Source of the DNA: Lachnospiraceae bacterium
GTDB taxonomy: Bacteria > Bacillota_I > Bacilli_A > RFN20 > CAG-826
Direction of reading: 5' to 3'
Assembly (NCBI GenBank): GCA_963657245.1
Contig: CAVKLJ010000003.1
Location: 1,219 to 65,218, forward strand
Length of the DNA stretch: 64,000 nt
Shown here: positions 1 through 64,000 of the stretch, in pieces
Numbering within the stretch: position 1 is the first letter of the stretch
Layout: each line of letters opens with the position of its first letter
The notes under the pieces: generated by a model
What the model was told of the DNA's origin: nothing
Database searches by the model: none
What the model saw: only the letters and a program-made list of their open reading frames with translations
Position numbers and translations under genes: made by a program

Positions 1-50
1 TGGGCGATAAAGCAAATTCTCCGGTTGAAGGCTCATAATATAACGCTTTA

Positions 51-560
51 TCAATTATTTTTATATTTCTCATTTTCTATGCTTTTCTTTGCGATATCGT
101 ATATTGTCTTTCCAACGTCTTCTTTTATAAGATAATAACGTGTATAAGCCTCCCCAAAAGCGAATCTTGCGTCATTTCTCGCGGTAAGACAACAACACGC
201 GTAATTGTAAAGAACATTTAGGCGGCTTATTGAATCTTTCCTAACTGTAACTCCATTTAAATCTTGGTCGAAATTTGATGACTGTTTGATTCTCTCGTGA
301 TATTCGTCATTGCTGAGCTCGGACGGTAAATTGTTTTTTAAAAGATAGATTATTCTTCCATCTAAATCATCGAAGTATACGAGCTCACTTTTCTCGCCTC
401 GAGCAGCGTAGAAACGATAACTATCTGAGTTGAGATTAAGGAAATTCTCAATTTTACTAATTTCCTTATATTTTTCGCGCATAGTGTCTTCTGAATAGCA
501 AGACGATAAGACAACTGACGTAAAAATGAAAAATATGTGGAACGTTTTAGGGCTTAGCAT
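51..560 (-). CDS. hypothetical lipoprotein-like protein (169 aa)
   Basis: ORF track. The N-terminal hydrophobic signal ends in a lipobox-like LSSC. A 7-nt overlap with the upstream ORF 554..1855 suggests an operon. No family recognised. Confidence 0.55.
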   Translation of the reverse strand: MLSPKTFHIFFIFTSVVLSSCYSEDTMREKYKEISKIENFLNLNSDSYRFYAARGEKSELVYFDDLDGRIIYLLKNNLPSELSNDEYHERIKQSSNFDQDLNGVTVRKDSISRLNVLYNYACCCLTARNDARFAFGEAYTRYYLIKEDVGKTIYDIAKKSIENEKYKNN

Positions 561-1855
561 AGTGAAAAAATGTATTTGCAGAACTTCTCTGCAACAGCCT
601 TTCTAACTTCTTTTGTAGGTGTAACGTTATTGCTCTTCATTATCTTGAATTTCATATCACAAATAGCATTAGATGTGTAATAGGCTGTTGATTCAGTAAC
701 TGTGCCATCAGAGTAAACCAAGCCTAAAGCATCATAGATCTCTTTGACGAATCTTTGATTTTTTGTTCCTGTCCATAATCCATCTTTCCCTCTCATGACC
801 GCATCAACAAAATAGTTTATTCGCTGCGTATCATTGTGAACTGAACCATAATAATCTCTTAAGGAATCCGAAGTTCTTCCTGGACCAGTCAAATATAAGT
901 CTGTAATGTTGACTGCATCAATGTCAGCATATATATCTGATTCTGAGCAACCATAATCTCCACTCATGATATCTTCAAAAGAACATTTACTTAATTCGGC
1001 CAAATCAAATGTATCTTCGTTGTTGTCAATCTTGCTTTGAATGGCATTTGCAGCCTGTTGCAAATCTCCAGCCCACGATACCAATTCATGAGTTAAACTA
1101 GGAAAAATAGTTGGAGCATACAATCCTTTTTTCGCATCAAATAAAGTCCAGTCATAGCATCCGTCCATAGAGGCAAACATGTGGATCAAATCGATTTTAT
1201 GCCTGTTTGTCACAGGATCCCTAAAATAAGAAAAATAGTTACTATCGTTGCCACGTTCATCAGCATGCGGATTCATTAGCGAAGTCGTTGGATGCATCAC
1301 AGAACAATAGTTCCTGTTTGAAACAAAATTTGAAAAATACCCTCTACAATCTTTCATGTTATCAATTAATGCGGTAAGCCTAGGATCAACAGTTCCTGCA
1401 GTTGCTACCCAGGCCAAATCTACCGATGCGCCATCTGTAACATAATTCGAATTAAAGCTACGAACGTAGCCCAATACTGCATTATTCATATAAAGCGGAT
1501 CGGGATTAACTTTATAGGTTTGGTAAGTTATTGCTGTATTCTCAGCTGCAATAAGTTTTTCCCTTAGCTCGCTAAGGTCGCTGTGGAAGGTGGACACGCC
1601 AACTATCTTCTGTTTCCCTTTCGTCACTCTGTAGAAATAGCCTGATTCGTCCTGCTCAACGCCCCAGCCCATCGCCTCGACCGCCTCGGCAGATCCGGCG
1701 TCGACATAGCATTTAGTTCCTAAAGGCGCCTCCTCCGTCCTCACGAAATATTTGGAGCCAGTATCGGAAACGACGCATTCGTTTGCCGTAGGTTTCGTGT
1801 CGGCACCCAAAATCGCCGAAATGGCGGCGGCGCCTAAAACCAACAGATCAGTCAT
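554..1855 (-). CDS. hypothetical secreted protein (433 aa)
   Basis: ORF track. Signal-like N-terminus LLVLGAAAISAILGA followed by DTKP. No recognisable catalytic family. The first ~70 codons are visibly GC-rich compared with the rest of the gene. Confidence 0.6.
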   Translation of the reverse strand: MTDLLVLGAAAISAILGADTKPTANECVVSDTGSKYFVRTEEAPLGTKCYVDAGSAEAVEAMGWGVEQDESGYFYRVTKGKQKIVGVSTFHSDLSELREKLIAAENTAITYQTYKVNPDPLYMNNAVLGYVRSFNSNYVTDGASVDLAWVATAGTVDPRLTALIDNMKDCRGYFSNFVSNRNYCSVMHPTTSLMNPHADERGNDSNYFSYFRDPVTNRHKIDLIHMFASMDGCYDWTLFDAKKGLYAPTIFPSLTHELVSWAGDLQQAANAIQSKIDNNEDTFDLAELSKCSFEDIMSGDYGCSESDIYADIDAVNITDLYLTGPGRTSDSLRDYYGSVHNDTQRINYFVDAVMRGKDGLWTGTKNQRFVKEIYDALGLVYSDGTVTESTAYYTSNAICDMKFKIMKSNNVTPTKEVRKAVAEKFCKYIFSLC

Positions 1856-1983
1856 GTATAGCCCTCTTTTCTCTACAAATCAAATTATAGTTAAGTCTTA
1901 TCTTTTGTCAACTTAAATATTTTTTAACGTCAATTAGTAAAAAATATCAAGAAAGCTCACAACAAGAAAAATACATTTATCGG

Positions 1984-2009
1984 CAAAAAAACGGCTTTTT
2001 ACAGCCGTT
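1984..2009 (-). terminator. intrinsic terminator downstream of the hemolysin-III gene
   Basis: Hairpin AACGGCT(1990-1996)/AGCCGTT(2003-2009) with a 6-nt loop, followed on the minus strand by a run of T (A-run 1984-1990 on plus). Confidence 0.65.
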
Positions 2010-2027
2010 ATTTCGTTTTTAGAAACA

Positions 2028-2735
2028 TTAAATTACGTAGAAGTATATCGAGAAGAACATCAGTATCGATCCAAGCAATACAAACAAATGGAAGACAAAA
2101 TGGAACCATTGATTCTTCTTACCACCAATGCCATATAGGACTGCGCCAATCGTATATGAGATGCCGCCCATCAACAGGAGGAAAGTTCCGTTCATAAATC
2201 CGATTGACATTGTTAATGGATAGAAGGAAATGATTATTGCCCAACCGGTGAATAAATAATCAATCATTGAGAATACAGCAAATTTCTTTAAATCGATGAA
2301 GTTTAAGATGATGCCAATAATGCCAAATAGAATTACAACACCATAAATCGACCAAGCCCATGTAGCAGAATAATTTCTAAGAGCCACTAAGCAATATGGT
2401 GAATACGTTCCGATAATAAGAGTAAAGATATTGCAATGATCCAACACTCTCCAAACACGTTTGGTATCAGATTTTGGAAGACCGTGGTAGATAGCTGATC
2501 CTAAATAAGTAATCATCGCTCCAAGGAAGAATAAAGAGCATCCGACTATTGCCCAAGGATCATGCGACCTTGCAGCCTTCACGATCATAAATGGGAATCC
2601 TAAGAGGCAAAGAAACACCCCGAAGGCGTGAGAGAGCGAATTCGCGATCTCTTGATTTTCTGTGTATTGTGGTAATGTAACTTCTCTTGCTTTCATGCCA
2701 TTATGATAATCACTTCTCGTTTCTATTGCAAGCAC
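2028..2735 (-). CDS. hemolysin III / PAQR family membrane channel protein
   Basis: About 7 hydrophobic helices. PAQR-type motifs are present (NSLSHAFG near the N-terminus, LDHCNIF, C-terminal HFVFHLFVL). Start is uncertain: GTG at 2735 or ATG at 2696. Confidence 0.8.
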   Translation of the reverse strand: MLAIETRSDYHNGMKAREVTLPQYTENQEIANSLSHAFGVFLCLLGFPFMIVKAARSHDPWAIVGCSLFFLGAMITYLGSAIYHGLPKSDTKRVWRVLDHCNIFTLIIGTYSPYCLVALRNYSATWAWSIYGVVILFGIIGIILNFIDLKKFAVFSMIDYLFTGWAIIISFYPLTMSIGFMNGTFLLLMGGISYTIGAVLYGIGGKKNQWFHFVFHLFVLLGSILMFFSIYFYVI

Positions 2736-2810
2736 ATCTTGTTTTAAATACTAGATAATTTTTAAACGTTTGTATTTTTAATCAAATTTTATTCTGTATA
2801 TAATAGGTAT

Positions 2811-4052
2811 ATGAAAGCATTGGTTTTATGTGGCGGAGGATCATTAGGATCCTATGAAGTGGGAGTCTGGAAATACTTCGAAGAAAAAGGAATTCATTTC
2901 GATTTAGTAACAGGAACATCGATTGGCGCATTGATAGGTGCGATGTATGTTTCTGGAGATTATGAGAAATGCGTTAGCCTTTGGGAAAAGGTTTCTGTCG
3001 ATGATGTGATGGCAAATGGCATTAACATCGGAAAGAAAGTCTTTAAAAACATGACTCCGTCAAAAGTCATGGCTTTTGCTGGTTCGTATATTAAGAATGC
3101 TGGTGCTGATATTGGCCCATTCAAAAAACTTTTAAGAGAAAACGTCGATCCTAAAAAAGTGAAGGAAAGCAAAATACCTCTTGGTATTGTCACCACCGCT
3201 TATCCATCAATGAAACAAATCAATAAAACTTCCGATAAAATGAAGGAAGAGGAGATTTTAACTTTCTTAGAAGCGTCAGCTTCATGTTGGCCAATCTTCC
3301 CAGTGCTAAAGGTTGGCAAAAACAAATATGTTGATGGAGGAATGTCTGATAACCTTCCAATAGATTTAGCCATAAAGATGGGCGCAACGCAAATTGTTGC
3401 CGTTAAGTTAAAGTCATATCCACCTGTTCCGCAACATCAAGAATTAATGGAATTACCATTCGTAACTACCATTTCATCGATTCATGACTTAGGTGGAATC
3501 ATGGATTTCGACCATGACGTGTTGATGAGAAACATGCAACTCGGTTATTTAGATACAAAAAAGAAATTTGGTGACGCATTAGGAAAATACTACACGTTCT
3601 CCTCTTTAGAACCATTCAAAGGAATGGCAGAAGATTTCATAAGAGAATGCGTCGAAGACGATCCTCTCCTCTGGAAGAAAATACAGAAGTCCCTTGAAAA
3701 AGAAGGATATAAATGTAAAACATCTGAACACACCTTCATCGCAACAATGGAAATCATCGGAAAGATTTTAAAAATCTCTCCTTATGAAGAATATACGATC
3801 GAAACTTTCTATAAAGCCTGTGTGAATAGCTGCATAGAACTTTTAAAAGATAAACCTGCAACAAACGAATTTAAGAAGATCAAAACCAATAGAGCTTTGC
3901 CAAAAAATCTTGAACCAGCATTCCTCTCTTATTTATATAACTGTTATATCAATGGACACAAACCAACGAATGCCAAATTCTATTTCCAAAGCTCTCCAAA
4001 TACAGTTTTAATTACAGTCTTGATGAAGAACTTAATTGGTAAGATACATTAA
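2811..4052 (+). CDS. patatin-like phospholipase (413 aa)
   Basis: Oxyanion motif CGGGSLGS, nucleophile elbow G-T-S-I-G, and catalytic Asp in VDGGMSDN. Confidence 0.85.
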   Translation: MKALVLCGGGSLGSYEVGVWKYFEEKGIHFDLVTGTSIGALIGAMYVSGDYEKCVSLWEKVSVDDVMANGINIGKKVFKNMTPSKVMAFAGSYIKNAGADIGPFKKLLRENVDPKKVKESKIPLGIVTTAYPSMKQINKTSDKMKEEEILTFLEASASCWPIFPVLKVGKNKYVDGGMSDNLPIDLAIKMGATQIVAVKLKSYPPVPQHQELMELPFVTTISSIHDLGGIMDFDHDVLMRNMQLGYLDTKKKFGDALGKYYTFSSLEPFKGMAEDFIRECVEDDPLLWKKIQKSLEKEGYKCKTSEHTFIATMEIIGKILKISPYEEYTIETFYKACVNSCIELLKDKPATNEFKKIKTNRALPKNLEPAFLSYLYNCYINGHKPTNAKFYFQSSPNTVLITVLMKNLIGKIH

Positions 4053-4656
4053 TGAAGTTGCCAATAGCCAAACAGCAATCAACAACAACCATATTTTTCA
4101 ATATTAAAATGACTTAATTGAATTTTCACGTAATTAAGAATCGTTTTAACTTTGCAGCCAATGGCCACCAGCTTGTAGCCATTCGTTTTTGTAGAATTTA
4201 AGGAATGTTCCATCAATGCTATCTAGTTTGTCCCGCAATCTAAAAGCAAAAACATATTTTGTTTTTATCAAAAAACGAGCAGTAAATAAACTATAGATAA
4301 AATTCCAACGTTCTTATTAAGAAAATTATATTGACGTATTAAATCTTTTACGCATATATTTTTGCTTGCTTATTTTGAAATTTTATAAACGACTATTACA
4401 TAGAGTTATTAATACCAAATAATAATCGTTTAGTGCGTAATTTGTATATATTGTGTTAAATTTTGTATATATAAGTTCCATTCGGTTAAAAATGAAAATA
4501 ATTGGTGAGCAATTGCTCGCCAATTACGGTTGACTTTTTCATTTGATCTATTTTAAAGTCTTAAACTTATATCAGCAAAGAAGACTAATCGCGCTATCTC
4601 TTTTAATGTGTCAGCAAAGACTTTTTGACGTCTATATATAATTGGAGGCATCAAAA

Positions 4657-5628
4657 ATGGATAGAGAAAATATCAAGAGAAGGGCATATTTAAACGATTT
4701 GGAGAAAATAAGGCAAACGATTGATAATTATCAAAACGAAGCGATATTATCAGTTTACAGTGCAATGATAATGACTTATCACGGAATCGGAACAATAATA
4801 AACAAAAGGAAAAATTGGGGTAACAAATATATAAACGATTTGTCAAACGATTTAAGAAAATATGGCAAGGGATATTCAACAACAAATTTGAAGTTAATGT
4901 GCCAATTTGCAAATGAGTTTAATAAAGAGGAACTAGCTAGAGGTGTGTGCCAAAAAATACCTTGGTTTACTATCGTAGAGATAATGCGAAAATCTCATTC
5001 GCACGAGGAAATGTTGTGGTACATTCAAGAAACGAAAAGAAACGGTTGGTCTAGAGTTTTTGTTCTGAACCAAATGGCCATGAAAGCTTATGAAGGAAGC
5101 CTTATTTCTCCATCAACCACCGAAATTGCAAAAGCAAACGATCTCGCAAATGAATTGTTTAAAGACACATATGTTTTTGATTTTTTAGATAAAGAAAAAA
5201 TCAAAACGGAAAAAGATCTTAAAAATCAACTAGTCAATTACATATTAAAATTTTTAAGTGAGTTAGGTCCTGGGTTTTCGCTTGTCGGTAAAGAATACAA
5301 ATTAGAAACGCCAAGTAAAAAAGACTTTTATATAGACCTACTCATGTACCACACAAAAATTCACGCTTATGTCGTAATCGAAGTAAAGCTTGGAGAGTTT
5401 GTTCCATCAGATTTAGGACAATTAGTTTTCTATGTAAATGCAATAGATGATTTGGAAAGAACGGAGTTAGATGAGGAAACAATAGGTTTGTTGCTTTGCA
5501 AAGAAGCGGATGCATATGTAGCTAAGACATCCCTTTCGAAGTCTAGCGCTAAACTTGGAATCTCAAAATACAAATTAATAGATGAATTACCTGATTATTT
5601 GATCAGAAGACTAAATGAAAAAATGTAG
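4657..5628 (+). CDS. PD-(D/E)xK nuclease family protein, YhcG/DUF1016-like
   Basis: Start moved to ATG 4657, 8 nt behind GGAGG (4644-4648). The C-terminal core FYIDLLMY...YVVIEVKLGEF matches the D...E-x-K nuclease motif typical of DUF1016. Confidence 0.75.
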   Translation: MDRENIKRRAYLNDLEKIRQTIDNYQNEAILSVYSAMIMTYHGIGTIINKRKNWGNKYINDLSNDLRKYGKGYSTTNLKLMCQFANEFNKEELARGVCQKIPWFTIVEIMRKSHSHEEMLWYIQETKRNGWSRVFVLNQMAMKAYEGSLISPSTTEIAKANDLANELFKDTYVFDFLDKEKIKTEKDLKNQLVNYILKFLSELGPGFSLVGKEYKLETPSKKDFYIDLLMYHTKIHAYVVIEVKLGEFVPSDLGQLVFYVNAIDDLERTELDEETIGLLLCKEADAYVAKTSLSKSSAKLGISKYKLIDELPDYLIRRLNEKM

Positions 5629-5630
5629 CG

Positions 5631-5654
5631 AAAAAGCCACCATTTCTGGTGGCT
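5631..5654. terminator. bidirectional terminator hairpin between the DUF1016 gene and gpmA
   Basis: AGCCACCA(5635-5642)-TTTC-TGGTGGCT(5647-5654). On the minus strand (gpmA side) it is followed by TTTTT. The T content on the plus side is weaker. Confidence 0.7.
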
Positions 5655-5710
5655 AGCATTTATATTCTTAATCTAAATATCAGAATATCAATGGTATTTC
5701 TCGCTTATTT

Positions 5711-6418
5711 TTATAAATAATACTTATTTAAGACTTTGAGATCTTTTTCGTCTAATTCATAAACAAGTGGTTTACCTGTTGGGATTTCGACGGAAATGAT
5801 TTGTTCTGGTGTTAAATGTTCAAGCATCATAACAATAGAACGTAAGGAGTTACCGTGAGCAGCGATTAAGACTTTCTTACCGGCTTTGATTTCTGGAGCA
5901 ATCTTGGCATCGAAATATGGCTTAACACGGTTTGCAGTATCAATTAAGCACTCGGTTAATGGGCAATCTTCGATTGTCATTTCACCTTTGGCAATTAATT
6001 CTTTGTACTTCTCTTGGTTTCCTGGCCATCTTTCATCATCTTTTGTTAATGGAAGAGGTGGTACGTCAGCGCTTCTTCTCCAGATATGGACTTGTTCAGC
6101 ACCCCATTTTTCTGCAGATTCAGCTTTGTTTAATCCTTGAAGAGCGCCATAATGACGTTCATTTAATCTCCATGTGTAGAACTTTGGGATAGAGGTTTCA
6201 CCCATTTCTTCAAGAGCGTATTCCATTGTGTGGTTTGCTCTCTTTAAAACTGAGGAGAAAGCAAGATCGAAACTATAGCCTTTTTCTTTTAAAAGTTTTC
6301 CTGCTTCGTGAGCTTCTTTAACTCCTTGCTCACTAAGTTCAACGTCTGTCCAACCAGTGAAAAGGTTCTTTAAGTTCCACTCAGATTGGCCGTGTCTAAT
6401 TAATACTAATTTAATCAT
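5711..6418 (-). CDS. gpmA: 2,3-bisphosphoglycerate-dependent phosphoglycerate mutase
   Basis: Full-length dPGM. N-terminal LVLIRHGQSEWN catalytic-His motif, RHYG, and C-terminal AAHGNSLR. Confidence 0.95.
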   Translation of the reverse strand: MIKLVLIRHGQSEWNLKNLFTGWTDVELSEQGVKEAHEAGKLLKEKGYSFDLAFSSVLKRANHTMEYALEEMGETSIPKFYTWRLNERHYGALQGLNKAESAEKWGAEQVHIWRRSADVPPLPLTKDDERWPGNQEKYKELIAKGEMTIEDCPLTECLIDTANRVKPYFDAKIAPEIKAGKKVLIAAHGNSLRSIVMMLEHLTPEQIISVEIPTGKPLVYELDEKDLKVLNKYYL

Positions 6419-6518
6419 TTATAAATTAATCCTTTCCTGACGATGCTTATTATAAAGCATAATGAAGTTGATTATCATTTCTTTTCTTTAGTTATCGAAG
6501 TTTCGTTATAATAAGCCC

Positions 6519-6932
6519 ATGGAAAAGAAGTTATTTATCGCATCAGCAAACAAGGATGAAAGCCAATTCAAGCGTTTCATCAGCAATTTAAAAGACGGAG
6601 GATTTGACGTTCTCCGAGCAGGAAAAGAAATCAACGATACTGATTTGTATTTTCTTGATTTATCAAACACCACTCTTCCCGAGTTGGAAGAAAAATACCC
6701 TTGGTTAGAAAGTGAGCTAAAACGTAGCAACGTTCTTCATCTACGTGTCTTACCATTATTGATCTATGATTCAAAAAAAGAAGATCCATTCGACAAATTC
6801 GATGATGGACCTTCAGAAATTTACGAAGAAGTTTTCTCAGAAGAATTCAAGCCTTACGCTTATGATATAAGTAATCCTGATTCTTCTAATTCAGAGTTGA
6901 AACATGTTCTCTCGTTATATTACGTCCGTTAA
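6519..6932 (+). CDS. hypothetical protein with TIR-like N-terminal pattern (137 aa)
   Basis: ORF track. KLFIASANKDESQFKRFISNLKDGGFDV ... LYFLDLS...PWLESELKRS ... RVLPLLIYD follows the strand/helix order and spacing of TIR_2-type domains. Assigned by eye only. Confidence 0.5.
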   Translation: MEKKLFIASANKDESQFKRFISNLKDGGFDVLRAGKEINDTDLYFLDLSNTTLPELEEKYPWLESELKRSNVLHLRVLPLLIYDSKKEDPFDKFDDGPSEIYEEVFSEEFKPYAYDISNPDSSNSELKHVLSLYYVR

Positions 6933-6949
6933 CGTTTAACGGACTTTTT
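6924..6949 (+). terminator. terminator hairpin shared by convergent genes
   Basis: GTCCGTTAA(6924-6932)-CGT-TTAACGGAC(6936-6944) followed by TTTTT (6945-6949). Both convergent stop codons (plus 6930-6932, minus 6929-6931) lie inside the left arm of the stem. Confidence 0.7.
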
Positions 6950-9004
6950 AAATAAGACTCCTTTTGTGTGCTCGAGATATTCCTCTTCTTTTTCGGCACG
7001 ATAGATTCCATATTTGTTTTCATTAGCCGCAATATCATTTTCAAATGGTGCCACAAATGATGGGATTCTTGGCATGAAGTAAAGGAATATCCATAAGACA
7101 AAATACAAAGCAAGAAAAGCCAATAAGGCAAATAATGTAACCTGAGATCTAAGATATTTGAAAGCGAAATACGTTCCTTCAACGATAATTCCAAATACAA
7201 CATAATTTCCAAATAATGTGTATATCGAGAAGAATTTCTTTTCGTAGGCCCCACACATAGAAAGAATGAGCAATGCGATGAATAAAGGTGCAATCTCAGG
7301 AATCAAGCACATCACGCTATCGCTAAATGTAGGCATGATTAATATCAAGCCAACATGAACAAAATAAAGAATTAATGCCCATGCAGCGTGTCCTGTTTTC
7401 CCTTTCTTAAAAGCGCTAAGCACTCCACCAAGAATAAAAGGCGAAGCAGCAAAGAAAACAATTCCTCCATAGCGGAGCATTATATTTTGCATATATTCAA
7501 TTCCGGTGATGTATCCCATTCTTCTTGCAAGACAAACCAGGAAAAGGGCTGGCAGGAACGAGATAGCAAAGGCCTTGCTAAGAAATAAAGAAGGATCGTA
7601 ATGTGGCTTCTCAAGTTCAACAGGTCTTTCAAGCGGATTAACCTTTAATGCCGCTTCTTCTACTAACATAGGCAAGAAACAAACAGAGAAATAAGTAACG
7701 CCAGCAAAATCAAGATAATGTAAGCTGTCGTTTTCTGTCATTGTTCTTCCTAAGATGCAAAGATACGTAAATAAATAGAACCAAGAGTAATTGCTCTTTC
7801 TAAGGAATGCTCTAACAATAAGATAAATTCCAAACCCCCAAATAAGCGCTTCATAAGCAATGCCTACAAAGCCGTTTTGAGCAAGTACTAAACCCCATGA
7901 ATTATCAATGATCGAATAATATGAAGCGTTGCCGCATTTAATAAAGCTAAGCGCTCTATATTCATTACCATAGCCAAAGCCAAAGATTAGAGACCAAATG
8001 CCATTTTCTTTAATGGCATCAAAAGGGATTGTGACTGAAATGAATCTAATTTCAAAAGACCACTTAGACGCTTTATAGAAGTTGGCTTTAAAAAATTCCC
8101 AATATCTAGAAGCAAAAGCAAATACTCCAGTATCATGTCTAAACATGACGATAAAAATAAAACCTGCAAATATGAGCAAAGCAAAGAATATGAGATAAAT
8201 ACCCCTACCAACTTTGTTATATTTAAAAGCTCTAAATGTCGCAAAAATCCAAAAAGCCCCAAAGAAACACGCCCCAATTATCATGCAAGTCTTAGAGAAA
8301 AGGAAGAGTTGATTAAGCAAGAAGAAAAGCATTACTGGCCATCTCCACCAGTGAGGACGCTCAACCTCAAAATAGGCTTCACCTATTAAGGCCATAAAAA
8401 GAATAATTGCGTAAACATTACGATGAGGAGTAAAGGAAACAGGAACAGTATTTGTATTTCCATCAAATTTCATGCTTCCATCAAAAAGACTTCTATAAAG
8501 GTTTGCTTCAAAGATATATGAATAAGCAACTGCCACTAATCCAGATAATATGGCAACAAAGAACACCAAGCCTATCGTTCGCTTTCCACTGATCAGTTTT
8601 GGAACAATTGCAATAATCTCATAGAGAGATGTAAAGAGAAGGATTGCCAAAAGAATATATCTAACTCTCAAGGCAAAGGTGAATTGTCCTACAAGTTCTC
8701 CGTTGTACAAAACACCATTAAAAAGAGCGATTGGCACTATCGCCAAAATCATAAAGAGCAGACAGAAGCCAAACACTGGCCAATTGATTCTTACCTTGAA
8801 ACTACGCCAGGCAAAAAAGAACACCGCTCCTTCTAAGACAAACATGGCTATTGCCGAAATCAAAAATTCAAAATTTGTGAAATTAAAATCTGTTTTCCAA
8901 TTTGTAAATGCTTTTCCTTCAAAAAAGAAAGAAATTGCGCACAACAAAAAAGCCGACAATAAAAATCCTAATATATATCGTTTATTCGTCTTACTACTAT
9001 TCAT
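6929..9004 (-). CDS. polytopic membrane protein, O-antigen ligase/polymerase (Wzy_C)-like
   Basis: 691 aa with more than 12 hydrophobic segments. GFGYGNEY...IIDNSWGLVLAQNGFVGIAYEAL resembles the Wzy_C signature (G-x-G ... [H/D]N-x-[yw]-l-x-v-l-a-e-x-G-x-x-G). Confidence 0.55.
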   Translation of the reverse strand: MNSSKTNKRYILGFLLSAFLLCAISFFFEGKAFTNWKTDFNFTNFEFLISAIAMFVLEGAVFFFAWRSFKVRINWPVFGFCLLFMILAIVPIALFNGVLYNGELVGQFTFALRVRYILLAILLFTSLYEIIAIVPKLISGKRTIGLVFFVAILSGLVAVAYSYIFEANLYRSLFDGSMKFDGNTNTVPVSFTPHRNVYAIILFMALIGEAYFEVERPHWWRWPVMLFFLLNQLFLFSKTCMIIGACFFGAFWIFATFRAFKYNKVGRGIYLIFFALLIFAGFIFIVMFRHDTGVFAFASRYWEFFKANFYKASKWSFEIRFISVTIPFDAIKENGIWSLIFGFGYGNEYRALSFIKCGNASYYSIIDNSWGLVLAQNGFVGIAYEALIWGFGIYLIVRAFLRKSNYSWFYLFTYLCILGRTMTENDSLHYLDFAGVTYFSVCFLPMLVEEAALKVNPLERPVELEKPHYDPSLFLSKAFAISFLPALFLVCLARRMGYITGIEYMQNIMLRYGGIVFFAASPFILGGVLSAFKKGKTGHAAWALILYFVHVGLILIMPTFSDSVMCLIPEIAPLFIALLILSMCGAYEKKFFSIYTLFGNYVVFGIIVEGTYFAFKYLRSQVTLFALLAFLALYFVLWIFLYFMPRIPSFVAPFENDIAANENKYGIYRAEKEEEYLEHTKGVLFKKSVKR

Positions 9005-9903
9005 TACTCAGTTAAAAAGTCAGAAAGGACTTTGTATACGAGATGATTGTCTTTTTCATTATGGATTTCATGGCGCATGTGACTAAACATATGAATTCTC
9101 ACGTCCTTGACTCCAAGCTTTGTATACATTTCCTTTAAGCGTCTTGGTCCTTTCCCCATCTCACCAACCGGGTCTTCCTCTCCGGCGACAATAAGAATTG
9201 TTTCTTCTTTAGATATATTTTTCAAGTTTTTCTTTTTATAGAGTTCGTTCATTCCACGTAAAAACTCTTTCCAGAAGCCATGAGTATTCTCTGCTCCACA
9301 ATAAGGATCGTCATTGTATTGCTTAATATTATCTTCATTATATGAAAGCCAATCTAAGTCACTCTTACGGTTTTTAACGGACTTGCTATATGCACCAAGG
9401 CTGGCGTTAGAAATAAATTTAGAAGGTTTGTCCCAATTCTTTTTGTTTGTAAGCAAAGAAGCCAAATGGAAAGCAAAGAACATTTTTGCTCTTGCAGGGC
9501 CATTGGAACTCCAAATGACAACTTTATCTGCCGTATGAGGGAAAAGTTCCAAATAACGTTGCGTCATGAATGACCCCATTGAATGGCCCATGATATAGGT
9601 AGGAAGTTTCGTTGTCTCTTTTAATTCTGCAACTTTCTCGTGAGCTGCAGTTACGTTGATGTCAAACGCATTTTCAAACCATTTTTGTTGGTCCTCAACT
9701 TTAGGAGCATTTAACCCTTGTCCAACAGCATCGAGGACATATATATTGATGCCAAACGTATTCAAATACTTAGCAAGATCGTCATAACGCTCAGAATGCT
9801 CTTGCATACCTGTCATCATGACCAAATTTGATTTTGGATTTTCAACTTCCCAGCAATTGCCCTTTTGCGTCCAATTACCGACTTTGACCTCAAAAACTTT
9901 CAT
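9004..9903 (-). CDS. alpha/beta hydrolase, lysophospholipase/monoacylglycerol-lipase-like
   Basis: Nucleophile elbow GHSMGS, C-terminal D and H (FSHMRHEIHNE). Its stop overlaps the start of the downstream membrane protein gene at 9004. Confidence 0.8.
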   Translation of the reverse strand: MKVFEVKVGNWTQKGNCWEVENPKSNLVMMTGMQEHSERYDDLAKYLNTFGINIYVLDAVGQGLNAPKVEDQQKWFENAFDINVTAAHEKVAELKETTKLPTYIMGHSMGSFMTQRYLELFPHTADKVVIWSSNGPARAKMFFAFHLASLLTNKKNWDKPSKFISNASLGAYSKSVKNRKSDLDWLSYNEDNIKQYNDDPYCGAENTHGFWKEFLRGMNELYKKKNLKNISKEETILIVAGEEDPVGEMGKGPRRLKEMYTKLGVKDVRIHMFSHMRHEIHNEKDNHLVYKVLSDFLTE

Positions 9904-10069
9904 GTTTAATACCTCTTATATTTATTAATAAGAATTATAACCTATTTACCGAAATAATGGGATGAAGGTTAATTTTTCTTATATGTATAGCATTTGTATT
10001 GTTTTTATATTGTTTTATTATTGTTTGTAAAGCATTTTGCTAGTATATTTATATATGCAAAGGAAAAAT

Positions 10070-10276
10070 ATGGATAAAGTTATAATCACAGTACGCATAG
10101 ATGAGAGCCTTAAAGACGATGCACAAAAGCTTTTTAATGACATCGGTATATCGATGAGCAGCGCCATAAACGTCTTCTTAAAACAATGCGTAAAAGAAGG
10201 AAAGATACCTTTTGAGCTTGCAGGAAAGCCAAAAACCTCGAATGCAGGCAGAAAAATAAAGCCTCTACATAGTTAA
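10070..10276 (+). CDS. RelB/DinJ family type II antitoxin (68 aa)
   Basis: Start moved to ATG 10070 (MDKVIITVRIDESLK...). The pattern v-x-v-R-I-D-E-x-L-K ... G-I-S-x-S-x-A-I ... IPFEL closely parallels E. coli DinJ. Confidence 0.75.
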   Translation: MDKVIITVRIDESLKDDAQKLFNDIGISMSSAINVFLKQCVKEGKIPFELAGKPKTSNAGRKIKPLHS

Positions 10277-10288
10277 TAGAGGCTTTTT
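10261..10288 (+). terminator. intrinsic terminator of the relB/dinJ-like gene
   Basis: GCCTCTA(10261-10267)-9 nt-TAGAGGC(10277-10283) followed by TTTTT. The stop codon lies in the loop. Confidence 0.75.
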
Positions 10289-10314
10289 AAAGGTTCTTTG
10301 CTAAATAATCTACG

Positions 10315-10920
10315 TTATCTAAGCGTATATTCTCTGTATTCATTAGATTTTTCGATGAATCCGTATTTTGAATTAATTTTGTATATGTAAGACAAATATC
10401 TTTGAGATCTTTTATAGTTTTTCTCATCGAATTTGTCTAATGAAAATATATTGATGTTATCTTGTAAATCTAACATTTTACATAGAGCGGATATAGGATT
10501 TCCTAAGCAAACATCGATATATGAAGCGTAATCCACGCTTTTATCATGTGTGATCCTTATTAATGGGTCTTTTATATACTCTCTAAAATAGTCTCCTTGA
10601 CCACATTCCTCAAAATTCTTTTCTACATCCTCGATAGTCCAACTACTATCTTCAATTACATCATGAAGAAGGCATACTTCAGATACTCCTTCAAAAGGAA
10701 TGCCCAATTCTTTAAGCCTAATCTTATCTATTGGCATTCCTATTCCTAATTGAATCAAATCAAGATACCTTTTATTGCATCTTAACGGATGGTTCATATA
10801 AGGCTCTCCATTTATCCTTCTTTGGCCTTTATGGGCATAAATCATAATCCTTAAACTTATACTTATAGGATTATTATCTTGCCTCATTATATTTCGCGTT
10901 TCATCAGATATCATCATCAT
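10315..10920 (-). CDS. HD-domain protein, RelA/SpoT-hydrolase-like (small alarmone hydrolase-like)
   Basis: AHKGQRRINGEPYMNHPLR and LLHDVIEDSSWTIEDVEKNF match the (p)ppGpp-hydrolase HD_4 motifs. SD AAGGAG lies upstream of ATG 10920. Confidence 0.7.
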   Translation of the reverse strand: MMMISDETRNIMRQDNNPISISLRIMIYAHKGQRRINGEPYMNHPLRCNKRYLDLIQLGIGMPIDKIRLKELGIPFEGVSEVCLLHDVIEDSSWTIEDVEKNFEECGQGDYFREYIKDPLIRITHDKSVDYASYIDVCLGNPISALCKMLDLQDNINIFSLDKFDEKNYKRSQRYLSYIYKINSKYGFIEKSNEYREYTLR

Positions 10921-11001
10921 TTTTCCATCTCCTTACAACACCATTATTCTATTAATGGAGGAACGAAAAATGGTCAAACGCGATTTGACATTTTAAGATT
11001 G

Positions 11002-11391
11002 TTAAAGCAAGGAAAAATCTTCGCAACCATTATTGATTAAAAGTTCATTTACCTCGTAAATGTCATATATTTGGTTCTCAATCGCATATCTTATGATTAA
11101 GGCAAACTTATTCGCGCTAGACAAAGTAAAACCAGCTTTCTTCAGAAGATATTTACATTCGTGATTGTTTAAATGCATCCCTAACGCAATTTTCACACAT
11201 GCATTTAATGATGGTGATGACTTTCCGGATATTATTGATGACCAAAGCTGTCTAGAAATGTTTACTTTGCTATATATTTCCGAAGGATTTGATATCCCGT
11301 GTTTATCCATAAGAAAATAGATATAATCGACAAATGATTGGGATTTTTCATCATTCTTTTGATGTTCTTGGATAAACTCTTCTAAGGTCAT
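11002..11391 (-). CDS. small HTH (XRE-like) DNA-binding protein
   Basis: Start set at ATG 11391 (MTLEEF...). The segment ISRQLWSSIISGK...ACVKIALGMHLNNHECKYLLKKAGFTLS aligns by eye with the C-terminal ~110 aa of the 1230-aa NTPase. Confidence 0.65.
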   Translation of the reverse strand: MTLEEFIQEHQKNDEKSQSFVDYIYFLMDKHGISNPSEIYSKVNISRQLWSSIISGKSSPSLNACVKIALGMHLNNHECKYLLKKAGFTLSSANKFALIIRYAIENQIYDIYEVNELLINNGCEDFSLL

Positions 11392-11427
11392 ATTACACAA
11401 AAATCTTATAAGCTAATATATTTTATA

Positions 11428-11453
11428 GCAAAAAGCAGGCACTAAGCCTGCTT
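11428..11453 (-). terminator. intrinsic terminator of galE
   Basis: AAGCAGGC(11433-11440)-ACTAA-GCCTGCTT(11446-11453), followed on the minus strand by TTTTT. Confidence 0.75.
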
Positions 11454-11471
11454 TCATAGATTACATAAATC

Positions 11472-12488
11472 TTATTTAATGCCTTCTGGATTCTTCTTTT
11501 GGAAATTATAGGCATCTCTACACGCATCTTCGATGGTGTATTTAGCTTTCCAATGTAATTCTTCAGAGGCTTTTGTGCAATCGGCATAGTTTTCCGCAAC
11601 GTCTCCTGCACGTCTTCCAACGATTTCATAAGGAATCTTCACGTCATTAGCTTTTTCATAGGCGTGGACTAACTCTAATACCGATGTGCCTCTTCCTGTT
11701 CCAAGGTTATAAACGACATAACCTGGTTTTTCCTCAAGTTTCTTAAGGGCTGCAACGTGTCCATCAGCAAGATCAACAACGTGAATATAGTCACGAACAC
11801 CAGTTCCATCAACTGTTGGATAATCATCGCCGAATATACGAAGGCATTTTAATTTTCCAATGGCAACCTGGGAAACGTATGGTAATAAGTTATTTGGAAT
11901 GCCGTTTGGATCTTCGCCAAGAAGGCCTGATGGATGTCCGCCAATTGGATTGAAATAACGTAAGATTCCCATGTTGAAGGATGGCTCAGCAATTTGAACG
12001 TCTTTTAAAATTCTTTCGATCATTACTTTTGTTTCGCCATATGGGTTTGTGGCTTCAGCAACTGGATCGGATTCATAAAGAGGGACTCTTTTTGGAACGC
12101 CATAAACTGTTGCAGACGAAGAGAAGATAATATTCTTAACGTCATATTTCTTCATCATTTTAACGATAACGAGTAATGTTTCGAGGTTGTTTTCGTAATA
12201 TTCGATTGGCTTAGCAACTGATTCCCCAACTGCCTTATAACCGGCAAAATGGATGATGGCGTCAATCTTATTTTCCTTGAAGATTTTTTCTGTTTGTTCC
12301 TCTTCTTTAACGTCTACTTTATAGAACTGAGGACGTTTTCCGGTGATTGTTTCGATACGATCGAGAACCGCCTCTTTAGCGTTATAGAGATTATCTACAA
12401 CGATAGGTTCATAGCCGTTTTCAATGAGCCTAATGACAGTCTCGCTTCCGATGAAGCCAAGACCTCCAGTAACTAAAATGTTTTTCAT
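11472..12488 (-). CDS. galE: UDP-glucose 4-epimerase
   Basis: N-terminal VTGGLGFIGS Rossmann motif, YxxxK (YGETK), full-length SDR-extended epimerase. Confidence 0.93.
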   Translation of the reverse strand: MKNILVTGGLGFIGSETVIRLIENGYEPIVVDNLYNAKEAVLDRIETITGKRPQFYKVDVKEEEQTEKIFKENKIDAIIHFAGYKAVGESVAKPIEYYENNLETLLVIVKMMKKYDVKNIIFSSSATVYGVPKRVPLYESDPVAEATNPYGETKVMIERILKDVQIAEPSFNMGILRYFNPIGGHPSGLLGEDPNGIPNNLLPYVSQVAIGKLKCLRIFGDDYPTVDGTGVRDYIHVVDLADGHVAALKKLEEKPGYVVYNLGTGRGTSVLELVHAYEKANDVKIPYEIVGRRAGDVAENYADCTKASEELHWKAKYTIEDACRDAYNFQKKNPEGIK

Positions 12489-12491
12489 CTA

Positions 12492-13193
12492 TTATTTCTC
12501 CTTTTTATTATGAGTTTTCTTTGCTTGTTCTGATGCTAGACGTTGAGCTTTCTTCGCTTCTTTTTTCTCACGTCTAACTTCTTTTCTTGTTGGAGTTTCT
12601 TCTTTTTTAGCATTCTCCAAATAACGATATAAAGCCTGAGCTACAAGTTGATAAACTGTAGCTTGCACAGACATTCTTAAAGCAATTAATCCAATCGAAT
12701 CATCAAGATATTTCTTAGCTTTTTCAGGATCTTCGTCTTTTTGGGATTCATAGGTTTCGGAAAACCTATCAACTCTAGTTTTAGCTTTTCCAACTACATC
12801 CCTAAAGACATCCGAAGACATTGTGCGGAAAAAACGATAAAGAACAGCTTTATCGCTTGTAGCATCCTTATCCATAGAGATAATAAGTCCGATATCTCCC
12901 ATGCTTATAACATTTTTAAGGAGAGATATGGCTAATAAATATCCTAAATGATCGACGTTATATTTCTTTTTATCTGGTTCTTCAATTATTTTGGCTTTAA
13001 CGTAATTGTTTACCATGTAAGAGGTGAGCAATTGTTTGTCATCAACACTTAACGGTTCAAGGATAGAATTAACATAGGAAACAACCTGTTCCATGTATAA
13101 AGGAACAGCTGGTAGATGATCATAAGAAGGTAGTTCAAAAGAGACTGCCTTATCAAGAAAATCTTTTAGTTTTTCTAATTCTTCCTCGTTCAT
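12492..13193 (-). CDS. DUF1836-like protein with K/E-rich C-terminal tail
   Basis: LPAVPLYMEQVVSYV...LTSYMVNNYVKAKII..PDKKKY resembles the DUF1836 consensus. The stop of gatB overlaps its start. Confidence 0.55.
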   Translation of the reverse strand: MNEEELEKLKDFLDKAVSFELPSYDHLPAVPLYMEQVVSYVNSILEPLSVDDKQLLTSYMVNNYVKAKIIEEPDKKKYNVDHLGYLLAISLLKNVISMGDIGLIISMDKDATSDKAVLYRFFRTMSSDVFRDVVGKAKTRVDRFSETYESQKDEDPEKAKKYLDDSIGLIALRMSVQATVYQLVAQALYRYLENAKKEETPTRKEVRREKKEAKKAQRLASEQAKKTHNKKEK

Positions 13194-14617
13194 CTCTTAT
13201 CAATTTCCTCACGTAAAATCTTTGAAACTTCAGCTGGATTAACCTTACCATGGCTTGCTTTCATAATTTGTCCAACTAAGAATCCAAGGACTCTTTGGTT
13301 ACCCGCTTTGAAGTCGTTTATTGATTGTGGATTATCATCCAATACCTTAGTTACAAAGCCAAGAATTGTCGATGAATCCGACACTTGAGCAACGATATGT
13401 AAGCTTTCCTTTGCCTCAGTTGGAGAGCAAGAATCGCTTAAAACCTTATTGAGGATATCCACACATTGTTTATGTGAAAGTCCACCTTTTTCTTGGTAAG
13501 AAACAATTTCTCCTAATGTTTCAGGGGATAAGCTAAACTCATCGATGCCAATACCATTCTTATTCAAATAAGAGTTAATTTCAACAATTAAAAAGTTAGC
13601 GAGGTTCTTAGCATTTGTTACTTTTCCTAATCCTTTTTCGAAATAAGCAGCCATTTTTGGGTTAGAAAGAATGACGGCTGCGTCACTTTCAGAAAGCCCT
13701 GCTTTAAGGTATCTTTCTTTCTTCGAATCATATAATTCAGGGCATGTATCGATAGCATTTTTCACAAATTCATCGGATAAATGAATAGGCGTGATATTAG
13801 GTTCGCAGAAATATTTGTAATCAACCGCATCGGTTTTGACACGCATCAAAACCGTACGTCCACTTGCTTCATCCCAACGTCTTGTTTCTTGTTGAATCTT
13901 AATTCCTTGTAAAAGGAGTTCAGATTGACGTTTCATCTCATATTCGATGGCAAGTTCGATATTCTTAAAGGAGTTGATATTCTTAATTTCAACCTTGGTT
14001 CCAAATTCTTTTTGACCATATGGACGGAGGGAAATGTTCGTATCACAACGCATTGAGCCTTCTTCCATCTTTCCATCACTTGTTCCGGAATAAACAACGA
14101 TATTTCTTATTGCTTCGGCATATTCTCTTGCTTCAACACCGTTAGAAATTTCTGGTAAAGAGACAATTTCACAAAGAGGGACGCCAGCACGGTTATAGTC
14201 TAAGAGAGAATAATCCATGAAGTGTTCTTGCTTACAAGTGTCTTCTTCCATATGAATTCTTTCGATACCAATACGTTTTGGTCCATTTGGCGTAGCAACG
14301 ATTACATAGCCATTTTTACCAATAGGTCTTCTTTGTTGGGTAATTTGGAATCCCTTTGGAAGATCGGAATAGAAATAGTTTTTACGGTCAAAATAAAGGG
14401 TGTGATCGATTTCCATATGTAAAGCGTTTGCAACACGAATAGCATTGATAACAGCTTGTTTATTTACAACTGGCATTGTGCCTGGAAAGCCCATATCAAG
14501 AGGGGCAGTTTGAGTATTTGGGTCACGAGAGAATGAGTTTGGGGCAGCAGAAAACATCTTAGATTTTGTTTTTTGCTGAACGTGGATCTCTAAGCCAATA
14601 ATTGCTTCAAAGTTCAT
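13190..14617 (-). CDS. gatB: Asp/Glu-tRNA(Asn/Gln) amidotransferase subunit B
   Basis: Full-length GatB (GLEIHVQ, C-terminal YqeY-like domain). 4-nt overlap with gatA. Confidence 0.95.
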   Translation of the reverse strand: MNFEAIIGLEIHVQQKTKSKMFSAAPNSFSRDPNTQTAPLDMGFPGTMPVVNKQAVINAIRVANALHMEIDHTLYFDRKNYFYSDLPKGFQITQQRRPIGKNGYVIVATPNGPKRIGIERIHMEEDTCKQEHFMDYSLLDYNRAGVPLCEIVSLPEISNGVEAREYAEAIRNIVVYSGTSDGKMEEGSMRCDTNISLRPYGQKEFGTKVEIKNINSFKNIELAIEYEMKRQSELLLQGIKIQQETRRWDEASGRTVLMRVKTDAVDYKYFCEPNITPIHLSDEFVKNAIDTCPELYDSKKERYLKAGLSESDAAVILSNPKMAAYFEKGLGKVTNAKNLANFLIVEINSYLNKNGIGIDEFSLSPETLGEIVSYQEKGGLSHKQCVDILNKVLSDSCSPTEAKESLHIVAQVSDSSTILGFVTKVLDDNPQSINDFKAGNQRVLGFLVGQIMKASHGKVNPAEVSKILREEIDKR

Positions 14618-16083
14618 AAATTTCCCTCCTTCATATTACTAACACTTAAATCTTTTAAGCCGCTTGCTTTTTCATACGCTCTAGCGACTTGGAATAATTT
14701 CTTTTCTTCAAAAGCTCTACCCATGAAATTAACACCGATTGGTAGTTTGTTTTGGAAGAAAAGAGGTAAGGTAATTGATGGAAGACCAGCAAAGTTACCT
14801 AAGCAGAGATGGTTATCGGCGATTAAATATTCATCGGATAAACGATCGCTTGAAGCATCGAATTTATGTGCGGTAGATGGAGCGGCTGGAAGATAGATGA
14901 AATCGTAATCTTTTAAGACATTATTAACCGTTTCTACAACCTTTGATCTATTCCTTTGAGCACGTAGGAAGAGTTCTTCTTGATTCTCGCTCATCAAGCA
15001 ATAAGAGCCGATAACAAAACGACGTTTGATCAATTCTGAGAAGCCTTCGTTTCTAGCGTTAAACATAACTTCTTGATATGTTTTTCCACCTTTATATTCA
15101 CCAAACTTAATGCCGTCAAGATTGGCGTCGTTTGATGTTGCTTCAGAACAAGAAATAACCATGTATGTTGCATATAAAGACTCTAGCAATTTAACATCAA
15201 AATTTACAAAATCAACGCTAATTCCCATTTCTTTTAAGGCTTTGATTGAATTGTCGAAATGTTTCTTTAATTCTTCATTTGAGATTGAATCATAGATTTC
15301 TTTTATGACTGCAATCTTCAATCCTTTAACATCTTTATCAAGGTCTTCGAGATAGTTATCTACAACTTTCGTAGAAGAGGTCGAATCGTGATCGTCTCTG
15401 CCAGCAAGGCAATTAAGTAAGGCCGCAGAAGAATAAACGTCACGAGTGAAATATCCAACATGATCAAGGGATGGAGCGAATGGGAATAGTCCATAACGAG
15501 AGATTCTTCCCCAAGTTGGTTTTAAACCGACAAGTCCGGCATAAGAAGCAGGTTTACGAACTGAGTCGCCTGTATCTGAGCCTAAGGCAAACGGAACGAT
15601 ATTTGCAGCAACCGCAGCTGCACTTCCGCAAGATGATCCACCAATTCCATAGGTATGTGTTGGATCATATGGGTTGTATGTTTTTCCTAAGTGACCAGTA
15701 GTTCCTGTGCCGCCCATTGCTAGCTCATCAAGCGTTGACTTAGCAATCATGATGGCTTTCGCATCTCTTAATTTTGTAATTACTGTCGCGTCATACACCG
15801 GAACATATCCATTAAGAATGTTGCTAGATGCGGTCGTAGGCACACCTTTTGTCGAGAAATTATCTTTTGCAACATATGGAATTCCCCACAATGGATTATC
15901 TATTTCTGGTTCGGTTAACGTTGAAGCAAAGGCAATAGCCCCCTCATCATCGATATATTCGAACGCGTTGTCTTTATTTTCATGTGCTCTCTTTAAGGCC
16001 TCTTTTGTAAGCTCGAGAGGAGTTACTTTTTTCGTAACTAAGGCCTGGTGTAACTCTTCGATTGATAAATCTAAATAACTCAT
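14614..16083 (-). CDS. gatA: Asp/Glu-tRNA(Asn/Gln) amidotransferase subunit A
   Basis: Amidase signature GGSSCGSAAAVA and Ser-cisSer-Lys context. Overlaps gatC and gatB. Confidence 0.95.
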   Translation of the reverse strand: MSYLDLSIEELHQALVTKKVTPLELTKEALKRAHENKDNAFEYIDDEGAIAFASTLTEPEIDNPLWGIPYVAKDNFSTKGVPTTASSNILNGYVPVYDATVITKLRDAKAIMIAKSTLDELAMGGTGTTGHLGKTYNPYDPTHTYGIGGSSCGSAAAVAANIVPFALGSDTGDSVRKPASYAGLVGLKPTWGRISRYGLFPFAPSLDHVGYFTRDVYSSAALLNCLAGRDDHDSTSSTKVVDNYLEDLDKDVKGLKIAVIKEIYDSISNEELKKHFDNSIKALKEMGISVDFVNFDVKLLESLYATYMVISCSEATSNDANLDGIKFGEYKGGKTYQEVMFNARNEGFSELIKRRFVIGSYCLMSENQEELFLRAQRNRSKVVETVNNVLKDYDFIYLPAAPSTAHKFDASSDRLSDEYLIADNHLCLGNFAGLPSITLPLFFQNKLPIGVNFMGRAFEEKKLFQVARAYEKASGLKDLSVSNMKEGNL

Positions 16084-16376
16084 AAAACCACCTTTGGCAA
16101 TTTGATTTGATTGTCTTGTTTGTTGCCCGCATTCTTTAACGCTTCTTCTCTGGATAAAGCCTCATCTGGCGTATCTTCACGAAGGAAGGAAGTTTCGCAG
16201 TCAAAAGGGAAAGTCATTGGCTCATATTTGTCCAAATCAGGAATTTCACCAATCATGCCCATTTGTTTAATAAGTGTTTTGAATTCGTCTTGCAGGGTAT
16301 CGTATTGCTCATCGGACATAGTAAAAAGCAAACGATTTGCTGCATCAACTAATACTTCTTTTGTAATTTTTTTCAT
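16080..16376 (-). CDS. gatC: Asp/Glu-tRNA(Asn/Gln) amidotransferase subunit C
   Basis: 98-aa protein directly upstream of and overlapping gatA. Size and position are typical of GatC. Confidence 0.85.
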   Translation of the reverse strand: MKKITKEVLVDAANRLLFTMSDEQYDTLQDEFKTLIKQMGMIGEIPDLDKYEPMTFPFDCETSFLREDTPDEALSREEALKNAGNKQDNQIKLPKVVL

Positions 16377-16433
16377 AACTTTTTACCCTAAAAAGGTTAC
16401 CACTTTAAGGCAATAATAGAAAGTATAACAACT

Positions 16434-16456
16434 AAAAAAGCTCTCCTTAGGAGAGC
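16434..16456 (-). terminator. intrinsic terminator of the prfA-rpiB operon
   Basis: GCTCTCC(16440-16446)-TTA-GGAGAGC(16450-16456), followed on the minus strand by TTTTTT. Confidence 0.8.
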
Positions 16457-16461
16457 AAATG

Positions 16462-16908
16462 TCATTTTTGTTTATTTTCGATATCGGAGATTTTCTTAAC
16501 TCTTTCGGTATGTCTGCCACCTTCAAATGGGGTTGTTAGGAAGAGATCGACCCTTGGAAGAACTTCTTCAACCGTCATGAATCTTCCTGCGAAAGCAATA
16601 ACGTTGCCATCATTATGTTGTCTTAAAAGTTTTGAGACTTCATCGTTATATCCGATTCCACAACGAACCCCTTTAACCTTATTCGCAGAGATAGAAATTC
16701 CTTCAGCTGAGCCGCAACATAAGATACCATAATCGGCTTCTTTTTTTACCACTGCTTCACCAACTTTTTCTCCAAAATCAGGATAGTCAACTCTTTCTGG
16801 CGAATAGCATCCTTCATCAAGAACTTCATAACCTTTGCTAAGAAGATATTTCCTTATTTCTTCTTTGAGTTCAAATCCAGCGTGATCACTACCTAAGGCG
16901 ATTTTCAT
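16462..16908 (-). CDS. rpiB: ribose-5-phosphate isomerase B
   Basis: Start set at ATG 16908 (MKIALGSDHAG) behind GGGAGG. RpiB/LacAB family motifs are present. Confidence 0.9.
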   Translation of the reverse strand: MKIALGSDHAGFELKEEIRKYLLSKGYEVLDEGCYSPERVDYPDFGEKVGEAVVKKEADYGILCCGSAEGISISANKVKGVRCGIGYNDEVSKLLRQHNDGNVIAFAGRFMTVEEVLPRVDLFLTTPFEGGRHTERVKKISDIENKQK

Positions 16909-16910
16909 AA

Positions 16911-17519
16911 TTATTCCTCCCAAACCTTTAAGATATCCTCATATTTAATAGGTCCTTCACGAACCAATTTAATTTCATTTGGTTTTGATAAATCAATAAT
17001 TGTTGATGCTTCTTTGGAGATGCATTCACCTTTAACAATGCCGCCAATTTGATTATCAAAATAAGAAAGAACTTCAGAATACTCTCTAGACGTTGGTTGT
17101 CCTGAGATGTTTGCAGACGTTAATAAGATTGGCTTACCTAAAGCAGTTAAGAGATCTTGGATAAATTTATAGGCAGGGATTCTTATGCCAATAACGTTAG
17201 TTCCTAAAGTAACGTGCCATGGCAAATCTTTCTTTGCATTGACTAGAACAGTTAACTCTCCAGGAAGAAATTTCTCCATAATTCTTTTTGCGCGAGAATC
17301 CACATCGATATAATTAAGGGAATATTCAACACTCTTACACGCTAAAGCAAATGGTTTATCAGGCGAGCGTCTTTTAAGTTTCACCATTTCATCAAAGGCT
17401 TTTTTGGAGTCGTAAATTACTGCAACACCATATACAGTTTCAGTTGGTAAAGCTAATACTTCTTCATTTTGAAGGACTTTTACAGCATCTTTTACGTTTT
17501 TTTGATTTAAGTATTCCAT
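16911..17519 (-). CDS. tsaC: L-threonylcarbamoyladenylate synthase (YrdC/YwlC/Sua5 family)
   Basis: Start set at ATG 17519 behind GAGGAG, just after the prmC stop. LPTETVYGVA motif. Confidence 0.85.
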   Translation of the reverse strand: MEYLNQKNVKDAVKVLQNEEVLALPTETVYGVAVIYDSKKAFDEMVKLKRRSPDKPFALACKSVEYSLNYIDVDSRAKRIMEKFLPGELTVLVNAKKDLPWHVTLGTNVIGIRIPAYKFIQDLLTALGKPILLTSANISGQPTSREYSEVLSYFDNQIGGIVKGECISKEASTIIDLSKPNEIKLVREGPIKYEDILKVWEE

Positions 17520-17523
17520 TTTC

Positions 17524-18372
17524 TTACTCCTCATAGACAAATAAGAAACGAGTAAATCCATTAAGATCTTTTTCAAAATAGAACTCAGGTTTATCCATAT
17601 ATTTGTTTATCAACGACCTAAGATAATCTTCAAGATCTGGAGAGATTTCAAATACCATTAAAATATCTCCTTTTTTAACCTTCTTGTAGTCTCTAAATAT
17701 TGACTCATAAACTGAATGATTTTTATCAAGCCATAAAGCACTTGCTGGTTCATATCTTTTTACAGAAGATTGTGCATCTTCTTCATTAAGAATATAAGGT
17801 GGGTTTGAGATGATAATGTCTAGGTTTATCTTATTCTCAATATAAGGTTCTAAGGCATCTCCTAATAATGTTTGTACGTTAATGTTATTCGCATGGAAAT
17901 TCTTTTTTGCAACTTCTAACGCTTTAGGAGAAATATCGCTTGCAACCGTTAGCCAATTCGGAAAATATGACTTAATCGCGATAGGAATACAACCACTGCC
18001 CGTGCCAACGTCTCCACAAACAAGATACATTCTTGGATCATAGAATTTATTTATGTTTTCTGATAGTTTTGCAATCATCTCCTCCGTTTCTCCGCGAGGA
18101 ATTAAAACATTCTCATCAACATATAATTTTTGTCCTAAAAAATCAGCTTCATGAAGAATATATTCAACTGGCATATCATCGTCAATTAATTGATGATATT
18201 GCTTTTGAAAAAGAGAATAGTTTTTCATCTCTTTTTCTTTGTTTATCAAAACTTCTATTTGCTCAGTGTAGCCTTCATCTTTCATGATTAAAAGACGTAA
18301 GTCAATTGGCTCAACCCCTTTATCTTTGCCATAATCCCACGCTTCTTTTAAAGCATCATTTATTTTCGGCAT
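17524..18372 (-). CDS. prmC: release factor glutamine N5-methyltransferase
   Basis: SAM-binding CGDVGTGSGCI and catalytic NPPY. Overlaps the prfA stop. Confidence 0.9.
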   Translation of the reverse strand: MPKINDALKEAWDYGKDKGVEPIDLRLLIMKDEGYTEQIEVLINKEKEMKNYSLFQKQYHQLIDDDMPVEYILHEADFLGQKLYVDENVLIPRGETEEMIAKLSENINKFYDPRMYLVCGDVGTGSGCIPIAIKSYFPNWLTVASDISPKALEVAKKNFHANNINVQTLLGDALEPYIENKINLDIIISNPPYILNEEDAQSSVKRYEPASALWLDKNHSVYESIFRDYKKVKKGDILMVFEISPDLEDYLRSLINKYMDKPEFYFEKDLNGFTRFLFVYEE

Positions 18373-19456
18373 CTTTATTACCGCTTTCTAAGAGTTTTTG
18401 CTCTTGATCGAAGTGAATTAAAGCGTCGATAACTGGCTCTAATTCTCCTTCCATAACACGATCGAGTGTATTGGTCGTAAATCCAATACGATGGTCTGTA
18501 ACTCTATTTTGAGGGTAGTTATAGGTTCTAATCTTCTCACTTCTTTCACCAGTGCCAACCTTTAGTTTTCTTTCACTGTCTCTAGCTGTATCTTCGAGCG
18601 ATTGATAATAGTCTTTAACCTTGGCTCTAATCATACGCATACAAATTTCTTTGTTTTGTAATTGGGCTTTTTCTGTTTGGCAAGAAACAACGATGCCTGT
18701 CGGAATGTGTGTAACTCTAACGGCAGATTCTGTTTTATTAACGTTCTGTCCACCTGCACCTTGTGAACGATACGTATCAACTTTCAAATCTGCAGGGTTA
18801 ATTTTGACATCAACTTCTTCTGCTTCAGGCATAACGAGGACTGTCGCGGTTGACGTGTGTATACGGCCTGAGGCTTCAGTTCTAGGAACGCGTTGGACGC
18901 GGTGTGCGCCACTTTCAAATTTAAGCTTTGAGTAAACATTCTCGCCTTTGACCATGAAAGAAACGTAGGAATATCCGCCAGAGCTTCCTTCTTCTCCATC
19001 GATGAATTGAATTTTCCAGCCCTGTTCTTCGCTATAACGAGCGTACATTCTTAAAAGATCGCCAGCAAAAATATTTGCCTCGTCTCCTCCGACTGCTCCA
19101 CGAATTTCAACAATGATGTTCTTAGAATCGTTAGGATCGACAGGGATAAGTTCAACACGAAGCTGCTCTTCCATTTTTTCCATCTCTTGCAACATTGCTT
19201 TTCTTTCTTCTTTAAGGACTTCGACCAGATCCTTATCTTCGCCAGCAGAAATGAGTTCCAAAGCGTCTTTTGCATCGCTTTCTAGCTTTTCGTATTTTAA
19301 AAAGGCTTCATAAGGCCCTTCTAAAGAGGCTCTCTCTTTGGAAAGACTCGTTAATTTTGCAATATTATCCGAAATGGAAGGATCGGCTAATTCTTCATCG
19401 ATCTCCTCATGTCTTTTCTTGATGACTTCAAGTCGTTTACGCATGCTTTCTTCCAT
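18356..19456 (-). CDS. prfA: peptide chain release factor 1
   Basis: GGQ motif (QGAGGQNVNK) and the PxT-type RF1 context. Full length. Confidence 0.95.
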   Translation of the reverse strand: MEESMRKRLEVIKKRHEEIDEELADPSISDNIAKLTSLSKERASLEGPYEAFLKYEKLESDAKDALELISAGEDKDLVEVLKEERKAMLQEMEKMEEQLRVELIPVDPNDSKNIIVEIRGAVGGDEANIFAGDLLRMYARYSEEQGWKIQFIDGEEGSSGGYSYVSFMVKGENVYSKLKFESGAHRVQRVPRTEASGRIHTSTATVLVMPEAEEVDVKINPADLKVDTYRSQGAGGQNVNKTESAVRVTHIPTGIVVSCQTEKAQLQNKEICMRMIRAKVKDYYQSLEDTARDSERKLKVGTGERSEKIRTYNYPQNRVTDHRIGFTTNTLDRVMEGELEPVIDALIHFDQEQKLLESGNKDAENK

Positions 19457-19579
19457 AAAACTTCTCCAAAACCAAACTATTTTAGCATAATTTCTACTCT
19501 ATCTAATAGCAAAGAAAAGCCCATCTTCTAACTAGTTAGAATAGGAAGAAAAATGTATAATAAGAAACGGTAACAAAAT

Positions 19580-21346
19580 ATGTCATATAAAGCTCTGTAT
19601 TTAAAGTATCGCCCGCAAACATTTGATGAGGTTGCTGGGCAAAGCGTTATAGTTCGCACATTAAAAAACGCATTAGCCAACGATAAAATGGCTCATGCTT
19701 ATCTTTTTGCCGGTCCAAGAGGCACTGGCAAAACGACAATGGCTAGACTTTTAGCCAAAGCGCTTGACTGTGATGAAGGCGTTGGTCATCAATGCAATCA
19801 TTGCTCTAACTGCCAAGCAATTTCCGATGGATCACATCCGGACGTTATTGAAATCGACGCCGCATCAAATAATGGTGTTGATCAAGTTCGTGAATTAATC
19901 GAGAAGGTATCTTATGCTCCAATCAAGGGAAGATACAAGGTCTATATCATCGATGAAGTTCATATGATGACGGACGCCGCCTTCAATGCCTTACTTAAGA
20001 CTATCGAAGAACCACCGGAGAGGGTTATTTTCATCCTCTGCACGACCGAACCATATAAAGTTCTTCCAACGATTCTTTCCCGTTGTCAAAGATTCGACTT
20101 CGGAAAAATTCCTGAAGATGACATGGAAAAGAAACTCATTGAAATCTTACAAAAAGAAAATGCCTCATTCGATAAAAAAGGCCTTCGTCTTGTAATGAAG
20201 CTTTCCGATGGAGGCATGCGTGATGCTCTCTCTATCCTTGATCAAGTTTTGGCTTATTCAACCTCTTCCTTACGCGAAGAAGATGTCCTTGCAATATTCG
20301 GTCTTGCATCTGATGCTGAGAAAGTAGACTTGTTACTTTCTTTACGTGATGGAGATGTGGCTAGAGTTGTTGGAAAAACCGAGGCATACCTTGCTGGTGG
20401 TATCGATATTAGAAGACTCGTCTCAGAACTCATCACTTTCTTAAAAGATCTTCTTGTTTATGAAAAAACACAAGATCAAAGCTTGATGGAAGAGTTATCT
20501 CTTGAAGATGCAAAGGAACTTTCAAAAAGAATCGGTCCGAAAGACTGCAACTCAATGTTGCTGGAATTTATCAATGCCCAAAACGATTTCAAAAACGTTT
20601 CTGACGTCCGTTCTCTCTTTGAATTAACCTTGATTAGAATTGCATCAAAGAGTGGCAATGATGAACCACAAGTTTCTGCTCCAGTTAAGAAGGAAACTCC
20701 TAGAGTTGTTGAAGCAAAACCTCAGCCAATTCAAAAGCCAACTCCTGCGCCAGAACCAGTAAAAATCCAAAAACCAGTGGAAGAACCCCCATCAAATGAT
20801 GGAGCGCCTGATTGGTTATTTGAAGAAGATAAACCAATTTCTTCTACGCCTGTCGCCCCAAAGCCAAAACCAGCACCGGCTCCAAAACCTGTTGCTCCAC
20901 TTGATACATCGGGCATATCTAGGCCTAATATTGCAAGTGAAGGAGTTCAATTCAACATTGAAGATAAGCAACTAATCAACATCATGATTCTTGCAGATAA
21001 AGCTGAAAGAACCTCCCTTGTAAACTCATGGAAGAGATTAGAGCCTTTACGTTTAGATCCAAAGCTTGGGCCTTTAGCAAACCTTCTTTCGGAAGGAAAA
21101 CCTTATGCCCTTTGTCACGATGCCCTGATTCTCTCATACAGACTTCAAAGCAAGGCTAAGAAGGCAAATATCGTTGCCAATCAACAACCATTGCAAGAGC
21201 TTTTAGCAACAATACTAGGAAGAAAAGTCTTCATCTATGCCGTTGACCCAGAAGTTCAAATGAGAATTCAAACAACCTTCTTCTCGATGCAACAACTTTC
21301 ATCCTTGCCAAAGAAAGAAGAAGTCGAGCTCATATTACCAAAGTAA
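19580..21346 (+). CDS. dnaX: DNA polymerase III subunit gamma/tau
   Basis: YRPQTFDEV, Walker A GPRGTGKTT, Zn module CxxC, SRC motif. Pro/Lys-rich linker before the C-terminal domain. Confidence 0.95.
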   Translation: MSYKALYLKYRPQTFDEVAGQSVIVRTLKNALANDKMAHAYLFAGPRGTGKTTMARLLAKALDCDEGVGHQCNHCSNCQAISDGSHPDVIEIDAASNNGVDQVRELIEKVSYAPIKGRYKVYIIDEVHMMTDAAFNALLKTIEEPPERVIFILCTTEPYKVLPTILSRCQRFDFGKIPEDDMEKKLIEILQKENASFDKKGLRLVMKLSDGGMRDALSILDQVLAYSTSSLREEDVLAIFGLASDAEKVDLLLSLRDGDVARVVGKTEAYLAGGIDIRRLVSELITFLKDLLVYEKTQDQSLMEELSLEDAKELSKRIGPKDCNSMLLEFINAQNDFKNVSDVRSLFELTLIRIASKSGNDEPQVSAPVKKETPRVVEAKPQPIQKPTPAPEPVKIQKPVEEPPSNDGAPDWLFEEDKPISSTPVAPKPKPAPAPKPVAPLDTSGISRPNIASEGVQFNIEDKQLINIMILADKAERTSLVNSWKRLEPLRLDPKLGPLANLLSEGKPYALCHDALILSYRLQSKAKKANIVANQQPLQELLATILGRKVFIYAVDPEVQMRIQTTFFSMQQLSSLPKKEEVELILPK

Positions 21347-21366
21347 ATTTTTAAGGAGAAAAACCA

Positions 21367-21669
21367 ATGAACCAAATGCAACAAATGATCATGCAAGCTC
21401 AAAAAATGCAACGCCAACTTCAAAAAGCAATGGCTGAGCTTGAATCAAAAGAATTCGTCGTTGAAAAAGCAGGACTTGTCACAGTTACTTTAACTGGTGA
21501 TAAGAAAGTTAAATCAATCGTTATCGATAAAGACGCTTTAAATCCCGACGATGCTGATATGATCCAAGATACAATCGTCTCCGCTCTTAACGAAGCGCTC
21601 GAAAAAATCAGTGATGAAACAAATAGAATCAACGAAGAAATCACTGGACGTGGAACAGGATTGTTCTAA
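21367..21669 (+). CDS. ybaB: nucleoid-associated protein YbaB/EbfC
   Basis: 100-aa protein between dnaX and recR, with Q/M-rich N-terminus and conserved fold pattern. Confidence 0.9.
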   Translation: MNQMQQMIMQAQKMQRQLQKAMAELESKEFVVEKAGLVTVTLTGDKKVKSIVIDKDALNPDDADMIQDTIVSALNEALEKISDETNRINEEITGRGTGLF

Positions 21670-22265
21670 TGAAAGAATTAGCCTCATTACAAGCTTTAAT
21701 AGATTCTTTTAGCAAACTTCCTGGCGTCGGAGTCAAATCCGCAGAAAGAATGGCTTATGCCGTTTTGAATTTTAGCAATGAAGATCGTGATGAATTTGTA
21801 AAATCCATCAAAGACATCTCCAACAAAATTCATAAATGTCCTAAATGCGGAATGTACACCGAAAACCCATCTGAATGTGATATTTGCCTAGACCAAGAAA
21901 GAGATCATCACCTCATTTGCGTAGTCAGTGAAGTAAAAGACGTTTTCGCCATTGAGAAAATGAATTCCTTTAAAGGGGTTTATCACATTCTTGGCGGATC
22001 GATAAATCTCGCCAAAGGAATTGGCGCGGAAGAGTTAAGAATCGGCTCTCTTTTAAAAAGAGTCCCCGAAGAAGAAATTAATGAGGTCATCCTTGCTACA
22101 AACTCAACGATGGAAGGAGAAACAACAGCCCTTTTTATCGCTAAGTTACTAGAAGGAAAAGTTACAGTCACAAGATTAGGCTACGGCCTCCCTATGGGAC
22201 TCGCCCTAGACTATGCAGACCCTATGACCTTAAATAAGGCTTTTGAGGGCAGAAAGAAGATTTAG
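21669..22265 (+). CDS. recR: recombination protein RecR
   Basis: HhH (LPGVGVKSAERMA), C4 zinc finger CPKCG...CDIC, Toprim domain. Confidence 0.95.
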   Translation: MKELASLQALIDSFSKLPGVGVKSAERMAYAVLNFSNEDRDEFVKSIKDISNKIHKCPKCGMYTENPSECDICLDQERDHHLICVVSEVKDVFAIEKMNSFKGVYHILGGSINLAKGIGAEELRIGSLLKRVPEEEINEVILATNSTMEGETTALFIAKLLEGKVTVTRLGYGLPMGLALDYADPMTLNKAFEGRKKI

Positions 22266-22267
22266 TT

Positions 22268-22888
22268 ATGTTTATTACATTTGAAGGCGGAGAAGGTTCA
22301 GGTAAAACAACTTGCATAAAACATGTTGTCGAAACCCTCGAAAAAGAAGGAAAGACAGTCATTTTAACTAGAGAACCCGGCGGAACACCTATTTCCGAAG
22401 AAATAAGAAACGTCATTCTCGATAAAAAGAACACGGATATGGATCCTCGCACCGAAGCATTACTTTACGCCGCTTCGAGAAGACAACATATTGTTCAAAA
22501 AATCATTCCTTCGCTTAAAGAAGGCAAAATCGTCATAAGCGATCGTTTCCTTGACTCTTCTTTAGCCTATCAAGGTGGAGCAAGAGGACTTGGAATCGAA
22601 GGAATATACAATATAAATCAATACGCTACAGAAGGATTAGAACCTGATGTAACCTTCTTTTTTGATATTGAGCCAGAAGAAGGGTTAAATCGAATTGCCG
22701 CAAACGCCGGAAGAGAGGTAAACCGTCTTGATGTTGAGAAATTATCTTTCCATCATGCCGTAAGAAACGCTTTCTTAGAATTAGCAAAACGTAATCCAAA
22801 ACGTATTGTTGTTATCGACGCTTCAAAAGACAGAGAAAGCGTATATCAAGCGGTTATAACAGAAATCGAAAAGAGGTTAGCCAATTAA
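22268..22888 (+). CDS. tmk: thymidylate kinase
   Basis: P-loop FEGGEGSGKTT, DRF motif (SDRFLDSS). Confidence 0.95.
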   Translation: MFITFEGGEGSGKTTCIKHVVETLEKEGKTVILTREPGGTPISEEIRNVILDKKNTDMDPRTEALLYAASRRQHIVQKIIPSLKEGKIVISDRFLDSSLAYQGGARGLGIEGIYNINQYATEGLEPDVTFFFDIEPEEGLNRIAANAGREVNRLDVEKLSFHHAVRNAFLELAKRNPKRIVVIDASKDRESVYQAVITEIEKRLAN

Positions 22889-23889
22889 TGAAGTTTGAAG
22901 ACTATTTGCAAACATATCAGCCATTAGTTTATAGAACTTTTAGAAACGCCTTAGAAAGCGGAAAGATTGCTCACGCTTATCTTCTTTCCGGAGAAGGAGG
23001 CATTCCTCTTTTAGAGACCGCTAAATTCATTGCCAAGTCTCTTCTTTGCGATAATCCTTCCCCTCTTGCATGTAATTCCTGCCTCTCTTGCAAAAGAGTT
23101 GACCACGGAACATATGCAGACTTCATCATCTTAGATGGCAGAGAAGGCCAAATCAAAAAAGGCGATGTTCAAGAAATAGTCGGGGATTTTTCCAAGACCC
23201 CAATTGAGGCAAAAGGCATCATGATTTATATCATCAACCTCGTTGAGAATATGAATCTTCAAGCCATCAACTCTTTGCTTAAATTTCTTGAGGAGCCACC
23301 GGATAAAACCTATGCGATATTAACAACGGAAAACGAAACAAAAGTCTTACCAACAATCATTTCCCGTTGTGAGAAATTAAGAATGACCCTTGTTCCAAAG
23401 GAAACAATTAAAAACGAAGCAATAAGTCTAGGCGTAAAAGAGGAAGACGCAGAATTGCTCGTTAACTTCTATAACAATGCCGAAATCCTAAAAGAAAAAA
23501 GCCTAGATGATGGTTATCTTCTCCTAAAAGATCTTTGGTTAAAAACACTAGATACATTAGGAAACGATTTGTCTTTAGCTGTATTCACCTTTGAGAATCA
23601 AATAATACCAGCCTTAGCAAATTCGAAAAAAGCTTCGAACATGTTGAATGCATATTCATATCTAGATATGTTGGCTCTTGCCTTTAAAGATGCTATATCC
23701 AAAAAAGAAGGGCAAGCGATTTTCCTTAAAGGATATGACTCCTATATCGATAAAATTGCTTATCGTCTTCCACATTTAGAAACATCTTTAACCGAAATCC
23801 TAAAAATTCGTAGTATTCTTACTACTAACATCAACTCCTCATTGGCTTTGATGCATCTCATCTTGTTTATCACAGAGGAAAATATATGA
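22888..23889 (+). CDS. holB: DNA polymerase III subunit delta'
   Basis: HAYLLSG, Zn module C..C..C, SRC motif. Syntenic after tmk. Confidence 0.85.
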   Translation: MKFEDYLQTYQPLVYRTFRNALESGKIAHAYLLSGEGGIPLLETAKFIAKSLLCDNPSPLACNSCLSCKRVDHGTYADFIILDGREGQIKKGDVQEIVGDFSKTPIEAKGIMIYIINLVENMNLQAINSLLKFLEEPPDKTYAILTTENETKVLPTIISRCEKLRMTLVPKETIKNEAISLGVKEEDAELLVNFYNNAEILKEKSLDDGYLLLKDLWLKTLDTLGNDLSLAVFTFENQIIPALANSKKASNMLNAYSYLDMLALAFKDAISKKEGQAIFLKGYDSYIDKIAYRLPHLETSLTEILKIRSILTTNINSSLALMHLILFITEENI

Positions 23890-24911
23890 TCACAAATTTC
23901 ACTCACTTTGTCTCCGTCCGTTTCCCTAACGGTGAAAAATCCTACTACTTTGGAACAAACGATCCAGATTTAGAAGTAGGCACATATGTCATTGTCGATA
24001 CCGTTTCAGGTTTTGAAATGGGAATCGTCACGGCCGCTCCAATAAGCATGAAGCTTTATAATTCCAAATTAGAGCTTAAAGCCGTTATTCGTAAGGCCAA
24101 TAGTGAAGATTTAGAAGACTACGAAATGGCTAAGAAACAAGCTAGGGTTTCTCTTCAAATTGCTGATCGTGAAGCCAAGAAACTTAACCTTGGCATGACC
24201 TTTGTTGACGCTGGCTACACCCTTGATGGTTCAAAGATAACCATCACTTATACTGCCGATGGTCGCGTTGACTTCCGTGAATTATTAAGAGTATTGGCTG
24301 CTCAGCTTAAATGTAGAATCGAATTACATCAAATTGCCCCAAGAGATAAAGCCAAAGCCGTTGGTGGCTTAGGCATTTGTGGCCTTCCATTATGCTGTTC
24401 TACCTTCCTTAAATCGTTTGATGGCATCTCTATTTCGCGTGCTAAAAATCAGATGCTTACATTGAACATCCCTAAGCTTTCTGGCCAATGCGGAAGATTA
24501 AAATGCTGCCTTCTTTTTGAAGATGATATGTATACCGAAGCTAAGAAATCTTTTCCCCGCATCGGAGATAAAATTCATCTTCCTACAGGTGATTATACGG
24601 TAAGTTCATATAACATCATGTCTAGTTCAATCAAAGTCCAAAGTGAGGATGACGTGCAATTTCTTACCTTAGAGGAATATAACAAGATCTTGCATCCAAA
24701 CCTTGTAAAGCCTCAGCAAAAGAAAGATCAAAATAACAAGCAATCTTTCCAAAAGAAGGACAATCAACAACCTCAAAGAAAAGACAACCAACAGCAAAAG
24801 AGGGACAACCAACAAAATAACAAGCCTCAAAATAGAAACAACAATCAGCAAAGAAGAAATAATAACCGTCATCCAAATAACAAAAACAAAGGAAATCCTA
24901 ATAATGCTTAA
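23886..24911 (+). CDS. yaaT: PSP1-domain protein YaaT/RicT with Q/N/K-rich C-terminal tail
   Basis: PSP1 domain with Cys cluster (GICGLPLCCSTF...GQCGRLKCCL). Syntenic after holB (ATGA overlap). Confidence 0.85.
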   Translation: MITNFTHFVSVRFPNGEKSYYFGTNDPDLEVGTYVIVDTVSGFEMGIVTAAPISMKLYNSKLELKAVIRKANSEDLEDYEMAKKQARVSLQIADREAKKLNLGMTFVDAGYTLDGSKITITYTADGRVDFRELLRVLAAQLKCRIELHQIAPRDKAKAVGGLGICGLPLCCSTFLKSFDGISISRAKNQMLTLNIPKLSGQCGRLKCCLLFEDDMYTEAKKSFPRIGDKIHLPTGDYTVSSYNIMSSSIKVQSEDDVQFLTLEEYNKILHPNLVKPQQKKDQNNKQSFQKKDNQQPQRKDNQQQKRDNQQNNKPQNRNNNQQRRNNNRHPNNKNKGNPNNA

Positions 24912-25764
24912 ACGTGAGCTTAACTTTCAAGGAGACACTCCTTTACTTTATCTAATTGCCACGCCGATTGGCAATCTTGAAGAATTCACTCCTCGAGCAA
25001 TAAATATTCTCAAAGAAACGGATTATGTCGCCTGTGAAGATACACGTAACTCAGGTCTTTTGCTCAAGAGATTTGGTTTTGATTTGCCTCTAATTTCTTG
25101 TCACGAACATAACGAAGAAAAAGCTACAGAGAAAATTCTTTCCCTAATGAAAGAAGGAAAAAGGATCGCCTACATGTCTGATGCAGGCTATCCAATAATT
25201 TCTGATCCAGGAGAAAGGCTTGCAAGGAGAGTTCTCGAAGAAGGATACAAAGTCTCCGTAATAAATGGTCCTAATGCAGGATTATGCGCTTTGGTAGGTT
25301 CAGGAATTCCTAGCAAGCATTTCTACTTCTTTGGCTTCTTAGAAAGCAAACCATCGACAAGAAAGAAACAATTAGAATCCTTAAAAGATTTCCGCGATAC
25401 AATCATCTTCTATGAATCTCCACATAGAATTGAAGACACATTAAAAGATATGGCAGCAATCCTTGGAGAGGATAGACAAGCCTCTCTAGCAAGAGAGTTA
25501 ACAAAAACTCACGAAGAATATATACGTGGAACGTTAGGTGAATTAAAAGGCGTTGCTCCAGAAACAATCATTGGCGAAATTGTCATCGTTGTTGAAGGTG
25601 CAAAAACCATCGAAAAAGAACTTAGTGATGAAGAAATAGTCGGGCTTTTGCAGGGAAAATTGGAAAATTTGAAAAGCAAAGATGCAATAAAAGAAATTGC
25701 AAACGAGTATTCTATCCCTAAGAACAGAGTTTACGATATTTATTTAAAGAATTGGAAAAATTAA
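24904..25764 (+). CDS. rsmI: 16S rRNA (cytidine1402-2'-O)-methyltransferase
   Basis: TP-methylase fold motifs (LYLIATPIGNLEE, CEDTR, YESPHR). Syntenic after yaaT. Confidence 0.9.
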   Translation: MLKRELNFQGDTPLLYLIATPIGNLEEFTPRAINILKETDYVACEDTRNSGLLLKRFGFDLPLISCHEHNEEKATEKILSLMKEGKRIAYMSDAGYPIISDPGERLARRVLEEGYKVSVINGPNAGLCALVGSGIPSKHFYFFGFLESKPSTRKKQLESLKDFRDTIIFYESPHRIEDTLKDMAAILGEDRQASLARELTKTHEEYIRGTLGELKGVAPETIIGEIVIVVEGAKTIEKELSDEEIVGLLQGKLENLKSKDAIKEIANEYSIPKNRVYDIYLKNWKN

Positions 25765-25774
25765 TCGAATGAAT

Positions 25775-25805
25775 AATGGTCGTCATATTGGTGACCATTT
25801 TTCTT
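25775..25805 (+). terminator. intrinsic terminator closing the dnaX-rsmI block
   Basis: AATGGTC(25775-25781) ... GACCATT(25793-25799) followed by TTTTTC. Confidence 0.65.
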
Positions 25806-25910
25806 TACGGTTTTTCCTAATACATTCCCTGATATTTTTGTCTCTTAAACGAAAAATGATGTCACATGCTCTATAATTAAGAAAAGCAAAAGATTGGCGG
25901 TGAATGGCAT

Positions 25911-28900
25911 ATGTCTATTAAATTAGATGATCTTGAAACATTTAAAAAACATAGAAATAAAATATCCGAGTCCTTGACAAGCGAATTTGTTGGTAGGCAA
26001 AAAGAAATAAATGACATTTGCAACCTGTTATCACAAAAAGATTTCGTCGCCATAACTGGTTCTGCAGGAATAGGTAAAAGCAGGTTAGCGGTGGCTGCAA
26101 TAGAAAAATATGTTTCCGAAAACAAAAACATTACGGTATTATGTGTCAAAAGCTTTGGCGATTATATATCAGCAATCGAAGACTCCATAGAAGATTCTAA
26201 AAAATATCTTTTCTTTATCGATGACGCAAATGACTACAAAAAACTTGGAGAGTTGATTGAGTGTTTGAACTATTGTAAACAAGACAATGTGAAAGCCGTT
26301 TTTACTGTTAGAGATTACCTAAAAGATTGCATTGATGATGAATCGATCGTTTTTTATGAAGTTCGTCCTCTTAATAACAAAGAAATCAAAGAAGTTATAA
26401 AAGAAAACACTCCTATTAAAAGTGATAAATGGTTGAATAAGATCGCAGATATTTCAAAAGGTAATGTAAGGCTTGCTTCTATAATTGCTGACGTTGCATT
26501 AAAAGATGAAAAGGACTTTGCTAGTCTCTTTAATGTCCAAAACATAATGAATTCTTTCTATAAAGAACAAATCGCTAAAATGAATGGTTCTAGCAATTTG
26601 TTAATTACGGCTGGAATAATTTCTTTCTTTAGAACCACCTATCTAAATCAGTTATTTTATATCTCGCCAATCTTAAAACTTGCTGGCATCACCAAACAAG
26701 AATTTTTACATTATGTTGATACCTTGATATCGATGGAATTAGTTGATGAATGCGTTGGCGTTGTCAAAATATCAGATCAATGCTTTGCCGACTATTTGCT
26801 CAATTACGTTTTCATCGAGAAAAAATACATAAAAATCAAAGATTTGATCGTGAGCACGTACAAATACTACGAAAAAAGAATAGTCGAATCATTGAATGCA
26901 ATTTTAAGCACATGTTTAACCGATGACTCAGTGTCTTATCTTAAAAATGAACTTCTCAATTCTTATTCTTCGATAGAAGATATTGAGTTAAAAAACAAGA
27001 TTGAAGTTGCTTTCGCACCGCTTACACTTGACCACGCTGCTATGGAATTTAAAAACGGGGTCGAAAGCTATTCTGACAAAAAAGATATCGGATGGCTTCT
27101 TGAATTATTTAAAACTCTCGCAAAAACGGAATATCAATCGGTAGCAAATGAAGGAATCATGCGTCTTTTAAAAAAGACGGGCACAAATAAAATACACGTG
27201 TTCAAAGCGATTGATGATGCATATTCGCTTGATTATGATAGCGTTAGATCATCTTTCGTGTATCTCGATTCTTTTGTTTGTTATTTAATCGATCACCGTA
27301 TCAATGATGAGCCTTTATTGTTATTAGTTTCATCTTATCTTAAATATTCGTTTAGAGATTCCAGGTTTATCGGCAATAAAAGACTCGAATTTTGCGCGTT
27401 TAATGTAAGAGACGATATGAGCAAAATCATACCTTTCAGAAGAAAATGTTGGGATTACATCTTTGAATATGGAAAGGATAAGTCGCTTGATGCAATCATT
27501 GATTTTGCCAAGTATCATATCGCGGAAGATAATCAAAAAATAATGCAATCTGATCTCGAAGCAATAAACAAACATTTAGAAAATCTAGAAAATAAAGATC
27601 TGATCTATGCAGTCTTATGTGAAGAGTTCAAAGATGATGCCAAAAATTATAACTTTGAGAATATGCTTTATTCGAGCGCAAAACATAGCGACATTCTCAA
27701 AATTATTTTGGAAAAACCTACGAACGGCCAAAATTATGAAACATTTGAAAAGTCACACGAAGAAAACGTGAAAAGTTTTTATGTGGCAAACAAGTCAAAC
27801 ATCTTTGAAAAAATAAGAAATATCGATCTAATCTCCAATTATTATGCACAAGATATCAAAAATTTCCTTTCGATACTTATTCATTATCTAGATGAATTCT
27901 CTTCATCCATCTTAAGTGTCTTCGTAAGATACAAGGTTCATCCACTTTCTGTTGTAGAAAAAGCCTCATCTATTGTTGAATTGGAAACTTTATATAATGA
28001 AATAAAATCAATAGATGACTCAACTATGAGAGAAGAATATTTGTATGCTTTTTATTCATACATTAACAGCCAAAATAATGAAAATCTTTTTGGGTTTGAA
28101 ACTTGGATAAAATCAAAGCAAGATTTGGATACGAAGCCTATTTTTGGAAGAAATTTGCTTTCTTTAAGACAAATATCAGAAAATTCAGGTATTTCGTACG
28201 TTAAGTTAGTGAAAATCATCTTGAAAAAGAGACAATATAACGACGTTATTGCAAAGGAATATCTATCATGCATGTTTTTCAAAGAAAACGCATTCAAAGA
28301 ACTACTTAATTTAGATAGAGATTTAGCAATAGCCATATATGAATTTCTAATAGACCACGCAGAAAATGATTATAAGAATAAAGCGCTTAAAGAAATTATC
28401 AGCCTCAAGAGAAACTATATCAAAACCTTTGCCATAAGATATCTAGATGCCGAAACGATCGATGAAAACGGCTTAGATGAAATCATTTTCGATGACGATA
28501 ACTATAAGTTATTCTTTGACACATGTATAAATGCAGGCAAGGAAAAACTTCCTTACTTCTTCCCCTTAAACTTGCAACGGTTTGTCTCACATCATTTAGG
28601 AAACCAAAAAATGCTCGATTGGATTGAAGGCTATATAGATAAAAATCGAAATGATAACAAAGCCATGGAATCACTGTTTTCTGTCCTGGCTAGAATTGAT
28701 GATAAATACAAGAATGGCTTTATTATTAAATATTATGAGAGAGGCAAGGACGAAGAAGTTTTAAAATGCGCTTTATCCAACGTATGTGTATCTTATTCGC
28801 TGAATTCTGCTGAATCTTATTTGACAATTAAGATAAAAAACCTAGCGTCCTTAAAAGCGAGTTTAATCAAATGGGACAATCTAAATCTGGTTTCTTTCAT

Positions 28901-29603
28901 TAATGAGCTAATAGAGGGGTACAAAGAAGATATAAAAAACAGCAAAGTTAGTAAACTAATCGAATACGTTGATCCGAGTTTGCTAAACGAGCTTCAAGAA
29001 ATTGATGTGAAGACAGAAATCTCGCTCGTTGATGCCTTTAGACTATATTCTGAAGATGAGAATTTCCGCAGGCTTCTCTCTTCCGGATATGTCGCATATA
29101 AAGATGGATGCTTCGTGACGAAATCGAACGTTCCTTTGAAGTTTGTCGATGTTTTAAAAGATAAAAAGATATTAGGGATAAAAACAATTCAAGCAAACGG
29201 AAGCGAGAAGGAGAAATATGAGAAATATTTATCTTCTTTAAGAATAATCGAAAAGATATTTAATGACAAAAAAATAGCAACTTTAGATGAGTGCCTTGCT
29301 AAACTTTTTGATGAACGAGGGTGGAGTGTAGAGGACTTTGAAAGAAAAACTTTTTTAAGCAGAGACATTTTTAGCAAAATCAAGAATAACAAAAGAAATA
29401 ATCTACAAAAAATCACAATTATAAAGATATTAATAGGGCTGAAACTGTCAAAAACCGAAAGAGACTTCTTGTTAGAACTTAATAACACTCAGCTCTCGGA
29501 ATTTGATAAGAATGATGTTCAATATAGTTTTATTCTTGATTCCAAAATCGATATAGGGATGGCTGACGAATTGCTAAAAAAATTAGGAAAAGATGGTTTT
29601 TAG
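25911..29603 (+). CDS. STAND-like P-loop NTPase with long helical middle region and C-terminal HTH module (1230 aa)
   Basis: FVGRQKE lead-in, Walker A GSAGIGKS (26058-26081), Walker B LFFIDDA (26208-26228), GxP-like SKGNVRLAS (~26457-26480). About 900 aa of K/E/N/I/L-rich sequence follow. The last ~110 aa (29268-29600) are an XRE-like HTH module paralogous to ORF 11002..11391. Confidence 0.75.
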   Translation: MSIKLDDLETFKKHRNKISESLTSEFVGRQKEINDICNLLSQKDFVAITGSAGIGKSRLAVAAIEKYVSENKNITVLCVKSFGDYISAIEDSIEDSKKYLFFIDDANDYKKLGELIECLNYCKQDNVKAVFTVRDYLKDCIDDESIVFYEVRPLNNKEIKEVIKENTPIKSDKWLNKIADISKGNVRLASIIADVALKDEKDFASLFNVQNIMNSFYKEQIAKMNGSSNLLITAGIISFFRTTYLNQLFYISPILKLAGITKQEFLHYVDTLISMELVDECVGVVKISDQCFADYLLNYVFIEKKYIKIKDLIVSTYKYYEKRIVESLNAILSTCLTDDSVSYLKNELLNSYSSIEDIELKNKIEVAFAPLTLDHAAMEFKNGVESYSDKKDIGWLLELFKTLAKTEYQSVANEGIMRLLKKTGTNKIHVFKAIDDAYSLDYDSVRSSFVYLDSFVCYLIDHRINDEPLLLLVSSYLKYSFRDSRFIGNKRLEFCAFNVRDDMSKIIPFRRKCWDYIFEYGKDKSLDAIIDFAKYHIAEDNQKIMQSDLEAINKHLENLENKDLIYAVLCEEFKDDAKNYNFENMLYSSAKHSDILKIILEKPTNGQNYETFEKSHEENVKSFYVANKSNIFEKIRNIDLISNYYAQDIKNFLSILIHYLDEFSSSILSVFVRYKVHPLSVVEKASSIVELETLYNEIKSIDDSTMREEYLYAFYSYINSQNNENLFGFETWIKSKQDLDTKPIFGRNLLSLRQISENSGISYVKLVKIILKKRQYNDVIAKEYLSCMFFKENAFKELLNLDRDLAIAIYEFLIDHAENDYKNKALKEIISLKRNYIKTFAIRYLDAETIDENGLDEIIFDDDNYKLFFDTCINAGKEKLPYFFPLNLQRFVSHHLGNQKMLDWIEGYIDKNRNDNKAMESLFSVLARIDDKYKNGFIIKYYERGKDEEVLKCALSNVCVSYSLNSAESYLTIKIKNLASLKASLIKWDNLNLVSFINELIEGYKEDIKNSKVSKLIEYVDPSLLNELQEIDVKTEISLVDAFRLYSEDENFRRLLSSGYVAYKDGCFVTKSNVPLKFVDVLKDKKILGIKTIQANGSEKEKYEKYLSSLRIIEKIFNDKKIATLDECLAKLFDERGWSVEDFERKTFLSRDIFSKIKNNKRNNLQKITIIKILIGLKLSKTERDFLLELNNTQLSEFDKNDVQYSFILDSKIDIGMADELLKKLGKDGF

Positions 29604-29795
29604 AAGAAAAATAAAAAAATATATTTCTAAAAAATACAAAATGACCATATAGGAGGACGAATTTATGAAAAACTGTTCAAAAAGCCCATAAACTCTGTAT
29701 TTTGATAAAATACGGGCATTTTTAAATCCTCTTTAGAATTTGGATAAGAACGCACTTAGATACGTTCAAATCTAAATATTACAGGAGGAAATAAA

Positions 29796-30452
29796 ATGTC
29801 TAAGACAATAATTGATGACGGTTATTCGTCATACCTAGTTGAAGGTGCTACCTTTGTAGGCAAGTACCAGATACCATCCATCCCCAAACATGATGTGATT
29901 CTCATCCCAAAGGACATGATTCCGTTCGACAAGAGGAATGTCGTGAAAGAAAGAGATCTAGCGATAGATTTCTACATGCACGATGTGACCTTCAGACAAG
30001 TTCTCACATCGACAAGTAAATACCTTGACGAACTATCAAGGTTTGCAGCCGTGATCTCACCAGACTGTTCCTTATATAGGGACATGCCGCTATGCTTACA
30101 GATAACCAACACCTATATGAATAGAGCTGTCGGCTTCTATCTTCAAAAGAATGGCTTGTATGTAATTCCGAACGTCAGATGGGGAGATGAAAGAAGCTTT
30201 GAATTCTGCTTCCAAGGACTTCCTACAAACGACATCGTATGTGTCAGCACGCATGGCTGCATCAAAGGCAAGGAAAACAAGTATTATTTCAGGCTAGGCT
30301 TAGAAGTAATGCTTAACATCTTGAAACCTCAGGTCGTGCTAGTGCATGGCTCAATGCCGGATGAAGTGTTCTCTAATTTCCTGAGCGAAACGAAGTTCGT
30401 CCATTACGAGAGCTATATCTCCAAGATGAGAGGAGGTAAGCACAATGGGTAG
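29796..30452 (+). CDS. DUF4417-like protein (218 aa)
   Basis: Strong SD AGGAGG at 29783-29788. VISPDCSLYRDMPLCLQITNTYMNRAVGFYLQKNGLYVIPNVRWGDERSF...VCVSTHGC resembles the DUF4417 consensus as I recall it. Visibly higher G+C than its neighbours. Confidence 0.65.
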   Translation: MSKTIIDDGYSSYLVEGATFVGKYQIPSIPKHDVILIPKDMIPFDKRNVVKERDLAIDFYMHDVTFRQVLTSTSKYLDELSRFAAVISPDCSLYRDMPLCLQITNTYMNRAVGFYLQKNGLYVIPNVRWGDERSFEFCFQGLPTNDIVCVSTHGCIKGKENKYYFRLGLEVMLNILKPQVVLVHGSMPDEVFSNFLSETKFVHYESYISKMRGGKHNG

Positions 30453-30930
30453 CGGAATATCTGGAAGTTATAGCGGAACAAAACCGACCGAAGCCTCTCA
30501 ACAATACGCAAAAAGTTATGGCGTGACTCCCGAAATGCTTAAATTTGACATCGACAGAGGAGTTTACAATGGATCGTACGAGAAGAATCCAACCGCGAAA
30601 AATATATATGATGTTATAAACGGCGAATATATAATTTCCGCAAAACGCGACAGATATTTAACGTATGTTATTGATATGAATGACAACATAATCGTTGCTG
30701 AGAGAAATGGTAATGGTTTTGGAGGCAAAGCCACACCACATCCGACTTTAATTGGTGGAAAAAATCCAAGGGTTAAGTTCGCAGGAATATTGCATCTAGA
30801 GGGAGGAAAAATCACTTCATATGATCATATGAGCGGCCATTATAAGCCAAACATTAAATCTATGAGTGTAGCTAAAAAAGCATTCGATAAATTGCCAAAC
30901 TATGTGTTTAAGGGAGGAAAGAAAAAATGA
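30445..30930 (+). CDS. small basic protein with His-motif C-terminal half, toxin-module-like (161 aa)
   Basis: GGAGG 8 nt upstream. The start overlaps the previous stop by 8 nt. Cys-free and K-rich, with motifs TPHPTLIGG, HLEGG and DHMSGHYKP. No family assigned. Confidence 0.55.
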   Translation: MGSGISGSYSGTKPTEASQQYAKSYGVTPEMLKFDIDRGVYNGSYEKNPTAKNIYDVINGEYIISAKRDRYLTYVIDMNDNIIVAERNGNGFGGKATPHPTLIGGKNPRVKFAGILHLEGGKITSYDHMSGHYKPNIKSMSVAKKAFDKLPNYVFKGGKKK

Positions 30931-31379
30931 TAAAAATTGAAAATAAAATTTTAAAAAAAATGTTTAATTCTGATTATTGGAAAATGAGTAATGACGAGTT
31001 GGCGAAACTTGAGGAACAAGCTAATTCCATTTTGCAGAAAAACTCATGGAGTGATGTTTACGAAAACCTTGACTTCTTTTTGAGAAATGAATGTAAGACA
31101 GAGGACGATGTGATTAACTTTGTTCATTTTTTCGTGCATTATTACGGATTAAAATTTCAAATCCCTAGTCAATACGATCCATATGACCTAATAGGATATA
31201 TCCTATCGATGGTCAATTTGGAAAAAAGATGGGACGATTGTGGAGGCTTGTTTGATGACTTTGCTAATCAAGCCTTAAGAATTGATTTATATAATGACCC
31301 TTATTATCAATTTTGGAGAGATCCAAAAATTCTAGCCATTGCAGAAAAGTATAAGGAGAAAAAGAATGGACTACATTAG
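30927..31379 (+). CDS. small acidic Trp-rich protein, immunity/antitoxin-like (150 aa)
   Basis: ATGA stop/start overlap with the preceding basic ORF. GGGAGG SD. D/E- and W/Y/F-rich sequence that looks helical. No family assigned. Confidence 0.5.
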   Translation: MIKIENKILKKMFNSDYWKMSNDELAKLEEQANSILQKNSWSDVYENLDFFLRNECKTEDDVINFVHFFVHYYGLKFQIPSQYDPYDLIGYILSMVNLEKRWDDCGGLFDDFANQALRIDLYNDPYYQFWRDPKILAIAEKYKEKKNGLH

Positions 31380-31917
31380 ATTATCAAAGGAAATCTCATA
31401 TGCATTAAGACATGCACCATGGGAATACGAGCTTGAGCTCGATGAGAATGGTTTCGTTTCCATCAAGCAATTGCTCCATTCTCTGAACTCATCAAACGAG
31501 TATGACAGAGAAATAACAAAAGAAGATTTAGAATACATTATCTCTTGCTCAGATAAGAAGAGGCACGAAATAGTCGGAGATAAAATTAGAGCGCTTTACG
31601 GCCATTCTATTCCAACAAAAATCGAGAAAACTACTGCAATTCCACCGGATATTCTATATCACGGTACAGCAAAGAGATTCCTTGATTCCATAATGAAAGA
31701 TGGATTACTTCCAATGAAGAGACAATACGTTCATCTAAGCGTAGATACGGATATGGCAACACTTGTCGGAAAAAGGAGAGATCATAATCCAATAATTCTT
31801 GTGATTGATGCTAAAACTGCATCAAAGGACGGAATAAAATTCTATATTGGAAACGACAAAGTCTGGCTTTGCGATAAGATGCCTGCAAAATATATCAAGA
31901 TCCTAGAGAACGACTAA
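31366..31917 (+). CDS. kptA: RNA 2'-phosphotransferase KptA/Tpt1 family
   Basis: Start set at ATG 31366 behind AAGGAG (MDYIRLSKEISYALRH...). Collinear with E. coli KptA: LRH, SDKKR, GHS, LYHGT..RFL, RxYVHLS. All four catalytic R-H-R-R positions are present. Confidence 0.88.
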   Translation: MDYIRLSKEISYALRHAPWEYELELDENGFVSIKQLLHSLNSSNEYDREITKEDLEYIISCSDKKRHEIVGDKIRALYGHSIPTKIEKTTAIPPDILYHGTAKRFLDSIMKDGLLPMKRQYVHLSVDTDMATLVGKRRDHNPIILVIDAKTASKDGIKFYIGNDKVWLCDKMPAKYIKILEND

Positions 31918-31939
31918 TTTAAAATCCTGAGCAAAAAAA

Positions 31940-34900
31940 TTAATCCAGTTCTTTTTTCTTTTTGTGAATATGATAAACGAATCTACCAATCGTATATGTG
32001 GCAATCGAAACGGTTGCAACACTTGCAAGAATACATCCTTCTTTTAAATAAGGAGTCTCATATTTCATAACGTAGGTTTGTTCACCTTCTGGAGCTAAGA
32101 AGCCAACAAATCCACCATCGAGTTTATAAGTCTTACAAGCCTTGGTAACACCATCTTTTGAAGTTGCAGTAACTTTCCATCCTGCATCATATCCTAAAGC
32201 AGTTACAACAAGCTTCTTTGAAGAGAAGTTAGATGAAAATGTTGCTTTATTTGTAGAGTAGGTCGCATTGGTTAATGCGTATTCCTCGCTTTGATATTTA
32301 TGATAGAAAGCTTCGATATCGCTACGATTTGCAACATACACTCCATATGTTCCAGGAATAGTCGCAACCGCATCATTAATTCCAGGATTGCTAAAATCAC
32401 TTGGTTTAGCGTTTAAACAGATATATTTAACTTTGCCTTTTGGATAGAAACCAAATACATCCGCGGAGGTTGATCCACCAACTCTCTTTGAAGAATATGT
32501 GCTTAACGTATTGTAATCATAAGATAAGAGTTGATCTTGATGAATTACGCCATTCTCATCGGTATAGTCTCCAATCAAATAAACACGAGTTTTATAAGAA
32601 GAAGATGAAGCAACGTTAAACATCAAAGAAATATAAGCGCCGCTCCAATCTGAATTGAAATAGGTATCTCCATTTGCTGGAGTAAAGACAACCGTTTCAT
32701 AATCAGGAACATAATCATTTCCATTTGTACGGATAGAATCGTAATGTTTCAAGAAATATGTAACGCCATATGTTTTCTTATCTGATTCAGAATAACCAAT
32801 GAAGTTTGTGTTGGTGTGTCTATAGATCTTTTTCTTCAAGGATATTTGTTTTAAAAGAGTAGACGCATCAGGGGCTGAAGAAACCACAAATCCTTCATCT
32901 TTTAAAGAATCAATATCTTCATCTTTAACTATCGCTCCAGAGGTATAAACCTCCTCGTTACGATTGATTTCATTGAAAACTCCACTGGCGGATAAATTCA
33001 CTTTATAGAAATCATCTTTATAGGAATTGCTTCCGTCTTTGTTTTCTTTGTAAATGTAATCAACGGCATGTCCAAAACTATTTTCGTTAACAAGTGAAGA
33101 AGAATAGAAACGTAAAGCACTCTTTTCATCTCCATAAACTAACTTGGAATCCCATGGGACGTTGTCGCTATTGAGATATTTATCGTTTTCTTCGTTAACG
33201 ATGCAGCTTTCCCAATCGCCATATCCTTCATTCTTGATGCCGTAATATTTGATATTGAAGGCAACGTCTGCCCCCACGCGTTTATTGCCATAATATGCCG
33301 ACCAAGATTTGTTGTAATAGGTCTGTCCATAAGCGGTCCCTTCATATTCGTGTCTATTCATATGCGAATATAAGGCGAGTTGGTTTACATCGTAATTAAA
33401 CAATGAGTGGAAATTGCTTGTTCCATTGAAATCAAACACTTCCTGAGCGTTATTCTCTGGCATACCTTCAATGAAAGCGCGGTAATAAGTATTTCCGTCA
33501 AAAGAGTTAATTTCTTTAAACGCGTTTGTCACGCAGTTTCTATAGGAAATTCCACCATTCCAATTGTTGTAATTCCAAGTGCCCATATAGGCAAAGGACG
33601 CATTGCCCCAAATAATGGTTTCAACCATGACTATGCCGCCAAGGATCTTAAGCAACAATTCTTTCTTTTTCACGAAAAGAATGATCAATCCAACAACGAA
33701 GTCCATTCCAAGTTGGAAATAAACAATCCATAGAGTCGAATATCCACTTACGACCGAAGGAACACTATATCTAGTAACCCAATATGTCGTTAATGATGTC
33801 TCAAATGTTTTATCTTTAAGAACGACAATACAAAGAATCCAAGTAAGAGTTGCTAAGAATAAAGAAAGGGCAGCCCCACTAATTGGAACCCATTTAGGTT
33901 CATCTTTTAATCTATCTAACTCCTGGCAAGCGTAATAGATGATGATTGGAACAAGAACGATATACCATCTTCCATATCCATCACCTGTAAAGGCATAGAA
34001 GAAATAATAAGCGAAATCAGTAAAGACCAAATAGGCGACCAATATAAAAGCAATTATGTGTGAAACTTTCTTTCTTCTGATTGAAGAAACAAAGGCAATC
34101 CAGAACATAACAACCATTGGGGTATAGCAGAAAAGGGACGCAACCCAAGCATCATATTGAATGCCACCACTAGAAGTCATACCACTTGCAACAGGTAAGG
34201 CTAAATAACCATATGTAGGATAGAAAAATCCAATTAACCCCTGTAATTCCCTGCCAGGATGTTGCCCAACTAATTCAAATAGACGAGCAAATAGAGTTTT
34301 TCCATCCAATGTTTTTATGGCAGTAAGTAAAGAGTTTAAGTAAGCCGCACCAATCGAAGTTGTTCTTCCTGTAAGAGATGATTCCCTTAACGAAGGGAAA
34401 AGACTCCAGGAGCATAACATGATTCCACATGCGAAAGACATAACCCCTAAAAGAATTACAAAAATATTATCTTTCCAATTGCGTTTCTTGATTGTCCAAA
34501 GGTATCTCCAAATGGCATATATAACACCGAAGATGCAAATAACCACAAGGAAGAAGAAAGACATAAGTCCAAGCAAAGCTAAGGAAATCGATAAGGTGAT
34601 TATTTTCTTTTCTTTGATAACTTTCTCGATGCCTAAAAGAACAAGCGGAACCATTGAACAAACGGAAACAACCGAAGGGAAACCAACCATAAAGTTCAAA
34701 TATCCATTGAAAGCAAAAGCAAGGCCACCAACTCTAGCTGATCCTTCGCTAACACCAAGATACTTAAGATAGGCTCTTGTTGCTAACGCTCCGACAACTC
34801 CTTTAAAGAAGGTTGCAATGACAAAAGTCTGAGGAATTATTGAGCGTGGAAAAATATAACAAATAATCAAGAATGGATCGAATAAGCCATAGTAGGAATT

Positions 34901-35239
34901 CGAACCAATATTATCCGTTCCTAAATATGTGTCCGTGCCATAAAGTTCAAAAACGCCTGTTCTAAAGAATTTATGCCAAGCATCCCAAAACGAATATGTA
35001 AATGTGACGTATTGTCCTGTATAGTCAGTCCAAGGATAGAACTGGGTGAAATGGTTTGTCACTAAGGAATAGGCACACCAAAGCATGCCTAAAACAAAGA
35101 CCATCACTCCATAATAGAAGAGAGATTTGTTATCGAAAAGAAAAGGAAGATGCTTATGCATCCAGGAAGAAAAGCTTCCTTTTTCTTTTCTTAATTCCGA
35201 GAGGGAAACGTTTTTACTTTCGCTTACTTCTGCTTCCAT
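31940..35239 (-). CDS. YfhO-family polytopic membrane protein (GT-C-like) with large C-terminal extracytoplasmic domain (1099 aa)
   Basis: N-terminal half has more than 12 TM segments, with YfhO-like motifs (GTDNIGSNSYYGLFDPF). The C-terminal ~500 aa are soluble, and there is one final TM segment. Confidence 0.72.
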   Translation of the reverse strand: MEAEVSESKNVSLSELRKEKGSFSSWMHKHLPFLFDNKSLFYYGVMVFVLGMLWCAYSLVTNHFTQFYPWTDYTGQYVTFTYSFWDAWHKFFRTGVFELYGTDTYLGTDNIGSNSYYGLFDPFLIICYIFPRSIIPQTFVIATFFKGVVGALATRAYLKYLGVSEGSARVGGLAFAFNGYLNFMVGFPSVVSVCSMVPLVLLGIEKVIKEKKIITLSISLALLGLMSFFFLVVICIFGVIYAIWRYLWTIKKRNWKDNIFVILLGVMSFACGIMLCSWSLFPSLRESSLTGRTTSIGAAYLNSLLTAIKTLDGKTLFARLFELVGQHPGRELQGLIGFFYPTYGYLALPVASGMTSSGGIQYDAWVASLFCYTPMVVMFWIAFVSSIRRKKVSHIIAFILVAYLVFTDFAYYFFYAFTGDGYGRWYIVLVPIIIYYACQELDRLKDEPKWVPISGAALSLFLATLTWILCIVVLKDKTFETSLTTYWVTRYSVPSVVSGYSTLWIVYFQLGMDFVVGLIILFVKKKELLLKILGGIVMVETIIWGNASFAYMGTWNYNNWNGGISYRNCVTNAFKEINSFDGNTYYRAFIEGMPENNAQEVFDFNGTSNFHSLFNYDVNQLALYSHMNRHEYEGTAYGQTYYNKSWSAYYGNKRVGADVAFNIKYYGIKNEGYGDWESCIVNEENDKYLNSDNVPWDSKLVYGDEKSALRFYSSSLVNENSFGHAVDYIYKENKDGSNSYKDDFYKVNLSASGVFNEINRNEEVYTSGAIVKDEDIDSLKDEGFVVSSAPDASTLLKQISLKKKIYRHTNTNFIGYSESDKKTYGVTYFLKHYDSIRTNGNDYVPDYETVVFTPANGDTYFNSDWSGAYISLMFNVASSSSYKTRVYLIGDYTDENGVIHQDQLLSYDYNTLSTYSSKRVGGSTSADVFGFYPKGKVKYICLNAKPSDFSNPGINDAVATIPGTYGVYVANRSDIEAFYHKYQSEEYALTNATYSTNKATFSSNFSSKKLVVTALGYDAGWKVTATSKDGVTKACKTYKLDGGFVGFLAPEGEQTYVMKYETPYLKEGCILASVATVSIATYTIGRFVYHIHKKKKELD

Positions 35240-36320
35240 ATTTTCTCGCCTTAACTTGCTTATGAGGCTTCCCTTGTCCTTTATTTACACGATCTTTTGC
35301 TTGTTTCTTTGAGCCACGTGTCTTGCTCTGATTCTTTCCTAAGGCATGGCCTTTTGCTTGTCTCTTATTTTCTTTGACAACAAAGTCTCCATCGGAAGCC
35401 ATAAGTTTCTTGAAATTAGGTGGAATAGGACAATTAAGCTTATATTCCTTGCCATTTAAAGGATTTGTGAAATCTAATTCATAAGCGTGTAAGCCTAAAC
35501 GACGTAATGGGTTAGAAGGTTCTCCATAACGATCATCGCCAATGATGTAATATCCCTTATGTCCTAATTGAACACGGATCTGGTTTTTCCTGCCTGTCGA
35601 AATATTTACATCAAGTAAGGCATATTTCTTATTTGTCGCAATTTTCTTATAGTCGGTAATGCAAAGCTTGCCTTTTCTCTTATCTTTCGTGACGTAAACA
35701 TTGAAAGTTACTTCATCTGTCGCAAGGTAGTTTTCTAAATGCCCTTTTTCTGGAATATCATTAGGTTCAACAATCGCGTAATATCCACGTTTCTTAACAA
35801 TATCTGACCAGTTATCTTGTAAGGCTTCTTTTGTTTCGTAATTCTTTGCAAAAATCAAAACGCCCGATGTGTCTTCATCAAGGCGGTGAACAACAAAAAT
35901 ACGGGCATTACGATCTTTTTGAGTGATGTAATCGCTAATCAAACGATAAGCCGTTCTTCCTTTTTCCCTATCTGAGGCAATCGAAAGAAGGCCACTAGGT
36001 TTATTGATGGCAATGATATCTTTGTCTTCGTAAATAATTGGAAGATCTTTTCTTTGATGCTTGGCAATTCTGTTATAAGAAAGAATAACCTCATCATCAG
36101 GATATAGTTTGTATTTGAAAAGAGAGACTGGAGCCCCACCTACCGCTACTTGGTGATTGGCGATAATGCGACAAATATTATGTTGGGATTGGTTAGGTAT
36201 TTTTTCTTTAAGGAAATCCAAAAGACAAGTTTCTTCAGTAACAAGGAATGTTTTTGTCTTATTTGGATCGATTAATCCTTTTTTTGATCTATTAAATTGT
36301 TTTTTATCGTTCTTATTCAT
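35214..36320 (-). CDS. RluA-family pseudouridine synthase with S4 domain and basic C-terminal extension
   Basis: Catalytic HRLDEDTSGVLIFAK, and KNQIRVQL near the C-terminus of the core. A ~50-aa K/R/Q-rich tail overlaps the yfhO-like start by 26 nt. Confidence 0.85.
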   Translation of the reverse strand: MNKNDKKQFNRSKKGLIDPNKTKTFLVTEETCLLDFLKEKIPNQSQHNICRIIANHQVAVGGAPVSLFKYKLYPDDEVILSYNRIAKHQRKDLPIIYEDKDIIAINKPSGLLSIASDREKGRTAYRLISDYITQKDRNARIFVVHRLDEDTSGVLIFAKNYETKEALQDNWSDIVKKRGYYAIVEPNDIPEKGHLENYLATDEVTFNVYVTKDKRKGKLCITDYKKIATNKKYALLDVNISTGRKNQIRVQLGHKGYYIIGDDRYGEPSNPLRRLGLHAYELDFTNPLNGKEYKLNCPIPPNFKKLMASDGDFVVKENKRQAKGHALGKNQSKTRGSKKQAKDRVNKGQGKPHKQVKARKYGSRSKRK

Positions 36321-36343
36321 AATAACGGTATTCTATCAAAGTT

Positions 36344-37198
36344 TTACTTTGAAAGGTATTCATTTAAGGCCGTTATTACCTCTCTTGTATCTTTTTCCGC
36401 TGCTTCAAAAAGATCTTGGAGTTTCTTTTTGTTTTGTGTTGTAACTTTGACGGTTGGAGGAACACTTGGATAGATGACAAAAATTCTTCCTTCTTCAGCA
36501 AGTTTGTCCATGAGATCCATCTGTTCATTATAGAGCTTATAGGCGTTTAGCAAAGATTTTAAGAAAACTGGATTGTCACGATATTGCTTTTTGTAAAGTG
36601 CTTTATAGGCTTTCTTTGGAGCTTTCTTACGATAGCCTTTTGCTCTTGTAGCGACAACAACAATCTTAGAAATGTTATCTTCTAAAGCCTTTTCAAATGG
36701 TGCTGCGGCAAATATTCCTCCATCAACGTAGCCTTTATCGCCTATTTTTACAGGTTTACAAAATGGCGGAAGAGAGGCAGAAGATTCAATGCCCTTAAGG
36801 AAGTTCTCATCATGCTGGGAAAAATAGGCAACCTTATTATCTTCAACACATGATGAAACCGCATAAAATTCTGTCTTTGAGTCGTAAAATTCTTCTTTTT
36901 TAAAAGGCATTTTCATCTTAGGAAGTTCTTTAAATAAATAATCAAAGTCAAAGATAGAACCCTTTGTAAAATAATTCTGAACCTTAACAAAGCCCTTTGC
37001 AGAAGACAATTCTGTAACAAGTCTTTTTAAACGTTCAGGGTCTCTTGTAACAAATTCTGCACCAAGAATAGCACCTGCTGAAGTTCCATAGACTTCATCA
37101 AAATAAAAACCATTCTCGATAAGAACTTTTAAGGCTCCGGCCGCGTAAGTTCCTCTAGCCCCTCCGCCTTGAACAATAAGTGCACTTTTCTCTTTCAT
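36344..37198 (-). CDS. patatin-like phospholipase (284 aa)
   Basis: GGGARGTY oxyanion motif, G-T-S-A-G nucleophile, VDGG catalytic Asp. Confidence 0.85.
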   Translation of the reverse strand: MKEKSALIVQGGGARGTYAAGALKVLIENGFYFDEVYGTSAGAILGAEFVTRDPERLKRLVTELSSAKGFVKVQNYFTKGSIFDFDYLFKELPKMKMPFKKEEFYDSKTEFYAVSSCVEDNKVAYFSQHDENFLKGIESSASLPPFCKPVKIGDKGYVDGGIFAAAPFEKALEDNISKIVVVATRAKGYRKKAPKKAYKALYKKQYRDNPVFLKSLLNAYKLYNEQMDLMDKLAEEGRIFVIYPSVPPTVKVTTQNKKKLQDLFEAAEKDTREVITALNEYLSK

Positions 37199-37311
37199 AA
37201 GATCCCCCGATAACGCTCATCTACTCTATTTTTGATGGATAAACTAATTTTCATTTTTAAATAGGAGTTATGAGATATTTCTATGAAAGATTTTATCATT
37301 AAAGCAGGAAA

Positions 37312-38172
37312 TTAGTCATCATTATCTGCTAATTTTAGCAAGGGAGAATATAGGTCCACCCTCCTATCACGGAAGACACCCCAAGAATAACGTTCTTCAG
37401 CAATCTTTCCTAAATCAAATTCGGCAATACATAAGCCTTCTTCTTCACGATTCATTTCAGCAACGAACTCACCATGTTGATCGGCAATAAAAGATGAGCC
37501 AAAGAATTGCATCGAGGAGTTTTTATCTTCTTCAACACCTACGCGATTAGATGCTAAAAGAGGCATGATATTTGCTGCAGCATGACCTTTCATAACATTT
37601 TGCCAATGGTCTTTGCTGTCTTTAGGAAGAACTGGCTCTGATCCAATGGCGGTTGGGAAAAGAAGAATCTCTGCACCTTTTAAAGCAAGAATTCTTGCGG
37701 TCTCTGGGAACCATTGATCCCAACAAATGCCTACGCCAATTGAACCAATGCTTGTCTTGAAAACTTTGAATCCTGTATCTCCTGGAGTGAAATAGAATTT
37801 CTCTTCATAACATTCACCTGTAGGAATATGAGACTTGCGGTATGTTCCAACAATGTTTCCATCATTATCGATCATCGCTAAAGAATTAAAGAAACAGTTT
37901 CCATCTCTTTCAAAGAATGAAATTGGTAAAACCATATGGGTTTCACGAGCGATTTCTTGAAAATGTTTTAATGTTTTCGAGGATTTAAACTCTTCAGCAA
38001 ACTTAAAATAATCGTAGTTTTCAATTTGGCAGAAATAATGTCTTTCAAATAATTCAGGTAGCAAAAGAAGATCAACTTTTTCTTTTGCGGCTTGATAAAT
38101 TAAATCATCTGCTTTCTTGATGTTCTCATCATAGTTTTCTGACATTGAGAATTGAGTGATTGCTACTTTCAT
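37312..38172 (-). CDS. aguB: N-carbamoylputrescine amidase (CN-hydrolase family)
   Basis: Nitrilase-superfamily E-K-C triad context (LPELF, YRKSHIP, GICWDQWFPE). Immediately downstream of the agmatine deiminase fusion. Confidence 0.85.
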   Translation of the reverse strand: MKVAITQFSMSENYDENIKKADDLIYQAAKEKVDLLLLPELFERHYFCQIENYDYFKFAEEFKSSKTLKHFQEIARETHMVLPISFFERDGNCFFNSLAMIDNDGNIVGTYRKSHIPTGECYEEKFYFTPGDTGFKVFKTSIGSIGVGICWDQWFPETARILALKGAEILLFPTAIGSEPVLPKDSKDHWQNVMKGHAAANIMPLLASNRVGVEEDKNSSMQFFGSSFIADQHGEFVAEMNREEEGLCIAEFDLGKIAEERYSWGVFRDRRVDLYSPLLKLADNDD

Positions 38173-38173
38173 A

Positions 38174-40789
38174 TTATTTCTCCCTTGGAAGTTGCATTGT
38201 TATGCAGTGTATATTTCCCCCACCAAGCAATATCTCATAAGTATTGATTTGATGGATCTTTTTATTTGGGTATAGTTCTTTCATTACGGCATACGCTTCT
38301 TTATCTTCTTTAACCCCAAAAGCAGGCATGATGATAAAGTCTTTGCCTTGATAATAATTCACATATGATGCAGCAAGTCTTCTTCCGCCAGAACGCTTAT
38401 CAAGCGTGGTTTCGTTTATTTGAAGTTCATTTGCTTCTTCATCGCTAAGATATAAAGGTTTAGGCAGAGGAAGCTTATGAATTACTAGTTTCCTTCCTTT
38501 TGCATCTGTCACTTCTTCTAGGGCTTTATATGTCTGTTCACAATAACGATACTGAGGATCTTTTTTGTTGTTGCACCAAGCCATTACTACTTCTCCAGGT
38601 TTGATGAAAGAAACCATATTATCAATATGCTCATTTGTTTCATCTTGATAGATTCCATGTGGCACCCAAATTATCTTTTCAACGGCTAGATAATCACGAA
38701 GGATTTCTTCAATTTCTTCTTTGCGGTAATATGGGTTTCTTCCTTTAGAAAGAAGGCACGCTTCGGTAGTTATAAGAGTTCCTTCTCCATCGATGGCAAT
38801 TGATCCTCCTTCTAGGACAAAAAAAGGCAAATAATACGATAATAGCTTAAGTTTTTTAGAAATTAAGGCACCTAAATTATCATCATCTTGATAATCGCTA
38901 TATAAGCCATCTACTTTTCCTCCCCAGGCGTTAAAACGGAAATCAACGGTTCTTAGGTCTTTTCCGTTTGTTAAGAAGAGAGGCATGTTGTCTCTAGCCC
39001 AAGCATCGTTATAACGAAGTTTATAAATGCTAACGTTATGGATATTCGAAATCTCATCAATCAGCTTCTTTCCGATTTGTTGATTTACGCCAACAATAAC
39101 CGATTCATGCTCTGAGATTGCTTTAATGATTTCAATAAAGTTATCTTGCGCAGGTTTTGCCTTCTTTCTCCAAGTGTCTAACCTTGACGGCATCAAAATG
39201 AAGGTTGCTTGATGTTCATCTCCTTCAAATGGGAAATAATAGCCGTCATTAACTGGCAAAGTGATTTTGTTATTGTAATAATCGTTCAAACGTTTTTCAT
39301 AAACGTTGAATCTTCTCCATTTTTTCGTATCGATAACTTCAAATAAGTCATGGTAGGAAGAAAGAAGCTTTGTATGGGAATCTTTTGAACTTTGTAAGTC
39401 TTTTACTTGCTCCACTAATTCTTTTGACCAAACCTCCCCTGGAGCAATAAGAGGAATTCCTGGCGGATACATCATGATCTGCTCTTTGGAAACCGAGCCT
39501 TCTACTTCATCAATTGGAAGAAGCTTTCCTGGCGCATTGAAAGAGACACGTGGTCTAACGAGCATGAAAGGGAATGTTGAATCAAAATGAGCTTTCTTTT
39601 GAATGTAGTTTGGATTGTAATGCTCTTTTGAAATATCCTTGAGAGCATTTAAGAGTTGATCAACATGTTTCTTTTTTGTGCCGATAGCAAATATTGCAAG
39701 AACTTCATTTGGTTCAGCTAGTTCCATCTGAACTTCATATTTTTCTTTCAAAAGGTGATAAAGCTGGAATCCATCTAAATCTAGATGGTTAATGCCAATA
39801 ACTAATTTCGTATCGTCATAATCAAATGAGCCATGGGCTAAGAAATGTTTTCGATCTTCATTTACGAAACCTGGGATTTTCTCAATTTTCTTCCTAACGT
39901 AATCAACCAATTCATAGGTGTTATTCATGCTAGCATAGCCTTCTTTTGAAGCCATATATGAACGAGCGGCGTCAACTGAAGCAATAAGGATTCCAGAAGG
40001 AGATGTCGTATTAATAATATTCAAGGTTTTTTGAACGTCTTCGCGTTTGAATCTTTGACTCTTTAATAACAAAACAGAGCTTTGTGTCAAAGATCCAACA
40101 GTCTTATGGAAAGAGGCCGCGGACATATCAGCACCTGCATCCATTGCTGATAAAGGAGAACGTGGATGATGGAAATAGTAATGGGCGCCATGCGCCTCAT
40201 CAACTAATACAGCCATTTTGTGGGCATGGGCAAAAGATACAAGTTCTTTTAGGTTTGTAACCGATCCAAAATATGTTGGGTTTATAACAAATATTGCTTT
40301 GGCAGATGGATTACGGATGATGGCTTTTTTCCATTGTTCCAAGGTAGGTTGATTAGCAATTCCAAGTTCTAAATCAATCTCTGGCATGACATAGGTTGGT
40401 CTAGCGCCAGAAAGAACCAAAGCATTGACGACCGACTTATGAACATTACGTGGAAGAATGATTTTTTCATTAGCTTTAACAGCCGTCATAATCATTGCGA
40501 CAATGCCGGATGAGGTGCCGTTTATTAGGTAAAAAGCCTCATCTGCTCCACAAGCTTCAGCAAGATATTCGCTAGATTCTTTTATGACTCCTTGCGGATT
40601 GCCTAAAGTATCCATGCCAATAGGAGAATTAACGTCACATCTAAAAAGCTTTTCTCCAAGAAGTTCTGTGGCTTTGTTTTTGATATTTCCCATATGGTGT
40701 CCAGGGACATCAAAAGGAGCGACATCATCTACAACGTAGTCTTTAAGAGCGTCTACATAAGGCGTTTTGCTTTGATCAAGTTTTTTCAT
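38174..40789 (-). CDS. bifunctional fusion: Orn/Lys/Arg decarboxylase (PLP, fold I) + agmatine deiminase
   Basis: N-terminal ~480 aa have the PLP-Lys motif SFHKT (K229) and the DEAHGAH motif. C-terminal ~355 aa carry agmatine deiminase motifs (AWARDN, LEGGSI, HIDN, catalytic Cys in GGGNIHCITMQ). Confidence 0.85.
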   Translation of the reverse strand: MKKLDQSKTPYVDALKDYVVDDVAPFDVPGHHMGNIKNKATELLGEKLFRCDVNSPIGMDTLGNPQGVIKESSEYLAEACGADEAFYLINGTSSGIVAMIMTAVKANEKIILPRNVHKSVVNALVLSGARPTYVMPEIDLELGIANQPTLEQWKKAIIRNPSAKAIFVINPTYFGSVTNLKELVSFAHAHKMAVLVDEAHGAHYYFHHPRSPLSAMDAGADMSAASFHKTVGSLTQSSVLLLKSQRFKREDVQKTLNIINTTSPSGILIASVDAARSYMASKEGYASMNNTYELVDYVRKKIEKIPGFVNEDRKHFLAHGSFDYDDTKLVIGINHLDLDGFQLYHLLKEKYEVQMELAEPNEVLAIFAIGTKKKHVDQLLNALKDISKEHYNPNYIQKKAHFDSTFPFMLVRPRVSFNAPGKLLPIDEVEGSVSKEQIMMYPPGIPLIAPGEVWSKELVEQVKDLQSSKDSHTKLLSSYHDLFEVIDTKKWRRFNVYEKRLNDYYNNKITLPVNDGYYFPFEGDEHQATFILMPSRLDTWRKKAKPAQDNFIEIIKAISEHESVIVGVNQQIGKKLIDEISNIHNVSIYKLRYNDAWARDNMPLFLTNGKDLRTVDFRFNAWGGKVDGLYSDYQDDDNLGALISKKLKLLSYYLPFFVLEGGSIAIDGEGTLITTEACLLSKGRNPYYRKEEIEEILRDYLAVEKIIWVPHGIYQDETNEHIDNMVSFIKPGEVVMAWCNNKKDPQYRYCEQTYKALEEVTDAKGRKLVIHKLPLPKPLYLSDEEANELQINETTLDKRSGGRRLAASYVNYYQGKDFIIMPAFGVKEDKEAYAVMKELYPNKKIHQINTYEILLGGGNIHCITMQLPREK

Positions 40790-40830
40790 AGCGAAATGAT
40801 ACTACTTGTAGAGAAAAATGAACGTATTTT

Positions 40831-41625
40831 TTATTCGATTTTGATTGATCCGTTTAATAGTTGATCTATAGCGTACGCTACGCCGGAATTCCAAACCTCT
40901 TTTGTGATGAGTTTTGCGACCTTTTTAACCTCATCTTTGCCGTTTGCCATGCAAATGAAAGTTCCTACTTCTCTTGCCATTGTTAAGTCCTGTAAATCAT
41001 CACCAAAAGCGATCGCTTCATCCTTCTTGAACCCATAATGTTTTAAGAAGATGCTGATGCATGCGCCTTTTTCATGTTGGATAGGTGCAACATCAACTGA
41101 GTTTGGTGTATATCTCCAATAAATTAAATGAGGGAATTCTTTTTGGAAAAGAGGATCCATCTTTTCGTTGGCAAAGAAATTGATGCCTTCGACCTCTTCT
41201 CCTTCATAAGGTTCGATTTCCGGAATCATTTCTTTAAAGATTTTGAAATGTTCTTTTCCTTCCTCGTTTAATGGGGCGATTAGTTTTCTTTTCTTATATT
41301 CGACTAGTTCTAAACTCTTCTTGTTTTCTAAAGCCAATTCAATAAAACGTCTAACATCTTTTTCTTCAAAATGACTCTTAAAGAGATATTCTCCATCGGC
41401 AAAAGCGTATCCACCCGCTGAAGCGATATATCCATCCCAATCGAGTCCTAGTTTAAAAGCGCCAAGCCATTCAAAAGAAGAATATGGGCGTGCCGTGCAA
41501 ATAAAAACTTTAACTCCCTGTTTTTGGAGCTCTTTTATCTTTTCAATCGATGCCATGTCCCATCGATCATTTTTATGGTCATATAAAGTCCAGTCTAAAT
41601 CAAAAAACGCTGCTTTAATTTTCAT
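40831..41625 (-). CDS. HAD-IIB (Cof-type) phosphatase
   Basis: FFDLDWTLYD (DxD), TARP, GDDLQD motifs. Confidence 0.8.
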   Translation of the reverse strand: MKIKAAFFDLDWTLYDHKNDRWDMASIEKIKELQKQGVKVFICTARPYSSFEWLGAFKLGLDWDGYIASAGGYAFADGEYLFKSHFEEKDVRRFIELALENKKSLELVEYKKRKLIAPLNEEGKEHFKIFKEMIPEIEPYEGEEVEGINFFANEKMDPLFQKEFPHLIYWRYTPNSVDVAPIQHEKGACISIFLKHYGFKKDEAIAFGDDLQDLTMAREVGTFICMANGKDEVKKVAKLITKEVWNSGVAYAIDQLLNGSIKIE

Positions 41626-43405
41626 CTTTTTTCTTATCCTTCAAATACGTGTTCAAATATTCTTTCTCTAAGTCGTCGTTAATCTTTTTCATTCTTGTGA
41701 CATCCACTTTAACGACTTTTCGATCATATGTTACTAAACCATTAACCTCTTCTTCAACATCGCTAAGCTGCGTGTAGATAGAGACGTTAAGTCTGGCTTT
41801 CTTAATTGCTCTTCTAATCTCTTTTTCGAATAGATTAGCAAGGCCGTTATTAAGCGCATCGAGATTCTTATAATTTTTATATCCAAAGCTTTTTGCACTC
41901 CAAGAATGTCCTTCGATATAGGCAACATAGCCTCCGAATTCCGTTAAGGCCATCATGCGTTTCTTATCGTTACGTAACCTGACAGGCCTAAAATAGATAT
42001 GCCTAGAATAGAAATCACCGATCTTCTTATCATACCAACCACTTGTCGCGTCTATTGCTCTTGAATTATCAAGGTTTCTTAATACTTCGAGGCATTCTTT
42101 CGTGTCAAATTGTCCCCAGCCTTCATTAAAGAGGGTCCAAATACAAATCGAAGGAATGTTTCCTAAATCACGAATGGTTTCTTTCATCTCTTCTAAGAAC
42201 TGTTTCTTACTAAGTGGGTTTCCTCTTCCAAGAATTGGATTTTTATCCGATATTTTTAAAGGCAAAAATGGAGCAAGATTAATTAGAAGTTGGGAATATT
42301 TCGATCCGCCGTTAACTAAGTCTTGAATAACAACTATTCCTTCTTCCTCACATATGTGATACCAACGACGTGGTTCAACTTTGATATGTTTTCTTAGGCA
42401 ATTAAATCCGGCTTTTTTAATAAGCAAAATGTCATCTCTCATTGCCTCAACGCTTGGTGGGGTAAGACCGCCATCTGGATAATATCCTTGATCAAGAAGG
42501 CCGTTCAAAAAGATAGGTTCATTATTTAGCGTGAGGTAATAATATCCGTTAACCTTTTCTTGAGATATTTTTCTTAGAGCAAAAGAAGAATAAATAACAT
42601 CATCTTTACATTCAAATTTTATGGAATAAAGATTTGGTTCTTTTGTAGACCAAGGATGGAAAGAAGAAGATAAATCTATTTCTGCATGTAATTTCTCATC
42701 AAAATATGTTTCATTAACAATTTCGTTTTTATATAAGACTGAAATTTTGCATTTTTCAATTTTTCCATGTGATTCCCCATCAAAAACGATTTTCTTATTA
42801 TCAAAATCCCCCTTTATTTTGCATTCTTTCAAATAAGAATCGTTTGAGATGAACTCTAAATAAACCTCTTGCCAGATTCCACTCGTTGGCGTGTACCAAA
42901 TGCCTTTAGGGTTATTTGATTGCTTGCCTCTAGCATATATTTCAGAATCCGTATCATCCTTAACAACAACGTTTATTTTTAATTGTTTTCCGATGTTAGG
43001 AATAAAGAAAGCAAAAGAAGAATATCCTCCTTTATGAGAACCTAATAGTTCATCGTTAACATAAACGTCACATTCTTGATCAACCGCCATGAAACGTAAT
43101 AGAGCGTTCTTTCCTACATATTTATCATCAATTTCAACAATCTTTTGGTAATGTAGATAATCATCTTTATCAACGTGTCTATGTATTCCACTTAAGGGAG
43201 TTTCTGGAGAAAAAGGAACAACAATTTTCTCGTTATAAGTTTTTGGATTTTCTTTTTCTTTGTTCATTAAAAAATCCCATTCTCCATTTAGAGAAAGAAA
43301 TTCTTCCCTTTGCCAATAAGGATCTGGATGATCTGGAAGAGGATTCTTCCGATCAAAGTTTTCGCTATATTTTGTCTTTAATTCCATAGCATAGATTTTA
43401 AACAA
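41615..43405 (-). CDS. glycoside hydrolase family 2-like protein
   Basis: GH2 sugar-binding N-terminus and a TIM-barrel segment with NEGWGQ (acid/base Glu). Start is uncertain: TTG at 43405 or ATG at 43387. Confidence 0.7.
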   Translation of the reverse strand: MFKIYAMELKTKYSENFDRKNPLPDHPDPYWQREEFLSLNGEWDFLMNKEKENPKTYNEKIVVPFSPETPLSGIHRHVDKDDYLHYQKIVEIDDKYVGKNALLRFMAVDQECDVYVNDELLGSHKGGYSSFAFFIPNIGKQLKINVVVKDDTDSEIYARGKQSNNPKGIWYTPTSGIWQEVYLEFISNDSYLKECKIKGDFDNKKIVFDGESHGKIEKCKISVLYKNEIVNETYFDEKLHAEIDLSSSFHPWSTKEPNLYSIKFECKDDVIYSSFALRKISQEKVNGYYYLTLNNEPIFLNGLLDQGYYPDGGLTPPSVEAMRDDILLIKKAGFNCLRKHIKVEPRRWYHICEEEGIVVIQDLVNGGSKYSQLLINLAPFLPLKISDKNPILGRGNPLSKKQFLEEMKETIRDLGNIPSICIWTLFNEGWGQFDTKECLEVLRNLDNSRAIDATSGWYDKKIGDFYSRHIYFRPVRLRNDKKRMMALTEFGGYVAYIEGHSWSAKSFGYKNYKNLDALNNGLANLFEKEIRRAIKKARLNVSIYTQLSDVEEEVNGLVTYDRKVVKVDVTRMKKINDDLEKEYLNTYLKDKKKDEN

Positions 43406-43447
43406 AAACCTTTAGTAATGGTAAAATTACTTTCGAGGTTTACATAA

Positions 43448-44632
43448 ATGAAACAATTTGAAATCATTGAGAAACAATTAAATGAGAAAAATGTTGATGC
43501 GTGGATTCTCGTTGATTATGAAAATAGAAATAAAACGGTCGTATCTTTCTTAGGAAATAAAATGTTAACAAGAAAGATTATTCTTGTTTTCCCTAAAGGA
43601 GCAAAACCGTATATCATTTGCCACTCAATAGATACGGTTTTCCTTAATGATCCAGAAATAACAAAAGACTTCGATTTGCTTGTATATAAGACATGGCAAG
43701 AGATGCTTAACCTAGAAAAAGAATCTTTCAAGAATTACAAGAAAGTCTATATGGATATCTCCGAGAATGGTTTGTTACCAAGAATTGCTTTAGCGGATTA
43801 CGGTTCAGTTGAATACGTTAAATCTTTAGGCATTGAAATCCTCTCTTCAGGAGATTTGTTACAACAATTCAATGCGGTTTATTCTTCTAGAGCGCATGAA
43901 CTTCAACTAAAAGCTTGTAAATTGGCTTTGCAAATCAAAGATGAAGCCTTCAAGAAAATCAAAGAAAAGATTTTAGAGAACGGCAAAGTCCAAGAATATG
44001 AAATTCAACAATTCATTTGCAATAGATTCCACGAAGAAGGAATGGTATACGATGATCCAGCGATTGTTGCAATTGGAAAGAATGCGTCTAATCCTCATTA
44101 TGGTCCTGATAGCAAAACCTCTTCTCCAATTAAAAAAGGCGATGTTGTCTTGATTGATATGTGGGCAAAGCTGGATGATCCTGAAGGAGTATATGCTGAT
44201 ATAACCTGGATGGGATATGTCGGAGAAGAAGTTCCTGAAGAAATCGAAAATAGATTCCAAGTTTTAAAAACCGCGATTGATAAAGACGTGGAGTTCTTAA
44301 AAGAAAACCTTCCTTTAAGACGTGTCGAAGGATATGAAGTAGATGACATCGGAAGAAAATATATTACGGAAAAGGGCTTCGGAGAGTATTTCACTCACCG
44401 TACAGGACATTCTATTGCCGTTGACGTTTCCCCACATGGCCCTGGTGTAAATATTGATAATTATGAATCACACGATACAAGAGAAATTCCTGATGGCGTC
44501 ACCTTCTCCCTTGAACCTGGAATTTATGCACCAGACTACGGCATGAGGAGCGAAACGGATATCTATATTGAAAACCGTAAACCAATTGAAGTTGGTGGAA
44601 GACAAGAGCACGTTATTGCTATATTGAAATAA
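43448..44632 (+). CDS. M24-family Xaa-Pro aminopeptidase/dipeptidase
   Basis: Pita-bread metal ligands (DMWAKLD...DITW, HRTGHSIA, SLEPGIY, E...D). Confidence 0.85.
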   Translation: MKQFEIIEKQLNEKNVDAWILVDYENRNKTVVSFLGNKMLTRKIILVFPKGAKPYIICHSIDTVFLNDPEITKDFDLLVYKTWQEMLNLEKESFKNYKKVYMDISENGLLPRIALADYGSVEYVKSLGIEILSSGDLLQQFNAVYSSRAHELQLKACKLALQIKDEAFKKIKEKILENGKVQEYEIQQFICNRFHEEGMVYDDPAIVAIGKNASNPHYGPDSKTSSPIKKGDVVLIDMWAKLDDPEGVYADITWMGYVGEEVPEEIENRFQVLKTAIDKDVEFLKENLPLRRVEGYEVDDIGRKYITEKGFGEYFTHRTGHSIAVDVSPHGPGVNIDNYESHDTREIPDGVTFSLEPGIYAPDYGMRSETDIYIENRKPIEVGGRQEHVIAILK

Positions 44633-44635
44633 CGC

Positions 44636-45946
44636 TTATTTGATAAAATCAAGCAAGAAATCTACCGCACTAATAACGGTAAAGCCATTTTTGTCTTTGC
44701 ATTTATCAATAGGTTTGTTAACGACAATAACTTTTTGAATTTCATCATGAAGTAGCATAAAAGGTCTAACTTCTCTGTTTCTTGTTGATTCATTAGAAAT
44801 GTCAGACGATATTTGGATGTAATATTCCCTGTCGTCTTTTACTGCATAGAAATCCACTTCATTCGTTTTCCTGATGGACTTTCCTTCTTTATTTTTTTCA
44901 ATGCTGTCAAAAGTACCAATATTTACCGTATATCCGTTATATCTAAGTTCGTTATAGACGATAGTTTCAAGTATTTGTCCTTCATCAGGAAAAGCAAAAT
45001 TTAACCTGGCATTTCTAAGTCCTGGATCAACGAAGTAATATTTCCTAAACGCTCCGATTTCATTTCTTCCTTTTAGGTCGTATCTCTTTGCTTCGTTCAA
45101 AATGAATGCGTCCTGAAAATAATTGATATATTTTTCGACTGTTTGCTTATCTAATAACTCATGTTTAACACTTCTATAAGTATTTGCAATTTTTTCGGAG
45201 TTGATAAGCGACCCTGTCGATGAACTTAGAATGTTGCATAATTCATCTAGAGACTCACTTTTTTTAAGACCATTGTGTTCAAGAATATCTTTGAAATATG
45301 TGGTTTTAAAAAGGCTTTCCAAATATTCTCTTTTTTCACTACTACTATTTTTCAAAATAGCTAGTGGCATGCCGCCGTATTGCATATAAGTATATAACGC
45401 CTCGGTTTTTGAACCGCCTGAATAACCGTAAAATTCTTCGAAAGAAAGAGGAGATAAATGAATATTTGTGGCTTTGTCTCTAAACTCTGTAACTATGTCG
45501 CTAGATAACATTTTTGAATTAGAGCCAGTCACATAAAGATCAATGTTCTTCTCGCTTGCTAAGCCAATAATGACATCAACAAAAGAAATTGTTTCTGTAT
45601 CATCTTTTTTAGCGAGTACATGTTTCCCATCAGTTAAAACTGGATTAACAATGGTGAAAACTCTTTGAATCTCATCGAGTATGACATAAACCATTTTATG
45701 CCCTTGTACATATTTACGAACATACTCACTAAGTTCTAACGGATCACGTAAGGCTGAATTTTTTGCATCATCAAGTTGGATAACCAAAATATCATTTTCG
45801 CTTGTTCCGTTATCTAGTAAATATTGTTTGAAGATTGTTCCTAATATATATGATTTACCACACCTTCTAACTCCCGTTATGACTTTAGGAAAACCATTAT
45901 TTTTGCTTTCTATTAATTGGTTAAGATACTTGTTTCTGCTTATCAT
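44636..45946 (-). CDS. AAA-type ATPase with C-terminal DUF4143-like domain
   Basis: Walker A GVRRCGKSY, Walker B VILDEIQ. The C-terminal NEVDFYAV...YYIQIS resembles the DUF4143 nuclease-like core but lacks the E-x-K lysine. Confidence 0.75.
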   Translation of the reverse strand: MISRNKYLNQLIESKNNGFPKVITGVRRCGKSYILGTIFKQYLLDNGTSENDILVIQLDDAKNSALRDPLELSEYVRKYVQGHKMVYVILDEIQRVFTIVNPVLTDGKHVLAKKDDTETISFVDVIIGLASEKNIDLYVTGSNSKMLSSDIVTEFRDKATNIHLSPLSFEEFYGYSGGSKTEALYTYMQYGGMPLAILKNSSSEKREYLESLFKTTYFKDILEHNGLKKSESLDELCNILSSSTGSLINSEKIANTYRSVKHELLDKQTVEKYINYFQDAFILNEAKRYDLKGRNEIGAFRKYYFVDPGLRNARLNFAFPDEGQILETIVYNELRYNGYTVNIGTFDSIEKNKEGKSIRKTNEVDFYAVKDDREYYIQISSDISNESTRNREVRPFMLLHDEIQKVIVVNKPIDKCKDKNGFTVISAVDFLLDFIK

Positions 45947-45960
45947 ATTTTCACCTTTTT

Positions 45961-46040
45961 TGTAGAATTCTACATTTTTGTCAAATAGATAATAACATGT
46001 TATTTCAAATTTGTAATATGAAATTGTGTAGAATTCTACA
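45961..46040. promoter_or_regulatory. operator-like palindromes in the promoter region of the DUF4143 ATPase gene
   Basis: The perfect 14-bp palindrome TGTAGAATTCTACA occurs at 45961-45974 and 46027-46040, each within a ~25-nt repeated unit (…TTTTTGTCAAA / …TTTTTATCAAA). A third, different perfect palindrome AATAACATGTTATT lies at 45991-46004. Confidence 0.6.
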
Positions 46041-46162
46041 TTTTTATCAAAAACAAATCATATAAGCCAATAAAGAAAACCACCCATAAGAGAGTGGCAT
46101 TTCTATTGGTTTTGTTTTTTAGATTTCTAAAAATCTGCTGAAAAACTTGCGTATTTTAGAAA

Positions 46163-47617
46163 CTAAGCATTTTTGTTTTTGATATATTCATCAATGGCGG
46201 CTGCTGCACTTTTACCTGCGCCCATTGCTAGAATAACGGTTGCCGCGCCAGTAACTGCATCGCCACCTGCATATACGCCAACCTTTGTTGTCGCACCATC
46301 TTCTCCTGAAGTAACAATGCAACCATGAGAATTGGTTTCTAATCCTTTTGTAGTGTTTTTAATAAGAGGGTTAGGTGAAGTACCGATTGATTGAATAACA
46401 ACGTCAACGTCTAATTCAAACTCACTTCCAGGGATTTCGATCGGTCTTCTTCTCCCTGAAGCGTCTGGTTCACCAAGTTCCATCTTTATGCAACGAATTG
46501 CACGAACGTTGAACTTGCCATCATCAAGGATTGCAACAGGGTTATTTAACAATCTGAATTCAACTCCTTCTTCCATGGCATGTTCGACTTCTTCTTTACG
46601 TGCAGGAAGCTCTTCTAGAGAACGACGGTAAACGACATAAACTTTTTCAGCGCCTAAACGAAGAGCACTTCTAGCAGCATCCATCGCGACGTTTCCGCCG
46701 CCAATAACCGCAACATTCTTTCCATGGACAACCGGTGTTTCTGGGTCTTCTTTATAGGCTTTCATTAAATTGATACGAGTTAAGAATTCGTTTGCGGATA
46801 AAACCCCATTAAGGTTTTCTCCCGGAATTCCCATAAATCTAGGAAGGCCTGCACCTGAACCAATAAAGACAGCTTCATATCCATCTTCCATAAGTTCATC
46901 GATGGAATGGATCTTACCGATAACTTCGTTTGTGCGAATCTCTACACCCATCTTTTCAAGATTAGCACACTCTTTTTTAACAATTTCTTTTGGAAGACGG
47001 AATTCTGGAATACCGTATGATAAGACTCCACCCGCAACATGTAACGCTTCAAAAATTGTTACATCGTATCCAAGTTTTCTTAAATCGCCAGCACATGTAA
47101 GTCCAGAAGGACCGCTGCCAATAATTGCAACCTTATGTCCATTTGATGGTGTCTTCTCAAATTTAACAAGTTCATTTTCTCTAGCGTAGTCGGCAACATA
47201 TCTTTCAAGTCTTCCAATAGCAACCGACTCACCAAAGCCTTTTGTAACCATCTTCCCAGTTTCATCTTTTTCTCTTATTGGCATTTTGCCTCTAAGGCAG
47301 TTTTTCTCACATTGAGATTCTTGAGGGCAAACACGTCCACAGATAGAAGATAAAGATGAAGCTTGTAAAAGAATATCATTCGCGCCTTTCATATCATCTT
47401 CACGAACCTTAGCAATAAATCCTGGAATATCGATATGAACAGGACAAAGAGGAACACAAGCAGGTTTAGGGCAATCAAGGCAACGGAACGCTTCATTTAT
47501 TGCCATTTCATGCGTATATCCGGAGGTAACTTCTTCAAAATTATGAGCGCGTACCTTTGCTTCTTGAGAAGGCATTGGGTTCTTTTTAGGACTCATGTTA
47601 ACTTGATACTTTGGCAT
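46163..47617 (-). CDS. nfnB: NfnB / GltD-like NADPH-dependent oxidoreductase large subunit (homotetrameric glutamate-synthase family)
   Basis: N-terminal 2x[4Fe-4S] Cys clusters (CLDCPKPACVPLCP, CGRVCPQESQCEKNC) and two dinucleotide folds (IIGSGPSGL, VIGGGNVAMD). Confidence 0.85.
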   Translation of the reverse strand: MPKYQVNMSPKKNPMPSQEAKVRAHNFEEVTSGYTHEMAINEAFRCLDCPKPACVPLCPVHIDIPGFIAKVREDDMKGANDILLQASSLSSICGRVCPQESQCEKNCLRGKMPIREKDETGKMVTKGFGESVAIGRLERYVADYARENELVKFEKTPSNGHKVAIIGSGPSGLTCAGDLRKLGYDVTIFEALHVAGGVLSYGIPEFRLPKEIVKKECANLEKMGVEIRTNEVIGKIHSIDELMEDGYEAVFIGSGAGLPRFMGIPGENLNGVLSANEFLTRINLMKAYKEDPETPVVHGKNVAVIGGGNVAMDAARSALRLGAEKVYVVYRRSLEELPARKEEVEHAMEEGVEFRLLNNPVAILDDGKFNVRAIRCIKMELGEPDASGRRRPIEIPGSEFELDVDVVIQSIGTSPNPLIKNTTKGLETNSHGCIVTSGEDGATTKVGVYAGGDAVTGAATVILAMGAGKSAAAAIDEYIKNKNA

Positions 47618-47619
47618 AA

Positions 47620-48459
47620 CTATTTAGCCTCCTTGAATAAATTGCAGGTTTCTTCGTATTTGTGTTTTTCCCATTCGCGATAAATTCCACCACGGAAACG
47701 CGCTTCATCAAAATCGACTTCTGCACCATCAAAATCAGGGCCATCAACGCAAGCGAACTTAGTCTTTCCACCAACGGTTAAACGACAACCGCCACACATT
47801 CCTGTTCCATCAATCATGATTGGATTCATGGAAACAACTATTTTCACTCCTCTTTCTTTGCACATCTTAGCAACGAATTTCATCATGACAATTGGACCGA
47901 TCGCAATGACTTCGTCGTAGACATTTCCTTCATCAAGGAGTTTTTCTAACGCATTTGTAACTAAGCCTTTCTCTCCAGCCGTTCCGTCATCTGTCATGAT
48001 CTTAAAAAGATCGGAACAAGCTTTGAATTCATCTTCAAGAATAACAAGGTCTTTGCTTCTAAAGCCAACGATGGAATGAACTATTGCCCCTCTCTTATGA
48101 AGCTCTTGAGCAATTGGCATCGCGATGGCGCTTCCTGCACCACCACCAATAATACAAACTTTCTTTAGGCCATCTAGTTCTGTTGGTCTTCCTAATGGCC
48201 CAACAAAATCTTGGATGTATTCTCCTTCTTTCTTTTGAGATAGTTTGAAAGTTGTCGAACCAACAACTTGGAAAATGATTTTTACTGTGCCTTTTTCTAA
48301 ATCTTCACCAGCGATAGTTAAAGGAATTCTTTCTCCATCTTCATCAACACGAAGTATGATGAATTCACCAGGTTTTGCCTTATTGGCAATTTCTGGCGAA
48401 AGAATGTCCATCTCAACGATTGTGGGATTGAGCACTTTTTTTCTTGCGATTTTATACAT
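47620..48459 (-). CDS. nfnA: NfnA / sulfide-dihydroorotate dehydrogenase-like FAD/NAD-binding subunit
   Basis: Ferredoxin-reductase-type FAD/NAD domains (GEFIILR, IIGGGAGSA) and a C-terminal [2Fe-2S] Cys cluster (CGGCRL...C). Directly upstream of nfnB. Confidence 0.85.
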   Translation of the reverse strand: MYKIARKKVLNPTIVEMDILSPEIANKAKPGEFIILRVDEDGERIPLTIAGEDLEKGTVKIIFQVVGSTTFKLSQKKEGEYIQDFVGPLGRPTELDGLKKVCIIGGGAGSAIAMPIAQELHKRGAIVHSIVGFRSKDLVILEDEFKACSDLFKIMTDDGTAGEKGLVTNALEKLLDEGNVYDEVIAIGPIVMMKFVAKMCKERGVKIVVSMNPIMIDGTGMCGGCRLTVGGKTKFACVDGPDFDGAEVDFDEARFRGGIYREWEKHKYEETCNLFKEAK

Positions 48460-48471
48460 ACGTTTCCTCCT

Positions 48472-49248
48472 TTAGAAACCTAATGTCTTTTTTAACCTTG
48501 CTAGGAAAGGGTCTTTCTCTATTGAGTAACAGACTGCTTTCTTCTTGGAAATGAATATAGAGAATTCATCATCAGCCTTTTCATTAACAAGGATATTGTC
48601 TTTTAAAATATTTCCAGAACGTCCATTAACTTCTTTGAATGTTAAGACTCTCTTCTTATCTAATATTAATGGAGAGCCCACACTTGAATATGCTTTAGAA
48701 TGAATAGCAGCAATCTCAGTAACTTCCATTCCATCGACATTTATATCCATTATTGATCCATTTATGCTACGGTTATATCCCATAGAACCAGTTGATGTTG
48801 CAATAACCAAACCCATGCCAAAATATCTTTCTAGTTTTTCACCATCAAGATACACGTCATATTCAACGTTCTTGATAAGACCGCTGAGAATAAATTCGTT
48901 TATTGCGTAATGGCTTTGATTTTTAGATGAATACTCAAGCAAAGAGAATTCTCTTGTTGGAAGAAGATTTTCTTTGATTGATTTGATAGTTTCTTCGTAT
49001 TTATGGACATCAAATTCGTTATAGTAGCCAATTGTTCCAGTGTTGAAGCAAAGGAACTTGATGGAATCTAACTTATCCGCATATTGATGCATAGCGTGAA
49101 GGAAGGTTCCATCCCCTCCTATAACGATAATAAGTTCAGGATCTTTTTCATCCTCAAGAAAAAAAGAATCTTTCGACATAAAAGAGGCAATGTCGGAAGA
49201 CATCTTTTTAGAAAAATCATCATCTCTATTAGTAATAATGTAGCGCAT
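48472..49248 (-). CDS. nadK: NAD kinase
   Basis: GGDGTFL motif and the conserved C-terminal beta domain (ATSTGSMGYNRS). Confidence 0.9.
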   Translation of the reverse strand: MRYIITNRDDDFSKKMSSDIASFMSKDSFFLEDEKDPELIIVIGGDGTFLHAMHQYADKLDSIKFLCFNTGTIGYYNEFDVHKYEETIKSIKENLLPTREFSLLEYSSKNQSHYAINEFILSGLIKNVEYDVYLDGEKLERYFGMGLVIATSTGSMGYNRSINGSIMDINVDGMEVTEIAAIHSKAYSSVGSPLILDKKRVLTFKEVNGRSGNILKDNILVNEKADDEFSIFISKKKAVCYSIEKDPFLARLKKTLGF

Positions 49249-49311
49249 ATTTCGACCTGTCTTTATTTTAGAGATAGGCGTTGTTCTATTTCAATAATTT
49301 TTTCTCAATTC

Positions 49312-49348
49312 TAAGAAAAAGAAAAGAGGGGATGATTTAATCATCCTC
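49312..49348 (-). terminator. intrinsic terminator of hsp20
   Basis: GGATGAT(49330-49336)-TTA-ATCATCC(49340-49346), followed on the minus strand by a CT-rich T tract. Confidence 0.65.
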
Positions 49349-49368
49349 CCTAGCATTCGTATTTTCGT

Positions 49369-49794
49369 TTATTCAATTGCAATATGGTGTTCTTTTTCTT
49401 CTTGTGGAACTTCTTTTGGAACGAAAAGTTTTAAAACGCCGTCCGCATATTTAGCAGAAATTGTCTTTTCATCAACATCGCCAACATAGTAAGAACGTGT
49501 GCTAACGCCGGAGAATCTTTCTTTACAGATATATTTCTCTTGGCCGTTTTCTTCATGCTTGTCTTCCACTTTAGCTTGGATTGTAAGATATCCTTCTTTC
49601 AAAGAGACATTGATATTTTGTTTATCGATTCCAGGAAGATCGATTTCAAATGTATAACCTTTATCGTTTTCTTTGATATCGGTTTTCATTTGTAAACCTT
49701 TGGCATATCTATTTGCTTGATAATCAGCTGGTGCGAATAAATCAAACAATGGGTCGAAGATTCCGCTTCCGTAATTTGTAATTTCATTTTTCAT
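49369..49794 (-). CDS. Hsp20/alpha-crystallin small heat-shock protein
   Basis: Start set at ATG 49794 behind GGAGG. Alpha-crystallin domain (TFEIDLPGIDKQNINVSLKEGYLTIQA ... ADGVLKLFVPK). Confidence 0.9.
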   Translation of the reverse strand: MKNEITNYGSGIFDPLFDLFAPADYQANRYAKGLQMKTDIKENDKGYTFEIDLPGIDKQNINVSLKEGYLTIQAKVEDKHEENGQEKYICKERFSGVSTRSYYVGDVDEKTISAKYADGVLKLFVPKEVPQEEKEHHIAIE

Positions 49795-49817
49795 AAGTAA
49801 TACCTCCAATTTATTGG

Positions 49818-49844
49818 TTAGCACTCTTTTCTCTCAAGTGCTAA
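49818..49844. promoter_or_regulatory. CIRCE (HrcA operator) element
   Basis: TTAGCACTC-TTTTCTCTC-AAGTGCTAA against consensus TTAGCACTC-N9-GAGTGCTAA (1 mismatch). It lies between the promoter and the hsp20 SD. Confidence 0.85.
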
Positions 49845-49848
49845 CACT

Positions 49849-49876
49849 ATTGTAATACCCGATTTAGCACTGTCAA
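49849..49876 (-). promoter_or_regulatory. sigma-A-type promoter of hsp20
   Basis: On the minus strand: TTGACA (49871-49876), a 16-nt spacer, then TACAAT (49849-54). The -35 box lies inside the upstream CIRCE-like element. Confidence 0.65.
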
Positions 49877-49890
49877 GTGTTTTGTGCTAA
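49864..49890. promoter_or_regulatory. second, degenerate CIRCE-like inverted repeat
   Basis: TTAGCACTG-N9-TTGTGCTAA, the same 27-nt geometry with 3 mismatches to CIRCE. Overlaps the -35 box. Confidence 0.55.
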
Positions 49891-49937
49891 ATATTTTTAA
49901 AATAAGCCTGTCATCGAATAAAAAAGTGAATATATTT

Positions 49938-50282
49938 TTATAAAGCCAATAGTTTTTTGATTTTAGCACTTACGTTAGGTTGGAAAATTTTGAAATCGAT
50001 AAAATAAAAATTCTCTTTGCATTTCTGATAAAAGAAATTCGATATGTCTTCATCTATGTCCTGACATATTTGATAAGACGTTTCATCGATTATGCTCTCA
50101 TCTTTTTTGGAGATATATTCTCTTGCCATCTTTTCGAATGAAGATGAAATCCTTTCATGCAGTTCTTTTGCTTGGTAATGACCACTTACTTGGTTGGAAT
50201 ATGGATAGATATGTTTTACCAAAAGATTATTTAGATAGTCAAAAAGCTCAGTCTCCTTTTCTTCTATGATCAAGTTCGTCAT
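49938..50282 (-). CDS. hypothetical protein (114 aa)
   Basis: Start set at ATG 50282, 7 nt behind AGGAGGT. Acidic with no TM segment. No family recognised. Confidence 0.5.
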   Translation of the reverse strand: MTNLIIEEKETELFDYLNNLLVKHIYPYSNQVSGHYQAKELHERISSSFEKMAREYISKKDESIIDETSYQICQDIDEDISNFFYQKCKENFYFIDFKIFQPNVSAKIKKLLAL

Positions 50283-50337
50283 ATAAAAAACCTCCTCATC
50301 TATTAATAAGGAGGTATTTTTCAAAAAGAGACAAAAA

Positions 50338-50808
50338 TTAATCAAGAATATCGACAAATACACCTTGCGTATATTTCTCTAAGTCGAATGGAGATAATCC
50401 AACCTGGAACCCTCTTTTCCCACCAGAAATATAAACAACATCAAACAATTGGGCAGTTTCATCAATAAAAACTGGCATCGGTTTCTTTAATCCTATAGGC
50501 GAACAACCTCCATGAACATATCCAGTAAGAGGCAATAATTGTTTTAAAGGAATTAGCTCGATCGATTTCGATTTTGTTGCTTTAGCAGCTTTCTTAAGGT
50601 TTAAGGAACAATTTACAGGCACCTCAAAGATAAAATGTTCATGCTTATCGTTCTCGCAGACAAGGCTTTTAAAAACACATTCAGGATCTTCTCCTAAAGC
50701 TTTGGCAACGCTTTCTCCATCAACGATCTCTTCATCGTATTCCTTTGGAAAGTAATTTATCTTTGCTTCATCAAGCAATCTCATTACGTTTGTTTTTGTG
50801 ATTTTCAT
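50338..50808 (-). CDS. ybaK: Cys-tRNA(Pro)/Cys-tRNA(Cys) deacylase YbaK/EbsC
   Basis: 156 aa with YbaK-family pattern (NVMRLLD..., KSLV, GYVHGGCSPIG, ISGG.RG). Confidence 0.85.
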   Translation of the reverse strand: MKITKTNVMRLLDEAKINYFPKEYDEEIVDGESVAKALGEDPECVFKSLVCENDKHEHFIFEVPVNCSLNLKKAAKATKSKSIELIPLKQLLPLTGYVHGGCSPIGLKKPMPVFIDETAQLFDVVYISGGKRGFQVGLSPFDLEKYTQGVFVDILD

Positions 50809-51716
50809 ATTTCTTTTTCTTTATTATATATAAAAGATAAAGCGTTTAATTTTGCTTTGGGCCAATAAAACATTGCTATAACCCCTAGAAAGAGGATATA
50901 GACGATTAACGCCACCGAATCGATTAAATAGTTAACCGCAAGGAATATCGCCTTCACAAAGCCTGTTTTAAGGACATCGAGCCCATCATTGTCTTGAATC
51001 TTCTTCGGAAACTTAATAAATGCTCCTCTAGCAAAAGAACATATGGAATTGTGAATCCAATTTCCTTTAAGTAATCCCGTATAAAAAATAGAGAAAACGT
51101 AATATCCAACAACAATAGATCCAGCAGTAACTAGATAAGAAATTAGTTTCTCATTAAGGATGAAATAAATTATTACAGCTGCCGCAACAGTTAAAGAAAG
51201 GAAAACAAAGCCCATCAATAAAGATGCCATTAGGGCTTTCTTGATATTCTTTTTCTCTTCAAGAAGTTCCCTTTTGGCGTTTTGCTTATTAATCGCCTCT
51301 ATTTCCTTGCAACAATCCTCACAGAAATATTTCTTCCCATCATTCTTTTTAGAGTCGTATTCATAGACAATTGATGTTGATAAGAAACCATATTCTTCCT
51401 TAACCTCTCCCATACCGTATTTGCTATTGGAGTAAATTGTTTTGCCACATCTAGAGCAAGTACCAACATATTTGCCTTTAGATGAAGGAGAATAGACGGG
51501 AATGATTTTCTCATGTTCCTTTTTGCTAAGAATGTCTTCTTTGCTAATTCTAAATAAAGAGACAATCTTATCTATTTGCAAAGATGAAGGTTCTCTTTCA
51601 TCTTTCTCCCAAGCAATAACTAAATCTTTGGAAACCGAAAGAAGACGAGCTAAATCGTCTTGGTTTAAGCCTTTCTTGACTCTGTAATATGCAATATTTC
51701 TTCCTAGTGTTTCCAT
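50805..51716 (-). CDS. membrane-anchored XRE-family HTH protein with zinc-ribbon linker
   Basis: N-terminal HTH (IAYYRVKKGLNQDDLARLLSVSKDLVIAWEKDER), CSRCGK...CEDCC zinc ribbon, then ~4 C-terminal TM segments. Confidence 0.7.
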   Translation of the reverse strand: METLGRNIAYYRVKKGLNQDDLARLLSVSKDLVIAWEKDEREPSSLQIDKIVSLFRISKEDILSKKEHEKIIPVYSPSSKGKYVGTCSRCGKTIYSNSKYGMGEVKEEYGFLSTSIVYEYDSKKNDGKKYFCEDCCKEIEAINKQNAKRELLEEKKNIKKALMASLLMGFVFLSLTVAAAVIIYFILNEKLISYLVTAGSIVVGYYVFSIFYTGLLKGNWIHNSICSFARGAFIKFPKKIQDNDGLDVLKTGFVKAIFLAVNYLIDSVALIVYILFLGVIAMFYWPKAKLNALSFIYNKEKEI

Positions 51717-51719
51717 ATT

Positions 51720-51742
51720 AGAAAAAGCCCCTAATGGGGCTT
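51720..51742 (-). terminator. intrinsic terminator of the upstream membrane protein gene
   Basis: AAGCCCC(51725-51731)-TAAT-GGGGCTT(51736-51742), followed on the minus strand by TTTTT, only a few nt before ATG 51716. Confidence 0.7.
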
Positions 51743-51760
51743 AAATGATTAATTATTAGA

Positions 51761-52252
51761 TTAAGCCTTTTTTCCAAATAAGACTTTTCCACCGATGAAT
51801 AAATCAATGACAGCTGCAAGAGCTGAGCAAGCGCCTGCAACAATATATCCCCAACCTAATGAAACTGTTGTTGTGTTTGGAAGAACGGAAATCCAAGTAT
51901 TGCCAACAAGAACACCAGATAAGAAGAAAAGAAGAGCGCAAACGAAGCAGATGATTCCGGTTAAGAAATTGAAGAATGCTCCAACCTTTCCACCGAAGAA
52001 TCCGGTAACGCTTCCAACAAGTCCGAAGAATGCGGCAATTAAGAGAAGAACGAACCAAGCAATCATCGAACCATATGGATCAATGATTTGGAGAGCATCG
52101 TTTCCGAAGACAAAGTCGTAACCACGAGCAGCTTCACTGAATGAGCCGCCTTTAGCAATAAGGCCATCGCCTAGAGGGAATAAGAGAGCTCCAACGATAG
52201 CGAGTACAGCAAGAACACTAAGTATTCCTGATAATAATGATTTCTTTTTCAT
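51761..52252 (-). CDS. hypothetical Gly-rich membrane protein (163 aa)
   Basis: ORF track. 4-5 hydrophobic segments. No family recognised. Confidence 0.55.
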   Translation of the reverse strand: MKKKSLLSGILSVLAVLAIVGALLFPLGDGLIAKGGSFSEAARGYDFVFGNDALQIIDPYGSMIAWFVLLLIAAFFGLVGSVTGFFGGKVGAFFNFLTGIICFVCALLFFLSGVLVGNTWISVLPNTTTVSLGWGYIVAGACSALAAVIDLFIGGKVLFGKKA

Positions 52253-52501
52253 ATAGTCACCTCAAATGAACAACGATAATATTACTAGCCTTGCTTCTTT
52301 TCTTCAAGAAAAGCCTAGAAACATTTTCAAGAATCTTCAATTACAAAACCTTTACGTTAGAAACAAAACACTTTGTTTGAATTAATCATCGAAAAAATGT
52401 CGGTGGCAATTGTAACTTTTTTGAATTTGTAAAAATAATCATTGAAGTTTATCAGTTTTGGTGTATGTTCTTTTTTGTCTATTTTTTAAGGAGGACTTTT
52501 T

Positions 52502-54406
52502 ATGCATATGAATAAAAAAGCAAAATTAGTTATGTTACTAAGTGCCAGTGCGTTAGGCATGGCTCTTACATCTTGTGATGAACCAGCAAGTTCGTCATCA
52601 TCGTCTTCATCCAGCTCAAGCGTTGCCCCTATCGCAACAAGAATCAGTTATGAAGCATTACCATATCTTGTCACTGGTCAAAGCCTTGATTTGGATAAGT
52701 ACATCACAATCAAATATGATGATAATTCAACCGACAAAACTTATAACGTCGAATGTTCTGATGAAAGTGTCACGATCACCGACCATAAAGTTGTCTCAAA
52801 CTCACATGGTACATACACATTAGTTATTACAGCCGGTGCAGTTACTTCTAAAATCGAATTAAACGTCGTTTCAGAAGACCATAAGAGTTTAATCGATCTC
52901 GTAAGCGGCTTAGAAGAACATCCCCAAAACTATCTTCTCAGTACTTATGATGTCGATTCAAGCACAGGCAAATTAGTCTATGAAGATTCCTATGTACACA
53001 ATGAAAATTACATTGCCATCTACGACGAAGATGACCCAGCTGCCGTTTATCCTGATGACAGCAAATACGCCGGACAACCTGCCAGCACGCTTCTCGCAAA
53101 ATTAAGCGACGGCCACGCATATTGGGGAAACTTCACCAAGGACGCAACAGGAAACGTCATTCCAGTCTTTGAGCCTGGATACGCTTCTTGGGATAACTAC
53201 TATATCACCGGCGGTCTCTCTCTCGATGCAACTGACGCTACCTATGAAACAGGAACAGACGGAACAGAATATCTATTAATGGGAACAGGATTCGAGCAAA
53301 ATCTTCTCCATTACGGACTTTCCACATTCCCAGAAAACTACAAATACACCCTTACAGGCGCAGAAGTTCTCGGAGTTGAGGATTTAGATGAAGACGGTGA
53401 CACAGACACTGCAGTATTCGCCTGCTATGTTTCCATCACACAAAATGGAAAGACAAGCAGCGGATATTGGACAATCGTTGCTCTTTCTAATATCGGAAGT
53501 GCTACTATCGAAATCATGGAAAGTGCAATAACCGATGCAAAATATCTTCCAACAAAGATTAAAGCCCCAGAAATCAGCAACACCTTCGCAGCTTTAGCCG
53601 AAAAGAAGAACTACACCCTTACCACAACTCTCAAAGCAACCGATGGAGACGGAGAGGCTCTTGAGCTTGAAGACTACTCCAAAGACACAATGGCAAATCT
53701 CTTCGGCGGAACAGAAGCCACATTCGTCACTTCCTTCACAGAAGACGGCGTTATCAGCACATTGACCACCCTCCCAATCACAAAAGATGCATCAGGAAAC
53801 TATGTCCCTGGAACACAAACCCAATTAGGTGGCAAATTCGCAATCTGGGATGATGGAACAAATACATATACTTCGTCATATGATTCCGAATCAAAAGCCA
53901 TGGGTGAAAAGACGACGGTCGCAGCAAACAAACAAGTTTATGACTCTGGCGCACTCAAAGGAATGACTGCTGACACCATCACCGAAGCTGACGCAAACGG
54001 AACAATCTGGTCCAGCAAACAATCTTCCGGAACAAAAGTTACATTCACCGGTCAAGTTGGAGATTACTACAGCGAAACCGAAGTCACCAACGAACTCTTC
54101 GGAAAACTTCTTGATATGAACGGCTTCTCCGTCACGTGGTTTGAAGATATCGGCGCAGCTGGTATTGGAACACAACTCACGACCCCAATGAGCTTCACAA
54201 GTGGCGATAAGCATGCTTTATCATTAAGCTCTAGCTATAACTACTTCATTGTTGATACAGCAACAAATGAAGTTTCCATGTCTGCTCTTTGCTACTTACC
54301 AATCGGCCTTAGCGACTATATCACTATTACCGTCACAATCAGCAACGTTGGCACAACCACAAACGATTTCACCAATTTCGTTAGCGGCACAACAAGCGCT
54401 GAATAA
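52502..54406 (+). CDS. surface lipoprotein with poly-Ser linker (634 aa)
   Basis: AAGGAGG lies 7 nt upstream. Signal plus lipobox LTSC (Cys at codon 25) followed by an 11-Ser run. T/S/D/G-rich mature part. First gene of the Opp cluster. Confidence 0.7.
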   Translation: MHMNKKAKLVMLLSASALGMALTSCDEPASSSSSSSSSSSVAPIATRISYEALPYLVTGQSLDLDKYITIKYDDNSTDKTYNVECSDESVTITDHKVVSNSHGTYTLVITAGAVTSKIELNVVSEDHKSLIDLVSGLEEHPQNYLLSTYDVDSSTGKLVYEDSYVHNENYIAIYDEDDPAAVYPDDSKYAGQPASTLLAKLSDGHAYWGNFTKDATGNVIPVFEPGYASWDNYYITGGLSLDATDATYETGTDGTEYLLMGTGFEQNLLHYGLSTFPENYKYTLTGAEVLGVEDLDEDGDTDTAVFACYVSITQNGKTSSGYWTIVALSNIGSATIEIMESAITDAKYLPTKIKAPEISNTFAALAEKKNYTLTTTLKATDGDGEALELEDYSKDTMANLFGGTEATFVTSFTEDGVISTLTTLPITKDASGNYVPGTQTQLGGKFAIWDDGTNTYTSSYDSESKAMGEKTTVAANKQVYDSGALKGMTADTITEADANGTIWSSKQSSGTKVTFTGQVGDYYSETEVTNELFGKLLDMNGFSVTWFEDIGAAGIGTQLTTPMSFTSGDKHALSLSSSYNYFIVDTATNEVSMSALCYLPIGLSDYITITVTISNVGTTTNDFTNFVSGTTSAE

Positions 54407-54451
54407 GAAGGCACATTTGTTTGTTCTTTAAATATTTGAAAGAGGTATTAC

Positions 54452-57250
54452 ATGAGAAAAAATAATAAATGGAAATTTGGGCTCCTCTCGGTTACAGCCA
54501 TCCTTACAATGGGTGGTTGTACCCCAGGAGATACCAGCACAGCTGAATACACTTACAACACATATTTATCCACAAGCCCTAGTAACTGGAACGTTCATAA
54601 CTGGACAACCAGCGATGAATCTTATGTTACAGGCTTTACCGAGATGGGTTTCTATGATGCCGTTTTAAATGACGCCAAAAATGGCTACAACTTTGTTACC
54701 GAAATGGCTTCTGACATGCCACAAGCTGTTAAACCAGAAGACGTTTCTGACGATGAGATGGAAAAATACTATGACGGAATTGGTAACATTACCGAAAACA
54801 TGGTTTGGGACATCCCACTTAACAAGGACGCCGTTTGGGAAGATGGAGCAAAGATCACCGCACAAGATTACGTGGATTCAATGGAACGTCTTTTAAACCC
54901 AAAGTACGCCAATTATCGTGCAGACTCTTACTATAACGGTAACATGATCATCCGTAACGCTGAAAACTACTATAAGCAAGGACGCCAAACAATTGAAGAG
55001 TTCTATGCCAACATTGACGATAAAGACCAAGGTTTAGTTAAAGATGACTCTGGTTACTATTATATCAACCTTGGTAAATATACTTCCTATGTAGGCCTTG
55101 TTTTCTCTAACGCTGATACTAGCACAAGTTTCTATGATGTTTTGAACCAAGTTGCTAAAACATACAACGTCGAGCTTCAAGCAGAACGCATTATCAATGC
55201 CTACGCTTATTTCCTCTGGAAAGGCCGTGATCATTCAGGTTCGAGCGAAAAGAACTCTTGGGAAAGAGTTAAATCGCCATCAGACGTTTCTTCAACAATG
55301 ATTGAAAACGATAACTATGATCTCGATATCACAACATTTGATAAAGGATTTGAAGACCTTTCTACGGGTGAAACAATCAAAATCCGTACAATCAAAGAGT
55401 TGAACAAAGGCTGGATCACATACGATAAAGATGATGCGACAAAGGTAACTTACGATAACACCGAAGAATATTCTTTAGAAGACTTAAAGAGCGATCTTAC
55501 GAAAGTCGTTAGAGCAATCACCTCTAGAAGCACATACTCCTCAAAGAAATGGGCTTGGAAATTACCATTGTTCACAAAAGTATATGGATATGATGGTGTA
55601 GTTAACTCCGATGAAATCGGCATCAGAAAAGTCGATGACTACACAATTCGTTTCTACCTTGCAAAAGCCATTTCACCACTTAACCTTAAGTTCAACTTAA
55701 CAAGCAACTTCTTAGTTAACGTTAAGCTTTATGACGATTTGACAACCACAACCGCAACGGGTTCCAAAGTTACAAAGTACGCATCTAATGAAGTAGGAAA
55801 TTATAAGTCCTATGGCCCATACAAGCTTACTTTCTTCGATACAGGAAAAGAAATCCATATCGAACGTAATGAAAATTGGTACGGCTATAAAGACGGAAAA
55901 CACGAAGGACAATTCCAAATGGATGAAATCATCACAAAGATTTATCCAACTCACGAAACAGCCCTTCAAGAATTCGAAGCAGGAAGATTAGACGACATCG
56001 ACTTAACAGTCTCTGATGTCAGTAAGTATGGCACTTCAAGACGTTGCACAACAACATATGAATCCTATACTCAAAAATTATCCTTCAACTCCGAAAGAGG
56101 CATGTTAAAAGATCGTCAAGCTGGCACAGCCAACACTAACAAAACGATCATCGCCAATAATGATTTCCGTAAAGGCTTATCACTTAGCTTAAATAGATCA
56201 CAATTCACTTCTCAAGCTACATCTGGCTCTAAAGCATTCACGGGCTTACTTAACGATTTATATCTTGCAAATAACTCAACGGGCGAAACATATCGTTCTA
56301 CAGTTCAAGGCAAGAGCGTCTATGGAAAAGTCTATGGACACTTAGGCGGCGAAACAATCGATGAAACAAGCGGAACGGCACTTTCAGAGGATGCAAACGG
56401 ATATAATCAAAGCCTTGCTGTTGCCTATGTTGTTAAGGCAATAAAAGAAGAACTTCAAAGTTCTCAAGAAGGACATATCGAAGCAAATAACACCATTGAT
56501 ATCGAATTCCGTGTTTATGATAATTCTTCCGAAAACACAAAAAAAGCTTTCGATTTCATCAACTCAACCTGGACACAATTGATGGCTGACGCAACAACGC
56601 AATTGATTAAAGATGGCGCTCTTAAGGCAAGCGAAAAGATTGGATTTAACCTTCACATGGAACCAGACCAAGACTACTACACAACAGCTCAAACTGGACG
56701 TTACGATATGATTTTCTCCACATGGGGTGGCGCTGCCATTAACCCATATGGCTTAATGCAAGTCTATTGCGATTCAACATTCACCCAAACTTGTGAATAT
56801 GGATTCAAAGGAAAACAAGATAAGGTCGAACTCACCATTGATTTAGATGAAAATGGCGATGGAATTGCCGAATCTAGCGATACCCGCTCCTTCCATCAAT
56901 GGTACGAAGACATGAATAATTCCGATGAGTTCAATGAAGGCGTCTATGTTGACGAAATCAAAAAAGGCGACAAAGGTTACGAAGATTGGTTCAAGATTCA
57001 CAACAAGAGATTAAGTGTTCTTGCCGGACTTGAAGCAGGTGTCTTAAATCGTTTTGAAGCGGTTCCTCTTTGCGCTCGTGGTTCTTCTTCATTGCTCAGC
57101 TTCAAGGTTGAAAACGCAACAGACCACTACGTCTCCTTAATCGGATACGGTGGAATTCGTTTAATGAAGTTCAACTACAACAACACGCAATGGTCTGAAT
57201 TCTGCTCTAGATACAACAACCAATTATCCGACTTATACAAAGCTTCATAA
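54452..57250 (+). CDS. oppA: ABC transporter substrate-binding lipoprotein, family 5 (oligopeptide-type), enlarged (932 aa)
   Basis: Signal plus lipobox MGGC. SBP_bac_5-like segments (e.g. WEDGAKITAQDYVDSMERLLNP, ERNENWYG) interrupted by extra sequence. Confidence 0.8.
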   Translation: MRKNNKWKFGLLSVTAILTMGGCTPGDTSTAEYTYNTYLSTSPSNWNVHNWTTSDESYVTGFTEMGFYDAVLNDAKNGYNFVTEMASDMPQAVKPEDVSDDEMEKYYDGIGNITENMVWDIPLNKDAVWEDGAKITAQDYVDSMERLLNPKYANYRADSYYNGNMIIRNAENYYKQGRQTIEEFYANIDDKDQGLVKDDSGYYYINLGKYTSYVGLVFSNADTSTSFYDVLNQVAKTYNVELQAERIINAYAYFLWKGRDHSGSSEKNSWERVKSPSDVSSTMIENDNYDLDITTFDKGFEDLSTGETIKIRTIKELNKGWITYDKDDATKVTYDNTEEYSLEDLKSDLTKVVRAITSRSTYSSKKWAWKLPLFTKVYGYDGVVNSDEIGIRKVDDYTIRFYLAKAISPLNLKFNLTSNFLVNVKLYDDLTTTTATGSKVTKYASNEVGNYKSYGPYKLTFFDTGKEIHIERNENWYGYKDGKHEGQFQMDEIITKIYPTHETALQEFEAGRLDDIDLTVSDVSKYGTSRRCTTTYESYTQKLSFNSERGMLKDRQAGTANTNKTIIANNDFRKGLSLSLNRSQFTSQATSGSKAFTGLLNDLYLANNSTGETYRSTVQGKSVYGKVYGHLGGETIDETSGTALSEDANGYNQSLAVAYVVKAIKEELQSSQEGHIEANNTIDIEFRVYDNSSENTKKAFDFINSTWTQLMADATTQLIKDGALKASEKIGFNLHMEPDQDYYTTAQTGRYDMIFSTWGGAAINPYGLMQVYCDSTFTQTCEYGFKGKQDKVELTIDLDENGDGIAESSDTRSFHQWYEDMNNSDEFNEGVYVDEIKKGDKGYEDWFKIHNKRLSVLAGLEAGVLNRFEAVPLCARGSSSLLSFKVENATDHYVSLIGYGGIRLMKFNYNNTQWSEFCSRYNNQLSDLYKAS

Positions 57251-57277
57251 TAAGTTTTACAATTTCGGATATAATAG

Positions 57278-57306
57278 GAAGGCCGACTCATTTTGGGTCG
57301 GCCTTC
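57278..57306 (+). other. GC-rich stem-loop between the SBP and permease genes
   Basis: GAAGGCCGAC(57278-57287)-9 nt-GTCGGCCTTC(57297-57306), a perfect 10-bp stem with no T tract on either strand. Confidence 0.6.
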
Positions 57307-57322
57307 AATTAGTAAAGAGATT

Positions 57323-58477
57323 ATGAAAAAGAAAAAGAAAATACAGAGTAAAACAGAAAGCTCATTAAATGAGAATAATCTCGAAATTAGTGGAAATGCG
57401 GCAGCCCTAAATCGAGAGGAAACTTCCGGATGGAAGAAATTTTGGTCCGCCTTCGTTGGTTTTTGGACCAGCAAAAGCACAAAAGAAATGTTGGCTTATA
57501 TTCTCAAAAGACTCGTTCTTCTTGTGTGTACGTTTTTAATCATCTTTTTGATTTGCTTTGTCTTAGTGCGTTTATTGCCAGTCTCCTTTGAAGGCGGTCT
57601 CAAAGACGAAGAAGTATTTTATAAACAGATGGTTGCCCAAGGCCGTTATGTAGATAATCGTGACGGTACTTATTCTCCAATGCCGATCATGCAACAGCTT
57701 TGGAATTTCCTTAAGAACCTTTTCAGTGGAAATGGCAATCCATGGGGTTTTTCCTATAAGATCCAATGGCTCGCCTCGCCTGATGAGATCTTAGCTAAAA
57801 GATTCCCACCAACCGTTTTGATTAACGTTTATTCCATGATATTCTCCATTCCTCTTGGCTTAGGACTTGGTATCTTCATGGCGCTTAAAAAGAACAAATG
57901 GCAAGACCATGCCTTAAGCGTATTAATTATGTTGGTAATTTCCGTTCCATCATTTGTTTATGCGTTTATCCTTCAATATTTATTTGCCTATGTTTGGCAA
58001 ATATTACCTTCAGTCGCCGAGTCTTCAAAGGTTGGCTATTTCTCTTGGACATATTTCCGTTCCATCATTTTACCAATCTTATCGATGTCGTTCGGTTCAA
58101 TCGCTGGATATGCTCGTTATACACGTGCTGAATTAACAGAAGTCTTAACTAGCGACTTTATGTTGCTTGCTAGAACAAAAGGCTTAACAAGAGGCCAAGC
58201 GACTGTTAGACATGCGTTTAGAAACTCACTTGTCCCTATTTTCCCAATGATCTTAGGTGAAATCATCTCGATTCTCTCTGGCTCAATGATCATCGAAAAC
58301 ATCTTTGCCGTTAACGGTGTTGGAGGTCTCTACCTTGATTCAATTAATAAGAGAGATTACGACGTTTTCCAATTCGTTTCGATGTTTTATATCTTAATCG
58401 GTCTAGTCGGAACCTTAGTTGTCGACGTTTCTTATGGAATTGTTGATCCACGTATCAGAATGGGGGGTAAAAAATAA
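57323..58477 (+). CDS. oppB: ABC transporter permease, OppB/DppB-type, with ~60-aa N-terminal extension
   Basis: Start set at ATG 57323; the track's TTG at 57293 lies inside the stem-loop. BPD_transp_1 EAA-like region (ARTKGLTRGQATVRHAFRNSLVP). Confidence 0.85.
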   Translation: MKKKKKIQSKTESSLNENNLEISGNAAALNREETSGWKKFWSAFVGFWTSKSTKEMLAYILKRLVLLVCTFLIIFLICFVLVRLLPVSFEGGLKDEEVFYKQMVAQGRYVDNRDGTYSPMPIMQQLWNFLKNLFSGNGNPWGFSYKIQWLASPDEILAKRFPPTVLINVYSMIFSIPLGLGLGIFMALKKNKWQDHALSVLIMLVISVPSFVYAFILQYLFAYVWQILPSVAESSKVGYFSWTYFRSIILPILSMSFGSIAGYARYTRAELTEVLTSDFMLLARTKGLTRGQATVRHAFRNSLVPIFPMILGEIISILSGSMIIENIFAVNGVGGLYLDSINKRDYDVFQFVSMFYILIGLVGTLVVDVSYGIVDPRIRMGGKK

Positions 58478-60183
58478 TGGAAAAATTTGAAATCTTAGAC
58501 AAGCCCCAGAATTTGGAGTTAGAAAGCTTACCGAAAGAGCTTTTCAAAAAATCAAAAGTCGATGCAGAATCTTTGCATGACCAAGCTTTTGAAACAAAGC
58601 CAGTATCTTTCTTAAAAGGCGCTCTTATTCGTTTCGCAAAAAACAAAGCTTCTATTGTTGCAGCCGTAATCATTGCTTTGATCATTCTCTATGCAATCAT
58701 TGTCCCTTTTGCATCGCCAAAAGCTTATGTTGATTCCGTAGAATACCCATCCGGGTTTCAAGATAGTTATTTCTCCTATGCCTTACCATACAATTCCCTT
58801 TTCAAGGGCACAGGTTTCTGGGATGGAACTGAAGTTGCTACAGGTTACTCTGAGCAAGCTTTGAGCGTTCTTAAATACGATGACTCCAATCACAGTAAAT
58901 TGGTTAGTGTCATTTCCGAAACGACGGCAGAAATAACTCCTACACAAAAAATCACGATGTATTCAGTGCGTATCGATTCTTATGCCGTAGGAAACAAAGT
59001 TATTACAATCAAACCTTCAGTTTATGAAGAACTTGTAAAATATGAGAAAGATAACAACATCTATCGTCAAGATAACTCAATCATGAAGCCTTTCGTTGAT
59101 GTTTCTACCTACATAAAAGAATACAAAGACACGATGGCTATGGATCTTAAAGGTGTTACATATGCCGAACTTACCGATATCCCAACAAAGAACACAATCG
59201 ATAACGTTACCGACGCTATGAATAACTACTACAATCAAAATGCGAATATCTACTACAAACTTGATGCAAAAATGTCAAATGGTTCATATTCTCAATCATC
59301 ATTTAAGACGATATTCGATTCAAACGGCGAACCAGCAACAATCTACGAAAAAGATTCTGACGGCAATTACGTTTATGAAAAATATTCAAACGGAACCTAC
59401 ACAGTCCGTGTCGATTATTTCGATTACTTCGTTTTCCACAATGGTTTTGAGCCATATTACATCTTTGGTTCAAATGGCTCTGGCCAAGATTTATTCTTAC
59501 GTTTAGCCGTTGGCGCTAGATTCTCCCTCTTACTCGGTGTCGGCATCTCAATCATTAACATTCTTATTGGTGTTATTTGGGGCTCAATCTCTGGATATTA
59601 TGGAGGTAAAGTCGACCTTGTCATGGAACGTTTCACTGATATCATTTCAGCTATTCCATCGGTTATTATTCTTACTATTTGTTCAATTCAATTCTCCAAT
59701 AACGTTTCATTAAAAGCGGCGATTGGAAGTTCGGGCGTTATGGTCCTTGCCTTCTTAGTTGCCTTCGTCTATTCAGGGTGGGTTGGAGTAGCCGGAACTA
59801 CCCGTATGCAGTTCTACCGTTTCAAAGGACAAGAATACGTTCTTGCTTCAAGAACATTAGGCGCTAAAGACCCACGTTTGATTTTCAAACATATCTTGCC
59901 TAACGCCATTGGCACATTAGTCACCTCTTCAGTATTAATGATTCCTTCTGTTATCTTCTCTGAATCGTCATTAAGCTACTTAGGCATTATTAATTTCACA
60001 ACGAGCGGCATTTCTTCAATTGGTTCATTACTTGAAGAAGGCCAAAACGCTGGTTTGTCTAGTCACCCACATTTGTTGTTGTTCCCATGTATCGTAATTT
60101 CATTGTTGATGATTTGCTTCAACCTCTTTGGAAACGGCTTACGTGACGCCTTCAACACATCACTTAAAGGAAGCGAGGAATAA
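58477..60183 (+). CDS. oppC: ABC transporter permease, OppC/DppC-type, with ~270-aa extracytoplasmic insertion
   Basis: TM1 at about residues 60-80, then a soluble stretch to ~340, then the canonical permease core (ASRTLGAKDPRLIFKHILPN). Confidence 0.85.
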   Translation: MEKFEILDKPQNLELESLPKELFKKSKVDAESLHDQAFETKPVSFLKGALIRFAKNKASIVAAVIIALIILYAIIVPFASPKAYVDSVEYPSGFQDSYFSYALPYNSLFKGTGFWDGTEVATGYSEQALSVLKYDDSNHSKLVSVISETTAEITPTQKITMYSVRIDSYAVGNKVITIKPSVYEELVKYEKDNNIYRQDNSIMKPFVDVSTYIKEYKDTMAMDLKGVTYAELTDIPTKNTIDNVTDAMNNYYNQNANIYYKLDAKMSNGSYSQSSFKTIFDSNGEPATIYEKDSDGNYVYEKYSNGTYTVRVDYFDYFVFHNGFEPYYIFGSNGSGQDLFLRLAVGARFSLLLGVGISIINILIGVIWGSISGYYGGKVDLVMERFTDIISAIPSVIILTICSIQFSNNVSLKAAIGSSGVMVLAFLVAFVYSGWVGVAGTTRMQFYRFKGQEYVLASRTLGAKDPRLIFKHILPNAIGTLVTSSVLMIPSVIFSESSLSYLGIINFTTSGISSIGSLLEEGQNAGLSSHPHLLLFPCIVISLLMICFNLFGNGLRDAFNTSLKGSEE

Positions 60184-60185
60184 TT

Positions 60186-61940
60186 ATGGCTAACGAATTA
60201 GAAAAAATCTTAGACGTAAAAAACTTACGTATTTCCTTTAGAACTGATGGAGGAACAGTTAAAGCCGTTAGAGGCATCTCTTTCCCTCTATATAAAGGAA
60301 GAACTCTTGCCATTGTCGGAGAATCTGGTTCTGGTAAATCAGTTACATCTAAAGCAATCTTGGGCATTCTCGCCGGAAATAAGATTGTTGAAGATGGCCA
60401 AATTCTTTTCGATGGCAAAGATTTATTGCAAATCAGTGAGGAGCAATTCTCAAAGATTCGTGGCGTTAAAATCTCCATGATTTTCCAGGATCCATTATCA
60501 TCTTTAAATCCAATCATGATTGTCGGCAAGCAATTAACCGAAGCGATGGTTTTAAAACACAAAGCTGATAAAAAGGAAGCAATCCACTATCTCGTTAAAC
60601 TTGATGGCATCTTAAAGAAAGCAGATCAAGATGAAATGGCAATTGTTTTACAAGAACAAAGCGACGGCACATTTGATATCAAAGAACACGAAGATTTATT
60701 CCTTCGTGCAGCAAGTTTATCCGTTGAGGAACAAAAAGCCGCAATAAATCAAATCTTGCCTAAACTTCAAGGTGTCTACAACACTTTATTCGATGCCGAA
60801 GACTTCGAACCTAATAAAGCGCTTGCTTTGTTAAAACCATTGTTCAAGGAATTGGCAAAATGCGAATTATCCATTGCTAAAAACCCTGATAACACGATTG
60901 CAGTCTTCCCAATTCAAACAAAGAATTTCGTAACTGTTGCAAGAGACTCCTTAAAACACGAAAATATCCGAAAGAAGAATTTTGAAAAATACAAAGTTTC
61001 TGATTTCTTCGACTTACCGGCTGAAGTTCGTGCAAAATCCAGAGAAACAATCATTTCTCAAAAGGAGCACAAAGAGCATTTTAAATCCGCTTTTGATGAA
61101 TTACTCGAACACTTAAATAGCCTCTTAGCAAGAGATGAAGAAAACACCAAAAAGCTTGGTGAACTTGCGATGAAAGCCTACGATGAGGCAATTGATGTCT
61201 CTAATAGTGAGTTAACTAGCAAACAAGCCAAAGAAAAAGCAATCAAGATGCTTGCTGATGTTGGCATTAACGAACCAGAAAAACGTTTCCATCAATATCC
61301 ATTTGAGCTCTCTGGCGGCATGAGACAACGTATCGTCATCGCCATTGCTCTATGTTCTTCTCCAGAAGTTCTTATCTGTGACGAACCTACAACAGCTCTT
61401 GACGTTACCATTCAATCTCAAATCCTTGAGTTAATTAATAAACTCAAAAAGGATAAAAACCTCTCGATCGTCTTTATTACCCACGACTTAGGCGTTGTTG
61501 CCAATATGGCTGATGATATCGCTGTTATGTATGCAGGAAAAATCGTTGAGATGGGCACTGCAACAGACATCTTCTACGATCCAAGACACCCATATACATG
61601 GGCATTACTTGGCTCTGTACCAGATTTAAACACAAAAGAAAAACTCAATGCCATCCCAGGAACTCCACCAAATATGTTGCTCCCACCAAAAGGAGACGCA
61701 TTTGCCGCTAGAAACAAAAACGCTTTGGAAATTGATAATCTTTATGCAGCACCATTCTTCAAAGTTTCTTCAACCCACTTTGCTGCGACCTGGAACTTAC
61801 ATCCAGAGGCAGAAGATATCAAGGCTCCTGATTTAGTTATTGCTCGTATTAAAGCGGCACTTGCCGATCACCCCGAATACACACCTAAAGCGGATAATAT
61901 GAAAAATTCAGTCTTAAATTACATTAAGGAGGAGAAATAA
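60186..61940 (+). CDS. oppD: ABC transporter ATP-binding protein OppD-type with ~215-aa insertion
   Basis: Walker A GESGSGKS, Q-loop FQDPLSSLNP, signature LSGGMRQR, Walker B LICDEPTTALD, C-terminal oligo_HPY region. Confidence 0.9.
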   Translation: MANELEKILDVKNLRISFRTDGGTVKAVRGISFPLYKGRTLAIVGESGSGKSVTSKAILGILAGNKIVEDGQILFDGKDLLQISEEQFSKIRGVKISMIFQDPLSSLNPIMIVGKQLTEAMVLKHKADKKEAIHYLVKLDGILKKADQDEMAIVLQEQSDGTFDIKEHEDLFLRAASLSVEEQKAAINQILPKLQGVYNTLFDAEDFEPNKALALLKPLFKELAKCELSIAKNPDNTIAVFPIQTKNFVTVARDSLKHENIRKKNFEKYKVSDFFDLPAEVRAKSRETIISQKEHKEHFKSAFDELLEHLNSLLARDEENTKKLGELAMKAYDEAIDVSNSELTSKQAKEKAIKMLADVGINEPEKRFHQYPFELSGGMRQRIVIAIALCSSPEVLICDEPTTALDVTIQSQILELINKLKKDKNLSIVFITHDLGVVANMADDIAVMYAGKIVEMGTATDIFYDPRHPYTWALLGSVPDLNTKEKLNAIPGTPPNMLLPPKGDAFAARNKNALEIDNLYAAPFFKVSSTHFAATWNLHPEAEDIKAPDLVIARIKAALADHPEYTPKADNMKNSVLNYIKEEK

Positions 61941-61941
61941 T

Positions 61942-63453
61942 ATGCCAAAAACAAAAAAAGTTACATCTCCTGATGTAGTGAAAGAAGAAACAAAAACAAC
62001 GACAGCAAAAAAGGCCGTTAAAACAAAAGAGAAAGTAGAAATCGAAAACTTCAAGAAAGCCTTCGACTACACAAATACTCCAAAGGTCCTTGAGCTCTCT
62101 CACGTTAAGCAATATTTCCGTTTCAAGAGCGGTGATGTTAAATACCTAAAAGCCGTCCATGACGTTTCCTTTAGCGTTTATAAAGGCGAAGTCTTCGGTC
62201 TTGTTGGCGAATCTGGATGTGGCAAAACCACAACAGGACGTGACATCATGAAACTTTATCCTCTTACAAGCGGAGATATCTGGCTTGATGGAGTGAGAGT
62301 CTCAGCAGGCACGCGTTGGAACGAAAAAGAAATCAAATGGACTAATGTTCGCGCTGCTAACAAGATAAAAGAAATAGAAAGGCAAAAGAAAGAAATTGAA
62401 GATGGTCTCCGTCAAGAATTCGAAGAAGCCTACGGTGTCCAGTTCAAACTCAATGCCTTAAAAGAAGAGGCAGATTCTTCAAAACACGCTTACTATGAAA
62501 GATACGTAGAAGCGATGAAGCCGCTTGATGAAGAAATCAGGCTTGTCAAAGAACATCAAAAAGCAGTTCACGACGAGCAAATAGCAAAAATCAAACAAGC
62601 TAAGAGCGACGATAAAAACTACAACAAGAACATTGCTCATCACGAAGTTGAGCTTGTAAACGAAAAATACAAAGACTTAATTGCTAAAATCCAATCTGGA
62701 GTCTCCTTAACGAAAGAAGAAAAAGTCAAGGAAGAAGAGTACAAGAAAGAACTCGAAAAGGCTAAGCACACAACCTTGGCTAATAAAGTTCAAATGATCT
62801 TCCAGGATCCAATCGCTTCGTTAAACCCTCGTATGACGGTTAGAAACATCATTGCAGAAGGTTTAGTAATAAATGGCATCCGTGATAAGCAATTTATCAA
62901 CGATGAAGTTGCCCGCGTTCTTAAATTAGTAGGCCTCGTCCCAGAACACGCCAACAGATATCCACACGAATTCTCTGGTGGTCAAAGACAACGTATTGGA
63001 ATCGCTCGTTCAATCATCATGAATCCTGAACTAATTGTTGCTGATGAACCTGTCTCAGCACTCGATGTCTCCGTTCAGGCCCAAGTCATAAATCTTCTAA
63101 ATGACTTACGTAATTCTCTTGGTTTGACAATCATCTTCATTGCTCATAACCTCTCAGTCGTTAAATATTTCTGCGATCGTATTGCCGTTATGTTCTATGG
63201 CAACCTAGTTGAACTTGCTTCTGCTGATGAATTGTTCTTACATCCACTTCATCCATACACAAAAAGCTTACTCTCTGCCGTTCCATTCCCTGACCCAATC
63301 ATCGAAAAGAACCGTCAAAGAATAGCCTATGATCCAAGTAAAGACCATGATTATTCAAAGCAACTTCCTTCTTGGAGAGAAATCGCTCCTGGCCACTTCG
63401 TACGTTGCAATGACGAAGAGGAAGAAAGATACAAAAAGGAGCTTGCTAAATGA
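61942..63453 (+). CDS. oppF: ABC transporter ATP-binding protein OppF-type with N-terminal K-rich extension and ~155-aa insertion
   Basis: Walker A GESGCGKTT, FQDPIASLNP, FSGGQRQR, IVADEPVSALD. Confidence 0.9.
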   Translation: MPKTKKVTSPDVVKEETKTTTAKKAVKTKEKVEIENFKKAFDYTNTPKVLELSHVKQYFRFKSGDVKYLKAVHDVSFSVYKGEVFGLVGESGCGKTTTGRDIMKLYPLTSGDIWLDGVRVSAGTRWNEKEIKWTNVRAANKIKEIERQKKEIEDGLRQEFEEAYGVQFKLNALKEEADSSKHAYYERYVEAMKPLDEEIRLVKEHQKAVHDEQIAKIKQAKSDDKNYNKNIAHHEVELVNEKYKDLIAKIQSGVSLTKEEKVKEEEYKKELEKAKHTTLANKVQMIFQDPIASLNPRMTVRNIIAEGLVINGIRDKQFINDEVARVLKLVGLVPEHANRYPHEFSGGQRQRIGIARSIIMNPELIVADEPVSALDVSVQAQVINLLNDLRNSLGLTIIFIAHNLSVVKYFCDRIAVMFYGNLVELASADELFLHPLHPYTKSLLSAVPFPDPIIEKNRQRIAYDPSKDHDYSKQLPSWREIAPGHFVRCNDEEEERYKKELAK

Positions 63454-63941
63454 GTAAAATCCCATACGCTGATCCTCAAAAAGGAGGAGAAGCCGGGAGA
63501 GAAGAAAAATTCTGGAACTCTAGAACCATAAGAAATCTCATTGTTTCCCTCATTGTTCTAATTCTTACCGGACTACTAATTGCTTTTGCGGAATACTTCA
63601 CATTAACAAACGGTCCATCTGGCACAGGAAAAGATAAAAACCTCATCATGCATGTCCTCTCAGACTCATTCAGTTTAAGTGGTCTATTAGGCTTATGCTT
63701 CTATGCTTTGTCGTATATTTCTTCGAAAGGGGCATTCGATATATTGTCCTATTCGATTCAAACGTTATTCTTGGTAACATTCAGGCCAAAATATCGTGAG
63801 ACAAGCTTCCCCAAAACCTATTACGATTACAAGGTTTTAAAGGATGGCAAAAGAAGAAAACCAATAAGTGTTCTTCTTCTATCAAGTCTAGTCTTCTTCA
63901 TAGTAGGAATAATTCTACTTATCATCTACGTAAACATTTAA
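63450..63941 (+). CDS. DUF3899-like small membrane protein
   Basis: 3-4 TM segments. The pattern FDILSYSIQ...FRPKYRE..F..YYDYK resembles DUF3899. Confidence 0.6.
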   Translation: MSKIPYADPQKGGEAGREEKFWNSRTIRNLIVSLIVLILTGLLIAFAEYFTLTNGPSGTGKDKNLIMHVLSDSFSLSGLLGLCFYALSYISSKGAFDILSYSIQTLFLVTFRPKYRETSFPKTYYDYKVLKDGKRRKPISVLLLSSLVFFIVGIILLIIYVNI

Positions 63942-63953
63942 AAGGAGAAAAAT

Positions 63954-64000
63954 ATGAAAAAGAAAATATTAATTGCTCTCTCTTTCTTAACAGTAGCCTC
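63954..64000 (+). CDS. 5' end of a secreted/lipoprotein gene (partial, runs off the window)
   Basis: AAAGGAG SD followed by ATG 63954. The translation MKKKILIALSFLTVAS looks like a signal peptide. Confidence 0.4.
   Translation, partial: MKKKILIALSFLTVA

Follow-up and report, generated by a model that had tools for sequence, protein, structure and literature searches.

Polymorphic toxin-immunity systems (Rhs/YD, CDI CdiA-CT/CdiI, T6SS VgrG-linked, and T7SS) carry a small immunity gene after the toxin gene. MuF-fused and other phage-borne polymorphic toxins have exchangeable toxin domains and immunity genes beside virion or packaging genes. In Tre1-Tri1, DarT-DarG, and CapRel/FaRel with SAH hydrolase, a protective enzyme chemically reverses the action of the toxin, either alongside binding of the toxin or in place of it. 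RNA conflicts (PrrC versus T4 Pnkp/Rnl, and the KptA-2H-ligase conflicts of Burroughs and Aravind) set a metal-independent lesion against end-healing enzymes, including KptA (reviewed in PMC9503650). We describe a five-gene locus encoding a STAND NTPase-HTH protein, DUF4417, p3, p4, and KptA, located in a 64-kb stretch of DNA (the window, meaning the whole 64,000 nucleotides analyzed).

The p3 domain is found among the C-terminal toxin domains of the polymorphic systems, and here, too, a small predicted immunity gene follows; the DUF4417 module is likewise polymorphic, with a constant partner and leader and a varying toxin domain and immunity gene. The toxin in the window differs in standing alone behind a Gly-rich leader of just 20 residues, and the window is without Rhs, VENN, LXG, or secretion genes; the constant element is instead a separate DUF4417 protein, and expression would be under the STAND-HTH regulator. 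Among phage-borne polymorphic toxins, mycobacteriophage Centaur gp2-gp4 is a comparable example, although the constant part here is DUF4417 plus the short Gly-rich leader rather than a fusion to a MuF head protein. The role proposed for KptA resembles that in the enzymatic-immunity pairs, but KptA is no ADP-ribosylhydrolase (it removes RNA phosphates with NAD+) and is an optional third gene, next to a separate immunity protein predicted to be of the binding type. In contrast to the RNA damage/repair conflicts, toxin, immunity gene, and predicted repair enzyme are encoded together and stand on one side of the conflict, and ligase, 2H, and kinase genes do not accompany KptA in the window.

An open reading frame check of the window placed all five genes on the + strand at the coordinates given by the initial annotation, downstream of a block of recR, tmk, holB, yaaT, and rsmI that ends at 25764.

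25775..25809, + strand: intrinsic terminator, closing the rsmI housekeeping block, at the left edge of the putative island
25911-29603, + strand: STAND NTPase-HTH gene (1230 aa)
29796-30452, + strand: DUF4417 gene (218 aa)
30445-30930, + strand: p3 gene (161 aa)
30927-31379, + strand: p4 gene (150 aa)
31366-31917, + strand: KptA gene (ATG start at 31366)
31940-35239, - strand: yfhO, convergent to the KptA side

Other details of that annotation held as well, namely, the terminator 3' of rsmI (an 11-bp stem at 25775-25799, then a T-run), the 192-nt spacer between the STAND and DUF4417 genes, the gene overlaps of 8 nt, 4 nt (ATGA), and 14 nt, and the SD sites of DUF4417 (AGGAGGA), p3 (GAGGAGG), p4 (GGGAGGA), and KptA (AAGGAGA). 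The composition shifts that it described were real (GC of 0.29 to 0.35 for STAND and 0.41 to 0.44 for DUF4417, with flanks at 0.36 to 0.40). A TTG at 31339 is the earliest possible start of KptA; the gene call on an identical contig (L001) uses the ATG at 31366, which equals residue 1 of the solved Tpt1.

The five genes, initially proposed as a candidate undescribed conflict system, do form a genuine conflict module that moves horizontally, though its makeup is modular and not that of a fixed five-gene operon. The core unit is DUF4417-p3-p4, in that order; of 84 dereplicated loci, 73 have DUF4417 adjacent to p3 on its upstream side, and 69 have p4 adjacent to p3. KptA is an accessory gene whose link is to the toxin, and the STAND-HTH protein is one of several interchangeable regulators, with XRE alone, XRE plus ImmA/IrrE, or ABC-3C neighbors in other cassettes. 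Relatives of p3 were present in at least 127 species-representative genomes, all from gut or rumen, spanning Bacillota, Bacteroidota, Spirochaetota, Fibrobacterota, Planctomycetota, Lentisphaerota, Actinomycetota, and Chloroflexota. Cassette flanks vary from species to species, and in other species rsmI and yfhO are not at its sides. Its genes are not core genes of this position, and they recur together repeatedly in other loci. Neighborhoods include ABC-3C components, AAA_15/21 ATPases, restriction-modification genes, a Schlafen-like gene, and XRE plus ImmA/IrrE. Profile searches assigned a housekeeping role to none of the proteins. The view that no named system matches the locus was upheld with PADLOC, and our search found no published description of such a system.

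We read the locus, with a probability of roughly 55%, as a mobile toxin-immunity cassette that belongs to a polymorphic family and is gated at the level of transcription; in it, KptA would repair the RNA lesion made by p3. The biological role that we favor for it would be abortive-infection-type defense or competition between mobile elements.

The toxin gene has two parts.

30445..30504, + strand: Gly-rich N-terminal leader of p3 (MGSGISGSYSGT...), disordered in the model
30505..30930, + strand: p3 toxin domain, an unmodelled polymorphic-toxin C-terminal family

The p3 protein is basic (pI 9.6), and its family had no sequence match in Pfam, NCBIfam, or PDB; its AlphaFold2 model (pLDDT 89.6) had no fold neighbor in PDB. 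A profile search retrieved 1022 representative proteins, and the domain forms the C-terminal end of 59 of the 77 matches of at least 250 aa. The fusion partners of the domain were Rhs repeats with DUF6531 and a VgrG-like hub, and it was also found in a T7SS-type locus and, on Cronobacter plasmid pCCO1, in a CDI VENN orphan module. Since it ends Rhs, VgrG-like, and CDI (VENN) proteins, p3 is, judged from these profile matches, a C-terminal toxin domain of the polymorphic-toxin family, which backs the earlier toxin/immunity guess for the basic/acidic pair. In the cassette, p3 would thus be the effector, the same domain serving as the C-terminal warhead in Rhs, VgrG, and CDI systems. R87, H99 (in PHPTLIGG), and S130-G131-H132 are candidates for a catalytic role. 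Through two histidines and one arginine, p3 may damage RNA by metal-independent chemistry, and the lesion would be a 2'-phosphate, or a terminal 2'/3'-phosphate or cyclic phosphate. Because p3 has neither a PDB fold match nor profile similarity to EndoU, the case for RNA as its target comes from two things, the KptA linkage and the conserved His/His/Arg residues.

The p4 protein is acidic, as first described (pI 5.1), has no Pfam or PDB match, and is the predicted cognate immunity protein of p3. Its gene is translationally coupled to p3 via the ATGA overlap and, for 68 of 81 p3 genes counted at the species level, lies directly downstream. DUF6960 replaces p4 in other p3 loci and is also next to secreted toxins, following the p3-domain toxin in all four toxin loci that were looked up and in 18 of 26 metagenomic ones. 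Probably, p4 neutralizes p3 by binding, and DUF6960 would be the alternative immunity protein of the other loci.

The identity of DUF4417 was confirmed (Pfam, E 1.4e-53), and its AlphaFold2 model (pLDDT 90) has an alpha/beta, partly TIM-barrel-like fold. After its own homologues, its best annotated fold neighbors are phage proteins like TGT or DpdA, a TGT-like transglycosylase, but this similarity is weak (E 1.5e-3 to 1.7e-2; TM about 0.5; only 11 to 12% identity), and DUF4417, at about 180 residues, is not a full barrel. Phage fusions of DUF4417 to ParB-type NTPase domains echo the pairing of DpdA with DpdB, a ParB-like ATPase (PMC10164549), although 7-deazaguanine synthesis genes are not nearby here. 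A leader of the form MGxG...G-x-[FY]-x-G-T heads both p3 in the window and unrelated toxins downstream of DUF4417, and is absent from Rhs-fused p3 domains. The next gene after DUF4417 starts with MG[GSTLA]G in 80 of 98 cases, and most others have leader variants. Among the cargo domains are EndoU_bacteria (E 3e-15) and Gln_amidase (E 8e-14); where DUF4417 lies in a phage or mobile element, the variable toxins after it comprise EndoU RNase, papain-fold Gln-deamidase, p3, and others. By these sequence matches, DUF4417 is a general, phage-type partner of leader-bearing toxins, and it probably recognizes or processes the leader, by which the toxin would be activated, held, or routed.

In phages, DUF4417 is abundant (492 matching records); it is the first or second gene from the left end in mycobacteriophage genomes, lies three genes upstream of a minor tail protein gene in Centaur (where a leader-bearing toxin gene and a small ORF come after it), and is just upstream of the terminase gene in Streptococcus phage IPP39. 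This abundance, and the position of phage module copies next to packaging genes, would suit an offensive weapon against other cells, with p4 and KptA shielding only the producer or its kin, and DUF4417 as an adaptor or loader that takes the leader to phage particles, phage-like particles, or an export route. The use of the p3 domain by secreted Rhs, VgrG, and CDI toxins and the accompanying immunity gene are also in its favor. Nevertheless, secretion or virion genes are not near in the window or in most chromosomal loci, the p3 N terminus is not signal-peptide-like by inspection, no known trafficking domain was found, and p3 had no match among 50,697 phage records; dedicated regulators (STAND-HTH, XRE plus ImmA) are more typical of inducible intracellular effectors. 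We consider such a weapon unlikely, though the likeliest of the alternatives to the gated intracellular cassette.

That gating is proposed from the following features.

29295..29453, + strand: Cro/C1-type HTH at the STAND C terminus (HTH_19 and HTH_26 matches)
29620..29637, + strand: site 1, an operator-like imperfect palindrome (TATATTTC-N-AAAATAC)
29697..29713, + strand: site 2, an operator palindrome (GTATTTT-GAT-AAAATAC) abutting the cassette promoter -35
29734..29739, + strand: -10-like hexamer TAGAAT of the cassette promoter

The 1230-aa protein was correctly recognized as a STAND-like NTPase ending in an HTH. It matched nSTAND3 (Pfam, E 2.7e-9, 37.3 bits versus a cut-off of 27.2), with the P-loop domain at about nt 26001-26324, then a long helical middle region and the C-terminal HTH, which is the best-conserved part of the protein (a weak match in the window protein; best E of 5.9e-7 among 10 homologues). 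In its P-loop STAND NTPase, long helical sensor region, and C-terminal DNA-binding domain, it is like MalT-type STAND regulators, and the operator beside the -35 is a further likeness in the comparison with these and Avs; its HTH, however, is Cro/C1 and not LuxR. Unlike Avs, it has no effector domain, and the PADLOC Avs models do not match it.

Full-length STAND homologues are found beside cassettes in the window and in 10 further distinct loci (those of nine species-representative genomes, and L003). The palindrome GTATTT-N4-5-AAATAC occurs in 17 of 198 fetched loci, exactly those with a full-length STAND homologue, and in every case 75 to 95 nt upstream of the DUF4417 or p3 start. Half-sites of site 2 are invariant across nine species, and the site occurs once in the 64-kb window (chance expectation, 0). 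At site 1, the right half-site AATACA is invariant (9/9 spacers), and the left arm is conserved in the six spacers reaching that far upstream. A TAnAAT-like hexamer was present in eight of nine aligned spacers, the other (L086) having TAAATT. We predict that site 2 is the binding site of the STAND HTH. The protein would bind these palindromes beside the cassette promoter -35, its NTPase/sensor part would detect a signal (such as infection or stress), and cassette transcription would probably be switched on.

So large an apparatus (a 1230-aa STAND protein with a dedicated operator, or ABC-3C and ImmA/IrrE neighbors) is more than would be needed by a plain addiction (toxin-antitoxin-like) module that stabilizes its island or mobile element, KptA limiting collateral damage, with no part in phage defense or antagonism. 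The tight, translationally coupled p3-p4 pair, the patchy distribution and horizontal spread, and the mismatch with known defense models would all be expected of such a module, yet the immunity gene is 3' of the toxin gene in the style of polymorphic toxins, and no plasmid or integrative element, tRNA, or flanking repeats were found around the cassette in the window. We judge plain addiction improbable.

KptA was rightly named as a KptA/Tpt1 enzyme (Pfam PTS_2-RNA, E 3.9e-42). It aligned with Clostridium thermocellum Tpt1 (6E3A; E 1.5e-65) over the R-H...R...R tetrad; the active site is intact, and the enzyme looks active. C. thermocellum Tpt1 strips internal 2'-PO4 and terminal 2'- and 3'-PO4 (PMC6573784). 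In all nine species loci whose immunity is of the DUF6960 type, KptA comes directly downstream; where immunity is of the p4 type, 27 of 68 species loci have KptA within 10 kb. An Rhs/T7SS locus (L098) carries it too, as do 6 of 30 metagenomic long-toxin loci and a VgrG locus (L101), in which it overlaps the immunity gene. Among DUF4417 loci with other cargo, it was found in none of 14; KptA follows the p3 toxin, not DUF4417. About 60% of p4-type cassettes lack it, as do about 80% of long-toxin loci, and it is therefore dispensable. Since it is not fused to the toxin, it remains in the producer cell, which fits protection and not attack. In the favored reading, KptA would provide enzymatic co-immunity, removing the lesion with NAD+ and leaving the RNA reusable. 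That KptA tracks p3 across bacteria may hint at the purpose of bacterial KptA.

KptA might instead be a co-effector, making p3-generated 5'-phosphate nucleic acid ends irreparable with ADP-ribose caps or consuming NAD+/NADP. Tpt1 enzymes do ADP-ribosylate 5'-phosphorylated RNA and DNA in vitro (PMC8120803, PMC11833690) and are reported to act on NADP(H) too (PMC10622864); against this, a separate gene after the immunity gene, as in the Rhs/VgrG loci, would not enter the target with the toxin, and the nearest characterized homologue is an efficient remover of 2'-/3'-phosphate, making a co-effector very unlikely. Chance-adjacent housekeeping genes, for example an enzyme that repairs RNA and a TGT-like one that modifies tRNA, with p3/p4 being no toxin/immunity pair, are hardly credible, for although DUF4417 has a weak TGT-like fold and KptA is a genuine RNA enzyme, co-occurrence and domain-fusion data contradict them (gene order kept across phyla amid different flanks; p3 domain terminating Rhs, VgrG, and CDI toxins), and GC is unlike that of the flanks.

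One further element lies in the 5' leader of the cassette.

29748..29767, + strand: inverted repeat GAACG-N10-CGTTC, just before the SD

It had no Rfam match and may act as an RNA hairpin or as a second site for protein binding. The repeat is conserved across spacers, and one spacer (L019) has a two-sided change (AAACA...TGTTT).

The five same-strand open reading frames (ORFs) between rsmI and yfhO were found where the initial annotation had placed them, and the overlaps of 8, 4 and 14 nt, the 192-nt spacer and the strong Shine-Dalgarno (SD) sites that it described at the four cassette genes were all correct. The terminator it placed after rsmI is present as a hairpin, and the right neighbour of the block is the convergent yfhO. 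Spacer elements were compared over nine STAND-to-DUF4417 spacers (L numbers denote fetched comparison loci or contigs).

25764: end of rsmI
25775-25799: terminator hairpin
25911-29603, + strand: ORF of STAND, an nSTAND3 NTPase with a C-terminal helix-turn-helix (HTH)
29620-29637 and 29697-29713: palindromes common to the nine spacers
29734-29739: -10-like TAnAAT, from the nine-spacer comparison
29748-29767: inverted repeat GAACG-N10-CGTTC, common to the spacers, with a two-sided change in L019; an SD site comes after it
29796-30452, + strand: ORF of DUF4417
30445-30930, + strand: ORF of p3, the 161-aa basic protein and proposed toxin
30927-31379, + strand: ORF of p4, the acidic protein and proposed immunity
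31366-31917, + strand: ORF of KptA, an RNA 2'-phosphotransferase; ATG 31366 is the start in the gene call of L001 (a contig identical to the window's) and is aligned with residue 1 of solved Tpt1

Pfam agreed with the earlier domain calls for nSTAND3 (PF20720, 37.3 bits versus a cut-off of 27.2, residues 31-138), DUF4417 (PF14386, 181.5 bits versus 28.9, profile positions 3-179 of 183, E 1e-53) and Tpt1/KptA (full-length PF01885 match, 144.7 bits versus 26, E 4e-42); the same scan of window proteins placed p3 and p4 in no family. The view that the block belongs to no named defence system held up against PADLOC-DB v2, where the best E value among all five proteins was 7e-4. The composition shifts are also real (GC, 0.29 to 0.35 in STAND and 0.41 to 0.44 in DUF4417, versus 0.36 to 0.40 in the flanks). 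Searches of the block borders returned no tRNA genes and no convincing flanking direct repeats; because of its mobility and composition, we infer that the block is an insertion. In the adjoining housekeeping genes, the yaaT/PSP1-like protein ends in a Q-, N- and K-rich low-complexity tail of ~80 residues (QQKKDQNNKQ...NNKNKGNPNNA; window 24660-24911).

An exhaustive p3 profile search returned 1022 representative proteins or clusters. In 59 of 77 proteins of at least 250 aa, the p3 domain lies within 25 residues of the C-terminus (for example, residues 1554-1689 of 1696, 2000-2139 of 2147 and 7389-7528 of 7535), and its fusion partners include Rhs repeats with DUF6531 (two proteins) and a VgrG-like hub (one protein). 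Plasmid pCCO1 of Cronobacter condimenti carries, downstream of a CdiA-like gene, an orphan array in which a VENN pre-toxin module precedes the domain and a DUF6960-like gene comes next. The loci of long p3 proteins are typical polymorphic-toxin loci: L098 encodes an EssC-like FtsK/SpoIIIE ATPase, small proteins, then Rhs-p3, DUF6960 and KptA; L101 encodes VgrG-like-p3, DUF6960 and KptA, adjoined by a Tox-HDC toxin gene; and in L099 and L100 the toxin is followed by DUF6960. Judged from these architectures, p3 is a predicted polymorphic-toxin C-terminal domain, of which the window holds a standalone copy. The domain is non-terminal in the other 18 of the 77 long proteins (P0290, P0310, P0317 and others), which share a conserved extension of ~200 aa after it with a hydrophobic, membrane-like segment; no fused KptA or p4 was found in these extensions, which match no cassette protein.

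Residues kept across the superfamily are Y45, N48, Y74, G85, R87, PHP(T)L98-102, GG104-105, P108, V110, AG113-114, G121, N128, SGH130-132 and P135. The AlphaFold2 model of p3 is confident (pLDDT, 89.6) and had no neighbour in the PDB by Foldseek (best E, 0.04; TM, 0.12). Neither sequence nor profile searches of the PDB gave any match to p3, p4 or DUF4417; Rhs-type p3 was likewise without a PDB sequence match, and 20 Rhs-type domains matched nothing in Pfam or NCBIfam. The p3 domain would be a widespread toxin domain, used by T5SS, T6SS and T7SS toxins, with neither a Pfam model nor a solved structure. The reading of standalone p3 as an orphan cassette left by a larger toxin gene was dropped because p3 comes with an SD of its own and a conserved leader and is partnered by DUF4417 in >100 species. 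A 2H phosphoesterase, brought to mind by the HPTL motif, was rejected on finding one HxT only, the second His in SGHYKP and no fold match. Kinship with EndoU was dropped, hhalign having aligned only the shared leader (probability, 4.7%).

The toxin/immunity-like pair of the initial annotation also fits the gene order, by which 78 of 81 species-level p3 genes have p4 or DUF6960 as the next gene downstream (68 p4 and 10 DUF6960). The p4 protein (~150 aa; pI, 5.1) was assigned no family when 43 members were scanned against Pfam and NCBIfam, and the alternative protein (~120 aa) is the DUF6960 found after secreted toxins (hmmsearch E, 2e-24). DUF6960 comes after the toxin in all four long-toxin loci looked up; among metagenomic long toxins it comes next in 18 of 26, and p4 in one. 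From its position, its translational coupling and its interchangeability with DUF6960, p4 is predicted to bind and neutralise p3, and the two would be the immunity families that accompany the toxin. Compared with secreted polymorphic toxin systems, which have a linked delivery apparatus or trafficking domain, the window locus has neither: no Rhs, VENN, LXG, T6SS or T7SS genes were found in the window, where the neighbours are housekeeping genes. The arrangement also differs from type II toxin-antitoxin systems, in which the antitoxin is encoded upstream, binds DNA and autoregulates, whereas here the immunity gene comes after the toxin gene, p4 is without a detectable DNA-binding domain and regulation appears to come from the separate STAND-HTH.

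The initial annotation had asked whether the gene order recurs in other genomes, and DUF4417-p3-p4 was found again across species with differing flanks. None of the genes flanking the window block stood beside cassettes elsewhere in the flank comparison across species. Of 84 dereplicated loci, 73 have DUF4417 as the gene immediately before p3, and 69 have p4 as the gene immediately after it. The p3 homologues form 111 clusters, none with a Pfam domain, and a scan of species-representative genomes detected relatives in 127 of them, every one of gut or rumen origin (Bacillota, Bacteroidota, Treponema, Fibrobacter, Planctomycetaceae, Lentisphaeraceae, Bifidobacterium, Senegalimassilia and Anaerolineaceae). 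The STAND-DUF4417-p3-p4(-KptA) block occurs also in several other species (L017, L018, L020, L021, L081, L086 and L091), with different neighbours, and some cassettes lie among restriction-modification, Schlafen-like or other conflict genes. No p3 match was found in phage records, and IMG/VR yielded nothing beyond two weak giant-virus matches. These are ~250-aa proteins on giant-virus metagenome contigs (L096, 10001-10237; L097, 5733-5795) with weak p3-like segments, one of 32% identity over residues 65-150 and the other a 21-residue match. In a Lachnospiraceae metagenome-assembled genome (L076; 2-1161, 2976-3968 and 6028-6876), p3-p4 lies ~2 kb upstream of the holB homologue and ~5 kb upstream of the rsmI homologue; the window has this housekeeping block too, with its cassette at a different site. 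Two cassettes flank STAND in L015/L019 (1574-3144 and 7352-8966) and in L003 (7352-8920 and 12850-13818), each with a divergent p3/p4 pair and its own upstream palindrome; the second cassette of L003 is without DUF4417.

The HTH at the C-terminus of STAND scores weakly in the window protein and up to E 5.9e-7 among homologues; no other segment of the family is as well conserved. STAND matched none of the PADLOC Avs models (best PADLOC match, mad8; E, 7e-4; 17 bits), and whereas Avs proteins join STAND to an effector domain such as a nuclease or protease, the HTH was the one additional domain found in the window STAND. The sequence GTATTT-N4-5-AAATAC occurs once in the window (0 expected by chance) and in 17 of 198 fetched loci, always 75 to 95 nt before the DUF4417 or p3 start; these 17 loci and no others encode a full-length STAND homologue. 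It keeps this position in L003, where STAND is downstream, and it precedes each of the two cassettes in L015 and in L019. We take it to be the putative operator of the STAND HTH; the palindrome lies beside the -35, which suggests that STAND may act through it as an activator. With this predicted operator, STAND would be a sensor that steers an effector cassette by transcription and not by effector fusion. The leader region matched no Rfam family. Elsewhere STAND is replaced by XRE-HTH proteins (23 loci), a second HTH family (14 loci), ImmA/IrrE-type peptidases (9, 8 and 5 loci) or a neighbouring ABC-3C system (AAA_15 ATPase, MC7 and CTD11; 10 to 11 loci). Short STAND-related ORFs (156 to 430 aa) beside cassettes in L023, L063, L082 and L092, without the exact palindrome, may be degraded or truncated regulators. 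Between the two palindromes of the window spacer (29651-29691) lies an 8-codon mini-ORF, MKNCSKSP, with its own AGGAGGA SD; the nearest relatives (L017 and L091) have MKNHSKSP or MKNRSNSP in its place, more distant ones do not keep it, and it may encode a leader peptide or have arisen by chance.

Standalone p3 opens with a nearly invariant Gly-rich leader of 20 residues (MGSGxSGxYSGT), which is disordered in the model and missing from the Rhs-fused forms. A small variable protein with a similar Gly-rich start follows DUF4417 in every place examined (IMG/VR contigs L102-L115, phage record MT835627, the second cassette of L013, L069 and gp2-gp3-gp4 of Mycobacterium phage Centaur). An ORF starting MG[GSTLA]G comes after 80 of 98 DUF4417 genes, and most of the others have variants such as MKGSSPLF...GGGSGG. 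Cargo after DUF4417 includes a bacterial EndoU (E, 3e-15) and a papain-fold Gln-deamidase (E, 8e-14; gene annotated "VIP2-like toxin"). Since the cargo domains differ and some are recognised toxins, the DUF4417 module is polymorphic in itself, and its steady place ahead of leader-bearing toxins suggests a polymorphic toxin module that has gone unrecognised in phages and genomic islands; 492 phage records match DUF4417. On viral contigs L114/L115 (5627-6103), a protein starting MDLLRGDYLSAGLDLLGVIPVAGEFADTARLA is encoded just after a DUF4417-toxin-immunity cassette and presumably resembles a pre-toxin TG-type N-terminal domain. Downstream of a ParB-DUF4417 fusion gene in Streptococcus phage IPP39, gp25 (L116, 3063-3809) has its Gly-rich stretch (GGGRGANFEKGKDGKYPGFRGAGGARDSGSS) not at the N-terminus but internally, after an N-terminal extension of ~65 residues.

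The DUF4417 model is confident (pLDDT, 90.4), and once its own viral homologues are set aside, its nearest folds are phage queuine tRNA-ribosyltransferases (TGT/DpdA-like) in BFVD (E, 1.5e-3 to 1.7e-2; TMq, 0.37 to 0.52). In the PDB, TGT 7b2i has the highest TM (TMq, 0.48) at a weak E of 0.067, and PdxJ has a lower E value. Conserved residues are D63, D90, C91, R128, W129 and C155. Phages fuse DUF4417 to ParB-type domains, which recalls the pairing of DpdA with the ParB-like ATPase DpdB with which it works (PMC10164549). The likeness to TGT/DpdA is offered as a lead from structure models, not a classification. DUF4417, as a TGT-like enzyme or an adaptor, would act on the shared leader, activating or routing exchangeable toxins; if true, this would make a new phage-borne and island-borne polymorphic toxin system. 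The toxin partnership would be the first functional context for DUF4417, for which the one substantive mention found in 7.7 million PMC papers and bioRxiv describes an uncharacterised domain that phages fuse to ParB folds.

KptA aligns with Clostridium thermocellum Tpt1 (6E3A) over residues 1-178 (E, 1.5e-65) and falls below the strict NCBIfam equivalog cut-offs (188 versus 231). Its R15-H16 (ALRHAP), R74 (KIRALYGHS) and R119 (KRQYVHLS) align with identical residues in 6EDE/6E3A; Arg-His...Arg...Arg is the catalytic tetrad of Tpt1 (PMC8120803). The C. thermocellum enzyme takes off internal 2'-PO4 and terminal 2'- and 3'-PO4 using NAD+ (PMC6573784), and the role of Tpt1 in organisms without fungal-type tRNA splicing "remains obscure" (PMC6573784, PMC8120803).

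KptA tracks the p3 toxin. It is directly downstream in all nine species loci with DUF6960-type immunity and enough flank; of the 68 p4-type species loci, 11 have it as the adjacent downstream gene and another 16 have it elsewhere within 10 kb. By a rough, uncomputed estimate, chance would place a single-copy gene within 10 kb in well under 1% of cases. KptA is also found in 2 of 4 looked-up long-toxin loci and 6 of 30 metagenomic ones, and in 0 of 14 DUF4417 loci with other cargo. In the Rhs and VgrG loci it is a separate gene after the immunity gene (overlapping it in L101) and would therefore remain in the producer cell, which favours a protective, repair-type role for KptA over that of a co-toxin.

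From this linkage, the activity of Tpt1 and the place of KptA in the producer cell, p3 is proposed to damage RNA, leaving a phosphate lesion that KptA could clear. The lesion would be 2'-phosphorylated or 2'/3'-phosphate-terminated RNA, and the two His, one Arg and one Ser of p3, with no more than one conserved acidic residue, would, we infer, fit metal-independent phosphoryl chemistry. KptA would have been recruited repeatedly as NAD+-dependent co-immunity, in Rhs/T7SS, VgrG/T6SS and DUF4417 contexts. The joint reading, that the p3 family is the natural source of substrates for bacterial KptA/Tpt1 and that DUF4417 is a TGT-like enzyme or adaptor acting on the leader of exchangeable toxins, is tentative, and we give it a probability of about 0.3. 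Repair of p3 damage by KptA, if true, would supply a physiological role for bacterial Tpt1; a toxin domain accompanied time and again by both KptA and an immunity gene offers a concrete, testable source of Tpt1 substrates, and there is a realistic chance that the cassette explains the bacterial role of KptA.

The kinds of component are already known (polymorphic toxin and immunity, STAND regulator and Tpt1). In PMC and bioRxiv, we found no description of the p3 toxin family with its two immunity families, of the recurrent KptA linkage, of the DUF4417/Gly-leader polymorphic module or of the STAND operator, and no paper linking DUF4417, the p3 toxin domain or DUF6960 to KptA. The whole account is computational, and the toxicity, target and chemistry of p3, its neutralisation by p4, repair by KptA and the action of DUF4417 are predictions; defence, addiction and antagonism are the candidate purposes.

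In L098, the KptA gene after the Rhs toxin and immunity gene (10500-11100) is broken by stop codons or frameshifts in the assembly. Its product and the window KptA have almost the same N-terminus (SKEISYALRHAPWEYELE), and the gene is either a pseudogene or an assembly error.

Follow-up and report, generated by a model that had tools for sequence, protein, structure and literature searches.

A STAND NTPase with a C-terminal XRE-like module as a candidate sensor-regulator of the adjacent toxin cassette

The gene at positions 25911-29603 of the window, by which we mean the whole 64,000-nucleotide stretch of Lachnospiraceae bacterium DNA analysed here, encodes a genuine STAND NTPase of the nSTAND3 class, and comparison with its relatives suggests that in this clade the killing domain of an anti-phage-type STAND ATPase has been replaced by a DNA-binding module. 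Most likely this module switches the neighbouring toxin/immunity/RNA-repair operon, and such a wiring of an Avs-type sensor, through a DNA-binding output, to an operon has not been described before. On balance, we incline to the view that the protein is a sensor-regulator fusion, which would control the toxin cassette by the stepwise activation proposed below.

Architecture and ancestry of the STAND protein

25867-25877, forward strand: extended -10 element, promoter-like, of the STAND gene (TGCTCTATAAT), downstream of the rsmI terminator hairpin
25911-29603, forward strand: STAND-HTH gene, ATG start, 1230 aa (open reading frame call and translation)
25980-26510, forward strand: NTPase core and lid, residues 24-200 (nSTAND3, invariant motif residues, AF2, Foldseek)
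26592-26774, forward strand: winged-helix domain of the STAND module, residues about 228-288 (AF2 order H-H-E-H-H-H-E-E)
26808-28958, forward strand: helical array, residues about 300-1016, probable sensor (AF2 all-helical repeats)
29118-29600, forward strand: C-terminal module, residues about 1070-1230 (hhalign to the standalone regulator of locus L083)
29277-29495, forward strand: putative XRE-like five-helix HTH, residues 1123-1195 (AF2 helices and sub-threshold Pfam matches)

The presence of a 1230-aa STAND NTPase, proposed in a preceding sequence-only reading of this DNA, is confirmed by a Pfam nSTAND3 score of 37.3 bits (gathering cut-off 27.2), by an AF2 model of residues 1-1200 (pLDDT 83.8) and by Foldseek, for which the best matches to the model are Avs4 (8dgf, 4e-8), EfAvs5 (9jap), Avs3, Apaf-1 and CED-4, with 9nc9 also among the best structural matches; the structural check suggested in that reading thus returned a STAND fold. 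In the model a P-loop sheet of five strands is followed by a helical lid, a winged helix and an all-helical array up to about residue 1016, and five helices lie at 1125-1190. The motifs quoted earlier are all present and conserved in 80 homologues, namely hhGRxxE as FVGRQKE (residues 26-32; R29 and E32 invariant or nearly so), Walker A GSAGIGKS (residues 50-57, 26058-26081; G50, G53, G55 and K56 likewise), Walker B LFFIDDA (residues 100-106, 26208-26228; D104 and D105 invariant) and the lid motif SKGNVRLAS (residues 182-190, 26454-26480; G184, N185, R187 and A189 conserved), while a sensor-1-like TVRD occupies residues 132-135 (26304-26315). The lid motif contains no proline and so cannot be called GxP-like; judged by its residues, it looks like the 'GD/NxR' sensor-2-type motif of AAA+ lids, the RFC-lid match being weak. 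Upstream of the gene, the terminator scan places the rsmI hairpin at 25775-25799, and the TG-n-TATAAT block is kept in all seven aligned loci.

The helical array, probably the sensor of the protein, is modelled mostly at pLDDT 85-95 with a single beta-hairpin at 480-498; its existence had been foreseen, its size being about 700 aa rather than 900. It is the fastest-evolving part of the protein and is most variable at residues 481-700, where mean pairwise identity is 42% as against 61% for both the NTPase and the HTH; for the winged-helix domain the figure among clade members is 63%. Twenty-four of the 80 homologues are full-length, with the same architecture at 42-66% identity, and the HTH-bearing clade comprises about 25 sequences, all from uncultured gut or rumen Firmicutes MAGs. 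Distant relatives (about 20% identity) are longer by some 160 residues at the N-terminus and stop about 40 aa past the array, without an HTH, whereas the HTH clade lacks the N-terminal extension and has about 210 extra C-terminal residues. These relatives, Avs-like and about 1240 aa long, are encoded by solitary genes in varied contexts, and since their extra domain occupies the position of the Avs effector, we infer that the HTH clade swapped it for a DNA-binding output. The earlier remark that there is no N-terminal effector consequently applies to the STAND-HTH protein and not to its family.

The C-terminal module, the spacer and the operon

An HTH had been assigned to the last 110 aa or so; a C-terminal XRE-like module is indeed predicted there, and the unit that has its own history covers residues about 1070-1230. 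The HMM search proposed as a check gave matches to Pfam HTH_19, HTH_26 and HTH_31, all sub-threshold (best E 3.8e-4), and PDB profile searches on the HTH gave no match. The HTH assignment draws on these Pfam matches together with a weak, in-register hhalign match and the five-helix AF2 geometry, sequence alone not settling it, and on the model the domain would be XRE-like; its recognition-helix stretch, D-x-F-S-K-I-K-N, is invariant. Elsewhere the module exists independently beside the same cassette, as a divergent standalone homologue of 244 aa upstream of the cassette in L083 and L086 (hhalign with the L083 protein: 96.5% probability, E 1e-9, 199 columns). The spacer of these two loci contains two 7-N3-7 palindromes, with a half-site unlike that of the STAND-HTH loci and without terminator features, and the recognition helix of the standalone protein also differs from that of the STAND-HTH protein.

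The spacer downstream of the STAND gene (29604-29795) holds the following elements.

29621-29637, no strand: palindrome 1 (ATATTTCTAAAAAATAC), candidate distal operator
29665-29691, forward strand: mini-ORF MKNCSKSP, eight codons, with its own AGGAGG at 29651-29656
29697-29713, no strand: palindrome 2 (GTATTTTGATAAAATAC), candidate proximal operator, a perfect palindrome with arms invariant in 11 loci
29728-29739, forward strand: anti-Shine-Dalgarno CCTC (29728-29731), then -10 hexamer TAGAAT (29734-29739)
29748-29788, forward strand: leader with inverted repeat GAACG-N10-CGTTC (29748-29767) and Shine-Dalgarno AGGAGG (29783-29788)

Both palindromes, 17-bp sites of the consensus ATATTTT-N3-AAAATAC, occur in 12 of 12 loci, where they lie 76-78 bp apart (76 bp here) and where the STAND proteins are 38-66% identical. 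No TATTTT-N3-AAAATA site was found upstream of the STAND gene, and the pair is absent at loci in which an unrelated XRE regulator accompanies the cassette. In the TAGAAT hexamer positions 2, 4 and 6 never vary, and conservation is 90% or more at positions 1 and 5; the operon promoter has neither a -35 nor a TG extension, and palindrome 2 is centred at about -41 relative to the start that this -10-only promoter predicts. A T-run (29717-29726) stands just past palindrome 2, and together the two, as RNA, could weakly terminate the STAND transcript. The arms of the leader repeat, conserved in 10 of 11 loci, read GGGC..GCCC in L013.

The operon consists of the following genes.

29796-30452, forward strand: DUF4417 protein, 218 aa, operon gene 1 (Pfam DUF4417, E 1.4e-53)
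30445-30930, forward strand: 161-aa toxin-domain protein (orf161), whose domain also ends RHS and other long polymorphic toxins
30927-31379, forward strand: probable immunity protein (orf150), 150 aa, its start overlapping the toxin stop
31339-31917, forward strand: KptA/Tpt1 RNA 2'-phosphotransferase, optional operon gene 4 (Pfam PTS_2-RNA, E 3.9e-42)

Conservation is higher in the operon proteins than in the STAND protein, with the DUF4417 protein 74-94% identical across the clade; the AF2 model of the latter (pLDDT 88.6) gives weak TIM-barrel/EAL and phage TGT-like matches in Foldseek, and would make it a beta/alpha-barrel-like enzyme. At the level of sequence orf161 is a toxin domain: it belongs to no Pfam family, and a profile search found 1098 relatives, of which many form the very C-terminal end of proteins 500-7535 aa long, with RHS repeats confirmed in two of them (P0208 and P0274) and invariant residues that include R87, H99 and S130-G131-H132. 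The orf150 family co-varies with the toxin, dividing into the same two subgroups, and follows orphan toxin fragments in other loci. KptA, present in 6 of 10 clade loci, reaches E 8.2e-56 and 188 bits at best against NCBIfam RNA 2'-phosphotransferase models, below their cut-offs of 231-279 bits, and in L023 a KptA of 60% identity follows an RHS toxin with the orf161 domain. The operon is a toxin/immunity cassette and not a metabolic one, a point missed in the sequence-only reading.

In each of the 11 loci that extend far enough, the STAND gene is followed by the DUF4417, toxin and immunity genes, the flanks being otherwise unrelated between loci. The unit forms a low-GC island (STAND gene about 0.32, flanks 0.37-0.40) with a patchy distribution across families, and no PADLOC model, those for Avs included, matches the system. 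Of 36 other loci with the cassette, 10 carry an XRE HTH as upstream neighbour and 7 an ImmA/IrrE protease, so that signal-controlled transcriptional regulation of the cassette is habitual.

A proposed switch and its alternatives

We propose that an Avs-type STAND NTPase lost the N-terminal domain of its relatives and gained instead, at its C-terminus, the dedicated XRE-like DNA-binding regulator of a mobile toxin cassette. The protein would be produced constitutively, under its own extended -10 promoter, and would rest as an ADP-bound monomer, until a trigger, most likely a protein of a phage or other invader, was bound by the variable helical array. Nucleotide exchange and oligomerisation would follow, as in other STAND proteins, gathering the C-terminal HTH modules and so promoting occupancy of both palindromes. 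A proximal site at about -41, a conserved -10 and the lack of a -35 would constitute the geometry of an activator-dependent promoter, from which the DUF4417 protein, the RHS-tip-type toxin, its cognate immunity protein and KptA would then be expressed. Read-through from the STAND transcript would be curbed by the weak terminator at palindrome 2, and the anti-Shine-Dalgarno, carried by read-through RNA only, could mask the ribosome-binding site of the operon. Once induced, the toxin, probably one that acts on RNA in a way that KptA can undo, would arrest the cell in what may be a defence response, the immunity protein and KptA setting a threshold or permitting recovery; since toxin and immunity genes are co-transcribed, killing by induction alone is not obvious. 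It also counts against this mechanism that the anti-Shine-Dalgarno helix needs transcripts whose start lies upstream of the proposed -10, and that 76 bp is a non-integral number of helical turns.

The earlier suggestion of a regulatory link between the protein and the adjacent operon is strongly supported by the invariant synteny, the conserved paired palindromes and the standalone C-terminal homologue beside the same operon; as to the sign of the control, activation is favoured over de-repression. With the opposite sign, a possible if somewhat doubtful arrangement, resting HTH modules on both palindromes would repress the toxin operon, the proximal site overlapping the -35 region and perhaps looping to the distal one, until STAND activation or sequestration into oligomers stripped the HTH from the DNA and de-repressed the cassette. 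The overlap of operator and promoter speaks for such repression, and so does the fact that elsewhere the cassette is paired with repressor-type XRE proteins and ImmA/IrrE proteases, a textbook switch by de-repression; that these analogous regulators act by de-repression also counts against activation. At L015, moreover, a natural in-frame deletion has removed the sensor and left an intact mini-protein with the HTH next to an intact cassette, which would be expected if silencing of the toxin needs DNA binding, and this deletion is no less compatible with a repressor than with an activator. Repression is, however, less easily reconciled with a promoter that, for want of a -35 or TG extension, should be weak unaided, and with a resting monomeric STAND protein, which would be a poor palindrome binder; STAND activation, furthermore, normally creates assemblies (MalT, Apaf-1, Avs) and does not dissolve them.

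Alternatively, though we think it unlikely, the spacer elements may act as RNA, palindrome 2 and the T-run serving as attenuator or terminator and a long hairpin hiding the ribosome-binding site, with post-transcriptional control exerted, for example, via the mini-ORF or a cassette-encoded factor, and with the C-terminal module doing other work, for instance by attaching to a protein partner or to the DNA of an invader. In keeping with this, none of 200 shuffles folds as well as the spacer (z = -3.4), the RNAalifold consensus pairs CCUC with the Shine-Dalgarno and shows three compensatory changes in its middle helix, and the arms of the leader repeat change from GAACG..CGTTC to GAATG..CATTC in L026; the mini-ORF, present with its strong ribosome-binding site in 6 of 11 loci, stops 5 nt short of the hairpin. 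Because the arms of palindrome 2 never vary, covariation cannot separate RNA pairing from protein binding, and this palindrome could be only a terminator. Yet palindrome 1 shares the half-sites and has no T-run or RNA role in the consensus fold, sequence and not merely pairing is kept in both palindromes, and the locus of the standalone homologue has paired palindromes of another sequence without terminator features; Rfam gave no match for spacer or leader, and operators and RNA elements can in any case coexist.

We regard it as very improbable that the protein is a self-contained Avs-like defence protein, with the HTH as effector or phage-DNA sensor and the cassette as an independent neighbour. 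Passages of PMC7159879 list HTH domains among the 'effector-module' domains of conflict-system NTPases, and the relatives with an N-terminal domain act as single genes, but the cassette synteny amid variable flanks, the conserved spacer with its paired palindromes and the standalone module beside the same cassette all argue otherwise. Least credible is a MalT/LAL-type regulator, in which the array would sense a small metabolite and a catabolic or housekeeping operon would be activated, for despite MalT's domain order and a Foldseek match to 8bob_C (1.6e-4) kinship with MalT/LAL fails on the absence of a GerE/LuxR domain, a sub-threshold AAA_16, a rank of 30 for MalT behind Avs4, Avs5, Apaf-1 and CED-4, and a Pfam family and nearest structures that are those of anti-phage Avs proteins. 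The island-like, patchy occurrence of the unit also speaks against such a regulator, which is largely refuted by an operon of polymorphic-toxin domain, immunity protein, phage-associated DUF and KptA without metabolic enzymes.

Relation to known systems

The Avs proteins, especially Avs5 (SIR2-STAND) and Avs4, resemble the STAND-HTH protein in nSTAND3, the Pfam NTPase family reported for Avs5, in supplying its best structural matches (8dgf, 9jap, 9nc9), in a long, fastest-evolving C-terminal helical-repeat region, in their island-like, patchy distribution and in the form of its distant relatives, single genes of some 1240 aa that encode an additional N-terminal domain. In contrast to Avs, the protein described here has no N-terminal effector, and its output consists of a C-terminal DNA-binding module and a separate operon of three to four genes. 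The MalT/LAL activators, AfsR and GutR being other STAND regulators, share the order of NTPase, helical sensor and C-terminal HTH and, on our proposal, the passage from ligand and ATP through oligomerisation to cooperative binding of repeated sites at a promoter without a -35; they differ in their LuxR/GerE domain, here replaced by an XRE-like five-helix HTH, in the NTPase, which here belongs to nSTAND3 outside the MalT clade, and in the target, here a toxin/immunity cassette on a mobile island and no regulon. Small XRE regulators and XRE plus ImmA/IrrE (Peptidase_M78) switches occupy the same position beside the DUF4417-toxin-immunity cassette in other genomes and are likewise signal-controlled transcription switches, but they are small, usually divergent and act by repressor cleavage, whereas here the DNA-binding module is joined to an NTPase sensor of 1000 aa, and the gene runs in the same direction as the operon.

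A computational precedent for HTHs in a STAND-type output position is found in passages on 'highly regulated NTP-dependent conflict systems' (Kaur et al. 2020, PMC7159879), and the nSTAND families in Pfam bear names used for that class; those passages mention HTHs generically, and the STAND-HTH architecture, operon and operators are not described in them. The RHS and T7SS polymorphic toxin cassettes, finally, share with ours the orf161 domain, which forms the C-terminal tip of RHS and other long toxins, an immunity gene following the toxin domain (DUF6960 or the orf150 family) and the occurrence of orphan fragments. Unlike them, orf161 is a standalone protein of 161 aa with a conserved extra N-terminal peptide, MGSGxSxxYxGT, and it has no trafficking domain; since it always follows DUF4417 and is under a dedicated regulator, it probably acts inside the producing cell.

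The STAND protein and its island

The gene for the STAND-HTH protein, predicted to consist of an NTPase, a helical array and a C-terminal XRE-like module, is followed on the same strand by four genes whose stops and starts overlap.

25911-29603, plus strand: STAND-HTH gene, ATG start, 1230 codons
29796-30452, plus strand: DUF4417 gene (Pfam E 1e-53)
30445-30930, plus strand: 161-aa ORF (orf161)
30927-31379, plus strand: 150-aa ORF (orf150)
31339-31917, plus strand: KptA/Tpt1 gene

Upstream of the STAND gene (19580-25764) lie the housekeeping genes dnaX, ybaB, recR, tmk, holB, a PSP1-domain gene and rsmI, while downstream of the island (31940-36320) a convergent gene for a 1099-aa YfhO-family membrane protein precedes a pseudouridine synthase gene. 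No integrase or repeat marking insertion of the island was seen in the window flanks; the GC content of the STAND gene is about 0.32, as against 0.37-0.40 in the surroundings. Low GC and the order of the genes are suggestive of a Firmicutes genome. Species-representative genomes yielded 12 STAND-HTH loci, in MAGs labelled Lachnospiraceae, Oscillospiraceae, Erysipelotrichaceae, Anaeroplasmataceae and others, and the flanks of the window are shared by none of the other loci. The order STAND gene, DUF4417, 161-aa gene, 150-aa gene is kept in all loci long enough, with KptA following this DUF4417-orf161-orf150 triad in 6 of 10. No protein of the island is better conserved than DUF4417, at 74-94% identity across loci as against 42-65% for the STAND protein.

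The sequence-only reading had described a STAND-like NTPase on the basis of FVGRQKE (residues 26-32), GSAGIGKS (50-57) and LFFIDDA (100-106), a description upheld by motif conservation, Pfam, structure prediction and fold comparison alike. In alignments of 30 and of 80 homologues, R29, G50, G53, G55, K56, D104, D105 and R134, the last within TVRD (132-135), are invariant or at least 90% conserved. The same holds for G184, N185, R187 and A189 of SKGNVRLAS (182-190), which had been taken for a GxP-like motif and is better described as an arginine-bearing lid motif. The protein thus carries the signature of the STAND superfamily, namely Walker A and B, the upstream hhGRxxE and, following strand 4, the sensor-1 arginine of a TxR motif. 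Residues 31-138 belong to nSTAND3 (PF20720; 37.3 bits against a Pfam gathering score of 27.2), a precomputed match common to most homologues, with weaker Pfam matches to nSTAND1, nSTAND5, nSTAND6, AAA_16 and NB-ARC.

The structure prediction and Foldseek search proposed by the same reading gave a confidently predicted STAND fold. AlphaFold2, given the 80-sequence alignment, modelled residues 1-1200 with a mean pLDDT of 83.8 and a pTM of 0.63; in the model a helical lid and then a winged-helix domain (~228-288) come after a five-stranded P-loop sheet, in the NTPase, lid, winged-helix order of the superfamily. Beyond these an all-helical array extends to about residue 1016, so that the helical repeat region, put earlier at ~900 aa, measures ~700 residues; a small hairpin subdomain, a low-confidence linker and five helices (1125-1190) complete the model. 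The most variable segment lies within the array, at residues 481-700, where mean pairwise identity is 42%, as against 61% in the NTPase and HTH. The Foldseek ranking against the PDB agrees with the STAND assignment: the top matches are Avs4 (8dgf, E 4e-8), EfAvs5 (9jap), SAMD9, Avs3, Apaf-1, CED-4 and plant NLRs, with a probability of 1.00 for Avs4, Avs5, Avs3, Apaf-1, CED-4 and the plant NLRs.

The putative toxin cassette and KptA

A profile of orf161 retrieved 1098 relatives among 1.84 billion representatives, in many of which the domain makes up the C-terminal ~140 residues of a protein 500-7535 aa long (for example 1554-1689 of 1696, 2000-2140 of 2147 and 7388-7528 of 7535). RHS repeats and DUF6531 occur in two homologous proteins (P0208 and P0274); one long toxin-domain protein has a sub-threshold VgrG-like match to the baseplate-hub family Phage_GPD (23.4 bits against a cut-off of 30.1), and another, of 1303 aa in metagenome locus L101, begins with a signal-peptide-like N-terminus. 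Polymorphic toxins typically show such a domain at the very end of long proteins that differ in their trafficking regions, next to a small immunity gene and with orphan toxin-immunity fragments elsewhere, and all of this is found for orf161. The toxin is followed by a DUF6960 gene in three loci (L023, L024, L025), and truncated orphan toxin copies are followed by an orf150-family gene in L062, L072, L073, L076 and L092. The immunity position after the toxin is filled by the orf150 family or by DUF6960, between which no similarity is detectable. Across loci, orf161 sequences form two subgroups, and orf150 sequences divide in the same way. Recurrence at RHS ends, trailing immunity genes and co-splitting together identify orf161, by comparative criteria, as a polymorphic-toxin-type domain without a Pfam family, and orf150 as its probable immunity protein. 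Scans of PADLOC, NCBIfam and PHROGs were uninformative for the STAND protein, orf161 and orf150, and sequence and profile searches of the PDB gave no significant match for orf161, orf150, the whole STAND protein or its C-terminal 250 aa. Standalone forms of orf161 possess a conserved N-terminal peptide, MGSGxSxxYxGT, which the long toxins lack. The invariant residues of the domain include R87, H99 and S130-G131-H132; an invariant set of His, His, Arg and Lys would be in keeping with an RNA-directed enzyme that needs no metal.

The triad is far commoner than the STAND gene, which accompanies it in a single one (L026) of 80 metagenome toxin loci (L026-L105). Among 36 distinct upstream neighbours of the triad in these loci, ten have an XRE HTH, seven an ImmA/IrrE (Peptidase_M78) domain, two ABC-3C CTD11, two are Phd/YefM-like and one is a ThsA-type Macro protein. 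Three unrelated architectures bring KptA and the toxin domain together: the STAND cassette, an arrangement of AAA_21, KptA and triad, and a T7SS-type RHS locus in which a KptA 60% identical to that of the window sits after the immunity gene. A KptA also lies within 7 kb in 35 of the 80 metagenome loci.

KptA genes beside the toxin domain:
window, 31339-31917
L019, 6551-7117
L023, 8652-9023

In polymorphic-toxin loci the genes after the toxin protect the producer. The natural substrate of bacterial KptA has, to our knowledge, long been unknown. The enzyme removes 2'-phosphates from RNA using NAD+ (PMC9503650). Given this chemistry and the position of KptA in the toxin loci, we infer that the toxin may create a KptA-reversible RNA lesion. 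The three gene arrangements suggest that KptA acts as an enzymatic immunity or repair factor for orf161-type toxins. If true, KptA would gain a physiological role, and its recurrent link with the toxin could make the purpose of the bacterial enzyme directly testable.

DUF4417 precedes the standalone toxin almost always. Its AlphaFold2 model (pLDDT 88.6) shows beta/alpha alternation of a beta/alpha-barrel-like kind, and Foldseek against the PDB returned weak matches of TIM-barrel type (EAL, PdxJ, TIM; best E 4e-3). Among viral models, once members of the family are set aside, phage queuine tRNA-ribosyltransferase-like proteins match best (E 1.6e-3, TM 0.5), a weak modelled resemblance to TGT/DpdA-like enzymes that may serve as a lead only. 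A receiver-like ('cREC') phosphoesterase, suspected from the link with KptA, was rejected on the model and the Foldseek result. The ParB-like DpdB is paired with the TGT-like DpdA. As a separate observation, phage DUF4417 is often fused to ParB-like domains (10.1101/2025.10.10.680097), fusions which recall the DpdB-DpdA pairing.

The C-terminal module and its proposed control of the cassette

Sequence by itself does no more than suggest an XRE-like HTH in the C-terminal module. The HMM search that had been proposed for it gave Cro/C1 (XRE) clan signals exclusively, every one of them sub-threshold: HTH_26 and HTH_19 match the STAND C-terminus with E 0.007-0.04 (values of 0.007 for HTH_26 and 0.009 for HTH_19 among them), below their Pfam gathering scores, and in ten relatives the same segment matches HTH_19 (three), HTH_26 (three) or HTH_31 (one), again below gathering (best HTH_19 E 3.8e-4). 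Against a small set of classical XRE domains, hhalign placed residues 1124-1182 in register with a weak match (E 0.073); PDB profile searches with the 81-aa HTH segment found no match. The model contains the five-helix bundle of XRE domains, with helices 2-3 as the HTH (1125-1136, 1140-1147, 1151-1158, 1167-1176 and 1181-1190; pLDDT 74-86) and with the lengths and spacing of a Cro/C1-type domain, and the stretch D-x-F-S-K-I-K-N, at the position of the recognition helix, is invariant across the clade. The earlier preference for an XRE-like over a LuxR HTH is in keeping with the absence of a GerE match.

The strongest evidence, at the sequence level, for the regulator nature of the module is a free-standing homologue at the triad.

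L083, 5396-6127, minus strand: standalone 244-aa homologue of the STAND C-terminal module, divergent from the triad and upstream of it; a KptA gene lies behind

This protein, found in L083 and L086, is homologous to STAND residues ~1070-1230 (hhalign probability 96.5%, E 1e-9, 199 columns). Its position next to the triad argues that the STAND C-terminal module belongs to the triad's own regulator family, fused to a sensor, and that the donor of the HTH output would still be present as a free-standing regulator of the same cassette. The recognition helix of the L083 protein differs from that of the STAND module. A small XRE regulator in L017, considered as another relative of the STAND C-terminus, proved not to be homologous, and the L017 spacer is devoid of the palindromes described below.

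The 192-bp spacer between the STAND gene and DUF4417 (29604-29795) is conserved at 71% mean identity across loci whose STAND proteins are 42-66% identical.

29621-29637: palindrome 1, candidate operator, ATATTTCTAAAAAATAC, half-sites as in palindrome 2
29697-29713: palindrome 2, candidate operator, GTATTTTGATAAAATAC, half-sites as in palindrome 1
29734-29739: -10 hexamer TAGAAT, downstream of palindrome 2

All 12 loci contain both palindromes at a centre-to-centre distance of 76-78 bp; triad loci with unrelated regulators lack them. The STAND gene, for which a conserved extended -10 of its own is present, has no such palindrome upstream. The L083 spacer (6128-6337) contains two 7-N3-7 palindromes of its own, TTATCTT-GCC-AAGATAT and ATATCTT-CTT-AAGATAT, 89 bp apart and with the half-site ATATCTT. 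Three positions of the TAGAAT hexamer (2, 4 and 6) never vary, and two more (1 and 5) are conserved to at least 90%; the predicted promoter has neither a -35 element nor a TG extension. With a transcription start ~7 nt downstream of the hexamer, palindrome 2 would be centred near -41, where activators that replace a -35 contact usually bind.

We lean, on balance, towards a STAND sensor-regulator that activates the toxin cassette, a mechanism which, like every functional statement made here on the STAND-HTH system, is an extrapolation from sequence. The sensor would be expressed constitutively and its variable helical array would recognise an invader component; recognition would lead to ATP-dependent oligomerisation, the clustered HTH modules would bind the two candidate operators, the -10-only promoter would be activated, and DUF4417, toxin, immunity protein and KptA would be expressed. 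A weakness common to all defence readings is that the toxin and immunity genes are co-transcribed, so that induction need not by itself bring about arrest. The fuller proposition, that an invader-sensing STAND protein induces a silent toxin cassette through a captured regulator and that the RNA lesion made by the toxin is reversed by KptA/Tpt1, is in our view doubtful as a conjunction.

The same fusion could also act with the opposite sign, the HTH repressing the cassette and sensing relieving the repression, which we regard as a rather unlikely but serious alternative to activation. It draws support from the XRE/ImmA-type proteins that partner the triad elsewhere and from a natural deletion in locus L015, in which the first ~118 STAND residues are joined in frame to the HTH module beside an intact cassette.

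L015, 7929-8708: mini-protein ORF, natural in-frame deletion, ORF and adjoining cassette intact

Palindrome 2 with its T-run could, as RNA, form a weak terminator, and the conserved CCTC at 29728-29731 pairs in the RNAalifold consensus with the operon's AGGAGG (29783-29788), the middle helix showing three compensatory changes. This anti-SD lies upstream of the proposed start and would therefore silence read-through RNA only, an arrangement that is tidy but unproven; Rfam contains no family matching the spacer region. Control of the operon by RNA alone fits the data less well than does the activating STAND regulator and is improbable. A self-contained Avs with an unrelated cassette as its neighbour likewise accounts less well for the data and seems very improbable.

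Further features of the spacer may be recorded. An eight-codon mini-ORF, MKNCSKSP (29665-29691), has an AGGAGG to itself and stops 5 nt short of palindrome 2; it occurs in 6 of 11 loci with a varying peptide and could be a leader peptide or nothing. Just past the predicted start an inverted repeat, GAACG-N10-CGTTC (29748-29767), is kept in most loci; L026 has GAATG..CATTC in its place and L013 has GGGC..GCCC. The repeat may serve as a 5' stem-loop or as a second operator. Upstream of DUF4417 in L019 there is likewise a GAAC/GTTC repeat. In L009 the first ~52 bp of the spacer, palindrome 1 included, are repeated after KptA at the contig end (14013-14065), which, judged from the DNA, may reflect a cassette with flanking direct repeats or a second copy next to the first.

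Relation to known STAND systems

The 80 homologues of the STAND protein, all of ~1210-1310 aa, fall into two architectural types. The ~55 distant relatives (~20% identity), from Clostridium, the Bacillus cereus group, Francisella, a Bathymodiolus symbiont, Ignavibacteria and others, have ~215 residues ahead of the Walker A lysine and end ~40 residues past the array. In the STAND-HTH protein and its 24 closer relatives (42-66% identity) the lysine is reached after 53-61 residues, and the C-terminus is longer by ~210 residues. The N-terminal extension of the distant relatives (~160-190 aa in P0026-P0080; residues 1-190 in P0030, P0063 and P0067, for example) has G40, K47, G51, P53, D54, K79, D83, C87, D158 and Q161 invariant, with a conserved pattern G-x-P-D...K...D...C, and neither Pfam nor PDB sequence and profile searches gave a significant match to it. 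A PD-(D/E)xK nuclease, brought to mind by GTPD...K...D, was discarded: the ExK position is not conserved and profiles lend no support. The extension may be a new effector domain for lone Avs-like genes, among them those of Bacillus, Francisella and Clostridium. Two genes of this type in complete genomes each stand alone in unrelated neighbourhoods, as expected of single-gene Avs-like systems. From the two architectures and these lone genes, the HTH clade looks, in its sequences, like an Avs-type sensor whose N-terminal output has been exchanged for a C-terminal one.

The Avs proteins are indeed the closest resemblance. nSTAND3 is the NTPase family reported in Avs5 (10.1101/2025.07.08.663546). 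None of the Avs1-5 models in PADLOC-DB matched, the only signal being a weak P-loop match to mad8 (E 7e-4). Avs1-5 carry a fused N-terminal effector (nuclease, SIR2, protease or others), whereas in the STAND-HTH protein Walker A begins at residue 50 with no domain before it, in agreement with the initial remark that an effector is missing. HTH domains are noted generically as outputs of conflict-system NTPases (PMC7159879); in the literature searched (DUF4417, PF14386, nSTAND3, KptA-toxin and STAND-HTH topics) we found no description of the STAND-HTH architecture, its operators or its cassette.

With MalT the protein shares its logic, but the kinship to MalT/LAL regulators proposed from domain order fails on both HTH type and NTPase clade. 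MalT/LAL proteins end in a LuxR/GerE HTH, in place of which the STAND-HTH protein gives sub-threshold XRE signals alone; its AAA_16 score of 24.2 bits falls short of the 32.6-bit cut-off, and MalT (8bob_C) ranks 30th in the Foldseek search of the PDB. A MalT-like metabolic regulator, fitting the data less well than the activating sensor, is thus hardly credible.

Known anti-phage STAND proteins kill via an enzyme fused to the sensor, and the STAND transcription factors MalT and AfsR run metabolism or development. The HTH clade would join anti-phage STAND sensing and STAND transcription control, such that within one family the domain in the effector position appears swapped for a predicted DNA-binding output, a clean natural example of immune-sensor rewiring. 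The cassette adds a putative toxin domain family absent from Pfam, and the whole forms a compact, testable sensor-to-promoter module of one protein, two 17-bp sites and one promoter. If true, it would represent a bacterial counterpart of receptor-to-gene-induction immunity, that is, a transcription-coupled pattern-recognition receptor.

Follow-up and report, generated by a model that had tools for sequence, protein, structure and literature searches.

A DUF4417-headed cassette with a predicted toxin-immunity pair and a KptA/Tpt1 gene in a Lachnospiraceae bacterium

We found a small basic protein (X) in a Lachnospiraceae genome that is, as judged from its homologs, a C-terminal polymorphic-toxin domain encoded as a gene of its own, and the acidic protein Y encoded directly behind it is very probably its antidote. 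Both genes lie in the middle of a conserved operon, which is headed by a DUF4417 gene and, in this genome, closed by a gene for the RNA 2'-phosphotransferase KptA/Tpt1. The whole arrangement can probably be read as a toxin-immunity pair within a DUF4417 cassette, in which X would damage RNA and KptA would take part in its repair.

Locus and gene order

All genes described here lie on the + strand of the analysed stretch of 64,000 nucleotides (the window). The DUF4417 gene (29796..30452; 218 aa, PF14386, E 1.4e-53) overlaps the start of X (30445..30930) by 8 nt, the stop codon of X and the start codon of Y (30927..31379) share an ATGA at 30927-30930, and the end of Y overlaps the KptA gene (31366..31917; 183 aa, PF01885, E 3.5e-42) by 14 nt. 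Ribosome-binding sites of the GGAGG type precede both X and Y by about 8 nt, and Y would be made from the X transcript by translational coupling. The sequence-only reading had described the pair accurately, including the ATGA overlap: X has 161 residues, is basic (pI 9.61), rich in lysine (19 Lys) and free of cysteine, and Y has 150 residues, is acidic (pI 5.06) and rich in aromatic residues (4 W, 11 Y, 10 F).

Relatives were obtained for X (111, with identities down to 39%) and for Y (34, down to 54%), and these, together with the conserved gene order, identify both as real genes. This gene order is kept in about 80 species. The pair forms the middle of a conserved operon, DUF4417-X-Y(-KptA), often accompanied by a STAND-HTH or XRE regulator, and the full DUF4417-X-Y order was found across at least eight phyla; the bacteria with free-standing X cassettes are gut and rumen bacteria. 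Carriers that can be cultured include Butyrivibrio sp. INlla18 and MC2013, Mobilibacterium timonense and Bifidobacterium aesculapii DSM 26737 (loci L014, L027, L064 and L087). Homology, domain architectures, gene order and co-occurrence are directly observed. The cassette is flanked by housekeeping genes and does not lie inside a prophage. An Rfam scan of 29300-32300 gave no match, and a promoter and terminator scan gave no convincing site on the + strand.

The X domain and its delivery proteins

A profile built from 28 homologs of X retrieved 979 proteins, and the X core (residues ~20-160) was found at the extreme C-terminus of proteins that are 250-7535 aa long. These include two DUF6531+RHS-repeat proteins (P0163 and P0230), an RHS+PT-HINT protein (P0271) in which X begins where PT-HINT ends, and six eCIS_core proteins. 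A relatives search with P0271 as query gave only two fused proteins, and a metagenome scan was therefore used instead. Because its core ends Rhs, PT-HINT and eCIS-core proteins, X is assigned to the polymorphic-toxin domains, which sit in the same way at the C-terminus behind varied delivery or repeat regions; the resemblance to C-terminal toxin modules that the sequence-only reading had remarked on is hereby borne out. X in this operon is a stand-alone, self-translated copy of the domain that is fused elsewhere to delivery proteins of the Rhs, PT-HINT and eCIS types.

Family databases gave no name to either protein: X and Y had no meaningful match in Pfam, NCBIfam, PADLOC or PHROGs, where the PADLOC models matched X, Y and the neighbouring STAND protein partially and at chance level (E 7e-4 or weaker) and DUF4417 and KptA not at all. 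Sequence searches of the PDB with single proteins and with profiles of X and Y returned chance matches only. Phage-borne X cassettes were considered and rejected, as 2.9 million viral contigs contained none, bar two weak giant-virus matches.

X carries neither a signal peptide nor a Pfam trafficking domain, and no secretion-system gene is found among its neighbours (STAND-HTH, DUF4417, KptA and housekeeping genes); the trafficking domain or linked secretion system of polymorphic toxins is therefore missing at this locus. An export role of X is non-obvious in view of the lacking signal peptide and adjacent secretion genes. The earlier statement that X has no secretion or trafficking domain is correct as to the signal peptide, but it passes over a conserved Gly-rich leader of about 25 residues (30445..30519; MGSGISGSYSGT...SQQYAKSY), which is Gly/Ser-rich and predicted to be disordered. 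Its residues M1, G2, S3, Y9, S18, Q19 and Y25 are invariant in the stand-alone forms of X. An unrelated EndoU toxin, encoded in a different DUF4417 cassette, shares this leader, so that a constant N-terminal region is combined with interchangeable toxin domains, as in polymorphic toxins. X itself was rejected as a divergent EndoU, as hhalign aligns the leader alone.

The immunity slot

The slot directly 3' of X is occupied by one of two unrelated families. Y fills it in 65 of the 77 genomic loci, often overlapping X by 4 nt, and a DUF6960-like protein of 120-135 aa (hhalign 97.7%; Pfam) in another 8; among 66 metagenomic loci, 40 have a DUF6960-like gene behind a long fused X toxin. One or the other lies directly 3' of X in 73/77 genomic and 59/66 metagenomic loci. 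Co-occurrence counts, here and for the other cassette genes, stem from related genomes and do not represent independent observations. The type of immunity gene, Y or DUF6960-like, tracks the X clade: it changes 5 times on an X tree of 135 tips, and none of 500 shuffles gave a value as low. Tandem Y paralogs occur in two loci (L014 and L038).

A slot that holds either Y or the unrelated DUF6960-like protein, with the type following the toxin clade, fits cognate immunity, and the small downstream gene co-varies with its toxin as in polymorphic toxins. The prediction that Y is the cognate immunity protein of X is well supported by these gene neighbourhoods, and the likeness of Y to Imm proteins proposed before is strengthened by its place in the slot and its clustering on the X tree. 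Y would neutralise X, most likely through direct binding.

We rejected Y as a divergent DUF6960 (PF22283), given a family-versus-family hhalign probability of 0.2% and no Pfam match, and we found no mention of DUF6960 in the literature. Y has no HTH, RHH or AbrB match in Pfam. Control of the cassette seems to lie with HTH or STAND genes apart from Y.

Candidate active site and chemistry of X

The three histidine motifs on which the sequence-only reading had focused (TPHPTLIGG, ILHLEGG and DHMSGHYKP) do contain all four histidines of X, at positions 99, 117, 128 and 132, but only H99 and H132 are conserved, and R87 joins them. In 77 fused proteins, conservation reaches 100% for R87, H99 and H132 and 99% for S130; H117 varies, and most X relatives have Asn at position 128. 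R87 (30703-30705), H99 (30739-30741) and H132 (30838-30840) are candidate catalytic residues. No acidic residue is fully conserved among these 77 proteins (D77 reaches 88%), nor did they reveal conserved acidic or Cys/His metal ligands.

A conserved His/Arg/Lys acid-base set without metal ligands is expected of metal-independent endoRNase toxins (BECR-type, EndoU, barnase-like), and the conservation in X agrees with this. Judging by the invariant Arg-His-His set, by the lack of acidic residues conserved as metal ligands and by the selective linkage to KptA described below, X may be a metal-independent enzyme that cleaves RNA or modifies RNA ends, and metal-independent RNase activity is our best guess. 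The AF2 model of X (pLDDT 83.6; below 50 for residues 1-15) had no significant Foldseek match in the PDB (best E 0.12); in BFVD, matches were limited to two unnamed viral proteins, G8DGH9 and E5EQ39. Neither Pfam, NCBIfam, the PDB nor Foldseek gave a fold or profile similarity of X to a known RNase family.

The beta-beta-alpha nuclease that had been suggested from the sequence would make X a His-Me finger (beta-beta-alpha-metal) or other metal-dependent DNase, whose 5'-phosphate ends KptA would then cap with ADP-ribose. The model does contain a beta-hairpin (residues 112-126) that is followed by the invariant S130-G131-H132 and a helix (137-148), Asn is 97% conserved at positions 48 and 128 in the fused forms, and bacterial Tpt1 is known to ADP-ribosylate 5'-phosphorylated RNA and DNA ends in vitro (PMC8120803; PMC11833690). 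However, none of the nuclease families in Pfam, HNH and Endo VII included, matched X at E <1, Foldseek matched none of the many solved His-Me nucleases, and the conserved histidine follows the second strand of the hairpin, whereas in His-Me fingers it lies at the end of the first. With the lack of conserved metal ligands in addition, we regard such a DNase as unlikely.

Linkage to KptA

The product of 31366..31917 combines a PF01885 domain with the catalytic Arg-His-Arg-Arg tetrad of KptA/Tpt1 (definition of PMC6333775) and the HGT NAD+ motif, and conservation of these residues (R15, H16, R66 and R119; H99-G100-T101) extends to 47 copies that are linked to the cassette. KptA lies within three genes of X in 25/77 genomic loci and directly 3' of the immunity gene in 22 of them. 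It is the sole recurrent gene in that position (28 loci), the other 18 proteins being singletons, and an alternative repair enzyme was rejected on this ground. Also the immunity genes of long fused toxins are followed by KptA (L126, L137 and L157). In 61 genomes of the source bacterial family, no KptA was detected outside the X cassette except in a decayed X-KptA scar, which sits in a genome of the same genus. KptA is not required, since only about one third of the X loci have it. Among the toxins of DUF4417 cassettes, the association is specific to X, and the cassette with the EndoU RNase has no KptA.

KptA is predicted from this gene order to be a catalytic repair or second-immunity gene. 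X would leave products that end in a 2'-phosphate or a cyclic phosphate. KptA would take off this phosphate with the help of NAD+ and so back up, as a catalyst, an immunity protein that acts stoichiometrically. For RNA end-healing modules, Iyer et al. (2022; PMC9503650) interpret KptA as an enzyme that cleans up 2'-phosphate or cyclic-phosphate RNA ends after cleavage by metal-independent endoRNases. Tpt1 acts specifically on 2'-phosphomonoesters, and its retention by bacteria that have no known source of such RNA has been called a "longstanding conundrum" (PMC6333775). Our literature search yielded no paper that ties KptA to a toxin-immunity pair. A kinase, ligase or 2H phosphoesterase that would complete an RNA-repair pathway is absent from the operon.

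The specific pairing with X, which the EndoU cassette does not share, and the substrate specificity of Tpt1 would also suit an X that leaves RNA uncut and adds a phosphate-bearing group, such as a 2'-phosphate, to RNA or to a nucleotide cofactor, with KptA reversing the modification directly. The X domain of ~140 residues is however an unlikely kinase, as it lacks a P-loop, conserved acidic residues and an NTP-binding motif, which leaves this option rather improbable. We know of no precedent for a kinase of this kind (~140 residues, no P-loop).

DUF4417 as the constant head gene

DUF4417 lies directly 5' of X in 63/77 genomic loci. Other DUF4417 genes precede different small proteins, most of which start with MG and a Gly-rich stretch, and one of these proteins is the EndoU_bacteria toxin (E 5e-11). 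The X-Y pair would form the variable core of a cassette with DUF4417 as its constant head gene, and the Gly-rich leader of ~25 residues may mark the toxins of such cassettes. DUF4417 has PHROG matches, is enriched in phages and is often fused there to ParB-like domains (bioRxiv 10.1101/2025.10.10.680097); we found no paper that assigns a function to it. Its AF2 model (pLDDT 90.9) shows an alternating beta/alpha fold, for which Foldseek returned TIM-barrel enzymes, among them PdxJ, TGT and sugar epimerases, at low significance only (best E 8e-3), and no enzyme function was assigned from these weak similarities.

The toxicity of X, its binding by Y, RNA as the molecule it attacks and what KptA and DUF4417 do in the cassette are inferences that go beyond these observations. 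A more far-reaching version, in which X-family toxins generate 2'-phosphorylated RNA by cleavage or direct modification, KptA acts as catalytic antidote and DUF4417 handles the leader, is offered tentatively and falls short of what we would call probable.

The pair had been called an orphan before, and X-Y could accordingly be a silent module retained solely as a reserve for recombination or for acquired immunity, given that the X domain is common to large polymorphic toxins and that X lacks a signal peptide and a delivery domain. Yet X has its own start codon with a strong Shine-Dalgarno sequence, a conserved leader and translational coupling to DUF4417, it stands in the middle of an operon whose order is kept in at least eight phyla, and it is single-copy in a source genome that has no second, full-length X-bearing toxin gene to recombine with. 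The orphan label does not suit such a gene, and we consider a silent module very unlikely. We find it hardly credible that X and Y together make up a harmless accessory enzyme that serves nucleotide or RNA metabolism alongside DUF4417, with its enzyme-like predicted barrel fold, and the metabolic-type enzyme KptA. The X domain terminates Rhs, PT-HINT and eCIS proteins in an architecture reserved for delivered toxins, the second slot holds two unrelated families, as one would typically see with immunity proteins but not with the subunits of an enzyme, and the slot 3' of DUF4417 also holds a known EndoU toxin.

Comparison with known systems

The probable toxin-immunity cassette resembles polymorphic toxin systems (Zhang et al., 2012; PMC3482391) in several ways: its X domain also serves as the C-terminal module of Rhs, PT-HINT and eCIS-core proteins, the toxin is followed by a small gene that changes quickly, immunity paralogs occur in tandem, and a constant N-terminal part, here the 25-residue leader, is joined to interchangeable toxin domains. 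It differs from them in that X is a free protein of 161 aa with no repeat shell, signal peptide or nearby secretion-system gene, is coupled to DUF4417 and matches no Pfam toxin family. The three-component S8-PTS of Gram-positive bacteria (Li, Tan and Zhang, 2022; PMC9424270) employ an S8 subtilase as accessory protein and toxins with a signal peptide and BetaH, whereas a cytoplasmic-looking DUF4417 barrel and a short Gly-rich leader are present here. Like the MuF toxins of temperate phages (PMC12226406), X is assigned to the polymorphic toxins, lacks a classical secretion signal and is tied, through the phage-enriched DUF4417, to mobile or phage genes, but its locus has no MuF domain and lies between housekeeping genes outside a prophage.

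The role proposed for KptA resembles enzymatic immunity to toxins that modify nucleic acids, in which an enzyme that undoes the lesion accompanies or replaces a binding immunity protein, as with bacterial PARGs against RhsP2 (PMC11833690); Tri1-type bifunctional immunity, as cited there, is a further parallel. Unlike PARG and Tri1-type immunity proteins, which remove ADP-ribose, KptA removes a 2'-phosphate with NAD+, and its toxin link comes from gene order only. The KptA modules of phages and cells include ligases, 2H or Macro enzymes (PMC9503650), while KptA stands alone behind the toxin-immunity pair in this operon.

Type II toxin-antitoxin and abortive-infection modules are similar to the cassette in their small, coupled basic/acidic pairs, HTH or STAND neighbours and patchy horizontal distribution. 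Unlike in such modules, the toxin gene comes first, Y has no match to a DNA-binding domain, no PADLOC defence model is matched at a meaningful E-value, and exported weapons carry the toxin domain as well. X may act inside its producer, in the manner of abortive infection or addiction and with STAND-HTH as a switch, or it may be released against neighbours. With a co-expressed immunity protein, an intracellular killing role of X is non-obvious.

The X family and the two immunity families, Y and DUF6960-like, have neither a name, a structure nor a literature, although the X profile has 979 matches and the domain serves Rhs and eCIS weapons as well as free-standing cassettes. Its link to X may reveal a bacterial role of the long-puzzling KptA, and the triad of toxin, immunity gene and KptA offers a concrete route to why bacteria retain this enzyme; if the proposal is true, it would be the first physiological context for bacterial Tpt1, as a defence against, or a reset after, a specific toxin family. 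The cassette would in that case belong to an undescribed class of polymorphic toxins with a short Gly-rich leader that is handled by DUF4417. As a well-resolved DUF4417-headed cassette, the X locus is one of those that give this domain, widespread in phages and bacteria, a first functional context, and such cassettes hint at a mode of toxin handling that is workable in both monoderm and diderm bacteria.

The STAND-HTH gene

The gene 5' of DUF4417 (25911..29603) encodes a STAND NTPase of the nSTAND3 type (1230 aa; Pfam nSTAND3, E 2.7e-9) with a C-terminal XRE-type HTH, for which weak HTH_26 and HTH_19 matches were obtained at residues 1129-1180. We consider this protein a candidate for sensing or for regulating the operon downstream of it, and a homologous STAND gene lies within three genes of X in 15 of the 77 genomic loci.

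Organization of the X-Y operon

The predicted toxin gene X (30445-30930, forward strand) encodes a protein of 161 aa with a pI of 9.6, 19 Lys, no Cys and His at positions 99, 117, 128 and 132, and the adjoining gene Y (30927-31379, forward strand) a protein of 150 aa with a pI of 5.1 and 25 aromatic residues. The sequence-only reading of a basic, Lys-rich, Cys-free protein and an acidic, aromatic-rich one, joined by an ATGA overlap between the X stop and the Y start, was thus borne out. Both genes are preceded by a GGAGG-type ribosome-binding site and are embedded in a series of overlapping genes on the same strand: a DUF4417 gene (29796-30452, forward) lies upstream, its last 8 nt shared with the start of X, and a gene for the KptA/Tpt1 RNA 2'-phosphotransferase (31366-31917, forward) overlaps the end of Y. 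A STAND NTPase of 1230 aa with a C-terminal HTH (25911-29603, forward) lies further upstream. With 111 relatives of X and 34 of Y in a 90%-clustered protein collection, none bearing a functional name, X and Y are genuine conserved genes; neither has a meaningful match in Pfam, NCBIfam, PADLOC, PHROGs or PDB sequences. G+C is 43% in the DUF4417 gene, 31-38% in the STAND, X, Y and KptA genes and 37% in the whole window. At 23886-24911, a YaaT/PSP1-like protein carries a C-terminal, Q/N/K-rich low-complexity tail of ~70 residues that overlaps the next gene's start at 24904.

X as a predicted toxin domain

An X profile built from 28 homologs and scored against 1.84 billion representative proteins matched 979 of them, 88 at E ≤ 1e-30, and in many matches profile positions ~20-160 fall at the very C-terminal end of the protein, protein lengths ranging from 250 to 7535 residues. 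By Pfam scan, two carriers (P0163, P0230) are DUF6531 plus RHS-repeat proteins, one (P0271) combines RHS with PT-HINT, its pretoxin HINT domain ending at residue 1012, where X starts, and six further carriers are eCIS_core (DUF4157-type) proteins. Delivered polymorphic toxins are defined by just such an arrangement, a C-terminal domain on a carrier of this kind (Zhang et al. 2012, PMC3482391). The occurrence of this domain at the C-terminus of RHS and PT-HINT carriers, and also in eCIS_core proteins, agrees with the earlier suggestion of a toxin module and identifies X as a predicted toxin domain of delivered polymorphic toxins or weapons. The family is unnamed, since in none of the scanned RHS, PT-HINT or eCIS_core carriers is the domain covered by a Pfam model. 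In the six eCIS_core proteins (P0228, P0233, P0236, P0240, P0243, P0248) X is internal, lying between the eCIS core domain and a stretch of ~100-320 more residues without a Pfam match, which may be a second toxin or a targeting module.

Two unrelated proteins in the predicted immunity slot

Among 77 genomic X genes (76 species genomes plus the window; genes in fetched loci are simple ORF calls made for this analysis), X is followed by Y in 65 loci and by an alternative protein of 120-135 aa, Y', in eight. Y' is a divergent DUF6960 protein (hhalign 97.7%, E 1.5e-12 against the DUF6960 gene behind P0271; Pfam PF22283 matches), a family on which we found no paper, and is unrelated to Y (hhalign probability of Y versus DUF6960, 0.2%). 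In a metagenome scan that targeted fused forms, in which X is part of a large multidomain protein, 66 loci of 81 X genes had a downstream gene, which was DUF6960-like in 40 and Y in 19. Such sharing of the position behind a single toxin domain by two unrelated small proteins is characteristic of immunity genes, which fits the earlier immunity reading of Y and makes Y the predicted immunity partner of X. Some loci (L014, L038) carry tandem Y paralogs.

A tree of 135 X domains splits into two clades with 99% local support, one of fused and DUF4417-less forms with DUF6960-like genes, the other of DUF4417-linked forms whose partner is mostly Y. Immunity type needs only five changes on this tree, a number that 500 label shuffles never reached, and is clustered, which is not proof of co-evolution because related genomes share labels.

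DUF4417 cassettes and their leader

The pair is not the orphan it had been taken for: DUF4417 lies directly upstream of X in 63 of the 77 genomic loci, and in the window's genome X is single-copy and no large X-bearing toxin is present. The DUF4417-X order spans Clostridia, Bacilli, Bacteroidales, Treponema, Fibrobacter, Lentisphaerae, Planctomycetes, Anaerolineae and Actinobacteria, with gut and rumen as the main sources. Of 401 genomes sampled from the phylum, 36 encode DUF4417, frequently more than once. Two extra copies in the window's genome (L092:49-1151, reverse strand, contig C43; L093:1180-2619, forward strand, contig C2) each overlap a different small downstream gene, one of 130 aa, the other of 149 aa with a His-rich C-terminus and an 81-aa gene behind it. 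Each copy probably belongs to an independent toxin-immunity cassette, and neither predicted toxin has a Pfam match.

The 28 distinct proteins encoded downstream of DUF4417 differ in their C-terminal parts; a strict MG[GS..][GRK] motif opens 15 of them, and a close variant opens most of the rest. Among them is a bona fide EndoU_bacteria toxin (E 5e-11), with which X aligns only over its first ~25 residues, at 40% identity. Because such starts are common and the EndoU alignment is confined to this region, X does have a shared leader, of which residues 1-15 are disordered in the AF2 model (pLDDT below 50). The earlier statement that X lacks a trafficking domain therefore holds insofar as none is recognisable, and is qualified by the leader. 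Judged from these sequences, DUF4417 cassettes appear to make up a separate class of polymorphic toxins. DUF4417 is modelled with confidence (pLDDT 90.9) as an alternating beta/alpha domain that resembles TIM-barrel enzymes only weakly (PdxJ, tRNA-guanine transglycosylase, sugar epimerases; best E 8e-3). In the literature DUF4417 figures only as a phage-enriched partner of ParB-like domains or an unannotated phage gene, and we found no paper assigning it a function.

KptA travels with X

Of the 77 genomic loci, 25 have KptA no more than three genes away from X, and 22 have it directly behind the immunity gene. These counts, like all co-occurrence counts here, were taken from related genomes and metagenome fragments and serve as description, not as statistical tests. 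KptA is present in all eight Y'-type cassettes, is scattered over both clades of the X tree, and also follows the immunity genes of long fused X toxins without DUF4417 (e.g. the loci L126, L137 and L157); KptA is therefore linked to the X toxin itself and not to DUF4417 or one immunity family. It is the sole family to recur in the position behind the immunity gene (28 loci versus 18 unrelated singletons), and no KptA was seen in ~25 non-X DUF4417 cassettes, whose flanks were short. The Arg-His-Arg-Arg tetrad and the HGT NAD+ motif, as defined in PMC6333775, are kept in 47 distinct cassette-linked KptA proteins.

Among 61 sampled genomes of the window's bacterial family, KptA occurs only in the X cassette and in a 64-codon scar in a genome of the same genus, so it is not housekeeping here and travels with X. 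The scar (L206:1465-1656, reverse strand, G094:C4) joins an X fragment in frame to a KptA C-terminus, its first 19 residues resembling X profile positions 88-106 and residues 15-59 KptA 133-177; it looks like what a deletion left of an earlier X-Y-KptA cassette, and its locus is not the one in the window.

Conserved residues and proposed mechanism

Across 77 fused proteins R87, H99, P100, A113, G131 and H132 are 100% conserved and S130 99%; no acidic residue is fully conserved (D77, 88%). The three His motifs noted earlier are present, H99 and H132 being invariant, but H117 is variable and position 128 is mostly Asn, and the motifs therefore reduce to two His and one Arg. The confident AF2 model of X (pLDDT 83.6, pTM 0.79) comprises an N-terminal helix, two beta-hairpins with the PHPTLIGG loop between them, and a C-terminal helix; it has no significant structural match in PDB (best E 0.12) and only two in BFVD, both unnamed viral proteins.

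An invariant Arg/His/His set without a fully conserved acidic residue suggests metal-independent phosphoryl-transfer chemistry on RNA. KptA removes 2'-phosphates in an NAD+-dependent reaction, and comparative genomics points to clean-up of ends left by metal-independent endoRNases (PMC9503650). From these two lines we propose that X would damage RNA, leaving a phosphorylated 2' or cyclic end, that Y would bind and block X, and that KptA would heal residual damage, by analogy with the enzymatic immunity of PARGs against RhsP2 (PMC11833690). Against this scheme, no RNase fold is recognisable in X, and KptA is missing from two thirds of X loci and has no kinase, ligase or 2H enzyme beside it.

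Free-standing X may act inside its producer, in the style of abortive infection or addiction, or be released against neighbours; for intracellular action the switch would be the STAND-HTH protein in the window and XRE or ImmA-type regulators elsewhere. An intracellular role or release by cell lysis is slightly favoured, because the cassette is present in monoderm and diderm bacteria without a secretion gene.

Relation to known systems and cassette layouts

By its predicted features X-Y has the architecture of a polymorphic toxin-immunity system, a recognisable trafficking domain excepted, and it belongs to no named toxin or immunity family. The cassette differs from known polymorphic toxin systems in its DUF4417 head gene and short leader, which most resemble the three-component S8-PTS logic (PMC9424270) and phage MuF toxins, in the non-homologous replacement of its immunity gene, and in its KptA companion. 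We found no paper linking KptA to a toxin-immunity pair. The natural substrate of bacterial Tpt1/KptA is a stated conundrum (PMC6333775), and the most interesting consequence of our data, which is testable, is that in many genomes this enzyme may be an antidote to the X toxin family.

Several loci depart from the simple layout. L001:7352-13818 reads DUF4417-X-Y-STAND-X'-Y', two different X-Y pairs flanking one STAND NTPase gene, and L011, from a Christensenella MAG, has two pairs around such a gene, the second with its own DUF4417; the two X copies belong to different subclades, which suggests cassettes stacked around a STAND regulator. In some Bacteroidaceae, Ruminococcus and Bifidobacterium (L069:5842-8798, L065, L087) the order is permuted, X-Y preceding DUF4417, and in L069 X-Y is present twice in tandem. 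At L007:6213-8952, adjoining an X cassette, an XRE HTH protein and an ImmA/IrrE-type M78 peptidase precede DUF4417 and genes of 148 and 191 aa; this regulator pair, of the stress-switch type, is at the head of a second DUF4417 cassette that differs from the first. In Bacilli, Enteromonas and Anaerolineae MAGs (L056, L060, L061, L063), a recurrent pair of small genes of ~128-138 and 177 aa directly upstream of DUF4417 in one X subclade may be a regulator pair.
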